62,419 bases of DNA from an uncultured Burkholderiaceae bacterium (GCA_964597235.1 CAZQXQ010000001.1:1-62419), one strand, 5' to 3'; numbered from the stretch's first letter, positions 1-62,419 are shown. Made by a program: numbers and translations. The notes: generated by a model from the letters alone, not told the origin.

Positions 1-17
1 CTGATGGAGAAGAAGTA

Positions 18-18
<1 letters not shown>
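1..18 (+). CDS. 3' end of an upstream gene, possibly carbamoyl-phosphate synthase small subunit (partial, 5 codons)
   Basis: Frame 1 is open from the window edge (LMEKK) and stops at TAA 16-18, overlapping the carB ATG (TAATG). carA-carB adjacency is common. Too short to identify by sequence. Confidence 0.3.
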
Positions 19-3278
<3,260 letters not shown>

Positions 3279-3471
3279 TATTCGGTTGATTCAAACTGGC
3301 ATGGAGTGCGTCTGCAGGTCACAAATGATGCATTGCAACAACACTTTGCATTTAAAGACCAAAAAGTCAAAAGCTCCATGCTAGTATGAAAATCTTCGAG
3401 TATTTGATCTGACTTTGTTGAAATCAGCGGCTTGCCCGCTGCTGCAGCAAAGGTAACTTCCCGGAAAATTC

Positions 3472-4854
3472 ATGAATTCCTTTGCTCCCCACGCAATTGC
3501 CGTTGCAGCCTGCCTGATCGCCGCAACCTCCCACGCTCAAAACGCTGCACCTGCCCCCGACGCACCTGCCGCGCCCGCAACCTCCATGGCGGATATGCCC
3601 AAGGGTGACGCCTTGACCGGCAGCACCTTCAGCACGCCTACGGCGACCCCCGCGCTCAACCAGACACCTTCGGCTCCTGGTGCCTACGACGATCTGGCGG
3701 GCATCGGTCGTCGCAGTTTCGAGCAGGGCGAAATGATCCTGACAGAACCTGTGTTTGGTGTGCCACTGCGTTTTGAAAACGGCCTGCACGTCTTCGCTTC
3801 CGGCTTGGCGGGCGTGGGCTACAACGACAACGTAGTGGGTACTGCAACCAACACGGTTGGCTCTACAGTCTTGTCCGCGCAGCCCCGCATCGTGGGGGAA
3901 ATGAAGAAAGCCGGTGACCGTTACACCCTCTCGTATACCGGTAACTACACTCGTTATACCAACAGTGCGGCGGATAATTTCAACAACCACCGCTTCCAGT
4001 TGGCTGGCGATAACTACTTCTCCAGCCGCTCCCGCCTGGGTTGGTCGGCTGGCTATGTGGACCAGGTGGACCCGCGCGGCAGTACTAACCGTGCGGTTTC
4101 TGCAGAACCCGATCGCTGGACAGCTCCCGTCGCGCGCGGTCTCTATACCTACGGTGCTAAGGGTGCTCAGGGTCGATTTGAAGTTGAAGGCGCCCTGCAA
4201 AACAAGCGTTACCAGAACAACCGCGTCATCACCGAAGGCTATGACGTAGATACCCAGGCGTACAGCGGTCGCTTCTTTGCCCGCGTCATGCCCAAAACCT
4301 CGGCGGTATTTGAGCTGCGGCACATCAAAGCGGATTACAAGCTTGCTACCTCTCCCTATGACAACCGCGACAACCGTCTCCTTGTCGGTTTGACCTGGGA
4401 AGCTGCTGCTAAAACTACCGGAACCTTCAAGATCGGTCGCCAGAAGAAGAATTTTGATTTGGCTTCCATGGCCGATGCGTCCCGTGGCACCTGGGAGGCC
4501 GCCATTCGTTGGGAGCCCTTGACTTACTCCACGTTTGACCTCATTACCAGCCGTGCGGCCGCTGACTCGACCGGCGTCGGCAGCTACACCAACACCACCC
4601 AAACGGCGCTGGTCTGGAACCACCAGTGGGCCGGCTACCTCAGCACCCGTGCCACTCTCGGCGCACTCAAATCCGATTTCGCGGGTACTGACCGCTCCGA
4701 CAGCACCCGCAACGTCGGCCTGGGCGTGTTCTATGGCTTGGGCAGCAAATACCGTGCTGGTCTGGAACTGGTTCAAACCCGTCGCAACTCCAACATCGAC
4801 GCTTTCGACTTCACCCGTAACACCACTTTCCTGTCCCTCGAAGGCACTCTGTAA
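3472..4854 (+). CDS. outer-membrane beta-barrel protein of the polysaccharide export module
   Basis: 460 aa. Sec signal peptide (MNSFAPHAIAVAACLIAATSHAQN), then alternating-hydrophobic strand pattern with Gly/aromatic turns throughout. Only a 2-nt gap to the downstream OPX gene. Confidence 0.7.
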   Translation: MNSFAPHAIAVAACLIAATSHAQNAAPAPDAPAAPATSMADMPKGDALTGSTFSTPTATPALNQTPSAPGAYDDLAGIGRRSFEQGEMILTEPVFGVPLRFENGLHVFASGLAGVGYNDNVVGTATNTVGSTVLSAQPRIVGEMKKAGDRYTLSYTGNYTRYTNSAADNFNNHRFQLAGDNYFSSRSRLGWSAGYVDQVDPRGSTNRAVSAEPDRWTAPVARGLYTYGAKGAQGRFEVEGALQNKRYQNNRVITEGYDVDTQAYSGRFFARVMPKTSAVFELRHIKADYKLATSPYDNRDNRLLVGLTWEAAAKTTGTFKIGRQKKNFDLASMADASRGTWEAAIRWEPLTYSTFDLITSRAAADSTGVGSYTNTTQTALVWNHQWAGYLSTRATLGALKSDFAGTDRSDSTRNVGLGVFYGLGSKYRAGLELVQTRRNSNIDAFDFTRNTTFLSLEGTL

Positions 4855-4856
4855 CC

Positions 4857-5492
4857 ATGTGGGCTCGCGTCATCCCTGGCTTGATTTATTGGTTTAAGCA
4901 ATCCGCGCTGGGTTTGCTATTACTTGGCGTCACCTTGTTGGTGGCCGCGCAAACCCCGGGCCCTGCCGCAGCCCAGCCAGCGGATGCGCTTGTTGCTGCG
5001 GGCAACGCCAATCCCGCTGCGGATCTGCGCTCCACCTACAAGCTGGCTGCGGGTGATGTCATCACCATCCTGGTGTTTGGCGAAGACGAATTCACCAAGG
5101 AAAAGATTCGCCTCACCGATGCGGGCACCCTCATGTTCCCGGGTTTGGGCGAAATCAACCTGCTCGGCCAAACCATTGGCGACTTGGAACGTCTCATCAC
5201 CAACGGCCTGCGCGGTCGCATCCTGGTGAACCCCAAGGTGGCGGTGCAGATCGTTGAATACCGGCCCTTCTACATCAACGGCATGGTTGATAAACCGGGT
5301 GGCTACCCCTTCCAGCCAGGCCTGACGGTGCGCAAGGCGGCCTCGCTGGCCGGCGGTTTCAAAGAACGCGCCGCCCTCAACAAAATCCATGTCATCCGCG
5401 AAACCGACCCTCAACAGCGCCCGCAAAAGGTGGACCTGAACACCCCCGTCGGTCCTGGCGACATCATCACGGTCGAAGAGTCCTTCTTTTAA
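4857..5492 (+). CDS. short polysaccharide export (OPX, Wza-family) periplasmic protein
   Basis: 211 aa. N-terminal signal/anchor, Poly_export-type motif (YKLAAGDVITILVFGEDEF...GTLMFPGLGEINLLGQT) and one SLBB-like unit (VDKPGGYPFQPGLTVRKAASLAGGF). The ORF ends right after it, with no Wza-type C-terminal OM helix. Confidence 0.85.
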   Translation: MWARVIPGLIYWFKQSALGLLLLGVTLLVAAQTPGPAAAQPADALVAAGNANPAADLRSTYKLAAGDVITILVFGEDEFTKEKIRLTDAGTLMFPGLGEINLLGQTIGDLERLITNGLRGRILVNPKVAVQIVEYRPFYINGMVDKPGGYPFQPGLTVRKAASLAGGFKERAALNKIHVIRETDPQQRPQKVDLNTPVGPGDIITVEESFF

Positions 5493-5560
5493 GCACGCGT
5501 CTTCCGCATGCTCTTGCGGCCAGTCTCGCGCGGCCGCGCCTCCAGAGTTTCATATCCACC

Positions 5561-7837
5561 ATGTTCACTTCCATAACCTCTCAGGGGCAGGAGGCAGCGG
5601 GCCGAGCGCCCCTGCAGTCCGCTCCCCCCAGCGACGAACCCCAGCTGGACCTGCTCGAATACTGGCGCAGCATTAGCAAGCGCAAATGGCAGATCCTGCT
5701 GTTTGGTGTCATGGTCGCCATACTGGCCGCCGCCATCGTGTTCAGCCTGACCCCCGTGTACCGGGCCACCAGTACCGTGCTGCTGGAAGCCAACAAGGCC
5801 AAGGTGGTGGCGATCGAGGACGTCTACAGCGGCATGGGCCAAAGCCGTGAGTACTTTCAAACCCAGTTTGAAATCATCAAGTCCCGCGAAGTGGCGATGA
5901 AAACCATTCGCACCCTGCAGTTGTGGGAGCAGCCCGAGTTTGACCCCCGCCTGCGCGAAGAGGGCCTGATCAAGAAAACCCTCATCACCCTGGGCATTGC
6001 CGAGCAGCCCGAGCCCATCGAATGGGATGACGACAAGATGGCTGAGGCCGTCTATGGTCAGTTCAGCAAACAGCTGTTTGTTGAACCCATTCGCCAAAGC
6101 CAGTTGGTCAAGATCAGTTTTGAGTCGCAAAGCCCCTCCCTGGCGGCCAACGTGGCCAACACCGTGGCCAATACCTACATCACCAACGACTTTGATGCTC
6201 GCTTTGAGATGACCCGCAAGGCCAACCAATGGCTGGATGGTCAGCTGGAAACGCTCAAGGCCAAGGTGGAAGAGTCCGAGCGCGCGCTCCAGTCCTACCG
6301 TGAGCGCAACGGTCTGCTCAACATCAAAGACCTGGCCCAAAGCGGTGCCGGTCGCCAGGTGGACGATCTCATGCAGCGCCTGACCCAGCTGCGCCTGCGC
6401 CGGGCCGAGGCCGAAAGCGTGTACGACCAGATCAAAGGAGCCCGCCCTGGCGAAGACCTGGGCTCGCTGCCAGCCGTGTTGCGCGATCCCTCGGTGTCCA
6501 ATGCCAAGGCCCAAGAAAACCTGGCCGAGCGCAAACTTTCGGAAGTTGCCCAACGCTACGGACCCGAGCACCCCCGCTACGTGGCAGCTGAAGCCGACCT
6601 CAAAACCGCCCGCGAGGCGAGCAAGCGTGCGGTGGATCTGGTGGTGGCCAGCGTGACCCGCGAGGTGGAAACCTCGCTCGCCACGGAGAAAAGCCTGGAA
6701 GCCAGCCTGAACCGCGCGATGGGCGGCGTACAGCGCCTGAACCGCAAAGAGTTCGAGCTGACCGAGCTGGAGCGTGAAGTCGCTTCCAACCAGCAGATGT
6801 ACGACATGTTCCTGAAGCGGGCCAAGGAAACCACCGTGGCCGGCGAAATCCAGAGCGCCATTGCCCGCGTGGTGGACCAGGCCACCCTGCCCAAGGCTCC
6901 TGTCAAGCCGCAAAAGGTGCAAATCATTGCCATCGCGCTGGTGCTGGGCCTGTTCATCGCCGTGCTGGCTGCGCTGCTGATCGACCAGCTCGACAACACC
7001 CTGAAAAGTACCCAGGACGTCGAAAACCGCCTGAAAGCCCCGCTGCTGGCCACTTTGCCCAAGCTGGCCAAGGCCGACACCCGCCGTTCGGCCACGGCAC
7101 GCCTGATGCTGGACAAGCCCAACTCCATCTACGCCGAATCCATCCGATCAGCCCGCACCGGCGTGATGCTGTCCGCCATCGACCAACAGCACCGCATCCT
7201 CCTGGTCACCTCCAGCCTGCCGGCCGAAGGCAAATCCACCCTGGCCATCAACCTGGCGCTGGCCCACAGCCAGACCCAACGCACCCTGCTGATTGATGCC
7301 GACATGCGCCGCCCCTCCGTGGCGCGCGGGCTGGAGCTGCCCCCTGCCGCCAAGGGCCTGTCCAACCTGGTGTCGGGTTCCTCGTCGCTGGAAGAGTGCC
7401 TGCACACGCTGGATGGCAGCACGCTCACCATCATCCCGGCGGGCACCGTGCCGCCCAATCCGCTGGAGCTGCTGTTGTCCGCCCGCTTCAAGGAAACTCT
7501 GGACCAGCTTGCCCAGCAATTCGAAACCATCATCATCGACTCGCCCCCGGTCGAGCTGGTGTCCGATGCCCAGGTCATTGCGCCGAACGCCACTGGCGTG
7601 ATTTACGTGGTCAAGGCCCACGCCACCCCCTACCAGCTTGTCCGCAAGGGCCTGGCCAAGATGCACCAGGTCGGGGGGCACTTGTTGGGCGTGGCCATCA
7701 ACCAGTTCGACTTTGCGCGGGCTGAGAAATACCACGGCGAATACTCCGGCTACGGCAAGTACGGTTACGGCAAGTACGGTTACCGCGATGGTTACGGTGC
7801 TACTTACGGCACAGCTCCTGCCACCAGCAAAGCCTGA
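5561..7837 (+). CDS. polysaccharide co-polymerase / BY-family tyrosine autokinase (Wzc-like, fused)
   Basis: 758 aa. Wzz-type N-terminal TM + periplasmic coiled-coil + second TM. Cytoplasmic kinase with Walker A (SSLPAEGKST), A' (LLIDADMRRP) and B (IIIDSPP). C-terminal Tyr cluster YHGEYSGYGKYGYGKYGYRDGYGATYG. Confidence 0.92.
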   Translation: MFTSITSQGQEAAGRAPLQSAPPSDEPQLDLLEYWRSISKRKWQILLFGVMVAILAAAIVFSLTPVYRATSTVLLEANKAKVVAIEDVYSGMGQSREYFQTQFEIIKSREVAMKTIRTLQLWEQPEFDPRLREEGLIKKTLITLGIAEQPEPIEWDDDKMAEAVYGQFSKQLFVEPIRQSQLVKISFESQSPSLAANVANTVANTYITNDFDARFEMTRKANQWLDGQLETLKAKVEESERALQSYRERNGLLNIKDLAQSGAGRQVDDLMQRLTQLRLRRAEAESVYDQIKGARPGEDLGSLPAVLRDPSVSNAKAQENLAERKLSEVAQRYGPEHPRYVAAEADLKTAREASKRAVDLVVASVTREVETSLATEKSLEASLNRAMGGVQRLNRKEFELTELEREVASNQQMYDMFLKRAKETTVAGEIQSAIARVVDQATLPKAPVKPQKVQIIAIALVLGLFIAVLAALLIDQLDNTLKSTQDVENRLKAPLLATLPKLAKADTRRSATARLMLDKPNSIYAESIRSARTGVMLSAIDQQHRILLVTSSLPAEGKSTLAINLALAHSQTQRTLLIDADMRRPSVARGLELPPAAKGLSNLVSGSSSLEECLHTLDGSTLTIIPAGTVPPNPLELLLSARFKETLDQLAQQFETIIIDSPPVELVSDAQVIAPNATGVIYVVKAHATPYQLVRKGLAKMHQVGGHLLGVAINQFDFARAEKYHGEYSGYGKYGYGKYGYRDGYGATYGTAPATSKA

Positions 7838-8565
7838 TGATCGACCTGCACACGCACTTTCTGCCCGGTATCGACGACGGTGCCGAAAACCTGGCCGAGT
7901 CCCTGGAACTCGCCCGCAAGGCGGTGAGCGACGGCATCGTCGCCGCCGCCATGACGCCCCATATCCATCCGGGCCGGTTTGACAACCAACGTAGCCGCAT
8001 CCTCAACGACGTCGAGGCATTTCAAAAGAGCCTGCAAAGCCACGGAATTCCGCTGCAAGTGTTTGCCGGGGCCGAAGTGCGGCTGGGGTTGGAGTCGCTG
8101 GAGCTATTACTGGCGGGCGAAGTGCCCTTTTTAGGGACCGTCAATGGCGCCAAAGTGCTGCTGGTGGAACTGCCGCATTCGCACATCCCCGTGGGCACAC
8201 AACAGTTTGTGCGCAAACTGCTCGACCTCAATATTCGTCCCCTGATCGCCCACCCCGAGCGCAACAAGGCGGTGATGGAAGACCCCCGGCGCATTCACCC
8301 CTTTGTTGAGGCCGGTTGCTGGCTACAGGTCACCGCCGGATCGCTGACCGGCGACTTTGGTGCCAGCGCCGAACAAGTCGCCTGGGAGTTGCTGGACGAC
8401 GACTGGGCCTACGTCGTCGCCAGCGACGCCCACAACCTGGGTGCCCGTCCCCCGCGCCTAAGCGCCGCCCGGCAAGCCGTGGCCGACAGGCTGGGCGAAG
8501 ACGTGGCCCAGCTCATGTTCCACACCCGCCCCGCCCGCATCCTGGGCGTGCCCCTGAATGCCTGA
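7837..8565 (+). CDS. PHP-family (CpsB/CapC-type) protein-tyrosine phosphatase
   Basis: 242 aa beginning MIDLHTHFLPGIDDGA, with later HPER and SDAH motifs typical of metal-dependent CpsB phosphatases. ATG overlaps the kinase stop (ATGA). Confidence 0.85.
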   Translation: MIDLHTHFLPGIDDGAENLAESLELARKAVSDGIVAAAMTPHIHPGRFDNQRSRILNDVEAFQKSLQSHGIPLQVFAGAEVRLGLESLELLLAGEVPFLGTVNGAKVLLVELPHSHIPVGTQQFVRKLLDLNIRPLIAHPERNKAVMEDPRRIHPFVEAGCWLQVTAGSLTGDFGASAEQVAWELLDDDWAYVVASDAHNLGARPPRLSAARQAVADRLGEDVAQLMFHTRPARILGVPLNA

Positions 8566-9349
8566 ATCCATTTCCAGCGCCCATCGCCGCCGCAGTTCTC
8601 GCATGCCCCCTCCAAAACGCCAATGGCCGTTGTGGGCAATGGTGGTGCCGCTGGGCCTTGGCAGTGCCCTGTCGATTGCCCAGCTGTGGCCGGCGGTGCG
8701 GGCTGAAGTGCAGGTGATGCAAAGCCGCTGGCATATCGGCCAATGGCTGAGCGGCCAAGCCCCAGCGCCCAGCCTTGCTGCGTGGCAAAAGGCCCATGAC
8801 CAAGTGATGCTGGCCCAAAGCCTCAACCCCGAAGACCCCCAGCACGCCGAAGCCCTGGCCGCCCTGTTTGCGCTCCAGGCCGGCATCAATGCCCAAGTGC
8901 CGTTCCTGAAACAGCTGGCCCACACCTTCTACGGCCAGGCTGCACAGGCTTACCGCCAATCGCTGGTGCACCGCCCCATGTCCGGTGTGACCTGGGCCAA
9001 CCTGGCATTTGCACTGCACCAGCTGGAGCAGCTGGGTGAAAAGCAAGCCCCGCCGGATGAAGCCCTGTGGCCCGCCTTCGACAAAGGCATGGCCTACGGC
9101 CAGCGCGAGCCCCAGGCGCAGGCGCTCCTGGTGCGCGTGGCCCTGGCCCGCTGGGCCAGCCTGTCGCCAGAACGCCAGCAAGCCGTGCAAACCTTGCTGC
9201 AAGACCTGGTGCCTCTGCGCCAGCAAGCGTCCATGCAGCGCCTCCTGGAAGAGGCCAGCCGGGCAGATCTCATCCCCAGCGAATGGGAAAAGACGGACAA
9301 GACTCTGGAAGACGACGTCACCAACGACCCCTCCAGCGGTAAACCGTGA
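8558..9349 (+). CDS. hypothetical membrane-anchored protein, helical-repeat (TPR-like) periplasmic part
   Basis: 263-aa ORF with basic N-terminus, one TM (WPLWAMVVPLGLGSALSIAQLW) and Ala/Leu/Gln-rich helical remainder. Overlaps the phosphatase stop by 8 nt. An alternative start lies at 8603. No family recognised. Confidence 0.5.
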   Translation: MPESISSAHRRRSSRMPPPKRQWPLWAMVVPLGLGSALSIAQLWPAVRAEVQVMQSRWHIGQWLSGQAPAPSLAAWQKAHDQVMLAQSLNPEDPQHAEALAALFALQAGINAQVPFLKQLAHTFYGQAAQAYRQSLVHRPMSGVTWANLAFALHQLEQLGEKQAPPDEALWPAFDKGMAYGQREPQAQALLVRVALARWASLSPERQQAVQTLLQDLVPLRQQASMQRLLEEASRADLIPSEWEKTDKTLEDDVTNDPSSGKP

Positions 9350-9407
9350 AGCACCGCCCCCACAACTGCTGCTCCGTAGCCTGAAATTGCTGCCATAGTG
9401 GTCCCCC

Positions 9408-9800
9408 ATGAACACCCCACCCATACCCGCCTCGTTGCGCCAAACCCTGCAACAGCAGTCCGACTTGGCCTTTGCCGTGCTGGTTGGCAGCCGAGCCACC
9501 GGTACGCAGCGCCCCGACAGCGACTGGGACATTGCTTTGCAATGGGCGCCCACGGTCGATGCCTACAGTGCTCTGGGCGCCACGGAAACCCTCCGGCGCC
9601 AACTGGCTCACGCCTTGCAGCAGCCGGAAACTGCTATTGACCTGATCGACTTGCGCCATGCCAACCTGGCCATGCGGGCCAGCGCGGCGGAAGAAGGCCA
9701 ACCCCTGCACATCGCCAACGACCTGGTCTGGGCCCGATTTCTGGAACGCACCTGGCGCGAACTGGAACAGTTTGAGTGGGAGCAACGCCATGCGGCTTGA
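9408..9800 (+). CDS. nucleotidyltransferase-domain antitoxin (MntA-like), pair 1
   Basis: 130 aa. Minimal NTase motif VGSRATGTQRPDSDWDIAL (GSx..Gx..SDxD). Overlaps the downstream HepT gene by 11 nt. Confidence 0.85.
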   Translation: MNTPPIPASLRQTLQQQSDLAFAVLVGSRATGTQRPDSDWDIALQWAPTVDAYSALGATETLRRQLAHALQQPETAIDLIDLRHANLAMRASAAEEGQPLHIANDLVWARFLERTWRELEQFEWEQRHAA

Positions 9801-10206
9801 TATCTACCAGGCAGAAACCGCCCGCACTGCAGCAGCACAAGCGGCCATATTCCAAGCCGCCCGGGATATTTTGCGCAGCGGCCGTGCGCTTACCGGACTG
9901 GAGATGTCCGGCCTGCTGCACGCCTTGCAAGTCAGCACAGAAAACGCTATCGGCAAGGCCAAACACTGGCTCAAAGCCAGTGGCCGTATCGTCCCCGTTT
10001 CTGCCTACGACGCATTTGCCGCCTTGGTGGAAGCAGGCTTACTGCCCGCGCAAACCCTACCTACCTGGAACGCCATCATCGGCCTGCGCAACCGCATCGT
10101 TCATGACTACATGAACATCGACTTGAAGCTGATTCAAAGCATGGTGCTGGAGCAGCGAGAGCAGTTTGTCTTGGACTTTTTGCTCCTGGACTTTCCAAAG
10201 CCATAA
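9790..10206 (+). CDS. HepT-like (DUF86, HEPN) toxin, pair 1
   Basis: Internal ATG at 9790 of the 9658..10206 ORF (MRLDIYQAE...). Rx4HxY motif RNRIVHDY near the C-terminus. About 138 aa, typical of DUF86. Confidence 0.85.
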   Translation: MRLDIYQAETARTAAAQAAIFQAARDILRSGRALTGLEMSGLLHALQVSTENAIGKAKHWLKASGRIVPVSAYDAFAALVEAGLLPAQTLPTWNAIIGLRNRIVHDYMNIDLKLIQSMVLEQREQFVLDFLLLDFPKP

Positions 10207-10218
10207 CGGGTGGCCCCC

Positions 10219-10881
10219 CTACAATCGCTGCTCCTTAGCCAGCTTTTCCAGCAACTCCTTCCACAGGCGCACCTGGCTGCTGCCGCCCTTGCGTGACTGG
10301 CCGTTGGGGAGCCACAGATCGTCGTCGTTAAAGCTGTACACCGGCTCCAGGTCCGTGCGCTGCGAGGCGGGCAAGACCTCCTTCGTCAGGTTGTCCAGGA
10401 TCAGCGGCTCTGCGTCTGGCGTGCGGTAGTAGGCCAGCACCATGTGCGCCTCGTTCAGGCGCAGCGCGCGCACGTAGGTGATGCGCAGGCGCTCGATCGG
10501 GATACCCACCTCTTTCAGCGTCAGGTACTTGGCCACGGAATAGTCCTCGCAGTCCCCGCCAAAGCTGCCCAGCATTTCGACGGGCGTGGCCCAGTAGTCT
10601 TCCACCCCCCAATGGCGGATGTCGTTCAGATAGGGCACCTGGTTGAAAAAGTTATTGACCCGCGCCAGGGTAGGGGGCGTCAGACTGGCTTCAGGTTGCG
10701 CCTTGCCCGACCAGCTGGCGCGCGTTTCCGCCGTCACCCGTTGCCAGACCGCCAAGCGCTTGGGCGCGTCCTGCCCCCAGCGCTGCAGCACCCAGGCCTG
10801 CAAGCCCGCAGAAAAGTCGGTCAGATTGGCCCATGCGCCCGCAACACCGCACAGCGAAATGATCAACAGCAGTTTTTTCAT
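10219..10881 (-). CDS. periplasmic transglutaminase-like cysteine protease (BTLCP, LapG-like)
   Basis: 220 aa. Signal peptide MKKLLLIISLCGVAGAWA. Catalytic Cys context GGDCEDYSVAKY, His context EAHMVLAYY, Asp context PLILDNL, as in the BTLCP/LapG family. Confidence 0.85.
   Translation of the reverse strand: MKKLLLIISLCGVAGAWANLTDFSAGLQAWVLQRWGQDAPKRLAVWQRVTAETRASWSGKAQPEASLTPPTLARVNNFFNQVPYLNDIRHWGVEDYWATPVEMLGSFGGDCEDYSVAKYLTLKEVGIPIERLRITYVRALRLNEAHMVLAYYRTPDAEPLILDNLTKEVLPASQRTDLEPVYSFNDDDLWLPNGQSRKGGSSQVRLWKELLEKLAKEQRL
10516..10622. repeat. direct repeat copy A (inside the intact LapG-like gene); copy B is at 13142-13248
   Basis: The 107-nt stretches 10516-10622 and 13142-13248 differ at one position in my hand alignment (tcttcca vs tctttca). 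Confidence 0.85.
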
Positions 10882-11051
10882 GCGAATGCGAAGACGTGCC
10901 GGGGGACAAAAGCGGGCACTTTAACCAAAGTTGATCACAGTTCACCAAGCACCTCGCGCACCCCAACCGGGCAGAAGAGCGTTCTCAGCGGCAATGGCTT
11001 GAAGGTCGAATGAATACAATGAAATCATTGCAATCATTTTGAGAGCCTCCT

Positions 11052-11309
11052 ATGAGCAGTATCACGATTCGAAACCTGGATGACGCCCTCAAAGCCAGCT
11101 TGCGGCTACGGGCTGCGCGGCACGGCGTGTCCATGGAGCAAGAAGTCAGAAACATTCTGCAAAGCACCCTCGCCGCAGAGGCTAGCGCTGCCAGTGGCTT
11201 GGACTTCGCTTTGCGCATTAACCAGCGCTTTAAAGGTCTTGGTGCAGACGATCTACCCTTGCCCGCCCGCCAGCAGGCCCGCCCGCTACCTGACCTCGAC
11301 ACACCATGA
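11052..11309 (+). CDS. VapB/FitA-type antitoxin (ribbon-helix-helix)
   Basis: 85 aa starting MSSITIRNLDDALKASLRLRAARHGVSMEQEVRNIL, the typical Arc/FitA-like antitoxin N-terminus. Overlaps the PIN gene (ATGA). Confidence 0.8.
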   Translation: MSSITIRNLDDALKASLRLRAARHGVSMEQEVRNILQSTLAAEASAASGLDFALRINQRFKGLGADDLPLPARQQARPLPDLDTP

Positions 11310-11767
11310 GCGCCGGATTTTTGCTTGACACCAATGTGCTGTCCGAGTTGATGCGTGAACACCCTGCGCCCGAACTCCTGAACTGGTTTGTCGGTCAAGC
11401 AGCTAACCAGCTGCAAACCAGTGTCATCACGCAGGCTGAAATATTGGCGGGTATTGCTGTTTTGCCGGAGGGCAAACGTCGTGACGCGCTGGCGCGAGCA
11501 GCACACCAAATCTTCAGCGACGATTTTTTGGGGCGTTGCATCGCATTTGGCAGCGGCCCCGCCGAGCACTACGCCATGGTGCGTGCACAGCGCAAGCATG
11601 CAGGCAGGCCCATCACCACCGAAGACGCCCAAATTGCAGCTATTGCACTTGCCGCCCAATTGAAGTTGGTGACCCGCAACACCAAAGACTTTGAAGAAAT
11701 CGACGGCCTGGAGCTCATCAACCCCTGGCAGCCGCACGGAAACAGCATGGACTTCATTGACCTGTAA
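11306..11767 (+). CDS. vapC: PIN-domain ribonuclease toxin (VapC/FitB-like)
   Basis: 153 aa. N-terminal FLLDTNVLSEL acidic motif, then ITTEDAQIAAIALA and LVTRNTKDF, typical of VapC. Confidence 0.85.
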   Translation: MSAGFLLDTNVLSELMREHPAPELLNWFVGQAANQLQTSVITQAEILAGIAVLPEGKRRDALARAAHQIFSDDFLGRCIAFGSGPAEHYAMVRAQRKHAGRPITTEDAQIAAIALAAQLKLVTRNTKDFEEIDGLELINPWQPHGNSMDFIDL

Positions 11768-11877
11768 ACCCAATACCAGAGCCTCAAGACCGAGATCGAT
11801 GCAGGCCTCCAACGCGTGCTCAATCACGGCCTATAAATTTTGGGCGTTGACCGCCCAAGCCAACAGGAGTCGTAGCC

Positions 11878-12165
11878 ATGCAAGTCCACGCCATTTATGA
11901 CCAAGGGCAGTTGCAGTTTGAACAGCCGCTGCGACTCAAACACCAGCGTTTTCGCTTGGTGGTGACCGTGCCCGATGAGGAAATCGACAGCGCGTCTGAC
12001 GATGAAATGAAGACCTTGTCTTCCACGACTGGTACGCGTCAAACCCTCGACGGCATTTTGGGCAGCTGGAAACGGCAGCTGCAGGACAGCCCACCCACCA
12101 CCCTTGAAGACATGGCCCGCTTGCAGATCGAAGCGCTGGAGGAAAAGCACCTTGGCTCGCGATAA
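11878..12165 (+). CDS. small antitoxin-like protein (DUF104/AF2212-like N-terminus)
   Basis: 95 aa. MQVHAIYDQGQLQFEQPLRLKHQRFRLVVTV resembles the 'AIYENGVLKPLEPLDLPEG' antitoxin family. Assignment is by motif only. Confidence 0.45.
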   Translation: MQVHAIYDQGQLQFEQPLRLKHQRFRLVVTVPDEEIDSASDDEMKTLSSTTGTRQTLDGILGSWKRQLQDSPPTTLEDMARLQIEALEEKHLGSR

Positions 12166-12406
12166 ACACCTGGTGCTGGACGTCAGTACCGTTCTTGACC
12201 AATGGCTCAACCCAGGCCAAGTCCAAGCCCAAGCCGACGCTACCGACCAAATTTTTGATCTGGCATCCAGCCTGGCCGATCCGCACGCCCAGCTGCCCGT
12301 AGGCGACGCCGTGGCGCAAAAGGTCATGAGCCTGCCCATGCAACCGTATCTGGACGAGGCCAGCATTGAACGCATCGTGCAGTCAGTTTCCAACATCTTG
12401 TTTTGA
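12104..12406 (+). pseudogene. chimeric/uncertain ORF: PIN-like N-terminal patch fused to a DegT-type aminotransferase C-terminal tail
   Basis: The LVLDVSTVLDQWL patch overlaps the end of the upstream small gene. The tail LPVGDAVAQKVMSLPMQPYLDEASIERIVQSV parallels the C-terminus of the intact DegT enzyme at 28160-29386. Too short for either domain. Confidence 0.25.
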
Positions 12407-12461
12407 TCGCAGCCTGATCAACGGACATCCCTATCAATCTCCCATAAGCCAACCAGCAACC

Positions 12462-13095
12462 ATGCCTGCCCCACTCGACCCGTTACCCCAAGCCCTGTTT
12501 GTCCAGGTCAGTCAGTTGATTCATGCGGCGCGCCAACGGGTGGCCAGTGCTGTCAATGCAGAACTCACCCAGCTTTATTGGCATATCGGGCGACGTATCC
12601 GTGCTGAACTGCTCCAAGGGCAGCGGGGCGAATACGGCAAGCAAGTGGTGGCAGCACTGGCACGGCAACTCACGGCCGACTTTGGCAAGGGCTGGAGCTA
12701 ACGCCAGCTGCGCTACTGCATACGCGTTGCAGAGATTTTTGCGGATGCAGAAATTCTGCACACACTGTGTTCCGAATTGAGCTGGTCACATCTGCGGCTG
12801 CTGATCTACATCGATGACCCACTCAAACGCGACTTCTACCTTGAAATCTGCCGCGTCGAACGCTGGAGCGTGCGTCAGTTGCAAGAGCGCATCAACTCGC
12901 TGCTGTTCGAGCGCACCGCCATCTCGAAAAAGCCCGAAGTCACCATACGCCAAGACCTGACCCTGCTGCGCGACCAGGGCCAGCTATCGCCAGAGCTGAC
13001 CTTTCGTGACCCTTATGTGCTCGACTTTCTGGGCCTGTCCGACAGCTACTCTGAGAAAGACCTTGAATCGGCCATCCTGGCCGAGCTACAGCGAT
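12462..13095 (+). pseudogene. YhcG/DUF1016-type PD-(D/E)XK nuclease, disrupted (in-frame TAA) and 3'-truncated
   Basis: ORFs 12366..12701 and 12777..13169 share one frame. They read ...YGKQVVAALARQLTADFGKGWS*RQLRYCIRVAEIF...SWSHLRLLIYIDDPLKRDFYLEI...RWSVRQLQERI, the DUF1016 N-terminal region. The stop is at 12699-12701. Similarity ends near 13095, before the nuclease core. Confidence 0.75.
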
Positions 13096-13141
13096 GCAAG
13101 GCAATGAAACTTCACAGGTACGCGCCTGGCGCGCCTGCCAA

Positions 13142-13276
13142 CAGCGTCAGGTACTTGGCCACGGAATAGTCCTCGCAGTCCCCGCCAAAGCTGCCCAGCA
13201 TTTCGACGGGCGTGGCCCAGTAGTCTTTCACCCCCCAATGGCGGATGTTGCGCCTTGCCCGACACCAAAGTTGATC
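13142..13276 (-). pseudogene. decayed duplicate of the 5' half of the LapG-like gene
   Basis: Three collinear patches match the intact copy: 13142-13248 = 10516-10622, 13247-13263 = 10695-10711, 13264-13276 = 10924-10936. It still encodes ...WGVKDYWATPVEMLGSFGGDCEDYSVAKYLTL, then breaks off. Confidence 0.85.
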
Positions 13277-13490
13277 CAGCACAAAGCGCCACGCCGTAAC
13301 AATTGATAACAGTTTTTTTAAACAATGCGTGGTAAAAAGCCGCCCGTTGTTCAAACGGGTTTTGCACCACCAAGGCTAGCAAAACCGCCAGGCGGCCACC
13401 ACCGCCAACACCCCAAAGTCAGCACAACACCGTGTCAGTGAAATGACACATAGCGCTGCTAATCTTGAGCAACACGTCCGCGATTCCTTC

Positions 13491-13525
13491 GCACAGAAAG
13501 CGCAAGCTCTCTGTGCTGTTTTTTT
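13491..13525 (+). terminator. intrinsic-terminator-like hairpin upstream of pgi
   Basis: Stem gcacaga (13491-97) / tctgtgc (13510-16), 12-nt loop, followed by tgttttttt. No intact + strand gene ends just upstream. Confidence 0.4.
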
Positions 13526-13563
13526 GAGTACCACCCGCTTTTAAGCGCTTATTTGTTTTCGTC

Positions 13564-15165
13564 ATGATCGAAGCAGATTGTGTGTCCCAGGCACCCAACA
13601 ACACCCTCTGCACCCCAACGGACTTTTCCGATTGGCAGGCACTGTCGCAGCTGGCGCCGCACTATCTCAACGGTTTTGACTTGCGCGATGCGCTCTCGCA
13701 CCCTGGCCGGTTTGAAGCGCTCAGTTTGCGTGCCCCCCATGTGTTTGCCGATCTGTCAAAGCAACTCTGGGATGAACAGGTCCTTCAGCATTTGCTGGAC
13801 CTGGCCAAGGCCAGGGGCCTGCCAGGACGCCGTACCGCCTTGCTGGCAGGCGATACCGTCAACCCTACGGAACAGCGCCCCGCCTTGCATGTGCAGCTGC
13901 GCCGTGGCCTGACCCAGGCAAACGCTGCCAGTGATCCTTTGTGCCGTGGCGCAGCCGCCATGCTGGCCTTGGCCGAGCAAATCCGCGCCAACCCCAATAT
14001 TCACGACATCGTGCACATCGGCATTGGCGGCTCTGGCCTGGGCCCCGAACTGGCCTGCCAGGCCCTGCGCCCCTTTCAAACCAGCCGACAGCGCCTGCAC
14101 TTTGTTTCCAACATGGATGGACACGATCTGCACGAAGTGCTGCAGGCGCTGCAACCCCAGCACACCCTGTTCATCGTCGTGTCCAAATCCTGGTCCACGG
14201 CGGAAACCCTGCGCAACGCCCAATCGGCCATGGCCTGGTTCCATGCAAATGGCGGTAACAACTCGGCTGCCCACTTTGTGGCCGTGACCGGAAAGCCCGA
14301 ACGCGCCCGGGCCATGGGCTGTGGCGTAGCGCTGGATTTGCCCGACAGCATTGGCGGGCGCTTCTCCCTGTGGTCTGCCGTGGGTTTGCCCGTGGCGATT
14401 GCTTTGGGCGCTGAAGGTTTTCTGCACATGGTGGGTGGCGCCGTCGAGATGGATACGCACTTTGCGCACGCCCCTTTGCCAGAAAACTTGCCGGTCTGGC
14501 TGGGCCTACTGGATGTGTGGAACGCCAGTTTTCTGCAATTGCCCAGCCGCTGCATTGCGCCGTACCACCACGGACTGCGCCGCTACCCGGCTTATCTCCA
14601 GCAACTGGAAATGGAGAGTAATGGCAAGCGCGTGCGAGCCGATGGCGTGCCGGTGAACTATCCCACCACCGCCGCCGTTTGGGGCGAGGCGGGCACCAAC
14701 GGCCAGCACGCTTTTTTCCAGTGGCTGCACCAAGGCACCGCCCGCGTGCCGGTGGAATTTATTGTGGCCAAAACACCCACCCACCCTTTGCCCGACCACC
14801 ACCAGCCTCTGCTGGCAAATGCCCTGGCACAGGCACAGGCCTTAATGCAAGGCCGCCTTGCCGGCGAGGACCAATTGGCAGGGCATCAGGATTTCCCGGG
14901 TAACCGTCCCAGCAGTTTTATTGCCGTCAACGATCTCAGCCCCGCCGCCTTTGGCGCCTTACTGGCACTGCAAGAGCACCGTGTGTTTGTGGCCAGCACG
15001 GTTTGGGGCGTGAACTGCTTTGACCAGTGGGGGGTGGAGCTGGGCAAGGCCCTGGCCTTTGATCTGGAACAGCGCTTTAGCAGCGGCAATTTAGGCGGTC
15101 TTGACTGCTCTACGGCAGGGCTGCTTCACCTATTGCGCCAGCCTTCGGTGCAACAGATTCATTAG
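13564..15165 (+). CDS. pgi: glucose-6-phosphate isomerase
   Basis: 533 aa. HIGIGGSGLGP, VSKSWSTAET, LQQLEMESNGK, GTNGQHAFFQWLHQG and FDQWGVELGK motifs are diagnostic of PGI. Confidence 0.93.
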   Translation: MIEADCVSQAPNNTLCTPTDFSDWQALSQLAPHYLNGFDLRDALSHPGRFEALSLRAPHVFADLSKQLWDEQVLQHLLDLAKARGLPGRRTALLAGDTVNPTEQRPALHVQLRRGLTQANAASDPLCRGAAAMLALAEQIRANPNIHDIVHIGIGGSGLGPELACQALRPFQTSRQRLHFVSNMDGHDLHEVLQALQPQHTLFIVVSKSWSTAETLRNAQSAMAWFHANGGNNSAAHFVAVTGKPERARAMGCGVALDLPDSIGGRFSLWSAVGLPVAIALGAEGFLHMVGGAVEMDTHFAHAPLPENLPVWLGLLDVWNASFLQLPSRCIAPYHHGLRRYPAYLQQLEMESNGKRVRADGVPVNYPTTAAVWGEAGTNGQHAFFQWLHQGTARVPVEFIVAKTPTHPLPDHHQPLLANALAQAQALMQGRLAGEDQLAGHQDFPGNRPSSFIAVNDLSPAAFGALLALQEHRVFVASTVWGVNCFDQWGVELGKALAFDLEQRFSSGNLGGLDCSTAGLLHLLRQPSVQQIH

Positions 15166-15340
15166 CGCATGTGGTGAGCAAAGCCCCTGTATTCCAGCCG
15201 TGTCTCCAAACGAGCACTTGTTTTTCAAACTTGATTGATCTTTCCATGCTTCAACTCGACAACGCCAAACTCGCCGTGATCAGGTCGGGCAATGCGGCCT
15301 ACCATCAACGCGGTCTGCAACTTCTGAAGTAACTACCACC

Positions 15341-16507
15341 ATGAAGATTGCTGTCGTTGGAACAGGCTATGTCGGCCTGTCAATCGCTGTCCTGCTTGCA
15401 CAACGTCATCAAGTAGTTGCGTTGGACATTTCTGAAGAAAAGGTTGACCAAATCAACCGTCGCCAATCCCCGATTGAAGACACCGATATTGAACGGTTTC
15501 TCACGGACCGGGCACTTGACCTTCGCGCCACGCTGAACCAACGCGAAGCTTTTGAAGGCGCGGAGTTTGTCGTCGTAGCCACCCCCACGGATTACGACAC
15601 TGCCACTAACTACTTCAACACCTCCAGTGTGGAAGCAGTAGTGCAACATGCCGTGGACTTGGCGCCGAAAGCCACCATCGTTATCAAGTCCACCGTACCG
15701 GTTGGCTTTACAGCTCGATTGCAGGCCCAGTACCCCCACAGCGAAGTCCTCTTCTCGCCGGAGTTTTTGCGCGAAGGCAAGGCGCTGCACGACAACCTGT
15801 ATCCCTCGCGCATCGTGGTGGGTGCCCGTACTGAGAAGGCGCGACTTTTTGCCAGCTTGCTGGAAGAAGGGGCTGAAAAAGCGGACGTCCCAGTTCTCTT
15901 GACCGACAGCACAGAAGCGGAAGCCATCAAACTTTTTGCCAATACCTACTTGGCCATGCGCGTGGCGTATTTCAATGAGTTGGATACCTATGCAGCCACC
16001 CACGGTCTTGATACCCGGCAAATTATTGAAGGCGTAGGCCTCGATCCACGGATTGGCAGCCACTACAACAACCCCAGTTTTGGCTATGGCGGTTACTGCT
16101 TACCTAAAGACACCAAGCAGCTTTTGGCCAATTACCAAGATGTACCGCAGACGTTGATTAGCGCCATCGTCACTGCCAACACTACCCGTAAGGACTTCAT
16201 TGCGAACGACATCCTGCGCCGCAAGCCACAGACTGTGGGTATTTATCGCCTGGTAATGAAGGCTGGCAGTGATAACTTCCGAGCCAGTAGCGTACAGGGT
16301 GTTATGAAGCGACTTAAAGCTAAAGGTATTAATGTAGTACTTTATGAGCCAACACTTCATGACGATAATTTTTTTGGCTCAAAAAATGTTAGAAAAATTG
16401 AAGAATTTCAATCTATTTCAGACATCATAATCGCCAACAGAAAATCGCAGGAATTAAATGATGTTTCGCATAAAGTATATACAAGAGACATCTTTGGCAT
16501 AGACTGA
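15341..16507 (+). CDS. ugd: UDP-glucose 6-dehydrogenase
   Basis: 388 aa. [14 protein letters not shown] Rossmann motif, catalytic region [10 protein letters not shown], length typical of Ugd. The last ~200 nt switch to AT-rich composition. Confidence 0.95.
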
Positions 16508-16529
16508 ACTTGTAACGAGTTATAACCCC

Positions 16530-17756
16530 ATGCTTTCAAAATCCAGGAAGGATTCTTTAAAGGTAACTATCGGACAGGCGCTGTGGGCGGTATCACAGGC
16601 CCTAATGATAATTATAATATCGAAAAAACTGAGTATTGAATTGGTGGGCTACCTAATTCTTGGTCTTGGAATTTATGCCCCACTATGTCTTGCCGGTGGA
16701 TTAAATCTCAGAACACTAATCGCAATTGATGTTAAGCATGAATTAAATCTGAGAGATGCTTTTCGATTGAGAGCGGCTGCTGCCACTTTTTCTTTTGCGA
16801 TAGTAGCAACTATTTTCTGGCTACTAACCGACAGCAGTTTAGACTTGGTAATACTTCTATGCCTCACAGGCACAAGAATAGCTGATCAGATTTGTGATAT
16901 CGCGGCGGGGCATTACCAGCGCATTAATAATCACTCCAAAATTGGCATCTCTTTTGGTTTTAGAGGGGTATTTACACTTTTGCCGTTTATCGGGCTATTG
17001 CTATTTGACTGGCATGTGGTAATTGCATCGGCGCTTTCTTTTTTTGGCGTCTTAATTATTACTATAATTTTAGATGTTATGCCCAACCTGAGAAATCTTG
17101 GCCAATCTAAAAAATTGGATTCTGGGATCGTTGATTTATTTAAAAAATTTGGAAAATCTAACTGGTCTGCCCCTTTCCCATTTTTGGATAGCTTGCACGC
17201 TAACAGCCTCCGATATGCAATTTATATTTTTTTGACTTCGGAAATCCTCGGCAGCATTGGAGTCGCTCAAACTTTCTATGCGCCAGTGCAACTTTTAATA
17301 AGTTCAATTGGTTACATTTATCTAAGCAAATCTCATTTAATTTTATCCAGAGGTAGCATTTCTGAGATGCGCGGGCACATCCTCACTGGCTTCATTTATG
17401 GCGTTTTTCCAGTTATTGGATTTGCCACAATCTCTGCTGTAATGCCCAATTTTCTGATTGGGGCAGCATTCCCAAATACATATCTCGATCCGAAATATGC
17501 CCTCCTTTTGATTGCTTTGGCAATGTCGCCTTTAGGAATCGTAGGGTTTACATCGCAGATATTAGTTGTGTCCAAGAAAAATAAATCTTACTCAATAAGC
17601 CCGTTGATCGGGCTAATAGTTTTCTGGGTGCCGCAACTACTTATCTACTTCAGTGGAAATGATTTGAATTTAGTTGGTGTAATATTAATATTTTTTTTTA
17701 GCGGCCTCGCTCGGCTCGCTTTTAACAGTGCAATCCTTATGAAATTTATTAAATAA
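16530..17756 (+). CDS. polysaccharide flippase (Wzx-like, MOP superfamily) candidate
   Basis: 408-aa polytopic membrane protein (about 10-12 hydrophobic segments) in AT-rich DNA, first gene of the variable cassette. Assignment is by topology and context only. Confidence 0.6.
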
Positions 17757-17760
17757 TCCT

Positions 17761-18321
17761 ATGAGCTACAAAGGTGGAAAAATATTATTTATACCGCGTG
17801 CTGTTAAAAAAATTGTAAAAATAACTATTGGCGCTATTAACACTGTGCTTTATAGCATTGCATGCCAAAAAGTTGGGCGCGGCACCAAATTTCAGCATGA
17901 CATATGGATAGCAGACCCGTCTAGTGTTCTCATTGGCGATCAATGTTTCTTCTCAAGAGGCACTTCTTTTTCAACCGAAATTGCCGGAAAGCAATTATTA
18001 ATCGGGAATAATGTCCAGATTAATGCAAATGCATTAATTGACTACACAGGCGGCCTGTCCATAGCTGACAATTCAATGATTTCTGAAGGCTGCATAATAT
18101 ATACACATGATCATGGCTTAGACCCAAGATCATCACCCAAACCTCTTTCAAAATCAATTGGCTGCAATGTGTGGCTTGGTGCAAGATGTATTATCATGCC
18201 TGGATGCAGAAATATCGGTGACGGGGCTATTATTGGTGCTGGCTCAATCGTGACACGAGATGTAGCATCAAACACAATAGTGGCCGGCAATCCCGCTGTA
18301 GAAATAAGAAAATTAAAATAA
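17761..18321 (+). CDS. hexapeptide-repeat (LbH) O-acetyltransferase
   Basis: 186 aa with left-handed beta-helix repeats ([58 protein letters not shown]), as in WbbJ/maltose-acetyltransferase-like enzymes. Confidence 0.85.
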
Positions 18322-18327
18322 ATATTC

Positions 18328-19626
18328 ATGTTATTTTTCGCAACAATATTTCTTTGTCTTTCGCATCTGGTGCCATGGTTATTTTTTAAAAAAACTAAAA
18401 TTGAGCGATCACCAGCGAAGATAATATCGCTTATAAGTGGGGTTACGACGGTCCCCTATTTTTTTATACTTGCATTTTTCCCGGGTTACGAGAGTCCCAT
18501 ATTAAATTTAATAAATGGCGATTTGGGTGAATTGCAAATTATTTTTGCTATTTACTACTCCCTTGGTCTTCTTGCAATGTATTGGGGTATAAAAATTGGC
18601 GGCATTAAATTTAATAATGGAATTGTCTATAAATTACAAAGATATTCGGATGTGAGTAGTAAAAGAATTCACTTAATTTTATTCTTCATGGCTATATCCC
18701 TAATTTTGGCAAAATTACAGCTTGCGGGCGGGCTGTTTTTTTTGTTAGAAAATATTAGATCCCGAGGGGAACTTTTGGCCGGTACTGGATTTATTGATTT
18801 ATTTTTAATACCAGCTGCTTTTTTTTCAATATTCTATGCAATATATAATAGGTCAATGACTGGCAAGCCGAAGGCAATTGAAATAATTATTATGATAATT
18901 ATTTTGTCAGTCTTGCTTTCTCTTTTTGGAGGGAGGAAGCTACCGATGATGCTAATAATATTAGCAATATTGGCGGCAATTTTCTACGATGAGAAACTAA
19001 AAATATACTCAATTCGCTTTTTGCCTGTCTATATTTTGATTATTTTCTTCTTTGCGACCGCCCTCGAGCATCGTATTAACGAGCAGCTGGGTGTTGGAGC
19101 TCAAGGGTTAAATTTTTATGACTACATAAGAAATGCTAGCTATCTTGAGACATATTTATTTATATTAGATCATTTTAGTGTTAATGATTTTTGGTATGGT
19201 GTAGGTCATTTGGATTTGGTTTATAGAATTATTCCATTTTTTTCAGAGTCCCTAAAGCCGCCCATTGACGATGGGGTTTACATCAGAACACTTGCTGAGG
19301 GTATTTTTGTGAAGCCACCCGTGAGTTTCGAAGACATGTATCCAAGTTCGTGGCCGCCAGAAACATTTGGTTCTGGATACATGAATTTTGGACTTATTGG
19401 GGTAATCTTATATTTTCTCCTAAAGGGATTTATTTCGGGGTTGGTCTTTTCGTATGCAAAAAGCAAAAAATTTCAGCCAATTCCACTTTTCCTATTTTTT
19501 TATGTGGTAATTAACTTCCATGTTTCAAATTTAAGAGTCTTTCAGGTAGGAATGTTGGTTGTTTTTTTGATCGCAATAAAATATGTGTCATCCTTGAAAA
19601 ATATTGCTGCAATATTAAATAGGTAG
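18328..19626 (+). CDS. O-antigen/EPS repeat-unit polymerase (Wzy-like) candidate
   Basis: 432-aa very hydrophobic polytopic protein with a larger loop (residues ~300-345), AT-rich, between acetyltransferase and GT genes. Context-based call. Confidence 0.55.
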   Translation: MLFFATIFLCLSHLVPWLFFKKTKIERSPAKIISLISGVTTVPYFFILAFFPGYESPILNLINGDLGELQIIFAIYYSLGLLAMYWGIKIGGIKFNNGIVYKLQRYSDVSSKRIHLILFFMAISLILAKLQLAGGLFFLLENIRSRGELLAGTGFIDLFLIPAAFFSIFYAIYNRSMTGKPKAIEIIIMIIILSVLLSLFGGRKLPMMLIILAILAAIFYDEKLKIYSIRFLPVYILIIFFFATALEHRINEQLGVGAQGLNFYDYIRNASYLETYLFILDHFSVNDFWYGVGHLDLVYRIIPFFSESLKPPIDDGVYIRTLAEGIFVKPPVSFEDMYPSSWPPETFGSGYMNFGLIGVILYFLLKGFISGLVFSYAKSKKFQPIPLFLFFYVVINFHVSNLRVFQVGMLVVFLIAIKYVSSLKNIAAILNR

Positions 19627-19747
19627 GTTGGAACAGCTGGTGTGGTGAATTTTGAACCACATCTTTCATAATTAACAGCTTGCAGTCTTCATATATAAAA
19701 ATTACGTGCGCTATTATTTATCATTTAAAAGCTGAACTACCTTGCTT

Positions 19748-20905
19748 ATGAAAAAAATATTGCTTTTTACTGGATTTTATCTACCCGGCTATAAAGGTGG
19801 CGGCCCTATTCGAACAATTGCTAATATGGTTGATCAACTAGGCGATCAATTAAGTTTCGAAATTTATACTGCAGATCGTGATTTGGGTGATTTAAAACCT
19901 TATGCAGGCGTACAAATAAACGCATGGCAGCGCGTAGGCAAGGCAGATGTTTTTTATGCATCGTCTGATCGAGGTTGGGTTTTTAGATTGTGGAAAAATA
20001 TCGCTAAATTTGAAGGCCAGGCAATCTATCTAAATAGCTTTTTTTCCACTCGGTCCAGTATTGTCCCACTGATTTTTTGGCGTATTTTGAAATCGGATTC
20101 GGTAGTTGTTTTGGCGCCGCGTGGTGAATTTTCTGAAGGTGCGCTGAATTTTAAAAGCAAAAAAAAGCAAGTATTTATTTCAATTGCTAATATTTTTGGA
20201 TTATATAAAAAAATCATATGGCAAGCCTCCTCTGATTTTGAGGAGAAGGATATTCGGCGCGTGATGGGTGATAATGTAAAAATCCATGTGGCTGTAAATA
20301 TTTCCAACCCCAAGATGGAAATTGAAATCAAAGAAAGATTGCCTGGATTGCCGCTGCGGATTGTTTTTGTTTCTCGTATTTCCCCCAAGAAAAATCTTTT
20401 GTATGCAATCGAGATATTGAATAAAATCAAAATACAAGTCCTTTTTGATGTCTATGGGCCTGCAGAAGATGAGAATTATTGGACTCAATGTCAGGAAGCT
20501 GCCAAATTGCTTCACAAAAATATACGTTTCCAGTATTGCGGGGCGCTGCACCCTGTGCAGATCACGGAGAAGTTGTCCGAATATGACTTGTTCTTTTTTC
20601 CCACGCTGGGCGAAAACTTTGGCCATGTGATTGCAGAAGCCCTGTCGTCGGGCTTGCCCGTGCTGATCAGCGATGCCACGCCTTGGCGTGATTTAGCGGA
20701 GAAATCCCTGGGGTGGGATATTCCGCTCAATCAAGTGGACCGATTTGTTGAATGCATTGAAGCCTGTGCAGCCAAATCGCCAGAGGAATACATGCAGTGG
20801 CGCCAATCGATTCGGGCTTGGGCGCTCAAGAATGTGGGCAACCAAGAAGCCATTGAACAAAACCGTCGTCTTTTTATGAATTTGGAGTCATCCAGTGAGC
20901 ATTGA
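19748..20905 (+). CDS. glycosyltransferase family 4 (GT-B)
   Basis: ATG at 19748 (MKKILLF...). C-terminal EX7E region FFFPTLGENFGHVIAEALSSGLPVLISD. Composition changes from AT-rich to GC-rich around 20.53-20.64 kb, inside the gene. Confidence 0.85.
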   Translation: MKKILLFTGFYLPGYKGGGPIRTIANMVDQLGDQLSFEIYTADRDLGDLKPYAGVQINAWQRVGKADVFYASSDRGWVFRLWKNIAKFEGQAIYLNSFFSTRSSIVPLIFWRILKSDSVVVLAPRGEFSEGALNFKSKKKQVFISIANIFGLYKKIIWQASSDFEEKDIRRVMGDNVKIHVAVNISNPKMEIEIKERLPGLPLRIVFVSRISPKKNLLYAIEILNKIKIQVLFDVYGPAEDENYWTQCQEAAKLLHKNIRFQYCGALHPVQITEKLSEYDLFFFPTLGENFGHVIAEALSSGLPVLISDATPWRDLAEKSLGWDIPLNQVDRFVECIEACAAKSPEEYMQWRQSIRAWALKNVGNQEAIEQNRRLFMNLESSSEH

Positions 20906-21947
20906 TTTTTCGAATAAAACACTGTTGATTACCGGTGGCACCGGTTCGTTTGGCAATGCAGTCCTCAAACGCTTTCTCAGTTCCGACATCGCTGAAATCC
21001 GCATTTACAGCCGCGACGAAAAAAAGCAGGACGACATGCGCAAGCGCTACAGCAGCGCCAAGCTCAAGTTCTACATTGGTGACGTGCGCGATGCGCGCAG
21101 CATTGAGCAGGCCATGCGCGGTGTGGACTATGTGTTCCACGCGGCGGCGCTCAAGCAGGTGCCTTCGTGCGAGTTCCACCCCATGCAGGCGGTGCGCACC
21201 AATGTCCTGGGGACCGAGAACGTGCTGGAGGCTGCGATTCAGGCGGGCGTCAAGCGCGTGGTGTGCCTTAGCACCGACAAGGCGGTCTACCCCATCAACG
21301 CCATGGGCATCAGCAAGGCCATGATGGAAAAAGTGATGGTGGCCGCCAGCCGCAACCTGGAAGGCACGGGCACGGTGATTTGCGGCACTCGCTACGGTAA
21401 CGTGATGGCCTCGCGCGGCTCGGTGATTCCGCTGTTTGTCGAGCAGGCCTTTGCCGGCAAGCACCTGACCATGACCGACCCCACCATGACCCGTTTCATG
21501 ATGACCCTGGCCGATGCGGTGGACCTGGTGTTGTACGCCTTTGAGCACGGCAACAACGGCGACATCTTTGTGCAAAAAGCCCCCGCCGCTACGGTGCTGA
21601 CGCTGGCCAAGGCCCTGCTGGACTTGATGGGTAAGCCCGACCACCCCCTGCACATCATGGGCACCCGCCATGGCGAAAAGCTGTACGAGGCGCTGCTCAG
21701 CCGCGAAGAAATGGCCTGCGCCGAAGACATGGGCGACTATTACCGCGTGCCCCCGGATGGCCGCGACCTGAATTACGCCAAGTTTGTGGACCAAGGCGAG
21801 CAGCGCCTGACCCAAACCACGCATGGCGAGGACTACAACAGCCACAACACCACCCGCCTGGACGTGGAAGGCATGAAAAAGCTGCTACTCAAGCTGGATT
21901 TCATGCAGCAAATTGCCCGTGGCGAATACGCCGTAGCCGAGGAGTAA
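20895..21947 (+). CDS. fnlA: UDP-N-acetylglucosamine 4,6-dehydratase/5-epimerase (FnlA/CapE/WbjB)
   Basis: 350 aa. KTLLITGGTGSFGNAVLKRFL, IRIYSRDEKKQDDMRKRY, KFYIGDVRD, STDKAVYPINAMGISKAMMEK: the FnlA/CapE signature. Confidence 0.9.
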   Translation: MSIDFSNKTLLITGGTGSFGNAVLKRFLSSDIAEIRIYSRDEKKQDDMRKRYSSAKLKFYIGDVRDARSIEQAMRGVDYVFHAAALKQVPSCEFHPMQAVRTNVLGTENVLEAAIQAGVKRVVCLSTDKAVYPINAMGISKAMMEKVMVAASRNLEGTGTVICGTRYGNVMASRGSVIPLFVEQAFAGKHLTMTDPTMTRFMMTLADAVDLVLYAFEHGNNGDIFVQKAPAATVLTLAKALLDLMGKPDHPLHIMGTRHGEKLYEALLSREEMACAEDMGDYYRVPPDGRDLNYAKFVDQGEQRLTQTTHGEDYNSHNTTRLDVEGMKKLLLKLDFMQQIARGEYAVAEE

Positions 21948-21952
21948 ACCCC

Positions 21953-23080
21953 ATGAAAGTGCTGATCACCGGCGCCAACGGCTTCGTCGGCAAAAACCTG
22001 CAACTGCACCTGTCCGAGCGCAAGGACATCGACGTGGTGTGCTTTACCCGAGCCCAATCGGTGCAGGACTTGCCCGACCTGCTGCAGGGCGTGGACTGCG
22101 TGTTTCACCTGGCAGGCATCAACCGCCCGCAAGACCCGGCGGAATTTGTGACCGGCAACACCGACCTGACCCAGGCGCTATCCGATGCGGTGGCCGATAT
22201 GGCGGTGCGCACGGGCAAGAAGGTGCCGGTGGTCTATACCTCGTCCACCCAGGCAGAGCGCGACAATCCGTACGGCCAAAGCAAGCGGGCGGCAGAAGAC
22301 GCCCTGTTTGCGCTGCAGCGCACGCACGGGGTGCCGGTGCATGTGTTTCGCCTGCCCAATGTGTTTGGCAAGTGGTGCAAGCCCAACTACAACTCGGCGG
22401 TGGCCACGTTCTGCCACCACATCGCCCGCGATTTGCCCATTACCGTCAACGACCCGGCGGCGCCGGTCACGCTGGTGTATGTGGACGATGTGATTGCGCG
22501 CTTTGTGCACATCATGGACGGCGCCGATGCTGCGTTGGATGCCCAGGGCTTTGCCACCGTGGCGCCGCAATACACCACCACCGTGGGCGAACTGGCGCAC
22601 ACCATCCAATCGTTCAAGGACAGCCGCCAAACGCTAATGACCGAGCGCGTGGGCACGGGGTTCATGCGCGCGCTGTACGCCACCTACGTGAGTTATTTGC
22701 CGGTGGAGGCCTTTACCTACACCGTGCCCATGTACGGCGACCCACGCGGGGTGTTTGCCGAAATGCTCAAGACGCCCGACTGCGGTCAGTTCAGCTATTT
22801 CACGGCGCACCCGGGCATTACGCGCGGCGGCCACTACCACCACACCAAGACTGAGAAGTTTTTGGTGATCAAGGGCGAGGCCCGTTTCAAGTTCCGCCAC
22901 ATGCAAACCGGCGAAACCCATGAATTGGTCACCCGTGGCGACAAGGCCGAAATCGTCGAAACCGTGCCCGGCTGGACGCACGACATCACCAACATTGGCC
23001 AGGACGAAATGGTGGTGATGCTGTGGGCCAACGAGGTGTTTGACCGCCAGCGCCCCGACACCTTTGCCTGCCCTTTGTGA
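21953..23080 (+). CDS. fnlB: FnlB/CapF-type reductase/epimerase (SDR domain + C-terminal cupin)
   Basis: 375 aa. MKVLITGANGFVGKNL SDR N-terminus. C-terminal cupin-like part (GITRGGHYHHTKTEKFLVIKGEARF...PGWTHDITNIG). Sits between fnlA and fnlC. Confidence 0.85.
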   Translation: MKVLITGANGFVGKNLQLHLSERKDIDVVCFTRAQSVQDLPDLLQGVDCVFHLAGINRPQDPAEFVTGNTDLTQALSDAVADMAVRTGKKVPVVYTSSTQAERDNPYGQSKRAAEDALFALQRTHGVPVHVFRLPNVFGKWCKPNYNSAVATFCHHIARDLPITVNDPAAPVTLVYVDDVIARFVHIMDGADAALDAQGFATVAPQYTTTVGELAHTIQSFKDSRQTLMTERVGTGFMRALYATYVSYLPVEAFTYTVPMYGDPRGVFAEMLKTPDCGQFSYFTAHPGITRGGHYHHTKTEKFLVIKGEARFKFRHMQTGETHELVTRGDKAEIVETVPGWTHDITNIGQDEMVVMLWANEVFDRQRPDTFACPL

Positions 23081-23110
23081 GCGCAAAGAAGCCAAAAAAC
23101 TAAAAAGACC

Positions 23111-24253
23111 ATGAAAAAACTCAAAGTCATGACCGTGGTGGGCACCCGGCCCGAAATCATTCGCCTGTCGCGCGTGCTGCCCTTGCTGGACGTGCATTGC
23201 GAGCATGTGCTGGTGCACACCGGCCAGAACTACGACTACGAATTGAACCAGGTCTTTTTTGATGACCTGGGGCTGCGCAAGCCAGACCACTTTTTGAATG
23301 CCGCCGTGGGCAGCGCGGCAGAAACCATCGGCAACATCATCGCCAAGATGGATGGCCTGCTGCTGGCCGAAAAGCCCGAGGCCATGCTGGTGCTGGGCGA
23401 CACCAACAGCTGCCTGAGCGTGATTCCAGCCAAGCGCCGCAAGGTGCCGATTTTTCACATGGAGGCCGGCAACCGCTGCTTTGACATGCGGGTGCCCGAA
23501 GAAATCAACCGCCGCATCGTGGACCACACGGCGGACATCAACCTGACCTACAGCACCATCGCCCGCGACTACCTTCTGCGCGAAGGCCTGCCGCCCGACC
23601 AGGTCATCAAGACCGGCAGCCCCATGTTTGAGGTGCTGACCCACTACCGCCCGCAGATCGATGCCTCGGATGTGCTGCAGCGCATGGGCCTGACCAAAGA
23701 TGGCTACTTTGTGGTGAGCGCCCATCGCGAAGAAAACATCGAGAGCGAGCGCAGCTTTACCAAGCTGGTGGCCGTGCTGAACGCGGTGGCCGAAGACCAC
23801 GGTCTGCCCGTGGTGGTCAGCACCCACCCGCGCACGCAAAAGCGCATTGATGCGACCGGGGCGCAGTTTCATCCGCTTGTGCGGCTGATGAAGCCGATGG
23901 GCTTTCATGACTACAACCATCTGCAGCTGCACGCGCGGGCGGTGCTGTCGGACAGCGGCACGATCAATGAAGAAGCCAGCATCCTGAACTTCCCGGCGCT
24001 GAACCTGCGCGAAGCCCACGAGCGCCCCGAAGGCATGGAAGAAGCCGCTGCCATGATGGTTGGCCTGGAAGTGGATCGGGTGCGCCAGGGCCTGGCCATT
24101 TTGGCCACCCAGCCACGCGGCAACGACCGCAGCGACCCGCACGGTATTCGCCCCGTTTACGACTACAGCATGCCCAACGTAAGCGACAAGGTGCTGCGCA
24201 TCGTTCACAGCTACACCGATTACGTGAATCGCGTGGTGTGGAGGAAGTATTGA
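23111..24253 (+). CDS. fnlC: UDP-N-acetylglucosamine 2-epimerase, non-hydrolysing (FnlC/CapG/WbjD)
   Basis: 380 aa. MTVVGTRPEIIRLSRV, LVHTGQNYDYELNQVFF, LVLGDTNS, HMEAGNRCFD, SDSGTINEEASIL motifs. Confidence 0.92.
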   Translation: MKKLKVMTVVGTRPEIIRLSRVLPLLDVHCEHVLVHTGQNYDYELNQVFFDDLGLRKPDHFLNAAVGSAAETIGNIIAKMDGLLLAEKPEAMLVLGDTNSCLSVIPAKRRKVPIFHMEAGNRCFDMRVPEEINRRIVDHTADINLTYSTIARDYLLREGLPPDQVIKTGSPMFEVLTHYRPQIDASDVLQRMGLTKDGYFVVSAHREENIESERSFTKLVAVLNAVAEDHGLPVVVSTHPRTQKRIDATGAQFHPLVRLMKPMGFHDYNHLQLHARAVLSDSGTINEEASILNFPALNLREAHERPEGMEEAAAMMVGLEVDRVRQGLAILATQPRGNDRSDPHGIRPVYDYSMPNVSDKVLRIVHSYTDYVNRVVWRKY

Positions 24254-24272
24254 AAGCCGGGACTGCCACGCC

Positions 24273-25505
24273 ATGAAAAAGCCCCGCGTCTTGCTGTTGA
24301 CCCAGTGGTTTGACCCCGAGCCTACCTTTAAGGGCTTGGTGTTTGCCCGTGAGCTGGTCCGCCAGGGGTTTGAGGTGGAGGTGCTGACGGGCTTCCCCAA
24401 TTACCCGGGGGGCAAGGTGTACCCGGGCTACCGCATCCAGTGGCTGCAGCGCGAGGTGATCGATGGCGTACAGGTCACCCGGGTGCCGCTGTACCCTAAC
24501 CATGACCAATCGGCCCTCAAGCGGGTGCTGAACTACGCGAGCTTTGCGGCCTCGGCCACGATTTATGGTGTGTTCATGGCCAAGCGGGCCGATGTCATGT
24601 ATGCCTACCACCCGCCCTTGACGGTGGGCATGGCGGCGGCGCTGATCAAGCTGTTTCGGCGCATTCCTGTCGTTTACGACATTCAGGACATGTGGCCCGA
24701 CACCCTGCGGGCCACCGGCATGCTGAACAACCCGAAGGCGCTGGACCTGGTGGCGCGCGTGTGCCGCTGGGTCTATCGCCGCATGGACCACATCGTGGTG
24801 CTGTCGCCAGGGTTCAAACGCCTGTTGCTGGAAAGAGGCGTGCCCGAATCCATGCTGAGCGTGATCTACAACTGGGCGGACGAGGCATCCTTGGGTGCGC
24901 CCGTGGGACAGGTGCCTGCCGCCTTCCCGGGGGGCGACCAGTTCCGCATTCTGTTTGCCGGCAACATGGGCAAGGCCCAGGCCTTGGACACGGTGCTGGA
25001 TGCCGCCAGCTTGCTGCAAGCGCGCGGCAGCCGGGTGTGCTGGGTGATGTTGGGCGGCGGTGTGGAGGTGGAGCGGCTCAAGGCCGAAACCGCAAAACGG
25101 CAGCTGGCCAATGTGGTGTTTTTGCCCGCTGTGCCCATGGCCGAGGTGGGTGCCTATCTGAATGCCGCCGATGCCTTGTTGGTGCACCTGCGCAAAGACC
25201 CGCTGTTTGAAATCACCATCCCCTCGAAAACCCAGGCCTATATGACCGTGGGCAAGCCGCTGCTGATGGCGGTGGATGGCGATGCCGCAGACCTGGTGCG
25301 CCAATCCGGCGGTGGCGTGGTAGCCGAATCCGAAAACCCCGAAGCCCTGGCCCGCGCCGCCGAGCAGCTGGCAGCCATGCCTACGGAGGCCTTGGGCACC
25401 ATGGGCGACAAGGCCCAGCGCTTTTACCGCGAGCATTTGGCCCTGGCCGAGGGCGTGCGCAAGTTCGGTGAAATTTTTAAGCGAAATTCGCCTCCATCTC
25501 AATAA
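24273..25505 (+). CDS. wbuB: GT4 glycosyltransferase, WbuB-like (L-FucNAc transferase candidate)
   Basis: 410 aa. VLLLTQWFDPEPTFKGLVFARELVRQGFEVEVLTGFPNYPGGKVYPGY is the typical WbuB/WbjE N-terminus. Lies directly after fnlC. Confidence 0.75.
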   Translation: MKKPRVLLLTQWFDPEPTFKGLVFARELVRQGFEVEVLTGFPNYPGGKVYPGYRIQWLQREVIDGVQVTRVPLYPNHDQSALKRVLNYASFAASATIYGVFMAKRADVMYAYHPPLTVGMAAALIKLFRRIPVVYDIQDMWPDTLRATGMLNNPKALDLVARVCRWVYRRMDHIVVLSPGFKRLLLERGVPESMLSVIYNWADEASLGAPVGQVPAAFPGGDQFRILFAGNMGKAQALDTVLDAASLLQARGSRVCWVMLGGGVEVERLKAETAKRQLANVVFLPAVPMAEVGAYLNAADALLVHLRKDPLFEITIPSKTQAYMTVGKPLLMAVDGDAADLVRQSGGGVVAESENPEALARAAEQLAAMPTEALGTMGDKAQRFYREHLALAEGVRKFGEIFKRNSPPSQ

Positions 25506-25537
25506 ATACCAGCGCTACTAGCTATCAAATTGATACC
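25500..25537. repeat. short interspersed repeat, copy A
   Basis: caataaataccagcgctactagctatcaaattgatacc shares the core caatNaataccagcgNt and the (t)agctatc...ttgata tail with copies at 30043, 34041 and 41129. Confidence 0.45.
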
Positions 25538-25590
25538 AATATGTTCCTAAAAACCCGCGTTCAACCCCTGCAAGCCACAAGGTCCGCCCC

Positions 25591-26202
25591 ATGAAACGGC
25601 TGTTCGACATCGTCGTGTCCGCTGGTGCCCTGCTGGTGCTGGCCCTGCCCCTGTTGGTCGTGGTGTGGATGGTGCGCCGCAAGCTGGGCAGCCCAGTGTT
25701 CTTCACCCAGGTGCGCCCGGGCATGCACGGCAAGCCCTTCAAGATGGTCAAGTTCCGCAGCATGACCAGCGAGCGCGGCCCGGATGGCGAGCTGCTGCCC
25801 GACGCCGTGCGCCTGACGCCGTTTGGCCGCTTTTTGCGCTCCACCAGCCTGGACGAACTGCCCGAGCTGTGGAACGTGCTCAAGGGCGACATGAGCTTGG
25901 TCGGGCCGCGCCCGCTGCTGATGGAATACCTGCCGCTCTACAGCCCCGAGCAAGCCCGCCGCCACGAGGTGCGCCCCGGCATCACCGGGTGGGCCCAGGT
26001 CAATGGCCGCAACGCCATCAGTTGGGAAGACAAATTCAAGCTGGACGTGTGGTACGTGGACCACCGCAGCCTGTGGCTGGACATCAGGATTCTGTGGCTC
26101 ACCGTCAAAAAGGTGCTGGTGCGCGAGGGCATCAGCGCAGCGGGCGAGGCAACGATGGGGAAGTTCACCGGCTCGGGCCCCCACACCAGCGCTGGCAATT
26201 GA
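25591..26202 (+). CDS. undecaprenyl-phosphate sugar-1-phosphate transferase (small PglC-type 'bacterial sugar transferase')
   Basis: 203 aa. MKRLFDIVVSAGALLVLALPLL re-entrant helix, KFRSM, DELPELWNVLKGDMSLVGPRP, RPGITGWAQV motifs. Confidence 0.9.
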   Translation: MKRLFDIVVSAGALLVLALPLLVVVWMVRRKLGSPVFFTQVRPGMHGKPFKMVKFRSMTSERGPDGELLPDAVRLTPFGRFLRSTSLDELPELWNVLKGDMSLVGPRPLLMEYLPLYSPEQARRHEVRPGITGWAQVNGRNAISWEDKFKLDVWYVDHRSLWLDIRILWLTVKKVLVREGISAAGEATMGKFTGSGPHTSAGN

Positions 26203-26639
26203 TGTCACGAAAGCCAACCATGCAGGAAACCATTAACTCCCACTTACCTGACGAGATTCGCGACCCACTGCGGGAGGTGCTGGCGCGCTTTCCGGAGATC
26301 GGCTTGGCGGTGTTGTTTGGCTCGGTGGCGGCAGGTACCGCGCGGGCCGACAGTGACCTTGACTTGGCGGTTGCCGGGCCCAGGCCTTTGACCGTGCCCG
26401 AAAAAATCGCATTGATTCAAGCCCTCGCTGAAAAAACGGGCCGACCGATTGACTTGATTGACCTGCATACCGTGGCAGAACCCTTGCTGGGGCAAATCGT
26501 GCGGCATGGTCAGCGCGTGCAAGGGAGCAGCGCAGCGTTTGCGTACTGGGTCAATCGGCACCTGATTGAGCAAGCAGACTTTATGCCCTACAGGAACCGG
26601 ATACTTGCAGAAAGGCGGTTGGCATGGATCGGGAAGTAA
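26202..26639 (+). CDS. nucleotidyltransferase-domain antitoxin (MntA-like), pair 2
   Basis: Last 146 codons of ORF 25665..26639. ATG 26202 shares one nt with the transferase TGA. NTase motif FGSVAAGTARADSDLDLAV. A 16-nt overlap with the downstream HepT gene. Confidence 0.85.
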   Translation: MSRKPTMQETINSHLPDEIRDPLREVLARFPEIGLAVLFGSVAAGTARADSDLDLAVAGPRPLTVPEKIALIQALAEKTGRPIDLIDLHTVAEPLLGQIVRHGQRVQGSSAAFAYWVNRHLIEQADFMPYRNRILAERRLAWIGK

Positions 26640-27061
26640 TAGACCAAAAGCTGGAGTCTCTGCGCCGTTGTTTGCAACGCATCCAAAGCAAATGCCCAGA
26701 GCAGGCAGAACAACTGGTGGCGGATTTCGACCTGCAAGACATTGTTGCGCTCAATTTGAGTCGGGCAGTGCAGCTTTCGGTGGACATTGGAGCGCACCTC
26801 ATTGCCCAGTTGGAGGTGCCGCCGCCTGGCACGATGGGGCAGACTTTTGAGTTGCTCGCTGAACAAGGCGTTTTGGACGGGGAGTTGGCCCAAAAGCTCA
26901 AAAAGGCCGTCGGTTTCCGCAACATCGCCGTGCATAACTACGAAGCCATCAATTGGCATGTGGTGCACAGCATTGCGCACCTGCACCTGAATGATTTTTC
27001 TGACTTTGCTCGGGCCGTGCTCGATTGGGTTGGAAAGTCAAGGAGGACCAGCAAACCATGA
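26624..27061 (+). CDS. HepT-like (DUF86, HEPN) toxin, pair 2
   Basis: 145 aa. Rx4HxY motif RNIAVHNY. TGA overlaps the ATG of the next gene (ATGA). Confidence 0.88.
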   Translation: MDREVIDQKLESLRRCLQRIQSKCPEQAEQLVADFDLQDIVALNLSRAVQLSVDIGAHLIAQLEVPPPGTMGQTFELLAEQGVLDGELAQKLKKAVGFRNIAVHNYEAINWHVVHSIAHLHLNDFSDFARAVLDWVGKSRRTSKP

Positions 27062-27714
27062 AACGATTTGCCATTTTTGGTGCCAGCGGCTTTGGCCGCG
27101 AAGTGTTGCCGCTGGCCCGCCAGCAACTGGCCAATCTGGCCGAGCCCTACGAACTGGTGTTGGTCGATGACCACCCGCCCGCACCCACCTGCAACGGCCA
27201 TGCGGTCTTGACCTATGCCGACTGGCTGGCCCAGCCGGCCAGCAGCCGCCACATCAACATTGCGATTGCCAACAGCCCTGTGCGCGAAAAGCTGGTGCAG
27301 CGTTGCCAGGCCGATGGCGTGCAGTTCTTTGACGTGCGCGCCGCCAACGTGGTGCAGCTGGACGAGGTGCAGTTGGGGGAGGGCGCCATCCTGTGCCCCT
27401 TTGTCACGCTGACGAGCAACATCCGCATTGGCCGCCATTTCCACGCCAACTTGTACAGCTACGTCGCGCACGACTGCGTGATTGGCGATTTCGTCACCTT
27501 TGCCCCGGGCGTGAAGTGCAACGGCAACATCGTGGTGGAGGACCATGCCTACATCGGCACGGGCGCGGTCATCAAGCAAGGCAAGCCGGGCGAGCCCTTG
27601 GTGATTGGCCGGGGCGCCACGGTGGGCATGGGCGCGGTGGTCACCAAAAGCGTGCCGCCCGGTGCCACGGTGGTGGGCAACCCGGCGCGGCCTTTGGTCA
27701 AGGCGGCGCCCTGA
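27058..27714 (+). CDS. NeuD/PglD-family hexapeptide N-acetyltransferase
   Basis: ATG 27058 (MKRFAIFGASGFGREVLPLAR: Rossmann-like N-domain), then LbH repeats (IGDFVTFAPGVKCNGNIVVEDHAYIGTGAVI...IGRGATVGMGAVVTKSVPPGATVVGNPAR). Confidence 0.85.
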   Translation: MKRFAIFGASGFGREVLPLARQQLANLAEPYELVLVDDHPPAPTCNGHAVLTYADWLAQPASSRHINIAIANSPVREKLVQRCQADGVQFFDVRAANVVQLDEVQLGEGAILCPFVTLTSNIRIGRHFHANLYSYVAHDCVIGDFVTFAPGVKCNGNIVVEDHAYIGTGAVIKQGKPGEPLVIGRGATVGMGAVVTKSVPPGATVVGNPARPLVKAAP

Positions 27715-27728
27715 ACGGTGGATAGGCC

Positions 27729-28139
27729 ATGACGCTTGCACTGAAGTTCGGTTTTTTTGCCGCGCTCGTCCTCACCCTGCTGGCTTTGCTGCTGCCCGCA
27801 CCGCAGGTGCTGGCCGCCAAGGTGTGGGTGGCGTCGTGGCTGCCGGGGGCGGCTTGGCTGGATCAGGCCAATCTCACCCACCACGGCGACAAATGGACGC
27901 ACGCGCTGCTGTTCACCACCCTGGGCTGGTTCGCCATGGGAGCCTGGCGGTCCCGCAACAAGCGCCAGCGCCTGGCCTGGAGCCTGCTGGGCCTGGCCGT
28001 AGTCACCGAGGTGCTCCAAGCCTGGGTACCCGGCCGCAGCCCCAGCCTGGCCGACGCCATCGCCGACGCCCTGGGCCTGGCCGTGGGGGCTGGACTGGGG
28101 TGGTGGGCGTTTAGCCATGCCCCGGCCCGCGCAATTTGA
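27729..28139 (+). CDS. VanZ-like small membrane protein
   Basis: 136 aa, four hydrophobic segments, HHGDKWTHALLF motif typical of the VanZ family. Confidence 0.65.
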   Translation: MTLALKFGFFAALVLTLLALLLPAPQVLAAKVWVASWLPGAAWLDQANLTHHGDKWTHALLFTTLGWFAMGAWRSRNKRQRLAWSLLGLAVVTEVLQAWVPGRSPSLADAIADALGLAVGAGLGWWAFSHAPARAI

Positions 28140-28159
28140 ATTACGAAAGAAAAGAAGAC

Positions 28160-29386
28160 ATGTTGAACACCGCTTTCTCCCCCTGGCCCCGTTTCACCGC
28201 CGAAGAGGCCACCGCCGTGCAGCAGGTGCTGCTGTCCAACAAGGTCAATTACTGGACGGGCACCGAGTGCCGCGCCTTTGAAAAGGAATTTGCCGCCTGG
28301 GCTGGCGTGCCCTACGCCGTGGCGCTGGGCAACGGCACCCTGGCGCTGGACGTGGCCTTGCAGGCGCTGGGCATTGGCCCGGGGGACGAGGTGGTGGTCA
28401 CGCCGCGCACCTTCATTGCCTCGGTGTCTTGCGTGGTCAATGCCGGGGCCGTCCCGGTGTTTGCCGAGGTGGATGCCGACAGCGGCAACATCACCGCCGA
28501 CACGATTTCCGCCGTGCTGACCCCGCGCACCAAGGCGGTCATTTGCGTGCACCTGGCCGGCTGGCCCTGCGACATGGATCCCATCATGGCGCTGGCCAAT
28601 CAGCACGGGCTGAAGGTGATTGAAGACTGCGCCCAGGCGCACGGCGCGCGTTACAAGGGCCGCAGCGTGGGCAGCATTGGCCATGTGGGCGCCTGGAGTT
28701 TTTGCCAGGACAAGATCATGACCACGGGCGGGGAGGGCGGCATGGTCACCACCAACGACGAGGCCCTGTGGCGCGCCATGTGGTCGTTCAAGGACCACGG
28801 CAAGAGCTACGCGGCGGTCTATGAGCGCGAGCACCCGCCCGGTTTCCGCTGGCTGCACGAGAGCTTTGGCACCAACTGGCGCATGCTGGAAATGCAGGCC
28901 GCCATTGGCCGCATCCAATTGCGGCAGATGCCGGCTTGGACGGCGGCCCGCATTGCCAACGCCGCCGTGCTGGCCCAGGCTTTGGTCCCATTCGCTGGCC
29001 CGCAGGGCGTGGTGCGCTTGCCGCAATTCGCTTGCGGCCGCAGCTGCCCGGCGGCAGGCACCTGCAACGCCGGCTGTGTGCACGCCCAGTACAAGGCCTA
29101 CGCCTACGTGCGCCCTGAAAACCTGGCCTCCGGCTGGAGCCGCGACCGCATCGTCCAGGAAATCAACGCCCTGGGCGTGCCCTGCTACCAGGGCAGCTGC
29201 TCGGAGGTCTATCTGGAAAAGGCCTTCGACAACACCGGCTGGCGCCCCGACCCCGCCCTGCCCGTGGCCAAGGCCCTGGGCGAAACCAGCCTGATGTGGC
29301 TGGTCCACCCCACGCTGACCGCTGCCGAGATGGCCAAAACCGCCGAGGTGACAGCGCAGGTGCTGGGGCAGGCGAGTGGGGGGTGA
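28160..29386 (+). CDS. DegT/DnrJ/EryC1-family PLP-dependent sugar aminotransferase (PglE-like)
   Basis: ATG 28160 (MLNTAFSPWPRF...). VNYWTG, GNGTLALDVAL, IEDCAQAHGA and SFCQDKIMTTGEGG (PLP-Lys context) motifs. 408 aa. Confidence 0.9.
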   Translation: MLNTAFSPWPRFTAEEATAVQQVLLSNKVNYWTGTECRAFEKEFAAWAGVPYAVALGNGTLALDVALQALGIGPGDEVVVTPRTFIASVSCVVNAGAVPVFAEVDADSGNITADTISAVLTPRTKAVICVHLAGWPCDMDPIMALANQHGLKVIEDCAQAHGARYKGRSVGSIGHVGAWSFCQDKIMTTGGEGGMVTTNDEALWRAMWSFKDHGKSYAAVYEREHPPGFRWLHESFGTNWRMLEMQAAIGRIQLRQMPAWTAARIANAAVLAQALVPFAGPQGVVRLPQFACGRSCPAAGTCNAGCVHAQYKAYAYVRPENLASGWSRDRIVQEINALGVPCYQGSCSEVYLEKAFDNTGWRPDPALPVAKALGETSLMWLVHPTLTAAEMAKTAEVTAQVLGQASGG

Positions 29387-29438
29387 GGGGGAAAACCGGG
29401 GTCAGCCCGGGACATGCACCGAAAGGAGCGAACCATTG

Positions 29439-29623
29439 ATGACCAAGCCAACGAAGGCAGCATTGAAGGCCCTCCCGAAGTTCGACAGCGAAGCAGCCGA
29501 ACAGGCATATCGGGAGTCGCACGATTCCACCTCGATCCCATCAATTCCGCCGCCAATTCGCGCGATGTCCCTTATCAGTCGCTAATCAAAGTTTGGTTGC
29601 AAGAAAAGGTGCACAACCATTGA
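29439..29623 (+). pseudogene. BrnA-type (CopG-like) antitoxin relic with internal deletion/frameshift
   Basis: Frame 0 reads MTKPTKAALKALPKFDSEAAEQAYRESHDST. Another frame reads ...RFHLDPINSAANSRDVPYQSLIKVWLQEKV. The N- and C-terminal BrnA signatures are joined out of frame over the same nucleotides (~29515-29540). No BrnT partner is present. Confidence 0.6.
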
Positions 29624-29716
29624 GGACGCTATTTTTATGGTCCAAACTGGGGCTGGGTCAATGAATACCCCAACGACCCCGTCGTCCCTTTATCAACCCT
29701 TTCAACGGAGCGTGCA

Positions 29717-29935
29717 ATGAACACCATTACTTTGGAGCCCGGCAAGCGGGGCGGCAGGCCCTGTATCCGCGGGCTGAGAATTTCGGTGTACGACGTGCTG
29801 TCCATGCTGTCCAGCGGCATGTCGCAGCAAGAGGTGCTCGATGACTTTCCCGAATTGACCCGGGAAGACATCCTGGCTGTGTTGGCCTATGCAGCAGACC
29901 GCGAGCACCAGGTCTATTCGCTCAAAGTGCAATGA
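29717..29935 (+). CDS. DUF433-domain protein (antitoxin-like HTH)
   Basis: 72 aa. LEPGKRGGRPCIRGLRISVYDVLSMLSSGMSQQEVLDDFPELTREDILAVLAYA is the DUF433 signature. The stop overlaps the ATG (ATGA) of a 22-codon stub at 29932-30000, where a DUF5615/PIN-like partner would normally lie. Confidence 0.8.
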   Translation: MNTITLEPGKRGGRPCIRGLRISVYDVLSMLSSGMSQQEVLDDFPELTREDILAVLAYAADREHQVYSLKVQ

Positions 29936-30042
29936 GCAAGGAGGCCATCGTGGATGCCCTGGAAGTGCGTGGCATGGCCTCCGTGGGGTTGATTGCATAG
30001 GACTTGGCAAAAAGATGAAACGCATTTTTGTCAAAACCGGGG

Positions 30043-30083
30043 TTAGGCCAATGAATACGGGCGGCAATAGCTATCTTAATGAG
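30043..30083. repeat. short interspersed repeat, copy B
   Basis: ttaggccaatgaatacgggcggcaatagctatcttaatgag. Compare taggccaatcaataccagcggt at 34052 and agctatc...t(t)gat tails at 25520 and 41166. Confidence 0.4.
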
Positions 30084-30129
30084 AGCGTTTGCACGGATTC
30101 AGACACCTGCAAGACACGGAGACTTGGGT

Positions 30130-30468
30130 ATGAAACACATCGACCGTGAGACGGAAGAAGCCGTTCGGCAGTTCCTGGCCTTGACTGGCAGCCGCTATGA
30201 CATCGCAGGCGCCATCGTGTACGGCAGCCGTGCCCGTGGCACCCACCGCCCGGACAGCGACGCCGATGTCGCCGTGCTGTTGCGTGGAGAGCACCAGCGC
30301 TTTCTGACGGTCAAGCTGGACATGGCAGACATCGCATTCGACGTGCTGCTGGACACGGGCATCCTGATTTCGCCCCTCCCCATCTGGCTGGACGAATGGG
30401 AGCACCCGGAGCACTACTGCAATCCAGCCCTGCTGCGCAACATCGAGCGGGAAGGGGTTCGGCTATGA
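30130..30468 (+). CDS. nucleotidyltransferase-domain protein (antitoxin-like), pair 3
   Basis: ATG 30130 (MKHIDRETEE...). NTase motif YGSRARGTHRPDSDADVAVLL. ATGA overlap with the HEPN gene. Confidence 0.85.
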   Translation: MKHIDRETEEAVRQFLALTGSRYDIAGAIVYGSRARGTHRPDSDADVAVLLRGEHQRFLTVKLDMADIAFDVLLDTGILISPLPIWLDEWEHPEHYCNPALLRNIEREGVRL

Positions 30469-30875
30469 TGCCTGCCCAGCCGCTGACGCCCGCGACCCTG
30501 ATGGCAAAGGCAGATACCGCAAGTTCTTCTGCACGCGCACTGCTGATGCTAGGTGACGTGGATGGTGCAGCCAATCGGGCTTACTACGCCATGTTCGATG
30601 CCGCCCGCGCGGCGTTGTTGGCGTCAAATGCCTCAGTGCCGCCAGAGATTGCCCGCACGCACAGCGGCCTGATTGGCGCTTTTGGCCTGCACCTTATCAA
30701 GCCAGGCGTGATTCCAAGAGACCTGGGACGTCTTCTGAACCAGGCCTACGAAATCCGACAAACAGCTGACTACAGCGGTGAAGCAGTCGAACTGGAAGAC
30801 GCCAAGGCGATCGTGGAGAAGGCAGAGGTTTTCTTAGCGGCCATTCGCACTACGTTCATGCCACCCCAGGCGTGA
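30465..30875 (+). CDS. HEPN-domain protein (UPF0332-like), pair 3
   Basis: ATG 30465. AANRAYYAMFDAARAALL...THSGLIGAFGLHLIK...LLNQAYEIRQTADYSG matches the helical HEPN pattern. The R-x4 motif ends in Tyr (RQTADY), not His. Confidence 0.8.
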   Translation: MMPAQPLTPATLMAKADTASSSARALLMLGDVDGAANRAYYAMFDAARAALLASNASVPPEIARTHSGLIGAFGLHLIKPGVIPRDLGRLLNQAYEIRQTADYSGEAVELEDAKAIVEKAEVFLAAIRTTFMPPQA

Positions 30876-30932
30876 AAATGAGAACGAAATGAACAAAGTC
30901 GTGAAAGTTCAGACGCTGGATGGCGGATTTTG

Positions 30933-32498
30933 ATGACCCGCAAAAAGCTCCCTATCGGCATCCAGACCTTCGCCAAGATGCGCGAGGGCGGTGCCCCGTA
31001 CTACTACGTCGATAAGACGCCGCTGGCGCTGCAGCTGATTGAAGAGGGCACGCATTACTTTTTGTCGCGCCCGCGCCGTTTTGGCAAAAGCCTGTTTCTG
31101 GACACGCTCAAGGAATTGTTCGAGGGCAATGCCGCCCTGTTCAAGGGGCTGTACGCCGAGCACCACTGGGACTGGTCGGTCCAGTTTCCGGTGCTGCGCA
31201 TCAGTTTTGGTGGCGGTGTGCTGGGCTCGGTGGAAGACCTGCAGGCCAGCCTCAACGAACAACTGGGCACGCTGGAAGCCCGGTTTGGCCTTCCCGCCGA
31301 ATACCCCGATGCCCGCAGCCGCTTTAAGCGCTTGATCCTGCGGTTGGCAGAGCAAACCGGCCAACGCGTAGTGGTGCTGGTGGACGAGTACGACAAGCCC
31401 ATCCTCGACCGCATCGAAGACCGCGACAAAGCCCTGGCCATTCGCGAGGTACTCAAGGACTTCTACGCCGTCATCAAGGACAGCGACGCCCATGTCCGCT
31501 TCGCCTTTTTGACCGGCGTTTCCAAGTTCAGCAAAGTCAGCCTGTTTTCGGGCCTGAACAACCTCAAGGACATCACCATCGATGCGCGCTACAGCGCCAT
31601 CTGCGGCTACACCGATATCGATGTCGATACCGTCTTCGCCCCAGAGCTGCCGGGACTGAACCGCCAGGAAATCCGCCGCTGGTACAACGGCTACCACTGG
31701 ACGGGCGAGAGCGTTTACAACCCGTTTGATTTGCTGCTGCTGTTCGACACCCGCCGGTTCCGCCCCTATTGGTTTGAGACCGGCACGCCCACCTTCCTGA
31801 TCAAACTGCTGGTGCAGCGCCAGCAGTTCACGCCCGACCTGGAACACCTGGTCGCCCCCGAAACGCTGGTCTCCACCTTTGACGTGGACGACATCCCCAC
31901 CGTGGCGCTGATGTTCCAGGCGGGTTATTTGACGATTGGCAAGGTCCGCTACCTGCCGGGGCGCATGGAAATGCAGCTGCGCTACCCGAACCTCGAAGTC
32001 AAGGCCAGCCTCAACGACAGCCTGCTGGGCGCGCTGTGTGGCGGCGCTGCCGTGCCTGCAGGGCAGATCAGCCGGCTCTACGACCTGCTACAGGCGCACG
32101 ACGTAGCTGGCATGCAAGCCCTGTTCCATGCCTTCTTTGCCAGCATTCCCAACGACTGGTACCGCAACAGCCCTATCGCCCAATACGAAGGCTACTGGGC
32201 CAGCGTCTTCTACAGCCACTTTGCCGCGCTGGGCCTGGACATCGTGCTCGAAGACGTGACCAACAAAGGCCGCATCGACATGGCCGTGCGCTTTGAAGGC
32301 CATACCTATTTGTTCGAATTCAAGGTCGTTGAGCTGGTGCCCGCAGGCAAGGCCCTGCAGCAACTCAAGGACCGGCGTTACGCCGACAAGTACCGCGCCC
32401 CCGGCGCTGGCCCCATCCACCTGATCGGCGTGGAGTTCAGCAAAGACCAGCGCAACCTCGTGGCGTTTGAGACAGAGACTTTGGAGTCTGCGCAATGA
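30933..32498 (+). CDS. predicted P-loop ATPase fused to PD-(D/E)XK nuclease (AAA-ATPase_like + PDDEXK_9/DUF1703 architecture), copy 1
   Basis: 521 aa from ATG 30933. Walker A-like SRPRRFGKS, Walker B VVVLVDEYDKP, C-terminal nuclease core GRIDMAV...YLFEFKV (D...ExK). Stop overlaps the copy 2 ATG (ATGA). Confidence 0.85.
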   Translation: MTRKKLPIGIQTFAKMREGGAPYYYVDKTPLALQLIEEGTHYFLSRPRRFGKSLFLDTLKELFEGNAALFKGLYAEHHWDWSVQFPVLRISFGGGVLGSVEDLQASLNEQLGTLEARFGLPAEYPDARSRFKRLILRLAEQTGQRVVVLVDEYDKPILDRIEDRDKALAIREVLKDFYAVIKDSDAHVRFAFLTGVSKFSKVSLFSGLNNLKDITIDARYSAICGYTDIDVDTVFAPELPGLNRQEIRRWYNGYHWTGESVYNPFDLLLLFDTRRFRPYWFETGTPTFLIKLLVQRQQFTPDLEHLVAPETLVSTFDVDDIPTVALMFQAGYLTIGKVRYLPGRMEMQLRYPNLEVKASLNDSLLGALCGGAAVPAGQISRLYDLLQAHDVAGMQALFHAFFASIPNDWYRNSPIAQYEGYWASVFYSHFAALGLDIVLEDVTNKGRIDMAVRFEGHTYLFEFKVVELVPAGKALQQLKDRRYADKYRAPGAGPIHLIGVEFSKDQRNLVAFETETLESAQ

Positions 32499-34054
32499 CC
32501 CGCAAAAAGCTCCCCATCGGCATCCAAACCCTGCGTGAAATCCGTGAGGACGGCTGCTACTACGTGGACAAGACCCCGCTGGCGCTGCAGCTGATTGCGC
32601 AAGGCAAGTATTACTTTTTGTCCCGCCCGCGCCGCTTTGGCAAAAGCCTGTTTTTGGACACGCTCAAGGAACTGTTCGAGGGCAATGCGCCGCTGTTCCA
32701 AGGCCTGTATGCCGAAACGCGCTGGAATTGGTCGGTCCAATTTCCGGTGCTGCGCTTCAGCTTTGGTGGCGGCGTCGTACGCGATGCCCAGGACCTGCAA
32801 GGCCGCATCGACTCTCACCTTCGCCGCTTTGAGGAAGCCCACGGCCTGCATGCGGTGGACGCCAGCCTGCCCGAGCGCTTTCGCACACTGATCCTGCAGC
32901 TGTCGGCAAAAGCAGGCCAGCGCGTGGTCGTGCTGGTGGACGAATACGACAAACCCATCCTGGACAACATCGAGCACCCCGAGCAGGCCCGCGCCATCCG
33001 CGATGGCCTGCGCGACCTCTACGCCGTCATCAAGGACAGCGATGCCCACATCCGCTTTGCCTTTCTGACCGGCGTCTCCAAATTCAGCAAGGTCAGCCTG
33101 TTCTCCGGCCTAAATAACCTGGAAGACATCACCCTGGTGCCCGAGTACAGTGCCATTTGCGGCTATACCGATGACGACGTGGACACGGTGTTTGCCCCCG
33201 AGCTGCCAGGTCTGGACCGCGACGAAGTCCGCCGCTGGTACAACGGCTACAACTGGACAGGCGATGCGGTCTACAACCCCTTTGATCTGCTCCTGCTGTT
33301 TCGCAAACGGGTCTTTCGCCCCTGGTGGTTCGAGACCGGAACCCCTACCTTCCTGGTCAAACTGCTCGCCCAGCGCGGCTATTTCACCCCCAACCTGGCC
33401 AAAGTCCATGCGGGCGAGCACCTGCTGTCCACCTTTGATGTGGATGGCATCGCCAACGAGGCACTGCTGTTTCAGACCGGCTACCTCACCATCCACGAGG
33501 TGCGCCAACCCATCCTAGGCCAGTGGGTGTACACCCTGGGCTACCCCAACCGCGAAGTCGAATCCAGCCTCAACGCCAGCCTTTTACCGTGGATGGGGGC
33601 AGACGAATCCGTCGCCTTCCAGCAGCGCCTGCGCCTGATCGACCTGTTGCAGGCCCACGACGTGGGCAGCATGCGCGATTTGTTCCACGCCTTCTTTGCC
33701 AGCATCCCGAATGATTGGTATCGCAACAGCCCCATCGCCCAATACGAAGGCTACTGGGCCAGCGTGTTCTACAGCCACTTTGCGGCGCTGGGCTTGGACA
33801 TCGTGCTCGAAGATGTCACCAACAAAGGCCGCATCGACATGGCTGTGCGGTTTGAGGGGCATACGTATTTGTTCGAGTTCAAGGTGGTGGAACTCGTGCC
33901 CGAAGGCAAGGCCCTGCAGCAGCTCAAGGACCGGGGCTATGCCGACAAGTACCGTGGCGCCGGCCCCGTGCACCTGATCGGCGTGGAGTTCAGTAAGGAC
34001 CAGCGCAATATCGTGGCGTTTGATGTTGAGAATTTGCATCAAAACAGCCTCTAG
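32495..34054 (+). CDS. predicted P-loop ATPase fused to PD-(D/E)XK nuclease, copy 2 (paralogue)
   Basis: 519 aa. Same motifs as copy 1. Roughly three-quarters identical to copy 1 by eye, with a 74-aa identical block around the nuclease core. Confidence 0.85.
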   Translation: MTRKKLPIGIQTLREIREDGCYYVDKTPLALQLIAQGKYYFLSRPRRFGKSLFLDTLKELFEGNAPLFQGLYAETRWNWSVQFPVLRFSFGGGVVRDAQDLQGRIDSHLRRFEEAHGLHAVDASLPERFRTLILQLSAKAGQRVVVLVDEYDKPILDNIEHPEQARAIRDGLRDLYAVIKDSDAHIRFAFLTGVSKFSKVSLFSGLNNLEDITLVPEYSAICGYTDDDVDTVFAPELPGLDRDEVRRWYNGYNWTGDAVYNPFDLLLLFRKRVFRPWWFETGTPTFLVKLLAQRGYFTPNLAKVHAGEHLLSTFDVDGIANEALLFQTGYLTIHEVRQPILGQWVYTLGYPNREVESSLNASLLPWMGADESVAFQQRLRLIDLLQAHDVGSMRDLFHAFFASIPNDWYRNSPIAQYEGYWASVFYSHFAALGLDIVLEDVTNKGRIDMAVRFEGHTYLFEFKVVELVPEGKALQQLKDRGYADKYRGAGPVHLIGVEFSKDQRNIVAFDVENLHQNSL

Positions 34055-34074
34055 GCCAATCAATACCAGCGGTA
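34041..34074. repeat. short interspersed repeat, copy C
   Basis: aaaacagcctctaggccaatcaataccagcggta. The first 33 nt match 41129-41161 at about 29 positions (hand alignment). Confidence 0.5.
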
Positions 34075-34100
34075 TGTCAGACAAGGTAATTGCTGGAACG

Positions 34101-34211
34101 ATGTTGTTTGAAGGGCATACTTACCCGTTCGAGTTCAAGGTGGTGGAGCTGTTACCTGCAGGTAAGGCCCTGCCGCAGCTCAAGGACCGGGGACGTTGTC
34201 GTGGCGTTTGG
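34101..34211 (+). pseudogene. scar of a third ATPase-nuclease copy (C-terminal ~35 codons, internally deleted)
   Basis: Reads MLFEGHTYPFEFKVVELLPAGKALPQLKDRG..VVAF, versus RFEGHTYLFEFKVVELVPAGKALQQLKDR...NLVAF in the intact copies. Confidence 0.7.
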
Positions 34212-34255
34212 CACGGGGACTTTGGAATGAAAAAGAGTGTGAGTACGAGGTTCGT

Positions 34256-36202
34256 ATGTTGAATTTTTTGGTGACCTTGCCATCGCGCATGAAGATGGCG
34301 CTGCTGATGGCACTGGATTCCGTGTTGGTGCCGTTGGCGCTCTGGGGGGCGTACTGCCTGCGCTTGGGCGAGTGGTACACCAACGCCACGATGGTGTCCT
34401 GGCTTTCATTGATCTTGGTGATCTTGTCCATCCCGGTGTTCATTTGGCAGGGGCTGTACCGCACGGTCACCCGGCACATTCGGGAGTCCGGGTTTTGGCT
34501 GATTGCCCGCGCGGCGGGATGGTCGGGCCTGGTGTTGGTGGTGGCCACGTTGCTCCATGATGACCATTGGTTCATCCCCCATTCGCTGTTTGCGATTTAC
34601 GCGATGTTGCTGTTCATCTTGCTGGTTGCCAGCCGTGTGACGGCGGCTTTGTTGCTGGGGGGCAGTACCAACAGTAAAGGCGCGCCGGTGGCAATTTACG
34701 GCGCGGGAGAGTCGGGTCAGCAACTGGCGTCCACGCTGCGCCTCGGTCAAGACTACATGCCGGTGGTGTTTCTGGACCGCCATCCCGAGCTCAAGGGGCG
34801 CACGGTGGATTCGCTGCATGTGTTGGATCCGTACCGCGACGACTTGGTCAAAGCGCTGCAGAAGTTGGGGGTGCGCGAAATCCTGCTCGCCATTCCAGGC
34901 TTGGATCGCGGACAGCGCCGCTCGATTCTGGAGCGGCTGGAGAAGTTGGCCTTCCGGGTGCGCACGGTGCCGTCGATGGAGGACATCCTGTCGGGCAAGG
35001 CGCGCCTGGATCAGCTGGAGGAAATCAGCGTGGACGATCTGCTGGGCCGGGATGCGGTGCCCGCGCTGCCGGGCCTGCTGGACCGCTGTATTCGTGGCCG
35101 GGCGGTGCTGGTGACCGGGGCGGGCGGATCGATCGGTTCGGAGCTGTGCCGGCAAGTCTTGCAACAGGGGGCATCGCGTCTGATCCTGCTGGAACATTCC
35201 GAGGTCGCGCTTTATACGATCGAGTTGGAATTGCTGAAAATGTTGCCCAACTGTGCGCCGGGCACGCTGCTGGAACCGGTGCTGGGGTCGGTTCAGGATG
35301 CCGCCTTGGTCGATCGGCTGTTCAGCGAATACGACATTGACACCGTTTATCACGCGGCCGCCTACAAGCATGTGCCGATCGTGGAGATGAATCCCTTTCA
35401 GGGCATTCGCAACAACGCCCGGGGAACGATGGTGGTGGCCGATGCGGCCTTGCGCCATGGGGCCAAACATTTCGTCTTGATTTCCACGGACAAGGCGGTG
35501 CGTCCGACCAATGTGATGGGCGCCACCAAGCGGATGGCCGAATTGGTGGTGCAAGCCATGGCGGCCGAGGGCTCGAAAACGGTGTTCAGCATGGTGCGTT
35601 TTGGCAATGTGCTGGGGTCGTCGGGGTCGGTGGTGCCCTTGTTCCGCAAGCAGATTGCCGCAGGCGGCCCGGTGACGGTCACGCACCCGGAGGTGACGCG
35701 GTATTTCATGACCATTCCAGAAGCCGTCCAACTGGTCATCCAGGCAGGCGCGATGGCCACAGGCGGCGAGGTGTTTGTGCTGGACATGGGTCAGCCGGTG
35801 CGCATCGCGGACCTGGCGGCCAAGATGATTCACCTGAGTGGTCGCCGCGTGCGTTCAGAAGCGGAGCCCGATGGCGACATTGAAATCAAGGTGACCGGCT
35901 TGCGCCCCGGAGAGAAGCTATACGAGGAGTTGCTCATCGGGGATGCTGTGGGCGGAACGCAACATCCCCGCATCATGCGGGCCAACGAGGATTTCCGTCC
36001 CTTGGCCGAGGTCCTTGCAGTGCTGGACCGGATGGAGCAGGCAGCAGCCGCCCACGATGAAGATGCACTCAAAAACCTGTTGCAGGCGTGGGTCTCGGGC
36101 TATCAGCCGTCGGCGCCTGAACCATCACTACCGGCCATTTCGCAGCACCGAGCCACTCCCATCCTTCCAGTGCTTGCGCGCGTCGGCGTATGTGTTGGTT
36201 AA
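34256..36202 (+). CDS. membrane-bound UDP-GlcNAc 4,6-dehydratase (PglF/WbpM/CapD family)
   Basis: ATG 34256 with a GAGG 6-9 nt upstream. Four N-terminal TM segments, linker Rossmann domain (VAIYGAGESG), catalytic SDR (VLVTGAGGSIGSEL, YHAAAYKHVP, STDKAVRPTNVMGATKR). Confidence 0.9.
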   Translation: MLNFLVTLPSRMKMALLMALDSVLVPLALWGAYCLRLGEWYTNATMVSWLSLILVILSIPVFIWQGLYRTVTRHIRESGFWLIARAAGWSGLVLVVATLLHDDHWFIPHSLFAIYAMLLFILLVASRVTAALLLGGSTNSKGAPVAIYGAGESGQQLASTLRLGQDYMPVVFLDRHPELKGRTVDSLHVLDPYRDDLVKALQKLGVREILLAIPGLDRGQRRSILERLEKLAFRVRTVPSMEDILSGKARLDQLEEISVDDLLGRDAVPALPGLLDRCIRGRAVLVTGAGGSIGSELCRQVLQQGASRLILLEHSEVALYTIELELLKMLPNCAPGTLLEPVLGSVQDAALVDRLFSEYDIDTVYHAAAYKHVPIVEMNPFQGIRNNARGTMVVADAALRHGAKHFVLISTDKAVRPTNVMGATKRMAELVVQAMAAEGSKTVFSMVRFGNVLGSSGSVVPLFRKQIAAGGPVTVTHPEVTRYFMTIPEAVQLVIQAGAMATGGEVFVLDMGQPVRIADLAAKMIHLSGRRVRSEAEPDGDIEIKVTGLRPGEKLYEELLIGDAVGGTQHPRIMRANEDFRPLAEVLAVLDRMEQAAAAHDEDALKNLLQAWVSGYQPSAPEPSLPAISQHRATPILPVLARVGVCVG

Positions 36203-36280
36203 ATGACCAAGTTAGTGGAAAAATTCTTATTTTTTTGGGCCCCAGTGTTAGACTCGACACAATTTTTTTGGAGTAACACC

Positions 36281-36871
36281 ATGCGCAAAATGCTCGCTCG
36301 TCATGTGGTTGGTTTGGTCGTTTCGGTCGCTGCGGTTTCTGCCTTCGCGCAGTTCACACCCAACATGGGGTTTGCGGCCCTGAAGACAGAAGTGGCCAAG
36401 CAAAAGTCCGAAGGCAAGTCTGCGGCCCAGATTGCCCAGGCTGCAAAGGCTATGGGCGCAACCAATGAAAGCCAACTCACCATGGTGATGTTGTCTCAAT
36501 TTGGCACAAGTGCTGCTGCTGAAGTGGTGTCTGCGGTGATCAGCAGCTTTGGTGCCAGCGACACGGTGGCCAGCAATGTGGCAGCTGCGGCTACTTCGGC
36601 CGGCGTCGCTCCGTCGGTGGTGACTGTGGCTGCCATCGCTGCAGGGGCCAATGTATCCACCGTGACTGCTGCCACGGCTGCCGGCCCAGGCACCGGTTTG
36701 GGCGGTAATGCTGCTCAGGCGCAAGCGCCTGCCGCCGGGAATACAGGCAATGCTGCTGCCGGTATTGGCGGTGGTTTCTCGGGCGGCTCCGTGTTTGGCG
36801 GAACGGGCGCCTCTCCTTTCTCTTCCTTGGGCGGTGGCGGCGGTGGGGCCACCACGGCAAGCCGCAACTGA
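36281..36871 (+). CDS. secreted Ala/Ser/Gly-rich low-complexity protein, function unknown
   Basis: ATG 36281 preceded by GGAG. Signal peptide MRKMLARHVVGLVVSVAAVSAFAQ. A short helical region is followed by a long A/S/T/V/G tract ending GGGGGATTASRN. A hairpin terminator follows. Confidence 0.6.
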   Translation: MRKMLARHVVGLVVSVAAVSAFAQFTPNMGFAALKTEVAKQKSEGKSAAQIAQAAKAMGATNESQLTMVMLSQFGTSAAAEVVSAVISSFGASDTVASNVAAAATSAGVAPSVVTVAAIAAGANVSTVTAATAAGPGTGLGGNAAQAQAPAAGNTGNAAAGIGGGFSGGSVFGGTGASPFSSLGGGGGGATTASRN

Positions 36872-36894
36872 TCTTTTCTTGTCGTTTTTCAAAG

Positions 36895-36917
36895 GGCAGC
36901 GTCAAGCTGCCTTTTTT
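36895..36917 (+). terminator. rho-independent terminator
   Basis: ggcagc-gtcaa-gctgcc followed by tttttt, 24 nt after the stop of the secreted-protein gene. Confidence 0.7.
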
Positions 36918-36946
36918 ATGTCCCTTCCCGCTACCTGATCCTTTGA

Positions 36947-38416
36947 ATGGCTACATCCTGGCTGTCTTCCAGTCGTTCCGATCCCCACGCCGAGGTACAT
37001 GACAACCTGGCATTTGCCGCGCTGCTGTTGTTGCTGGTGTGGGTGCCCATTCCCCTGGGCAGCAACCGTGTCTTGCCTGCCGCCGTGATGGTGGCGTGGT
37101 CGGTGCTTGTTCTATTGGCCGTGCTGTGGGCATGGCGGTCGCGCTTGCCTGACTTGGGCGGGCGGCTGGCGACGTTTGCCGTGCCCGCTGTTTGCCTGAT
37201 TTTGTTGATGGGCTGGGTGTGGTTGCAGACCCTGCCTTTGCCTGGTGCGCTGCTGCAATGGTGGTCGCCGGAAGCGTTTCGGGTGCAGCAGGGGGTCTCA
37301 GCGGTGCACACCATTTCATTGGATGTGAACCAGACCCGGTTGTATGCGGCGCTGACGGTGGGGTATGCCTGTGCGTTCATGGCCACGGTGGCTTGCGTCC
37401 GTGACCGGGGTCGGCTCGAAAAGTTGGTGATGGTGATGGTGCTGACCGCGCTGGTGCAGTCGGTGTTGGCCATTGTGCTGCTGGCAGTCAAGGCCCGGTA
37501 TTTCGTTTTTTACACGGAGATCCGTCACGCAACGGCAGTGGGGACCTTTGTCAATCGCAACCACTTTGCCGGTTTCCTGGAAATGGCCTTGTCGGTGGGC
37601 GTGGGGTTGATGGTGGCCCGGGTGAGCCACAAAACGCAGCGCCTGAAAACCTGGAAAGACCGGGTCGTGGCAGGCTTGCGCTTCATGCTCAGCAACAAAA
37701 TGGTGCTGCGGTTGATGCTGGTGATCATGGTGATTGCGCTCGTGCTGACACGCTCGCGCATGGGCAATACCGGGTTTTTCGCGGCGATGCTGGTGGTGGG
37801 CGGCGTGACGCTGGTGCTGACGCGGCGCTCGGCTCCGGCCATGGTGGCGCTGATCACCAGTTTGCTGGTGGTGGATGTGGTGATCGTGGGCACTTGGGTA
37901 GGCCTGGAGAAGGTGACCGAGCGGATGCAGGGCCCCCAGCTGGCCCGTGATGTGGATTTCCGCGCCGATGTGGCCTTGCATGCCCAAGACCTGGTCGCGG
38001 ACTTTTGGCTGACGGGTTCAGGGGCGGGATCGTTCTACAACACCTATTTGCGCTACCGCAGCCTGATGGAGGGGTATTTCGACCATGCCCACCATGACTA
38101 TCTGGAGCTGTGGGCGGATTTTGGGCTGATCGGTCTGTGCCTGTTCGCGGTGCTGGTGCTGTCCACCGTCTGGGTGAGCCTGGTCAATATTCGCCGGCGT
38201 CGCAGTGCCTTGCCACGGGGGATTTCGTTTGGGGTGTTGATGGCCATCGTGGCCATTGCCATTCACAGCTTTGTGGATTTCAACCTGCAGATTCCGTCCA
38301 ACGCGCTGTGGATGGTGGTCATTTTGGCGATGGGCTGGGTGTCCTATCGCCTTCCGTCGGCGGCCGGACGCTCGCGTACGGGGGATGACCAGCTGCCCGT
38401 GACTCTTCGCCCATGA
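36947..38416 (+). CDS. O-antigen ligase family (Wzy_C domain) membrane protein: WaaL-like ligase or PglL-like O-oligosaccharyltransferase
   Basis: 489 aa, about 10-12 TM segments. LTRSRMGNTGFF motif region and a periplasmic loop with DFWLTGSGAGSFYNTYLRY...HAHHDYLELWADFG, typical of the Wzy_C family. Confidence 0.8.
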   Translation: MATSWLSSSRSDPHAEVHDNLAFAALLLLLVWVPIPLGSNRVLPAAVMVAWSVLVLLAVLWAWRSRLPDLGGRLATFAVPAVCLILLMGWVWLQTLPLPGALLQWWSPEAFRVQQGVSAVHTISLDVNQTRLYAALTVGYACAFMATVACVRDRGRLEKLVMVMVLTALVQSVLAIVLLAVKARYFVFYTEIRHATAVGTFVNRNHFAGFLEMALSVGVGLMVARVSHKTQRLKTWKDRVVAGLRFMLSNKMVLRLMLVIMVIALVLTRSRMGNTGFFAAMLVVGGVTLVLTRRSAPAMVALITSLLVVDVVIVGTWVGLEKVTERMQGPQLARDVDFRADVALHAQDLVADFWLTGSGAGSFYNTYLRYRSLMEGYFDHAHHDYLELWADFGLIGLCLFAVLVLSTVWVSLVNIRRRRSALPRGISFGVLMAIVAIAIHSFVDFNLQIPSNALWMVVILAMGWVSYRLPSAAGRSRTGDDQLPVTLRP

Positions 38417-38425
38417 GGTCTTGCC

Positions 38426-40384
38426 ATGACACTGCGCAAACAACTGTTTCTGACGCTTTCCTTGTTGTTCCTGATCGTGCTGGCCGGGCTGTTGTTGCTC
38501 AATGTGAAGGGCACGCGCGACTACCTGGAAGCGCAACTGGGCTCGCATGCGCAGGATGCGGCCACCTCGCTGTCGCTGCGTCTGGCGCAGGTGATGGGGC
38601 GCAATGATCCGGTGCTGACCCAGCTGCAGGTCGATACGGTGTTTGACCGGGGGTATTTCCAGAAGGTGGTTCTGGTCGATCCGCGCGGGGAGGTCTTGCT
38701 GTCGCGCGAGTTGTCCGCGAAGGTGGGGGAGGTGCCGCTGTGGTTTTCCTCGGCCTTTGCACTGAACCCGCCGGGGGGAGAGGCGTTTGTCTCTTCGGGC
38801 TGGCAGCAGTTGGGCAAGGTGGTGGTGAGCAGCCAGCCCGCCCATGCCTACGCATACCTGTGGTCTAGCTCCAAGGAGCTAGCGGCGTGGATTGGCGCGG
38901 TGTTTCTGCTGGCTTTGGCGCTGACCCACGGCTTGTTGAAGGTGATCTTGAACCCTCTGGGCGCGATTGAACGCACGGCCAAGGCAATCCAGGACAAACG
39001 CTTTGAGCAGATCGAGCACCGCCCCCGCGCCCGGGAGCTGGCCCGGGTGGTGCGGGCGATGAACGAAATGTCGCGCCGCATCGCGGACATCATCAATGCC
39101 GAAGTCGCACGGGCCGAGGGGTTCCGGCAGCAACTGATGCGCGACGAGGTGACGGGCGCGGACAACCGCAACAGTTTCGAGTTGCGCTTTGAGGCCTTGT
39201 TGAACAACCCGGATGCGGAACTGCATGGCCACCTGATTGCCGTGGAGCTCAATGGCCTGAAGCAGTTCAACCAGGAGGTGGGTTACCGCGAAGGGGATGC
39301 CTTGTTGCGGGGCATTGTCGAGCGCGGCACTCAGCTCCTGCGGCAGCCTGGCGCGCTGGTGGCACGCCTGAACGGCGGGCTGATTGCCTTTGTGAGCGTG
39401 CACCACGACCCAGCCCAGGCCACACGCATCGCCCAGGGGCTGCGGGAAAACCTGGCCACGTGGCTGTATGTCAAGGACAGGGAGCAGCGCTTGGCGTTCA
39501 GCATGGGCGTAGTCCCGTTTGGTCGTGAAGACCGCAAGGGCGATGTGCTGGCTCGACTCGACATGGTCATCGAAGCCGCGCGTCTGAAAGGCCGCAATCA
39601 GCTGGCGTTTGCGACCGCTGCCGATACCGGTCAGCTGGCGGATGCCTTGGGCTCCATGGGCTGGCGAGAACTGATTGAAAAAGCCCTCGCAGAAAAACGC
39701 TGGGAATTGCTGGTGCAGAAGGTGCTGCGCTTTAATTCCGGCCAGGTCGTGCACTGGGAGGCCATGGCGCGTTTGCGCGACCAGCAAGGAGAGCTGGTGC
39801 CAGCCTCTCAATTCATCCCGATGGCGACCCGCCACAGGTTGATGCCCTGGGTGGACCGGGCCGTTCTGACCCTGGTGCGCAATGTACTGCGGGAGCGCCC
39901 AGCCTTGGAGGGCCTGGCGGTCAACCTGTCGGCGCAGAGCGTCAGCGACCCTTCCTTCATGGGCTGGTTGGCGCGATACCTTAAAGACCTTGGCCCAGAT
40001 GCGCAGCGCCTTTCGGTGGAATTGACCTGTTACGGTTGTTCGCAAAACCTGGACGCTGCCCGGGCCTTGGCCAAGGCCCTGCGGCTGGTGGGAGCCAAAT
40101 TCGGCATCGACCGCATGGGGATGGACCCAATGGCGCCGCAGGTGCTGGTGGAGGTGCCGCCTGACTACATCAAGCTGGAGAGCGCGCCCATCTTTACCGC
40201 CGTAGGCGAGGCCAAGGCGGCCGAGTGGATGCGCTCCATCCACGCGCTGGCCCGCTCTCTGGACGCCCAAGTCATGGCTCAAGGGGTAGAAACGCAGGCC
40301 GAGTACGACTGGTTGCGCCCGACGCACGATGCCGCTCAAGGCTATTTGATTGCCCGTCTGGAAACCTTGCCTCCGGCGGCATAA
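38426..40384 (+). CDS. LapD-like inner-membrane c-di-GMP receptor (LapD/MoxY N-domain, HAMP, degenerate GGDEF, EAL)
   Basis: 652 aa. N-terminus [21 protein letters not shown]...[17 protein letters not shown] is LapD-like. Periplasmic GWxQ hairpin motif (SSGWQQLG), second TM + HAMP. The GGDEF signature is replaced by NGGLI. The EAL signature reads EAM. Confidence 0.85.
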
Positions 40385-40449
40385 TTCATGCCCTGAACCG
40401 ACCGCCGCGCGGCAACGTGCGGCGGTTTGCTTTTATACAAGTCATCACC

Positions 40450-40926
40450 ATGAGCACCATTCCAATCACCAAGCGCGGCGCTGAGCTGCTCAAAGCCGAA
40501 CTGCACCGCCTGAAAACCGTCGAGCGCCCCGCCGTCATCACCGCCATCTCCGAAGCCCGCGCCCAGGGCGACTTGAGCGAAAACGCCGATTACGATGCTG
40601 CCAAGGAGCGCCAAGGCTTCGTCGAAGGCCGGATTCTGGAAATCGAGGGCAAGCTCTCGGCTGCCCAGATCATCGATCCCAGCACCTTGGACGCTGGTGG
40701 CCGCGTGGTCTTTGGTGCCACGGTGGAGCTGGAAGACGAGGACACGGGCGACACGGTCAAGTACCAGATCGTCGGCGAGGACGAGGCTGACCTGAAGTTG
40801 GGTTTGATCAATATCTCCAGCCCGATTGCCCGGGCGCTGATCGGTAAGGAAGAGGGCGATGTGGCGGAGGTGCAGGCCCCGGGGGGCGTGCGTCGCTACG
40901 AAGTGGTCGCGGTCAGCTACCAGTGA
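40450..40926 (+). CDS. greA: transcription elongation factor GreA
   Basis: ATG 40450. 158 aa: [22 protein letters not shown]...[17 protein letters not shown]...[12 protein letters not shown]. Confidence 0.95.
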
Positions 40927-41351
40927 GTCCTAACCGGCTGCGCTTGGCTCGCCTGCTGGCTGCCGTGTGGTGGGTCAGTCTCGGCACCATGGGGTTTTTG
41001 GTGGTGCCCCTGCTGTTCAGGCACCTGCCCAGTCCCGCCATGGCCGGTGCGATGGCGGCCAAATTGTTTGCAGCACAGACCTGGGTCTCGCTGGCCTGCG
41101 GTGCAGGGCTGTTATGGATTTTTAAGCAAAAACAGCCTCTAAGCCAACAAAAACCAGCGGTGTTTGCTATCTTTTTGATAGTATTTGGCCTGTTGATGGC
41201 TGCTTTAGTGCACTGGGGTGTGGCCCCGCGCATCGTAGCCCGCGAGAACCTGCGTCTTTGGCATAGCCTGGGAACTGTCCTGTACGCTTTGCAATGGCTC
41301 AGCGCGCTGGCCTTGTTCTGGCGCCTGGCCCGCCCGACCGAGCCACACTGA
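40923..41351 (+). CDS. DUF4149-like small membrane protein
   Basis: 142 aa, GTG start overlapping the greA stop, four hydrophobic segments. A membrane protein in this position after greA is common in Burkholderiales (from memory). Confidence 0.55.
41129..41182. repeat. short interspersed repeat, copy D (inside a coding region, in frame)
   Basis: aaaacagcctctaagccaacaaaaaccagcggtgtttgctatctttttgatag. Encodes [19 protein letters not shown] within the DUF4149-like ORF. Confidence 0.45.
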
Positions 41352-41353
41352 TC

Positions 41354-42115
41354 TCACTCGCGCCAGTGCTGTGCCACCCACAGCGCGGGGCGGATATAGC
41401 GAAAGCGTCGGTTGCGGCGACCTGCCAGCGCATCCGGCGGATTGCATTCCCCATGAAAAATCACCACGCGAGCACCCGGCGGCACTTCAGGCGCCGCCCA
41501 GAAATTGCGCGGCCAGCGGGGAATGCTGTGGTACTTGAAGCTGGGGCACCAGTCCTTGGGCCAGTACGCGAGCTTGCCCTGCTTGTGCAGAAAGTCCGAC
41601 AGGTAGGCCTGCTCGTTGCGGAACTGGCGGCGAATCTCGTCAAAGTGCTGGCGAAAATAGCTCAGCACCTTCGGGTGGGCACCGATCTCAAAGCGGTACA
41701 CCGAGGAGTTGCCCGTGATGCGCCAAGGGCGCTTGTAGTCATGAATGATCAGAAACTCGCCGGGCTGGGTGAAGAAGTCGTCCAGCGGGCCAGTAATGAC
41801 CACGTCCACGTCCAGAAACAGGGCAGTGCCTTGCAGGCCATACAGGTCCTGGCTGAAGGTCACCAGCTTGGTCCAGCCACGCTCCGGGATGCCGGGGGGC
41901 AGGTCCAGCGGCGGAATGGGAAAGCAGCGCACTTCAGGACGTATGCCCTCGGTGTCATCGGTCAGGCAGACGAAGTGGAAATCTCCCTTCAAATGCCGTC
42001 GCACCATGCCATAGAGCCGATTGACATATTCGGGGCCATATTTGCGGCCCCATTTCATGCAAATCACATGGCGCGCTGGCGCCTGTGGGGAGCTTGCCGA
42101 GGGCATGGCACTCAA
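41354..42115 (-). CDS. putative glycosyltransferase-like protein (DxD motif), family not recognised
   Basis: 253 aa. VICMKWGRKYGPEYVNRLYGMV, FHFVCLTDD, ALFLDVDVVITGPLDDFF. ATGA overlap with yhbY upstream. Confidence 0.5.
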   Translation of the reverse strand: MSAMPSASSPQAPARHVICMKWGRKYGPEYVNRLYGMVRRHLKGDFHFVCLTDDTEGIRPEVRCFPIPPLDLPPGIPERGWTKLVTFSQDLYGLQGTALFLDVDVVITGPLDDFFTQPGEFLIIHDYKRPWRITGNSSVYRFEIGAHPKVLSYFRQHFDEIRRQFRNEQAYLSDFLHKQGKLAYWPKDWCPSFKYHSIPRWPRNFWAAPEVPPGARVVIFHGECNPPDALAGRRNRRFRYIRPALWVAQHWRE

Positions 42116-42585
42116 TCGGCTTGCTGCTTTTTGACCGATTTTTGCTTCGGTTTGGCGCGCTTAATTTGGCCGCCAGAGGTCAGCCGCTGGTTGCCAAGCA
42201 CCCGCAGTTGCTTGACCTCTGGCCGCTGGCCGCCGCGCTTGCTGAACTTCAGCACCTTGACATCGCGCGGGCCGGGTTTGCGGTCTTCGTCTGCAACGCG
42301 TTCCTTGCTCACCGGGGGGCGCCAGAGGATGAACAACTTGCCGATGTGTTGCACCGGCGCAGCGTTGAGTTCGTCGGCAATGGTGCGGTACATCGCTTCG
42401 CGGGCTTCGCGGTCATCGACGAAGGCGCGGACCTTGATCAGGCCGTGGGCGTTCAGTGCATGGTCGATTTCTTTTTTGACGGCGTCCGTCAGGCCATCGC
42501 CGCCAATTTGGACCACGGGGTCGAGGTGGTGGGCGTTGGCGCGATGTTCCCGGCGCTCGGTCGGGGTCAATTCAATGTGAGGCAT
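42112..42585 (-). CDS. yhbY: YhbY-type CRM-domain RNA-binding protein (ribosome assembly)
   Basis: 157 aa. [47 protein letters not shown], plus a Lys/Arg-rich C-terminal tail. Divergent from rlmE, as is usual. Confidence 0.85.
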
Positions 42586-42617
42586 GGACCGTATTATCGA
42601 GCTTGAAAGAAAAGTGC

Positions 42618-43280
42618 ATGAAAGTTAAAACCCAAAGCAAGAAAGTCAACAAGGCGTGGCTGAACGAGCATGTCCACGATCCTTATGTAAAGCTGGCCCA
42701 GAAAGAGGGCTATCGCTCCCGGGCGGCCTATAAGCTCAAGGAAATCGACGAGCAATTTCAGCTCATCCGTCCCGGTGCCACCGTTGTAGACCTGGGCTCG
42801 ACACCCGGCGCCTGGAGCCAGTATGTGCGCCGGCGCCTGTCGCCCGAAGGGGCTGCCGTCGGTCAGCTCAATGGTTTGATGCTCGCGCTCGACATCCTTC
42901 CCATGGAGCCCATCGAGGGCGTGACGTTTTTGCAGGGGGATTTTCGAGAGCCCGAGGTGCTGGCGCAGCTGGAGGCGGCAGTGGCCAATCGCCCTGTGGA
43001 TGTGGTGGTTTCGGACATGGCGCCCAATCTCTCTGGCATTGCCTCCGCCGATGCGGCCCGCGTGATGGACCTGGTCGAGCTGGCCGTGGATTTCGCCAAC
43101 CAGCATCTTCGCCCCGAAGGCGCCCTGGTAGTCAAGCTGTTCCATGGGGCGGCGTATGACCCCTTGGTCAAGCTGTTTCGAGATACCTTTAAGGTGGTTA
43201 AGCCCTTCAAGCCCAAGGCGTCGCGGGACAAATCTGCAGAAACTTTTCTGATCGGCATCGGTCTGAAAAATCCCCGCTGA
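42618..43280 (+). CDS. rlmE: 23S rRNA (uridine2552-2'-O)-methyltransferase
   Basis: ATG 42618. [61 protein letters not shown]: RlmE/FtsJ motifs. Confidence 0.93.
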
Positions 43281-43437
43281 GTCCTTCCCTTGGGTCTGAA
43301 CCCCTTCCTGATCCTTCCTAAACCCTTGTCAGGGGCATGGATGCAAGCCGGCGTACCTTGGGTGGGCTGGGTTGAAAGACCTAAAATGCGCCTCCACCTT
43401 TGTTTGGTGTTTCCCTCTTTTTTGACTGGAGTCTCTC

Positions 43438-45363
43438 TTGAATAACCAGTGGTTTTCCAAAATTGCCATCTGGCTGATGATTGCGATGGTGCTGTTCACG
43501 GTGTTCAAGCAGTTTGACACCCGGGTGGGTGTCGGTGCCGGCACGGTGGGCTATTCGGAATTCTTGGAAGAGGTGCGCAACAACCGGATCAAAAGCGCCA
43601 CGATTCAGGAAGGCCCCGGGGGGAGCGAGATTGTGGCCATCACCCAGGATGATCGGCGCATTCGCACCACGGCTACCTATTTGGACCGGGGCTTGGTGGG
43701 CGACCTGATCAACAACAACGTCAAGTTCGACGTCAAGCCCCGCGAGGAGGGCTCCTTGCTGATGACCCTGCTGGTGAGCTGGGGCCCCATGTTGCTGCTG
43801 ATTGGCGTGTGGGTGTATTTCATGCGCCAGATGCAGGGCGGTGGCAAGGGTGGTGCGTTCAGCTTCGGCAAGAGCAAGGCCCGCATGCTGGACGAGAACA
43901 ACAACCAAGTTACCTTTGCGGACGTGGCTGGTTGTGACGAGGCCAAAGAAGAGGTCAAGGAGGTCGTGGACTTCCTCAAAGACCCCCAAAAGTTCCAGAA
44001 ACTGGGTGGCCGTATTCCTCGTGGCCTGCTCTTGGTCGGCCCTCCTGGCACAGGTAAAACCCTGTTGGCCAAGTCGATCGCTGGCGAAGCCAAGGTGCCG
44101 TTCTTCAGCATCTCGGGTTCCGATTTCGTGGAAATGTTTGTGGGCGTTGGCGCGGCCCGCGTGCGCGACATGTTCGAGAACGCCAAGAAGAACGCGCCTT
44201 GCATCATCTTCATTGACGAAATCGATGCGGTCGGTCGCCAGCGTGGCGCCGGTCTCGGCGGTGGCAATGACGAGCGCGAACAAACCCTGAACCAGATGCT
44301 GGTCGAGATGGATGGCTTTGAGACCAACCTCGGTGTGATCGTGGTGGCCGCCACCAACCGTCCCGACATTCTGGATGCAGCCTTGCTGCGCCCAGGCCGT
44401 TTTGACCGCCAGGTGTACGTAACCCTGCCGGACATTCGCGGTCGGGAACAGATCCTCAACGTGCACATGCGCCGCATTCCGGTTGGCCAGGACGTCAACC
44501 CGGCCGTCATCGCCCGCGGCACTCCCGGGATGAGTGGCGCCGATTTGGCCAACCTCTGCAACGAGGCGGCGTTGATGGCCGCCCGGCGCAACGCTCGCAT
44601 GGTGGAAATGCAGGATTTTGAAAAGGCCAAGGACAAGATCCTGATGGGCCCTGAGCGCAAGAGCATGGTCATGCCGGAGGAAGAGCGCCGCAACACGGCC
44701 TACCACGAAGCGGGGCATGCCCTGATTGGCAAGCTACTGCCCAAATGTGATCCGGTGCACAAGGTCACCATCATTCCGCGTGGCCGTGCTCTGGGCGTGA
44801 CCATGAGCCTGCCTGAGAAAGACCGCTACAGCTACGACCGTGACTACATGCTGAACCAGATCAGCATGCTGTTTGGCGGCCGGATCGCCGAAGAGGTCTT
44901 CATGAACCAGATGACCACCGGGGCCAGCAATGACTTCGAACGGGCCACCCACATTGCCCGCGACATGGTGACCCGCTATGGCATGACCGAGGCTCTGGGC
45001 CCCATGGTGTATGCCGAAAACGAAGGTGAAGTGTTCCTCGGCCGCTCGGTCACCAAGACCACCAACATGAGCGAGCAAACGATGGAGAAGGTGGATGCCG
45101 AGGTGCGCCGCATCATCGATGAGCAGTACGCTTTGGCCCGTCGTTTGATCGAGGAGCACAGCGACAAGATGCACGCGATGGCCAAGGCCTTGCTGGACTG
45201 GGAGACCATCGACACCGAGCAGCTTGACGACATCATGGCTGGCAAGCCGCCCCGTCCACCGAAGGACTGGACACCCCGCGCCCCCAGTCCAGGGGGTGAT
45301 AGCAGCACTGGCGGCGGTTCAACTGCGGTGACCAGCGATCCGACGGCACCCACGGCTGCCTGA
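43438..45363 (+). CDS. ftsH: ATP-dependent zinc metalloprotease FtsH
   Basis: 641 aa, TTG start ([13 protein letters not shown]). Walker [13 protein letters not shown], Walker [12 protein letters not shown] region, zinc site HEAGHAL. Confidence 0.97.
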
Positions 45364-45392
45364 TTCACGACGGTTTTGTTCTGACACACCAA

Positions 45393-45414
45393 CGGGGCCC
45401 GCAGGCCCCGTTTT
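45393..45414 (+). terminator. rho-independent terminator after ftsH
   Basis: cggggcc-cgca-ggccccg followed by tttt. Confidence 0.65.
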
Positions 45415-45454
45415 GCATGGCTGGCATGTCGCCAGCGTTTTGGAAGCATTTTCT

Positions 45455-46303
45455 ATGGATTGGCAAACTTCCCGTTTTCGCATCGACCTGCGTTCGCCCA
45501 AAGTCATGGGCATTGTCAACATCACTCCCGATTCGTTTTCGGACGGTGGACGACATGCCGATGTGCGTTCTGCCATGGCCCATTGTGAGCGCTTGCTGAA
45601 ACAGGGGGCCGATATTCTGGACATTGGCGGAGAGTCCACCCGACCCGGCAGTCCACCGGTCAGCCTGGCGGATGAACTGGCGCGGGTAGTGCCTCTGGTT
45701 CAAGAGGCGGTCAAGCTGCAAGTGCCCATCTCGGTGGACACCTACAAGCCTGAAGTGATGCAGGCGGTCCTTGACTTGGGGGCTGACATCATCAACGACA
45801 TCTGGGCCCTGCGCCAGCCCGGTGCCAAGGCCGTGGTGGCCTCTCATCCCAGCTGTGGGGTGTGCCTCATGCACATGCACCGTGCCCCTGTGACCATGCA
45901 GCAAGCCCCCATGGACGGCGACGTGGTGAAGCAAGTGCTCTCATTTTTAGAGCATGTGGCGCTTGATTTAAAAGGGCTAGAGGTCAAAAAGGACCGTATT
46001 GTTCTGGATCCTGGCGTAGGTTTCGGGAAAACGGTGGCTCAGAACTTTGCTTTGCTGGCGCATCAGGCCCGGTTTGTGGAAGCGGGCTATCCCGTGTTGG
46101 TGGGATGGTCGCGTAAGTCTTCGATTGGCGCAGTGACAGAGCTGCCTGTCGATCAGCGCATGGCGCCCAGCGTCGCAGCCGCCTTGTTGGCGGTAGAGCG
46201 GGGCGCCCACATTGTGAGGGTGCACGATGTGCAGGAGACGGTTGCAGCGTTGAAGGTTTGGCAAGCTATGTGTGATGAAGAGAAGAGAATGGATACACTT
46301 TAA
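45455..46303 (+). CDS. folP: dihydropteroate synthase
   Basis: [25 protein letters not shown] and SVDTYKP motifs. Start placed at ATG 45455 because ATG 45413 lies inside the ftsH terminator. Confidence 0.92.
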
Positions 46304-46364
46304 ATGTATCAATTTAACTAAAAAGTGCGTTAAGACGCCGCTCCCTCAACAAGGAATCATCAAC

Positions 46365-47699
46365 ATGGCTGCTAAGTATTTCGGCACCGATGGCATTCGT
46401 GGCACCGTCGGAATATCCCCCATTACTCCCGATTTTGTACTAAGGCTTGCGCATGCCGTAGGTCGCGTACTTCGTCGTACGGAAGAGCGCCCAACGGTCT
46501 TGATTGGCAAAGACACCCGCATTTCAGGCTATATGCTGGAAAGTGCGCTGGAATCAGGTTTCAACTCGGCAGGGGTGGATGTGGTGCTCTTGGGACCCTT
46601 GCCGACTCCTGGGGTGGCTTACTTGACGCGTGCCCAGCGCGCCAGTCTTGGGGTCGTGATCAGTGCGAGCCACAACCCTTATCCCGACAATGGGATCAAG
46701 TTTTTCAGTGCCCAGGGAACTAAATTACCGGACGCTTGGGAAGAAGCGGTGGAAGCGGCTCTGGAAGAGCCGCCCGCCTGGGTAGCGTCGGCCGGCCTGG
46801 GGAAAGCCAGGCGCTTGGACGATGCCGCTGGGCGCTACATCGAATTTTGCAAAAGCACCTTCCCCCAGGATCTGACGCTCAAGGGCTTGAAGATTGTGGT
46901 GGACGCCGCCCATGGCGCCGCTTACCAGGTGGCACCCAAGGTGTTTCATGAATTGGGCGCCGATGTGCTCTCGATTGGCTGTTCGCCCGATGGTCTGAAC
47001 ATCAATCACGAAGTCGGTGCCACGCATCCGGATGCCTTGGTGCGAGCGGTGCGTGCGAATCGTGCGGATTTCGGCATCGCGTTGGATGGGGATGCCGATC
47101 GCTTGCAAGTCGTGGATGCCGAAGGCCGCCTTTACAACGGCGACGAGCTCCTCTACCTCATGGCTTCCGAGCGTATGGCTCGCGACGAGCATGTGCCTGG
47201 TGTGGTCGGTACCCTCATGACCAACATGGCGGTGGAGGTGGGGCTGCGGCAGCGGGGGGTGAAGTTTGTCCGGGCCAAGGTGGGCGACCGCTATGTCTTG
47301 GAAGAGTTGCATCGTCACCGCTGGATTCTGGGCGGGGAGGGCTCAGGCCATCTCCTGGCGCTGGATCGCCACACGACTGGCGATGGGTTGGTCAGCGCTT
47401 TGCAGGTCTTGCAGGCGTGTGTGCGCAGCGGGGAGAGTCTGGCCAGCCTGCTTGGAGACCTCCAGCTCTATCCGCAGGTGCTTGTCAATGTGCACCTGGC
47501 ACCAGGGCAGGACTGGAAGGCCAATACCGCCCTGGCATCGGTGACCCGTGAAGTGGAAGCCACCCTGGGCGATAAGGGGCGCGTGCTCATTCGTGCCAGC
47601 GGTACCGAGCCCGTGTTGCGCGTGATGGTGGAGGCGGTCGATGAAGCGCAGGCCCATGCTGCTGCCCACCGGCTTGCCGAAGCAGCCCGTGGTGGCTGA
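46365..47699 (+). CDS. glmM: phosphoglucosamine mutase
   Basis: ATG 46365 ([13 protein letters not shown]). Active-site [32 protein letters not shown]. 444 aa. Confidence 0.95.
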
Positions 47700-47845
47700 G
47701 GGCTGTCGGTGGGTGTCATACGCCTGACACCTTGACGACATCGGCTTGTCAATGGTGGTCTCCAAACTTGGTCTTAGAAATTCCGGGTGCCAGTCTGCCC
47801 CGGGACTCCTGTCCGTTCCAAGCCATGTTTTCAAGGAGCCCGTCC

Positions 47846-48685
47846 ATGAACGAATTGCCCAGCCCCACTTTCCCTCTTTCAGCGGACACTGTTTTGCCTC
47901 GGGGGACTCTTCATCGGGCCTCCTCGCCAATTCGTACAGAGCTGTCTCGGAACATTGAAGCAGGCATCCTGGTCTCTTGGGCGCGCCATTTGGATGAAGT
48001 GCGCGAAGCGCAGAAACTGAGGTATGACATCTTCGTCCGCGAAATGGGCGCGAACCTGTCTTCTCCAATTCCGGGCCATGACATCGACTTGTTTGATGAC
48101 TACTGCGAGCATTTGATCGTCCGCGATGTAGCCACGCAGCAGGTGATCGGCACCTACCGCGTCCTGACACCTGTGCAGGCGCGCCGTGTGGGTTCCACCT
48201 ATAGCGACACAGAATTTGACCTCACACGCTTACGAAATCTGCGCTCGCGCATGGTCGAACTTGGGCGCAGCTGCGTTCATCCAGACCACCGCCACGGTGG
48301 GGTCATCATGGCTTTGTGGAGTGCTTTGGGAGGCTTCATGGTGCGCAATGGCTTGGACACCATGATAGGTTGCGCCAGTATTCCCATGCTGCACAATGGG
48401 CTGATCAGTGGTGATGTTGCGGCCAGCATCTGGAACCAGCTGCGCCAAACACACCTAGCACCCATCGAATACCAAGTCCTGCCTCGCTTGCCTTTGCCCG
48501 TCGAACAGTTGGACGGTAGCTTGGTTGTTGAGCCTCCGGCGCTGATCAAGGGCTATTTGCGCCTTGGGACGAAAGTGCTGGGCGCACCCGCCTGGGACCC
48601 AGACTTCAACTCTGCCGACTTGCCGATGCTAATGCGCCTGGGAGATTTGCCCTCCCGTTACCGTAAGCATTTTTTGGGTGCATGA
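47846..48685 (+). CDS. GNAT-family N-acyltransferase, OlsB-like (lyso-ornithine-lipid synthase family)
   Basis: ATG 47846 with AAGGAG 7 nt upstream. EVREAQKLRYDIFVREMGA...DIDLFDDYCEHLIVRD...TYRVL...ELGRSCVHPDHR fits the Acetyltransf_5/OlsB pattern. Confidence 0.7.
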   Translation: MNELPSPTFPLSADTVLPRGTLHRASSPIRTELSRNIEAGILVSWARHLDEVREAQKLRYDIFVREMGANLSSPIPGHDIDLFDDYCEHLIVRDVATQQVIGTYRVLTPVQARRVGSTYSDTEFDLTRLRNLRSRMVELGRSCVHPDHRHGGVIMALWSALGGFMVRNGLDTMIGCASIPMLHNGLISGDVAASIWNQLRQTHLAPIEYQVLPRLPLPVEQLDGSLVVEPPALIKGYLRLGTKVLGAPAWDPDFNSADLPMLMRLGDLPSRYRKHFLGA

Positions 48686-48780
48686 CCCACGGGGCTGAGG
48701 TGGGTTGTGACATTTTTGCGTCACGCAAATGTCATCTTCGTGTCAAATAATTGGGCATCCAATTTCGACAGTCTCATTCC

Positions 48781-50976
48781 ATGTCTGCCCCAATCCACTC
48801 GCCTTCTCCTTCTGTGCAACCGGTTTTGGAGATGCTGGAATGGAACCGCGCTCCGGACATCTTCATGAATTCCTTGCATCCTGCCGACGAGCCTGTTTCC
48901 AAAGATCCATTCGCCTCTGTCTATCTGGACCGAGACCACAGCATTCTGGCTTTCAATGAACGCGTTTTCGATTGGGCGCTGCGTGACGACGTGCCCTTGC
49001 TAGAACGCCTGCGCTATCTGTGCATCGTTTCTTCCAACCTGGATGAACTTTTCGAAGTACGAATGGCGCCGCACATTACCGCTGCCCTGAATGGGGACAG
49101 CAAGGGGCCCTACACACAGGCCAGTTTTGAGGCCCTGTCACAAAAGATCCATGACCTTGTCGCGCGCCAATACGCTTTGTACAACGATGCCTTGATACCC
49201 GCCTTTGCACAGCATGGCATCCGGATTGTTTCCCATGGCGAACGCAACGAGGCCCAGCGGCGTTGGGCCCATGAATATTTCACCCGCGAAGTACGCCCTC
49301 TGTTGATTCCCATCGGACTGGATCCAGCCCATCCCTTTCCGCAGGTGGCCAACAAGTCACTGAATTTCATTGTCCGCCTGAAGGGACAGGATGCCTTTGG
49401 GCGTGAAAATGAGATTGCCATCGTCAAGGTGCCCCGAGCCTTGCCACGTCTGATTCGGATGCCCACCAAGATTTCCGCTGGAGAGGTCGCTTTCGTCAGC
49501 TTATCCAGTATTGTTCGTTCCCATCTGGAAGAGCTTTTTCCCGGCCGCGAAGTGACGGAGTTTTCTCAGTTTCGCGTGACTCGAAATTCGGACTTGGCGG
49601 TGGACGAGGAGGACGTTCGCAACTTGCGCATGGCCCTGCGCCAGGAGCTGCAGCATCGCCACTACGGCCAGGCGGTGCGGCTGGAAGTGTCTTCTGGTTG
49701 TTCGGAATTTCTCTCGGACTTCCTGCTTGCCCAGTTTGGTTTGCCGCCTGCGGCCCTGTACCGTGTCCAAGGGCCCGTTAACCTGGTGCGCCTGACGCAG
49801 CTGGTGGATTTGGTGAACAACCCTGCATTGTTGTTCCCAGCTTGGCGTCCCACTTGGCCCCGTCAGATCCAGGCCGGGGTCTCATTGTTTGAGCAAATTG
49901 CCAAGCGTGACATCCTGATGCACCAACCTTTCGAGAGCTTTGATGGAGTGCTTGCTTTCCTGCGCGAGGCCGTCAATGACCCACAGGTGTTGGTGATCAA
50001 ACAAACCATCTACCGTACAGGTGCCGATTCGGAAATGATGGCTTTGCTCAAGGAGGCTGTGCACCGGGGCAAGGAAGTCATGGCGGTGGTGGAGCTGAAG
50101 GCGCGTTTTGATGAGGAGGCCAACATCAATTGGGCGGAAGCCCTGGAGTCGGTTGGCGCCCAGGTGGTGTACGGCGTGGTCGGCTTGAAAACCCATGCCA
50201 AGATGTTGCTGGTGACGCGGCGGGAGGGGCGCGCCCTCAAGCGCTATGGCCATCTCTCGACAGGAAATTACAACGTTAAGACGGCCCGTCTTTACACCGA
50301 CCTGAGCTATCTCACGGCGGATGAAGCCATCACGGCGGACATGGATGGGGTCTTCAACCATTTGGCGAGCCAGAACCGTCCCCCCAGATTGCGTAAGCTG
50401 CTGCTGGCACCTTTTCATCTGCACCATCGCATGATTGAAAAAATCGAGGCGGTTGCCCAGGCGGCGTTGGAAGGGAAAGACGCACGGATCGTTCTCAAGA
50501 TGAATGCACTGACCGACCCTGAATTGATGCGTTCCCTGATCCGCGCAGGTCAAGCCGGCGCGCACATTGACCTGATCGTGCGAGGGGCCTGCATGCTGGC
50601 TGCTGAGGTACCGGGGATGACCGATAACATTCGTGTTCGTTCCGTGATTGGACGCTTCCTGGAGCACACCCGCGTGTTTTATTTCCGCGCTGGTACCCAT
50701 GAGGACGTGTATTTGTCCAGCGCTGACTGGATGAACCGAAACATGATGCGCCGTGTTGAACTGGCGTGGCCAGTGACCCAGCCCGATTTACGGCAGCAGA
50801 TCGTGGACGAATGTCTGGTGGCGTATCTGCATGATGATCGTGATGCTTGGCGTTTGCTTCCCGATGGTACCTACCAACGTGCCCCCAACCCTTTGACGGG
50901 CGCCAGTGCTCAAGCCGCCTTGATGGGGCGCTACAGCCCCGTTACCAGTCGCTCACCTGCACAAGGAAAAGTCTGA
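48781..50976 (+). CDS. ppk: polyphosphate kinase 1
   Basis: ATG 48781. FLNRDHSILAFNERV-type N-terminus (YLDRDHSILAFNERVF), two PLD-like HKD regions (GLKTHAKMLLV, RFLEHTRVFYF). About 731 aa. Confidence 0.95.
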   Translation: MSAPIHSPSPSVQPVLEMLEWNRAPDIFMNSLHPADEPVSKDPFASVYLDRDHSILAFNERVFDWALRDDVPLLERLRYLCIVSSNLDELFEVRMAPHITAALNGDSKGPYTQASFEALSQKIHDLVARQYALYNDALIPAFAQHGIRIVSHGERNEAQRRWAHEYFTREVRPLLIPIGLDPAHPFPQVANKSLNFIVRLKGQDAFGRENEIAIVKVPRALPRLIRMPTKISAGEVAFVSLSSIVRSHLEELFPGREVTEFSQFRVTRNSDLAVDEEDVRNLRMALRQELQHRHYGQAVRLEVSSGCSEFLSDFLLAQFGLPPAALYRVQGPVNLVRLTQLVDLVNNPALLFPAWRPTWPRQIQAGVSLFEQIAKRDILMHQPFESFDGVLAFLREAVNDPQVLVIKQTIYRTGADSEMMALLKEAVHRGKEVMAVVELKARFDEEANINWAEALESVGAQVVYGVVGLKTHAKMLLVTRREGRALKRYGHLSTGNYNVKTARLYTDLSYLTADEAITADMDGVFNHLASQNRPPRLRKLLLAPFHLHHRMIEKIEAVAQAALEGKDARIVLKMNALTDPELMRSLIRAGQAGAHIDLIVRGACMLAAEVPGMTDNIRVRSVIGRFLEHTRVFYFRAGTHEDVYLSSADWMNRNMMRRVELAWPVTQPDLRQQIVDECLVAYLHDDRDAWRLLPDGTYQRAPNPLTGASAQAALMGRYSPVTSRSPAQGKV

Positions 50977-51443
50977 TGGACCTGATTTTGTGGCGCCATG
51001 CCGAGGCATTCGACAACGAAGATGGCCTGATGGAAGACCTGGATCGGCCGTTGACCGTGCGAGGGGAAAAACAGGCAGCCCGAATGGCCATCTGGCTGAA
51101 TCCGCACTTGCCCCAGGGCCTGCGGGTTTTTGCAAGCCCCGCTCGCCGTACGGAGCAGACGGTTCAGGCTTTGGGGCGCAAGTACAAGCTGCGTGCGGAA
51201 CTGCTGCCTGATGGGCAAGGCTCGGACCTTCTGGGACTTGTCCAGTGGCCAAAGATGCAAGGCCCCGTGTTGGTGGTTGGCCACCAGCCGATGCTAGGCC
51301 AAGCCGTTTCACAAGCCCTGGGTCTGTCGAGCCCAGAATGCTCAGTGCGCAAAGGCGCGGTTTGGTGGTTGAGGCACCGGCACCGTTTGGACGCCGATCA
51401 GACCATTCTGGTCGCAGTGCAGTCACCAGAACTGCTCTCCTGA
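50976..51443 (+). CDS. histidine phosphatase superfamily protein, SixA-like
   Basis: ATG 50976 shares one nt with the ppk TGA. MDLILWRHAEA (RHG-type motif, RHA here), LTVRGEKQA, VVGHQP. 155 aa. Confidence 0.8.
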   Translation: MDLILWRHAEAFDNEDGLMEDLDRPLTVRGEKQAARMAIWLNPHLPQGLRVFASPARRTEQTVQALGRKYKLRAELLPDGQGSDLLGLVQWPKMQGPVLVVGHQPMLGQAVSQALGLSSPECSVRKGAVWWLRHRHRLDADQTILVAVQSPELLS

Positions 51444-51451
51444 ACTGCAGT

Positions 51452-51507
51452 GCGCCCCCTGCTGAGTGAGGGGCGCTTTGCAGGAGCCGAAGCCCCAGAG
51501 TGGGGCT
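51452..51507. terminator. two hairpins between convergent genes (possible bidirectional terminator region)
   Basis: gcgcccc(51452-58)/ggggcgc(51470-76)+ttt, and agcccca(51491-97)/tggggct(51501-07). The T-tracts are short. Confidence 0.4.
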
Positions 51508-51514
51508 GTATGGT

Positions 51515-51982
51515 TTACTTTTTGCCCGATTTGGCTTTCGTTTTTTCAGTCACTTCAGCGATTTTTTCGGACCGTGGACGTCCTGTTTTGATGGCGGGTA
51601 CAGCGCCCATCGCTTTTTTCAGCGCTGGATCAGACAGTCCCGACAAAAGTTTGATGCCGGCACGAAGCAGCTCGCTTTTCTTGGCAGGGTGTCCCAACTG
51701 GGCCGTGCGCTGCTTGAGCAAATCCAAGACCACATATTCGTCTTTGGGGATCGTGAAGCTGTCGCGTACCAGCTTGCTTTTTTTAACCTTCAGTTCTTTG
51801 TCATGGTGGTTCGCTGTCTGGCTGGGGGGGGCAGCGTCTGGTGCAGCAATCACGGCCGTCTCGGTGTCGGAAGGCTTGCGCACAGACCGTTTGGCAGCCA
51901 TGGGCTTTGCCGGTGTGGGGGGCACTGTTGCAGCGGGTGCGACGGCCGGAATCGCTTCGGATGGGGCAATGATTTCAGTCAT
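51515..51982 (-). CDS. hypothetical protein, Ala/Pro-rich N-half and basic C-half
   Basis: 155 aa. The C-terminal segment VRDSFTIPKDEYVVLDLLKQRTAQLGHPAKKSELLRAGIKLL looks like a ribbon-helix-helix-type fold. No family recognised. Confidence 0.5.
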   Translation of the reverse strand: MTEIIAPSEAIPAVAPAATVPPTPAKPMAAKRSVRKPSDTETAVIAAPDAAPPSQTANHHDKELKVKKSKLVRDSFTIPKDEYVVLDLLKQRTAQLGHPAKKSELLRAGIKLLSGLSDPALKKAMGAVPAIKTGRPRSEKIAEVTEKTKAKSGKK

Positions 51983-52026
51983 GAAATAAAACGATATAAA
52001 CGATTATTACAGTTTACTGGCCAATT

Positions 52027-53505
52027 TCACCGCGTGTCAACGGTCACTTCCCATGCGGTTTTCTGCCACGCCAGCATTTCTTCACGCAGCAGGTGGGCCG
52101 ACTGCGGGTATGCCTTTGACCAGCCTGACCGTGTTTGTAGCGCAAATTGACTGCCTTGGAATGCAAGGTCGATCCCTTCCAGGTCTGGCTCCCGGCGTGC
52201 ATGACACAAGGCCACGGCCAAGCGCAGGCACAGCAGTTGTTGCGCGAAGACAGCATCCTCCAGATCCGTATCGAGTTTCCGAACGCGGCCCTTCTGACCC
52301 AGTACCAGCATGCCCAGGCGATGAAGCTCTGGTACCGAGAAGCCTGCGATGTCTGTGTTGTCGAGGATATAGGCACCATGCACGTGGTAGTCGCTGTGGG
52401 AGATCTGACAGCCAATTTCATGCAGCGCCGCTGCCCACTCCAGTTTGCGCTGGAATGCAGGATCACTGTCAGGCATGAGTTGTTTGAACAGGGTCAGTGC
52501 GGTCTGCGCTACGCGCCTGGCCTGTGCGGTGTCCACCCCAAAACGCTGTTGCAGACTTTGGATGGTGCTTGCACGCAGGTCGGTTTCCGGGTGTTCTCGA
52601 TCCAGCAAATCGAAGATTGCTCCTTGGCGCAGCGCTCCTTGGGCGATATGCATCGTTTCGATCCCCAGCAGGTCAAAAACCGCACGTAAGACGCTCAAGC
52701 CACCGCCAATCACGGGGCGTCGTTCGTCTTTGAGGGCGTCAAGACGTACCTTGTCTGCACTTTGTGCGCGGAGCAGACGTTCATAAATCCAATCCAGGCC
52801 TGCCCGGGTAATTTTTCCCTCCGGTTCACCGGCTGCGGCCAGAATGTCACCAACCGCACCGACCGTCCCGGAGGCGCCATAGCAGATGTCCCAATCGCTT
52901 TTCCGGAAGCTGTTCAGAGCCTCGTCCAGCACTGCGGTGGCCGCAATTTCGGCAGCCAGGAATGCCTGGGGGGTGAACTGGCCGTCCGGGAAGTAGCGAC
53001 TGGACCATGCCACGCTTCCGACCCGGAACGAGGCCATTTCACCTGGCTTGAAGCGCTGTCCCAAAATGAATTCTGTAGAGCGTCCACCAATGTCAATCAC
53101 CAGTCGTCGCTCGCTGGACTGGGGCAGCAGACGCGAGACTCCCTGGTAAATCAGCCGCGCCTCTTCCGGGCCAGAGATGACATCGATGGGGTGTCCCAGG
53201 ATGGCGCTGCCTTTGGCGAGGAAAACGTCACGATTGCGCGCTTCGCGCAAAGTCTGGGTTGCTACCGCGCGCACTTGTGCTGTACCGAAGCCTTGCAAAC
53301 GCTCTCCAAAGCGGGCAAGACATGCCCAGCCGCGTTCCATGGCTTCCAGGGTGAGGTTGCGTTCTTCATCGAGTCCGTTGCCCTGTCGAACAGCTTCTTT
53401 CAGGTACTCCACTCGGTGGATATGGCCATGCTCGTAGCGTCCGATTTCAAGGCGAAAGCTGTTTGATCCGAGATCGACAGCGGCTAGCAGGGTTCCGTTT
53501 TGCAT
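52027..53505 (-). CDS. ppx: exopolyphosphatase (Ppx/GppA family)
   Basis: Start at the second ATG (MQNGTLLAAVDLGSNSFRLEI). DIGGRSTE, ASGT and HD-like C-terminal domain (HEIGCQISHSDYHVHGAYIL). Confidence 0.92.
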   Translation of the reverse strand: MQNGTLLAAVDLGSNSFRLEIGRYEHGHIHRVEYLKEAVRQGNGLDEERNLTLEAMERGWACLARFGERLQGFGTAQVRAVATQTLREARNRDVFLAKGSAILGHPIDVISGPEEARLIYQGVSRLLPQSSERRLVIDIGGRSTEFILGQRFKPGEMASFRVGSVAWSSRYFPDGQFTPQAFLAAEIAATAVLDEALNSFRKSDWDICYGASGTVGAVGDILAAAGEPEGKITRAGLDWIYERLLRAQSADKVRLDALKDERRPVIGGGLSVLRAVFDLLGIETMHIAQGALRQGAIFDLLDREHPETDLRASTIQSLQQRFGVDTAQARRVAQTALTLFKQLMPDSDPAFQRKLEWAAALHEIGCQISHSDYHVHGAYILDNTDIAGFSVPELHRLGMLVLGQKGRVRKLDTDLEDAVFAQQLLCLRLAVALCHARREPDLEGIDLAFQGSQFALQTRSGWSKAYPQSAHLLREEMLAWQKTAWEVTVDTR

Positions 53506-53625
53506 GGTGAATAGGTGAGGGAGCAACGTGCAGTAAAGGCTTTCAGGATAGCACTTCAATCGGGAGTTGATAAAAACGGTATATACCGTAAATTCTTTTG
53601 GTTACAGAACGATGACATGATTGTT

Positions 53626-53643
53626 TTGTCATTTTTCTGTCAC
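53626..53643 (+). promoter_or_regulatory. Pho box candidate in the ppx/pstS divergent intergenic region
   Basis: TTGTCATTTTTCTGTCAC: two TGTCA-type 7-nt half-sites spaced 11 nt apart (E. coli consensus CTGTCATA(A/T)A(A/T)CTGTCAC), about 50 nt upstream of the pstS ATG. Confidence 0.6.
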
Positions 53644-53692
53644 AGACGCTCTCTACAGTAGCGCTTGTTTTTAACCAAGAAAGGTTCCTGTC

Positions 53693-54733
53693 ATGAGCAA
53701 AATCTGGGCGCAAGTGTTGACAGCAAGTCTGTTTTCCGTGGGTACGCTGGGGGCTACATTCGCCCAGCAAGAGGTCACGGGGGCTGGTGCCACCTTCCCT
53801 GCACCCTTGTATGCCAAGTGGGCAGCGGAGTACAACAAGGAGACTGGTATCAGGGTGAATTACCAGTCCGTTGGCTCCGGCGCTGGTTTGCGCCAGATTG
53901 AAGCAAAGACCGTCGCGTTTGGTGCTTCCGATATGCCCCTCAAGGACGAAGATCTGGAGAAAAAAGGACTGATCCAGTTTCCAACGGTCATTGGCGGTGT
54001 AGTGCCTGTGGTCAACATCAAGGGCATGGCTCCTGGTCAGTTGAAACTGAGCGGTAAGCTCCTCGGTGATATCTACTTGGGAACGATTACGAAGTGGAAC
54101 GATCCTGCCATCAAGGCTATGAATCCCGATGTGCCACTGCCCGATGCAGACATTTCGATCGTCCGTCGTGCGGATGGCTCTGGCACCACCTTCATCTTTA
54201 CCAACTATCTCTCCAAGGTGAATCCGGACTGGAAGGCGAAGGTTGGTGAAGGCACTGCCGTCAACTGGCCTGCCGGTGCTGGTGGTAAGGGCAATGAAGG
54301 GGTTGCTGCCTACGTGGGTCGTCTGCCGAACTCGATTGGCTATGTGGAGTATGCCTATGTCAAGCAGAACAAGATGACCTACGTGCAGATGCAAAACGCC
54401 GCAGGTAAGTTTGTGAAGCCGGATGACGATGCCTTCAAGGCAGCCGCTGCAGGTGCAGTCTGGCCCAAGAGCTACTACTTGATTCTGACGAACCAGCCTG
54501 GCGACGCCACCTGGCCTATCACCAATCCCACCTTTATCCTGATGCACAAGTCCCAGGAAAAGCCGGTGGATGCCAAGACTTCCCTCAAGTTCTTTGATTG
54601 GGCTTTTAACAAGGGTGATTCGGTAGCGGCTGACCTCGACTATGTTCCGCTGCCCAAGGCAGTCAAGGACATGATCAAGAAATCCTGGGGTGAGATCAAG
54701 GACCAATCTGGCAAGCCTGTCGCTCTGAACTGA
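53693..54733 (+). CDS. pstS: phosphate ABC transporter substrate-binding protein
   Basis: 346 aa. Signal peptide, then [24 protein letters not shown] and RADGSGTTF motifs. Confidence 0.95.
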
Positions 54734-54756
54734 TCACTCTTTTAACGGGGCTTACC

Positions 54757-55821
54757 ATGGGTGGGTCCCGTTCTGGTCTGCAACTTCAAGGGCATCTTGT
54801 GTCTTCGCTACCCTTACCCTCAAAAAATGCTGCCGCCCCCTTTGTGGATGCGCGGCGAGTGACTCCGCCTGGCGCGAAGCCTCTGATCACAGGTCACATG
54901 GCTGACCGAATCTTCGGTTTCTTGGCGCGCTCTGCTGCAGTCCTGACGCTGTTGCTGCTGCTGGGAATTTTGTTTTCCCTAGTCCTGGGCGCTTGGCCTT
55001 CGATCCAGAAATATGGCCTGAGCTTCTTATGGCGCAGTGTCTGGGATCCCGTGCAGGATGAGTACGGTGGTCTGGTGATGATCTACGGCACCTTGGCCAC
55101 ATCCGCCATTGCCTTGCTGATTGCCGTGCCTGTGAGCTTTGGCATTGCCCTGTTCCTGACCGAGTTGTCGCCTGCTTGGTTGAAGCGTCCTTTGGGGACT
55201 GCAATTGAATTGCTGGCCGCTGTGCCCTCGATTGTGTATGGCATGTGGGGGCTGATGGTGTTTGGCCCGTTACTGGCCCAGTACGTGCAGCAACCTTTGC
55301 AGTCACTTTTGGGTGGTGTTCCGTACCTGGGGGCCTTGGTGTCTGGTCCCCCAGTCGGTATCGGCATTTTGTCTGCGGGTGTGATCCTGGCGATCATGAT
55401 CATCCCCTTCATCGCCTCGGTGATGCGGGACGTGTTTGAAGTCACTCCCCCCTTGCTCAAGGAGTCTGCTTACGGTCTGGGCTCAACCACTTGGGAGGTG
55501 ATGTGGAAAGTGGTCCTTCCGTTCACCAAGACGGGTGTGCTGGGCGGGATCATGTTGGGCTTGGGGCGTGCTCTGGGTGAGACCATGGCAGTAACCTTTG
55601 TGATTGGCAACATGAATCAGCTCAATTCCTTGTCGGTGTTCGAGGCTGCGAACAGCATCACATCGGCTTTGGCCAACGAATTCGCGGAGGCAGGCGAGGG
55701 CTTGCACCAGGCTTCCTTGATTTATTTGGGATTGGTTTTGTTCTTCATCACGTTTGTGGTGTTGTCGTTCTCCAAGGTCCTGCTGATGCGTTTGCAGAAA
55801 AATGAGGGAGCCCGTTCATGA
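54757..55821 (+). CDS. pstC: phosphate ABC transporter permease PstC (start uncertain)
   Basis: Core from ...[41 protein letters not shown] matches PstC, with the EAA-loop region [11 protein letters not shown]. Alternative starts are GTG ~54799 and ATG 54898. Confidence 0.9.
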
Positions 55822-56705
55822 GCACCACAGCATCCAAGGGGTCGGTAACCCCAGAACTTCAAGTTCAACGCGCGGCACGCTACCAATCTCGCAAACGGAT
55901 GAACCAGTTGGCACTGGCACTTTCGCTCGCTGCGATGTGTTTTGGTGTTTTTTGGCTGATCTGGATTTTGTGGGAGACCGTTCGGCTGGGCGTAGGTGGG
56001 TTGAGCTTTGCCGTTTTCTCTGAAATGACGCCGCCGCCCAATGAAGAGGGCGGTGGTATTGCCAATGCACTGTTCGGCTCTTTACTGATGGTGATGTTAG
56101 CCACCTTTGTGGGGACTCCCATTGGGATCATGGCAGGTGTCTATCTTGCCGAGTACAACAACAAAGGCTGGTTAGCACCGACCGTGCGCTTTGTGAATGA
56201 CATTCTGCTGTCGGCCCCCAGCATCGTGATTGGTCTGTTTGTTTACGCGGTCGTGGTGGTCCGGATGCGGTCTTTCTCCGCACTCGCTGGCGTTTTTGCC
56301 TTGGCCCTGATCACCATTCCTGTGGTGATCCGCACCACCGAGAACATGTTGATGCTGGTTCCTGCCAGCTTGCGTGAGGCTGCCTATGCGCTGGGAACGC
56401 CCAAGTGGAAGGTGATCACTTTGGTGACCTTGCGTGCGGCCCGGGCTGGCGTGATCACCGGCGTACTGCTAGCGGTTGCCCGCATTGCTGGTGAAACGGC
56501 GCCCTTGCTCTTCACTGCGTTGAGCAACCAGTTCTGGAGTTCCGATATCACCAAACCCATGGCCAGTTTGCCCGTCACTATTTTCAAGTTCGCGATGAGC
56601 CCTTATGAAAATTGGCAGCAACTCGCATGGGCTGGAGTGTTCATCATCACATTGGCGGTATTGGGCCTCAATATCTTGGCTCGCGTGCTGACCCGTCAAA
56701 AATAA
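55818..56705 (+). CDS. pstA: phosphate ABC transporter permease PstA
   Basis: 295 aa. ATGA overlap with pst[17 protein letters not shown] and [14 protein letters not shown] motifs. Confidence 0.93.
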
Positions 56706-56719
56706 ATTAGGAAGATTTC

Positions 56720-57505
56720 ATGCTTTCCAATCCCAATACCGCACAGAAGTCCCCCGCCAAAATTTCGGTGCGTGACCTGAATTTTTATTACGGGAAGTTC
56801 CACGCCCTCAAAGGCATCAACATGGACATCCCAGAGAACAAAGTCACGGCCTTCATTGGTCCGTCTGGGTGCGGTAAATCTACCTTGCTGCGCACCTTCA
56901 ATCGCATGTTCGAGTTGTATCCCGAGCAGCGCGCCGAAGGTCAGATCATCCTAGATGGCGAGAATCTGTTGACCAGCAAACAGGACGTTGCACTGATCCG
57001 AGCGAAGGTCGGCATGGTGTTTCAAAAGCCCACGCCGTTCCCGATGTCTATTTACGACAACATTGCGTTTGGTGTGAAGCTTTTTGAGAGCTTGAGCGCT
57101 TCTGAAATGGATGATCGTGTTGAATGGTCGTTGCGCAAGGCGGCTCTGTGGAACGAGGTCAAGGACAAATTGCATCAAAGCGGTTCCAGCCTTTCGGGTG
57201 GCCAGCAACAGCGTCTGTGCATTGCCCGTGGCATTGCCATCAAGCCTGAAGTGCTTTTGTTGGACGAGCCTTGCTCCGCTTTGGACCCTATCTCCACTGC
57301 CAAGGTGGAAGAGCTGATCGTGGAGCTCAAGGCCGATTACACCGTGGCCATTGTGACCCACAACATGCAACAGGCGGCCCGTTGCAGTGATTACACCGCT
57401 TACATGTACCTTGGTGATTTGGTGGAGTTTGGTGAAACCGAACAAATGTTTTTCAAGCCCCAGCGCAAGGAAACGGAAGATTACATTACCGGCCGTTTCG
57501 GCTAA
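56720..57505 (+). CDS. pstB: phosphate ABC transporter ATP-binding protein
   Basis: 261 aa. Walker [10 protein letters not shown], signature [13 protein letters not shown], Walker [12 protein letters not shown]. Confidence 0.97.
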
Positions 57506-57517
57506 GGAGTCAGTGGG

Positions 57518-58219
57518 ATGCCAGATAAACATCTTTCATCGCAGTTTGATGCGGAATTGAATACCGTCTCTGCCAAGGTCATGGAACTGGGCGGGCTTGT
57601 CGAGTCAGAAATTGGCCAAGCCATTTATGCCTTGTCTCAATTCAGCCTGGAAGCCGTGGAGCAGGTGGCCGAGTTGGAGCAGCGTGTGAATGCCATGGAA
57701 GTTGAAATTGACCATGAGCTGTCTTCCATCATTGCCCGGCGTCAACCTACGGCCCGTGACCTGAGGTTGTTGGTCGCTTTTTCGAAGGCGACCGCCAACC
57801 TGGAGCGCATGGGCGACGAAGCCAACCGCATGGCCCGTATGGTCAAGTCGATCATTGAAAGCGGAGCCTCACGCCTCTTGCCAACCTCTGATTTGCGCGT
57901 GGCCGCCGATCTGGCTTCCGGCCTGCTGCGCAAGGCACTCGATGCTCTGGCACGTCTTGACACTCACGCGGCAGTTGCCATCCTGAAAGAGGATGATCTG
58001 ATCGACCGAGAATTTGATGGTTTCGTGCGTAAGCTGATCACCTACATGGTCGAAGACCCAAGAACCATCTCGGCAAGTCTGGATTTGCTGTTTTTGGCCA
58101 AGGCAATTGAGCGTATTGGTGACCACTCTAAAAATATTGCCGAGCTGATCATTTATTTGGTTAAGGGTAAAGATATCCGCCATTCAAGCCTGAACGACAT
58201 TGAGTCCAGTCTTCTCTGA
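57518..58219 (+). CDS. phoU: phosphate signalling complex protein PhoU
   Basis: 233 aa. Two PhoU repeats with (E/D)xxxD motifs (NLERMGDEANRMAR, AIERIGDHSKNIAE). Confidence 0.95.
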   Translation: MPDKHLSSQFDAELNTVSAKVMELGGLVESEIGQAIYALSQFSLEAVEQVAELEQRVNAMEVEIDHELSSIIARRQPTARDLRLLVAFSKATANLERMGDEANRMARMVKSIIESGASRLLPTSDLRVAADLASGLLRKALDALARLDTHAAVAILKEDDLIDREFDGFVRKLITYMVEDPRTISASLDLLFLAKAIERIGDHSKNIAELIIYLVKGKDIRHSSLNDIESSLL

Positions 58220-58232
58220 GCACCTATAGCGC

Positions 58233-58946
58233 ATGAAGAAAATTCCCCGTGTTTTGATTGTGGAGGATGAGTCTCCCATCGCTGAATTGATCGCAGTCAA
58301 TCTTCGGCACCATGGTTTTCAACCCATTTGGGCCGAAGACGGTGACTCTGCCCAACGGGAGCTTGAGACGTTGGTGCCAGATGTGATTCTTCTGGACTGG
58401 ATGCTCCCTGGACAGAGTGGTTTGTCTTTGGCGCGCAAATGGCGAGCCGACAGTCGAACCAAAGCCATTCCCATTTTGATGTTGACGGCTCGGGGCGATG
58501 AGCCAGACCGAATCGCAGGCCTGGATGCGGGTGCGGACGATTACATTACCAAGCCGTTTTCGACGCAGGAACTCATGGCTCGGATCCGTGCCGTGTTGCG
58601 TCGTCGGGCACCTGAAGAGATCAACGAGCGTGTGGAGATCGGAGGGTTAGTACTGGATGCGGCAACCTACCGTGTCACTTTTCAAGGCCAGCCTTTGAAG
58701 GCGGGACCGACCGAGTTCAAGCTGCTTCACTTTCTCATGAAGCATCCTGAGCGAGTCCACAGTCGTTCCCAGTTGCTGGACAGGGTCTGGGGCGACCATG
58801 TGTTCATTGAAGAGCGAACCGTCGATGTACACGTCAAGCGCCTTCGGGAAGCCTTGGGTGCTGCGGGAAGCATGATTGAAACGGTGCGTGGTGCTGGCTA
58901 TCGCTTCACTGCGCAACCCGAATCTTTGAAGCAGGCGGCACTTTGA
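58233..58946 (+). CDS. phoB: phosphate regulon response regulator
   Basis: 237 aa. Receiver domain (VLIVEDE, ILLDWMLPG, LTARG...DDYITKPF) + winged-helix OmpR/PhoB output (TVDVHVKRLR, RGAGYRF). Confidence 0.93.
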   Translation: MKKIPRVLIVEDESPIAELIAVNLRHHGFQPIWAEDGDSAQRELETLVPDVILLDWMLPGQSGLSLARKWRADSRTKAIPILMLTARGDEPDRIAGLDAGADDYITKPFSTQELMARIRAVLRRRAPEEINERVEIGGLVLDAATYRVTFQGQPLKAGPTEFKLLHFLMKHPERVHSRSQLLDRVWGDHVFIEERTVDVHVKRLREALGAAGSMIETVRGAGYRFTAQPESLKQAAL

Positions 58947-58995
58947 CTTCTCGCCACTGCGACTCGCACAGGATCTGTGCCTCCCCAAACTTGGA

Positions 58996-60351
58996 TTGAC
59001 CATGCCGCAACGTATTGTGTTTTTCCTGTTTGTTCAAGTGTTGGGTGCAGTCCTCGGCTGGTTTCTGCTCCCCGCTTGGGGGCCACTTGCAGGACTTGCG
59101 CTGTCGATTTGGTCGTGGTTTCTGGTGGATCTGTGGCGGGCTAGGCACGTGATTCGCTGGCTGCGCGAAGGCGATCTCCAGTCTGTGCCTGCCGTGGGTG
59201 GGCTTTGGGGAGAGTCTCTGGATCGCGCGCGCCGCTTGGTGCGCCAAGGCGCCCAGCAGGTAGAGCTCAGTCAGCGCCAACTGGAGGCGGTCCTGGATGC
59301 CTTGCAGGCGGCGCCCACCGGCATTGTCCTGCTCGACCAGTTGGGACGTATTGCCTGGTCTAACCAAGTGGCAGCTGGACACTTTGGCTTTGACATGGCA
59401 CGTGACCAGATGCAATCCATCAGTAACTTGGTGCGTGATCCTGAATTTCACAGCTACATGGCAGCACAGGTTTACACCCATGGGGTGGTACTGCAGGCGC
59501 GGGGCAGTACACCGTTGAAACCGTTGCGCATTTCTGTGCATCTGCATCCTTATGGGGATGGCCATCGTTTGATGTTGTCCCGTGACGTCACCGCACTGGA
59601 GCAGGCAGATGCCATGCGGCGTGATTTCGTCGCGAACGTATCCCACGAGATACGCACCCCCCTGACAGTGCTCTCAGGATTTGTAGAGACTTTGCAAACG
59701 CTGCCCCTTGATGCCGAGGAGCGCGGGCGGTATTTGCAAATGATGGCGCAGCAGGCATCACGGATGCAAAACGTTGTGCACGACTTGCTGGTCTTGTCCC
59801 GCCTGGAGGGGAGTCCTCCACCTGGGATGTCGGAGTGGTTTGAATTGCGCTCCTTGATGCAACGCTGTGAAGACGATGCCAGGGCGCTGTCATCGTTATT
59901 GACGAAAAACGCGCAGCCCCATCGGCTCACCTTTCCTTCGTCGGACTTGTTCGGTCCCGAGGATGCTTTGGCGGGTTCGGAAACGGAGTTGCAAAGCGCA
60001 CTCTCGAACTTGATCAGCAATGCCGTGCGCTACACGCCACCTGGAGGAGCTATCACTGTCACTTGGCACTGCCGTGATGATGGCCGTGCTGTTTTTTCGG
60101 TGCAGGACACTGGACCAGGAATTGCACCCGAGCATATTCCCCGCCTGACAGAGCGTTTTTACCGCGTGGACCGCAGTCGCTCCCGGGAAACAGGGGGCAC
60201 CGGCCTGGGTTTGGCTATCGTGAAGCATGTGCTGCAGCGCCACGGCGCCACACTGGAGATCGCCAGCGTCCTGGGGCTGGGCTCCACGTTTTCTGTGACT
60301 TTTCCTGCCAGCCGTGTCCGTGTCCGTGTCCGAGTCGCTACGGCCGCGTAG
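58996..60351 (+). CDS. phoR: phosphate regulon sensor histidine kinase
   Basis: 451 aa. N-terminal TM hairpin, PAS-like region, H-box FVANVSHEIRTPLT, N/G boxes (NLISNAVRYTP, DTGPGI, GGTGLGLAIVKH). Position after phoB. Confidence 0.9.
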   Translation: MTMPQRIVFFLFVQVLGAVLGWFLLPAWGPLAGLALSIWSWFLVDLWRARHVIRWLREGDLQSVPAVGGLWGESLDRARRLVRQGAQQVELSQRQLEAVLDALQAAPTGIVLLDQLGRIAWSNQVAAGHFGFDMARDQMQSISNLVRDPEFHSYMAAQVYTHGVVLQARGSTPLKPLRISVHLHPYGDGHRLMLSRDVTALEQADAMRRDFVANVSHEIRTPLTVLSGFVETLQTLPLDAEERGRYLQMMAQQASRMQNVVHDLLVLSRLEGSPPPGMSEWFELRSLMQRCEDDARALSSLLTKNAQPHRLTFPSSDLFGPEDALAGSETELQSALSNLISNAVRYTPPGGAITVTWHCRDDGRAVFSVQDTGPGIAPEHIPRLTERFYRVDRSRSRETGGTGLGLAIVKHVLQRHGATLEIASVLGLGSTFSVTFPASRVRVRVRVATAA

Positions 60352-62113
60352 TAGTACGGTCTGCGTCACTGGGTTCATGCTCGGCAGGGAGCTTGGTGCT
60401 TCCCATATTGGCAGTCGCTGCATCAGGGGCATTTCGACGCATCAGCCACATGGCATCGTCCTTGTCCGTGGGGCGTTCAATCCGTGCGGCCAGCGTCCAG
60501 TCGCTCATACTCAGTTCGCTGGAAGGGTGTTGGAGGTAGCCGGGCGTGGTGACCAACCAGGGACACGTCGTACCAGTTTCTGGCCTGTGCACCGTAAAAG
60601 GTCCGTGGTGCAGCAGCGCTGCCACCTGTGCACGGCCAAGCCCGAGGCTGACAAGACACCCGGGCTGTGCATCGGTTGCCTGCTTCAAGCGGTCAATTTG
60701 TACGGTGTAGCTTCTTGCGTGATCCAAGAGTGGTAACCAGAGGGTGGTTAGCAGCAACCAGCACAGCCCAGCGCCGCTGGCGGGGAGCACCAGTGTTTTC
60801 CACAGCGGGGTCCGGTGTCGTGTGGTTCGCCACCATACCAGTGCTGTCCAGGCCAGGCTCCCCAGCAGGGCGACGGCGGTAGGCAAAAGCTCCAACTGCG
60901 GCACAAAACTTGGTGCCAGCTTCGCGATGTTGGCCGCCGGCTTTGCGGGAAACCCGGTGTGCATCGCAATCCAGATGGTCCAGATGGCCAACACGGAGAG
61001 GCTGAAAAACAGCAGCGTGAACCATTCAATCCAGCCCGCCATGCTGCGCTTTAAGGTCGGTAGAGCAAAGGCGGCCAGCATGGCCAGTGGGGGCAGCCCC
61101 AGCAGCAGGGTGCGATCCGCAGGGGGCGTCAGGATGGTGGCTGTTATTACGACAGCGGTGAACCACAGGGGATAAAACAGGTGTGGGTACTGATGGGCAT
61201 CGCGCAGCTGGTGTCGCCATTGCCACAGTGTCCACAAGGCCAGTGGCCATGCGGGCCATCCAAACCAGATGGCCAGTTTCAATAGGCTGTCCCATTCGTT
61301 GCCGCCCCACCCCGGTATGGCCAGTTGCCACCGCCACAGGTGCAAGCTACCAGCAAGTCCGATATTAAAGAGGAAGAGCCCCAGGGTGACCACCTGTTGG
61401 CGCAACGCAATACGCGCTTGTGCGCGAGCACCGCCCTGGAGTCCCAGGCTGGCCAGTCCAAAGAGCAAGGACAGAGCGGGCGCTCCGGACAGAGTCAAAC
61501 CGGTATGGCCCACCAGCAGTGCCAAAGCCGCCTTGTGGGGGTGTGTGGTCTTGGCCGCAATGGCATAGAGCAGGGTTGCCGTGAAACACAGCTGCGCTAG
61601 GTACACGCTGGTTTCATGTCCGCGCTGTGCCAATCCTAGGCATGCAATCAATGCCAGCAGCGCGCCATCGGCGACAGCGCGGGCGTAACTGATCGGTTGC
61701 GCCTCGCCGCCAAAGGCAAATGCGACAGGCTGTGCGCCTGGATGGCGTGCAAAGTGGTAAGTAGCCCACCAGGTCATTGACAGGGCTAGCGCCAGAAATC
61801 CGATGAAAGGTATCCGGGCGGCGACTTCCGCAGGCAGCCAGGCTGGCGCCCATTGGATGGCCAAAGCGCCCAGCCAATAAGGCAGAAGGCCATTGGCATC
61901 GACGGGCATTCCTAATAGTTCGGGGGCCAGCCAGTTGGTCCGTCCTTGCGCCAGTGCTTGCATGTAGCCCAAGGCGGCCATGTCCATGCTTTTCCACGGA
62001 GCGCGGCCAAAAAATCCAGGGAGTACATAGGCCATGCACAACAGCAACAAGGCCACCCGCGGCATCGCCTTGGCTGCCTGGTGGGGAACGATCGCGGGTG
62101 TGGGCTGGTTCAC
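60338..62113 (-). CDS. polytopic membrane glycosyltransferase, GT39/ArnT-like (PMT_2 type)
   Basis: 591 aa, at least 12 hydrophobic segments. N-terminal LLLLCMAYVLPGFFGRAPWKSMDMAA region resembles ArnT/PMT-family aminoarabinose/mannosyl transferases. Soluble C-terminal ~110 aa. Confidence 0.6.
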   Translation of the reverse strand: MNQPTPAIVPHQAAKAMPRVALLLLCMAYVLPGFFGRAPWKSMDMAALGYMQALAQGRTNWLAPELLGMPVDANGLLPYWLGALAIQWAPAWLPAEVAARIPFIGFLALALSMTWWATYHFARHPGAQPVAFAFGGEAQPISYARAVADGALLALIACLGLAQRGHETSVYLAQLCFTATLLYAIAAKTTHPHKAALALLVGHTGLTLSGAPALSLLFGLASLGLQGGARAQARIALRQQVVTLGLFLFNIGLAGSLHLWRWQLAIPGWGGNEWDSLLKLAIWFGWPAWPLALWTLWQWRHQLRDAHQYPHLFYPLWFTAVVITATILTPPADRTLLLGLPPLAMLAAFALPTLKRSMAGWIEWFTLLFFSLSVLAIWTIWIAMHTGFPAKPAANIAKLAPSFVPQLELLPTAVALLGSLAWTALVWWRTTRHRTPLWKTLVLPASGAGLCWLLLTTLWLPLLDHARSYTVQIDRLKQATDAQPGCLVSLGLGRAQVAALLHHGPFTVHRPETGTTCPWLVTTPGYLQHPSSELSMSDWTLAARIERPTDKDDAMWLMRRNAPDAATANMGSTKLPAEHEPSDADRTTTRP

Positions 62114-62136
62114 GGAAGCTGCTGGAAAACGAGGGC

Positions 62137-62169
62137 AAACAAAAAGGCAGCACGGTTGCCCGGGCTGCC
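62137..62169 (-). terminator. rho-independent terminator downstream of rpmE2
   Basis: On the minus strand: GGCAGC-12 nt-GCTGCC followed by TTTTTGTTT (plus-strand stems 62146-51 / 62164-69). Confidence 0.65.
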
Positions 62170-62189
62170 TTTCTCTGCAATGCAGGCGC

Positions 62190-62419
62190 TTACTTGGCGG
62201 CTGTCTTGCCGAAGCGGTTGCGGAAGCGCTCCACGCGGCCGCCCATGTTGTCCACCGACTTTTGGGTGCCGGTGTAGAAGGGATGCGATTCGCTGGAGGT
62301 GTCCAGCTTGAACAGGGGGTATTCCTTGCCTTCGAAGGTTTCAGTTTCCTTCGTGTTCACGCAAGAACGGGTCACGAACTTGAAGCCGTTGGACAGGTCC
62401 ACGAACAGCACTTCGCGGT
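62190..62419 (-). CDS. rpmE2: 50S ribosomal protein L31 type B (5' end outside window)
   Basis: ...[71 protein letters not shown] matches zinc-independent L31B (YkgM-like). The frame stays open to the window edge. Confidence 0.85.

Follow-up and report, generated by a model that had tools for sequence, protein, structure and literature searches.

The window is the whole stretch of DNA analyzed here, 62,419 nucleotides long, in which two genes of the DUF1703 family lie head to tail in a toxin-antitoxin (TA)-rich islet (Table 1). The upstream open reading frame (copy A, 30930/30933–32498) encodes 521 residues counted from the ATG and the downstream frame (copy B) encodes 519, and the two proteins are identical at 380 of 519 positions (73%, BLASTP). 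These frames bear out the tandem arrangement with an ATGA stop/start overlap proposed in the first-pass annotation, as does the BLASTP value its estimate of about three-quarters identity. The ATGA coupling implies co-expression of A and B, and an identical 4-nt overlap was found at a B-to-A junction (7885–7888) in another locus, L001.

Table 1. Features of the islet and its downstream border, in window coordinates
Feature	Position	Strand	Basis
BrnA/CopG-like antitoxin stub (29414–29623); DUF433 (29717–29935); 22-codon remnant of its partner (29934–30002)	29414–30002	+	
MNT nucleotidyltransferase (30079–30468) and HEPN (probably 30465–30875), TA pair directly upstream	30079–30875	+	Pfam, PADLOC PDC-S09
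Copy A: ORC/STAND-like P-loop ATPase (PF09820), winged-helix-like middle, PD-(D/E)XK nuclease (PF08011)	30933–32498	+	Pfam, AF2, Foldseek
Copy B: architecture as copy A, 73% identical	32495–34054	+	ORF, Pfam, BLASTP
ATGA shared by the A stop and the B start; the two genes are likely coupled in translation	32495–32498	+	Sequence
Walker A-like SRPRRFGKS	A 31065–31091; B 32621–32647	+	Sequence
Walker B VVVLVDEYDKP	A 31368–31400; B 32924–32956	+	Sequence
Hypervariable segment 1, residues 91–140: helix pair connecting strand beta-2 to the Walker B strand	A 31203–31352; B 32759–32908	+	Alignment, model
Hypervariable segment 2, residues 331–395: the winged-helix-like region's beta-hairpin, plus the helices after it	A 31923–32117; B about 33479–33676	+	Alignment, model
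74-codon block, protein identical in A and B; nuclease core with E440, D449, E462-x-K464	A 32121–32342; B 33680–33901	+	Alignment
Remnant of the 3' end of a third copy, two pieces (34106–34192 and 34199–34226)	34106–34226	+	Alignment to A and B
WbpM/PglF-like polysaccharide dehydratase, downstream border of the islet	34256–36202	+	Pfam

Pfam searches placed the ATPase domain N-terminally and the nuclease domain C-terminally in both copies, the order that defines DUF1703 membership. PF09820 and PF08011 scored 215 and 72.5 bits in copy A and 214.9 and 70.1 bits in copy B, far above the gathering cut-offs of 26.1 and 25.5, with E-values in both copies of 1e-63 for PF09820 and 2e-20 to 3e-20 for PF08011, confirming the assignment made in the first-pass annotation. 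The motifs SRPRRFGKS, VVVLVDEYDKP, GRIDMAV, and FEFKV were likewise found in both proteins, as first described, and G51, K52, D151, E152, E440, D449, E462, and K464 are present in A and B.

The remains of a third copy lie downstream of the copy B stop and upstream of the WbpM-like gene, whose ATG was placed from a 648-aa gene call in the related genome L086; a third-copy relic is also present in that genome. The relic had been recognized as a stretch of ~110 nt at 34101–34211; it does exist, but it is slightly larger and in two pieces, between which ~70 nt have been deleted. The first piece is 85–86% identical to A and to B, whereas the second matches the 3' end of copy A at 86% identity and looks A-type.

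Neighboring genes confirmed that the TA-rich islet is inserted in a surface-glycan locus, within the glycan operon. A scan of 29.3–34.4 kb detected neither a promoter-like site nor any convincing terminator, and the A/B pair is therefore probably transcribed by read-through from the glycan operon. Rfam gave no match in 26.0–34.5 kb at E ≤ 1, and for that reason the idea that a 34-nt repeat might be an attC site of an integron was set aside. The DUF1703 family did not appear to be a regular guest at WbpM loci, with 0 members in 80 metagenomic WbpM-like loci (826 kb), all of them merely 39–53% identical to the WbpM of the window. The closest named relatives were Comamonadaceae.

Divergence and Selection

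Within the 74-residue block around the nuclease core, 23 of 222 nt differ between A and B, every one synonymous; the identical block with roughly 20 silent changes noted at first sight is therefore exact in length and close in count. The Nei-Gojobori dS between A and B was 0.88 within the block and 0.84 over the whole gene, and dN/dS in the block was about 0.007 (at dS 0.88). Because dS in the block is close to that of the whole gene, the protein identity of the block is better explained by purifying selection than by recent gene conversion, as originally argued; with a dS of this size, the A/B duplication is old. The orthologue comparisons point the same way. The A orthologues in L001 are 90–95% identical with dN/dS of 0.08–0.12, and the B orthologues in L001 (L001_6341) and L086 are 89 and 99% identical with dN/dS of 0.22 and 0.09, respectively, so that both copies are under purifying selection. 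The A and B types are both kept, adjacent to each other, in the window, L086, and L001, where the array order is A-B-A-A. The B lineage is restricted to the clade of the window, its next best relative being at most 80% identical.

The middle third of the protein had been singled out as the most diverged part. Residues 330–410 are indeed variable between A and B (43–52% identity), but residues ~91–135 in the ATPase domain, which had been missed, are more so (30–50%). Variability peaks at residues 101–140 and 361–400, and the catalytic motifs on either side of which the two hypervariable segments lie do not vary. In segment 1, dN/dS was 0.40–0.47 among recent paralogues, and the majority-residue fraction was 0.44–0.46; in segment 2, dN/dS was 0.49–0.58 at residues 361–400, with a majority-residue fraction of 0.40. 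No positive selection was detected, since no 20-codon window had a dN/dS above 1 and the maximum was 0.58. Across two subfamilies sharing only 23–26% identity (58 sequences), Walker A, Walker B, and the E-D-ExK motif are invariant; this includes D151, E152, and Y153 and the stretch R46–L54, with the exception of S53 (at least 90% conserved).

Family Size, Arrays, and Spread

The DUF1703 family (PF09820 + PF08011) comprises 28,549 clusters at 50% identity. The locus is thus an ordinary member of a large and already described family and not a new system, contrary to the suggestion of a novel defense module, although the accompanying statement that no function has been defined experimentally stands: none was found in the literature for any DUF1703 member. 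The gene is present as a single copy in 68 of 83 loci and in same-strand arrays in the other 15 (about 18%), every array lying on one strand. In 10 of the 14 arrays with at least two intact copies, all within-array identities exceeded the best outside identity, indicating that the array copies are recent duplicates rather than conserved A/B pairs; the array in the window is not among these 10. By such comparisons, most DUF1703 arrays are lineage-specific in-situ duplications, and relics or frameshifted copies were found in at least six loci.

Members with 50–70% identity occur across Proteobacteria, Acidobacteriota, Latescibacterota, Spirochaetota, Actinomycetota, and Verrucomicrobiota, and horizontal transfer of these genes is rampant. 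Copy number can be high, with nine copies in one Ectothiorhodospira array, at least five proteins assigned to gamma proteobacterium HdN1 (of which three lie together within a single 21.6-kb locus), and 25 copies in Cardinium, where the expansion is accompanied by recombination (PMC6387759). AAA-ATPase-like genes have also moved repeatedly into whiteflies, psyllids, and mealybugs and then expanded there (PMC11800479). Occurrence on plasmids is rare (65 of 72,556 records), and there the gene is found in TA-rich accessory regions; in the phage collection, only 32 unannotated metagenomic records labeled "Bacteriophage sp." carried it, and none of the named phages did. A gene caught in an arms race would not usually be so well conserved from phylum to phylum; this, together with the lack of any 20-codon window with dN/dS above 1, counts against defense.

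Predicted Fold and Closest Known Systems

AF2 models of the proteins were moderately confident overall (pLDDT 65–70), and the topology of segment 1 was modeled with a pLDDT of 87–95. The best PDB matches of the ATPase part (residues about 30–350) were Apaf-1 and archaeal ORC/Cdc6 (Foldseek probability 0.95–0.99, E = 1e-4 to 1e-3), with low TM-scores. No other Pfam ATPase family did better than AAA_22 (E = 0.064), which together with ORC-CDC6-like (E = 0.1) fell below threshold, both agreeing with an ORC/Cdc6 fold. The C-terminal domain best matched the nuclease domains of CidB/CinB, weakly (Foldseek probability 0.96–0.97, E = 0.02–0.04). Searches of the PDB by sequence (phmmer with copy A; a profile of A3) yielded nothing beyond chance matches to LptC and vimentin.

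The window proteins resemble other DUF1703 members in that both Pfam models are matched end to end with their order kept, the length is ~520 aa, and Walker A/B and E-D-ExK are conserved; expansion to multiple copies with recombination, known from Cardinium, is seen as well. Nothing essential sets them apart. They belong to a proteobacterial (Comamonadaceae-like) clade, and the features local to the window are the ATGA-coupled A/B pair, the relic, and the position in a glycan operon. In their models, a P-loop base seems to be combined with a helical lid and a winged-helix-like domain, as in ORC/Cdc6 and STAND/NLR proteins (Apaf-1), and the two helices between beta-2 and Walker B would ally them with the ORC/Cdc6 initiator clade. 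On topology, segment 1 may sit at the initiator-specific motif (ISM), the DNA-contacting insertion of ORC/Cdc6-type ATPases. Unlike these ATPases, they have no sensor repeats and carry the effector nuclease C-terminally, not N-terminally, and they offer no evidence of a replication role.

Judged by the models, the DUF1703 nuclease would be the nearest structural relative of the PD-(D/E)XK nucleases of Wolbachia CifB (CidB/CinB), which act in cytoplasmic incompatibility and adjoin an AAA-ATPase-like region (PMC12445526). The window proteins differ from CifB in being much smaller, in having neither a CifA-like partner nor a tandem double nuclease, and in giving no sequence-level PDB match; the histidine that marks CifB/CR-REase7 according to PMC11342252, located three positions beyond the active-site glutamate, is not seen in them. 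As described in papers citing Zhang et al. 2016 (PMC11342252 and PMC10853773), the CR-effector-like NTPase + REase modules and Tribolium Medea1 would share with them an ORC/Cdc6-clade NTPase followed by a C-terminal REase, mobility, multiple copies, and bacteria-arthropod transfer, but the window proteins have no secretion or trafficking domain. By functional analogy only, they recall McrBC Type IV restriction and nuclease-bearing Avs/NLR-like systems, in which an NTPase gates a PD-(D/E)XK nuclease, there is no cognate methylase, and the genes are mobile with variable recognition parts. They differ in being a single polypeptide, and neither Pfam nor PADLOC matched a McrB-type GTPase (AAA_5), McrB, or McrC in A or B.

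Genomic Neighborhood and Defense Association

No catalogued counterpart of the two genes was found: no PADLOC model (PADLOC-DB v2) matched A or B, even at E ≤ 10, and NCBIfam gave no match. PF09820 profiles do match the ATPases of Rst_TIR-NLR (supplement of PMC13092281) and of RdrA, PARIS, and Old (PMC10952713); neither PF09820 nor PF08011 is listed in the supplements of the language-model defense paper.

When about 1,100 flank proteins from the 83 loci, called with a GC3-aware caller, were compared with one another by BLAST, no conserved neighbor emerged, the largest non-self cluster being generic ABC ATPases (18 of 83 loci). No conserved adjacent partner of the toxin-antitoxin or CifA-CifB type, and no methylase, was found across these loci; neighbor strand was random, with median gaps of 224 nt upstream and 150 nt downstream. 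The nearest-neighbor proteins, 148 in all, spread over 143 Pfam families and were for the most part housekeeping, and five of seven close-relative neighborhoods examined gene by gene were plain core genome. Adjacent genes matched 97 PADLOC models and genes at least 6.5 kb away matched 184 (model matches, not per-locus counts), and a rough reading of the hit lists, rather than a per-locus count, put a clear defense gene in about 15–20 of 79 loci. Some neighbors were Cas3, ResIII, Uma2, BREX PglX, Type I MTase, and type III Cas proteins (Cmr6). The association with defense genes appears mild and not local, and the defense-island argument made for the locus at the outset is weak, PADLOC matches being no commoner next to the gene than far from it.

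Discussion

The A and B genes are anciently duplicated, intact, and presumably co-transcribed members of DUF1703, followed by the decayed 3' end of a third. The best explanation as a whole, to which we give slightly less than an even chance, is that they encode a self-contained ATP-gated nuclease acting in genetic conflict, with paralogue arrays diversifying its recognition. Each protein would form one module, in which an N-terminal ORC/Cdc6-STAND P-loop ATPase with a winged-helix-like region is joined by a variable linker to the C-terminal PD-(D/E)XK nuclease. The ATPase and winged-helix part may bind a nucleic-acid target, probably DNA, and ATP binding and hydrolysis would then drive a switch or oligomerization that licenses the nuclease to cut, much as in an NTP-gated, methylase-less restriction-like enzyme. 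The two hypervariable segments could serve as recognition surfaces, and repeated local duplication and loss in tandem arrays would widen the target range. The functional unit would be the single protein, and pairing of A with B may occur but would not be needed. Comparative-genomics work groups ORC/Cdc6-type NTPase + REase proteins with conflict systems (PMC10853773). The conflict would most likely be with incoming DNA: a defense role, although unproven, is the most plausible reading, and the DUF1703 gene is probably a stand-alone anti-foreign-DNA gene.

Alternatively, the gene could descend from a transposon and be a selfish element or an effector, counting among the bacterial relatives of the CR-effector-like NTPase + REase modules, with the nuclease serving as a toxin or in the mobility of the element; it would then persist because it spreads or addicts its host, not because it protects it. 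We consider this rather unlikely. It would fit the tracing of the CifB REase, the nearest structural match, to the mobile CR-REase7/CR-NTPase8, e.g. Tribolium Medea1 (PMC11342252), and the description of ORC/Cdc6-type NTPase + REase proteins as derived from Tn7/Mu-type transposon ATPases (PMC10853773). Insertions of the gene by itself between housekeeping genes, the copy numbers and insect transfers given above, and the very high identity across phyla also speak for it. However, no terminal inverted repeats or shared ends surround the gene (inverted upstream/downstream matches at E < 0.05 numbered only five, four in L068 and one in L031), flank homology between copies is accounted for by tandem duplication, neither an antidote nor a partner gene is conserved, the signature histidine is not seen, and plasmid and phage occurrences are few.

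An obligate two-component defense system in which the diverged paralogues A and B hetero-oligomerize, along the lines of the first-pass annotation, seems improbable. ORC/STAND-type ATPases commonly act as oligomers, and the ATGA coupling, the adjacent retention of both types in three genomic settings, and the purifying selection on both copies are in keeping with such a complex. The proposal nevertheless finds no support in the family, where most loci are single-copy and most arrays are recent lineage-specific duplications, nor in the coupling at a B-to-A junction of the A-B-A-A array or the narrow distribution of the B lineage. More improbable still is a housekeeping or stress DNA-processing enzyme (repair, recombination, or replication restart) duplicated here by chance: strong purifying selection, high sequence conservation, and many housekeeping neighbors, including RecQ, UvrA-like, and NrdD, agree with it, but a patchy distribution driven by horizontal transfer, copy numbers from 1 to 25, the lack of conserved synteny, frequent relics and frameshifted copies, and occurrence among TA genes in plasmid accessory regions do not.

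We further propose, tentatively, that DUF1703 is a widespread, uncatalogued single-gene immune module in which a minimal NLR/ORC-like ATP switch is combined with a CifB-like nuclease. The segments at the ISM position and adjacent to the winged helix would be diversified in arrays, as in plant NLR clusters, to recognize different invading DNAs, the A/B pair being a two-specificity array, and such a family would have escaped discovery because most of its members lie outside defense islands. If the ATP-gated nuclease reading is true, defense catalogues lack a large class of immunity or conflict genes that stand alone, and this class would account for part of the accessory genome outside defense islands. 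The family counts about 28,500 clusters (50% identity) and has moved repeatedly into insects, yet no member has a tested function. The locus is not exceptional within it, and many other members would be equally suitable for a first experiment, for which A and B offer a compact, intact, and naturally diversified pair.

The tandem pair and its relic

Copies A and B are long open reading frames arranged head to tail; a TTG one codon upstream of the copy A ATG had no support from homologues. The first-pass annotation had described coupled paralogues about three-quarters identical, and BLASTP gave 73% identity over 519 columns, with the motifs it had listed present in both proteins and the ATGA overlap and the PF09820 plus PF08011 architecture confirmed (see table). 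It had also attributed a 74-codon block of identical protein, with some 20 synonymous differences, to purifying selection. We counted 23 differences in 222 nt, all synonymous, and Nei-Gojobori estimates of dS were 0.88 in the block and 0.84 over the whole gene, with dN/dS of ~0.007 and 0.22, respectively. These values indicate that the A/B duplication is old and that the 74 identical residues reflect purifying selection, not recent gene conversion. The first-pass annotation had placed the greatest divergence in the middle third (about residues 330-410), but residues 330-395 rank second; identity is lowest (30-50%) at residues ~91-135, within the ATPase domain. The remnant of a third copy is real: it lies in two pieces, with ~70 nt missing between them, and occupies much of the 201-nt gap ahead of the WbpM-like gene.

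Features of the glycan operon, its insertions and the tandem pair
Feature	Position	Strand	Remarks
FnlA/B/C-like genes, GT4 glycosyltransferase, Bac_transf initiating transferase	20.9-26.2 kb	+	
MNT-HepT toxin-antitoxin pair	~26230-27061		first insertion; between Bac_transf gene and NeuD-like acetyltransferase
NeuD/PglD-like acetyltransferase, VanZ-like gene, DegT/PglE-like aminotransferase	27.0-29.4 kb	+	
Islet	29.4-34.2 kb		second insertion; BrnA/CopG-like stub, DUF433 + partner remnant, MNT-HEPN pair, copies A and B, relic
Copy A	30933-32498	+	521 aa from ATG
ATGA common to copies A and B	32495-32498	+	overlap of reading frames
Copy B	32495-34054	+	519 aa
PF09820 AAA-ATPase_like	residues 7-205 of copies A and B		Pfam, E = 1e-63
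PF08011 PDDEXK_9	residues ~417-510 of copies A and B		Pfam, E = 2e-20 to 3e-20
Relic, piece 1	34106-34192		85-86% identical to copies A and B
Relic, piece 2	34199-34226		86% identical to last codons of copy A
WbpM/PglF-like dehydratase	34256-36202	+	ATG at 34256
Wzy_C ligase-like gene	36947-38416	+	

Setting in the glycan operon

The surface-glycan operon that surrounds the two copies on the + strand is broken by two accessory insertions, an MNT-HepT pair whose two genes overlap (the end of MNT with the start of HepT), and the islet. The islet had been called TA-rich and placed within a surface-glycan locus, and both descriptions held. A 22-codon ORF at 29934-30002, MSKEAIVDALEVRGMASVGLIA followed by a stop, overlaps the DUF433 stop and looks like a remnant of the DUF433 partner toxin; with this partner so reduced, the islet holds decaying TA modules. 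A scan of the islet gave no promoter-like site and no convincing terminator, and there was no Rfam match. Copies A and B are probably transcribed with the glycan operon.

A 34-nt direct repeat, TTTTTGTCAAAACCGGGGTTAGGCCAATGAATAC, occurs at 29635-29668 and 30025-30058 (79% identical) and more weakly at 34033-34066, that is, just 3' of the BrnA-like ORF, 3' of the DUF433 stub and across the copy B stop. It contains GTTAGGC, has no Rfam match and reads like either a sigma-70-type promoter (TTGTCA-17-ATGAAT) or a cassette boundary. Elsewhere in the glycan locus, a low-GC island at 16000-21000 (36-44% versus ~60% elsewhere) is presumed to contain genes for O-unit processing or glycosyltransferases that were gained by horizontal transfer.

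Arrays and history of the pair

We surveyed 83 loci, comprising the window, 79 genome loci and 3 contigs. One full copy was present in 68, and the remaining 15 had 2 to 9 copies, always on one strand. In 10 of the 14 arrays with at least two intact copies, all within-array identities exceeded the best outside identity, as in the nine-copy array of Ectothiorhodospira shaposhnikovii (84-98% within versus ≤74% outside) and in L005, L035, L043, L052 and L070; these ten arrays are repeated local duplications. At least six loci had relics or frameshifted copies next to intact genes, and tandem paralogues, like relics, are a common feature of the family.

The window pair falls outside these ten arrays, each copy being closer to a relative elsewhere than to its neighbour. 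A metagenome contig (L001) holds a four-copy array in which three copies match copy A at 95, 93 and 90% identity and the remaining one matches copy B at 89%. That array has the order A-B-A-A, a B copy and the A copy after it overlapping by ATGA, and no flanking DNA in common with the window. A related genome, L086 (GCA_037963355.1), has copy B, relic and WbpM in the order of the window at 96.9% nucleotide identity. The A-like 3' end of the relic points to an A-B-A order in the ancestor of the window. Relative to their orthologues, copies A and B had dN/dS of 0.08-0.22, a level of constraint indicating that both are maintained as working genes.

The E. shaposhnikovii array (NZ_CP178333.1, 1295-19152) was the largest seen, and its repeated spacers of ~580 nt each hold two ORFs (93 and 116 aa) without a Pfam match. 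In L086 (contig JBALJN010000866.1), nt 1-315, directly upstream of copy B, are an inverted copy of the nuclease-coding region (88-89% identical), which reflects either misassembly at a repeat or a genuine inversion inside the array. In Desulfobotulus alkaliphilus (L068), a 44-nt tandem repeat of 13 copies (1558-2131) lies immediately 5' of the family gene, and an inverted 21-mer matching it lies downstream.

Size and spread of the DUF1703 family

The family was named DUF1703 in 2007-2012 with its function unassigned (PMC1913061, PMC3424549), and 25 diverged, recombining paralogues have been analysed in a Cardinium genome (PMC6387759). Our profile search returned 28,549 clusters (50% identity) at a cut-off of E ≤ 1e-3, and 5,656 at E ≤ 1e-30; almost all are 510-530 aa long. 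The original observation was accurate and the locus is biologically real, but the suggestion of a novel system does not stand: the family is known, very large and uncharacterised, and this locus is one of its ordinary members rather than a categorically new system. Experiments on DUF1703 function could reasonably start from it.

When each species was represented by one genome, relatives sharing 50-70% identity with copy A were found in Beta-, Gamma-, Delta- and Alphaproteobacteria and in Acidobacteriota, Latescibacterota, Gemmatimonadota, Spirochaetota, Actinomycetota, Verrucomicrobiota and Sericytochromatia. Such identity across several phyla implies extensive horizontal transfer under strong constraint. 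Plasmid carriage was rare (65 of 72,556 records), the genes there sitting among TA, partition, integrase and IS genes, and the family was not found in named phages.

A second, longer subfamily (584-631 aa; L010, L011, L066, L068), 23-29% identical to the short form and with thousands of members of its own, has the same motifs (IRPRRFGKSL, LIDEYDNFAN, D...EFKY). The two forms co-occur, adjoining or near each other in several genomes.

Predicted structure and conserved residues

No PDB chain was detectable by sequence search, and two AlphaFold2 models were built. The one from 50 close relatives was confident in the nuclease domain (pLDDT 85-93); its best Foldseek matches were Wolbachia CidB/CinB nuclease domains (prob 0.96-0.97, E = 0.02-0.04), followed by tRNA-splicing endonuclease and HincII. 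The one from a two-subfamily alignment was confident in the ATPase core (pLDDT 80-95, residues ~30-200), with Apaf-1 and archaeal ORC/Cdc6 at the top (E = 1e-4 to 1e-3, prob 0.95-0.99) and ORC subunits next. Sub-threshold Pfam matches to AAA_22 and ORC-CDC6-like are in line with this fold. A giant-virus protein of the same length as family members (Sylvanvirus sp., BFVD A0A3G5AHI5, 513 aa) aligned with the model over 473 columns (E = 9e-4, prob 0.99), and herpesvirus UL24 nucleases also matched the C-terminal domain.

Across the two subfamilies (23-26% identity), the P-loop R46-L54 was invariant except for S53 (conserved in at least 90% of sequences), and Walker B D151-E152-Y153 and the nuclease triad E440, D449 and E462-F-K464 were conserved. 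Both window copies are thus predicted to be active as ATPases and nucleases. Among 46 pairs of recent paralogues, dN/dS was 0.03-0.10 at the catalytic motifs and peaked at residues 101-140 (0.40-0.47) and 361-400 (0.49-0.58), exceeding 1 in no window; the same two segments were the least conserved across 154 family members.

Between beta-2 (87-91) and the Walker B strand (146-151), the two-subfamily model places two helices (residues 100-142) where classical AAA+ folds have a single one. An extra helix at this point is where ORC/Cdc6 proteins have their DNA-contacting initiator-specific motif. The extra helix of the model may be equivalent to that motif. The second variable segment follows a modelled beta-hairpin (334-350) of a winged-helix-like region.

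Genomic neighbourhoods

All-against-all comparison of flanking proteins from the 83 loci revealed no conserved partner gene; the biggest cluster was of generic ABC ATPases (18 loci). Neighbour orientation was random, and median gaps were 224 nt upstream and 150 nt downstream. The 148 nearest neighbours matched 143 Pfam families, most of them housekeeping (citrate synthase, SDRs, UvrA, tRNA-synthetase domains) and a few conflict-related (three ResIII, three Uma2, two DUF4143 and one TOTE primase). No terminal inverted repeats or common ends flanked the family gene.

The family was only mildly associated with defence genes. Adjacent genes matched 97 PADLOC models, including Cas3 in two proteins, versus 184 in a control set at least 6.5 kb away, including PglX, MTase_I, Cas1, Cmr6, HEC and RT. 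Only a minority of these neighbourhoods thus contain defence genes, which do not cluster beside the family gene. Copies A and B had no PADLOC match, even at E ≤ 10; they had no NCBIfam match either. Seven neighbourhoods of close relatives were read gene by gene: five were ordinary core genome, one was an O-antigen locus and one, on a short contig, had the WbpM junction of the window.

Six of the 83 loci (L025, L060, L068, L081, L001 and the window) had WbpM-like (Polysacc_synt_2) or other O-antigen genes in the vicinity of the family gene, and none of 80 WbpM-like loci from metagenomes held a family member. Among the five core-genome neighbourhoods, that of Acidovorax sp. HDW3 (CP049885.1, 6610-11111) showed another arrangement of TA gene and tandem pair, where a HipA_C toxin gene directly 5' of the pair overlaps it by 4 nt, beside recQ in otherwise core genome.

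Possible function

We tentatively favor a restriction-like or NLR-like defence role, which we rate the most likely function at somewhat under even odds. Anatomy, conservation and evolutionary dynamics fit a self-contained ATP-gated nuclease whose recognition surfaces would diversify while the catalytic core stays frozen, and which spreads horizontally as a single gene, with local arrays expanding and decaying. Genes engaged in genetic conflict typically show such a profile. In the literature, ATPases of RADAR, PARIS and Old (PMC10952713) and of TIR-NLR proteins (supplement of PMC13092281) are matched by PF09820 profiles, and proteins combining ORC/Cdc6 NTPase and REase domains are classed among conflict systems (PMC10853773); these matches and this placement are in line with a defence role.

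The main rival, a selfish, transposon-derived, CR-effector-like element, we consider doubtful. It is supported by the structural link of the nuclease to CifB, whose nucleases derive, according to PMC11342252, from CR-REase7/CR-NTPase8 elements such as Medea1, by the high copy numbers and the single-gene insertions into core genome, and by the fact that AAA-ATPase-like genes have repeatedly entered hemipteran insects (PMC11800479). However, element ends and an antidote gene are absent, and the histidine signature described for CifB/CR-REase7 is not visible. The obligate A/B hetero-oligomer proposed at first pass is possible but unsupported; tandem arrays are a family trait, and the functional unit is the single gene. 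The family is distributed patchily, in multiple copies and without synteny, which makes a housekeeping role unlikely.
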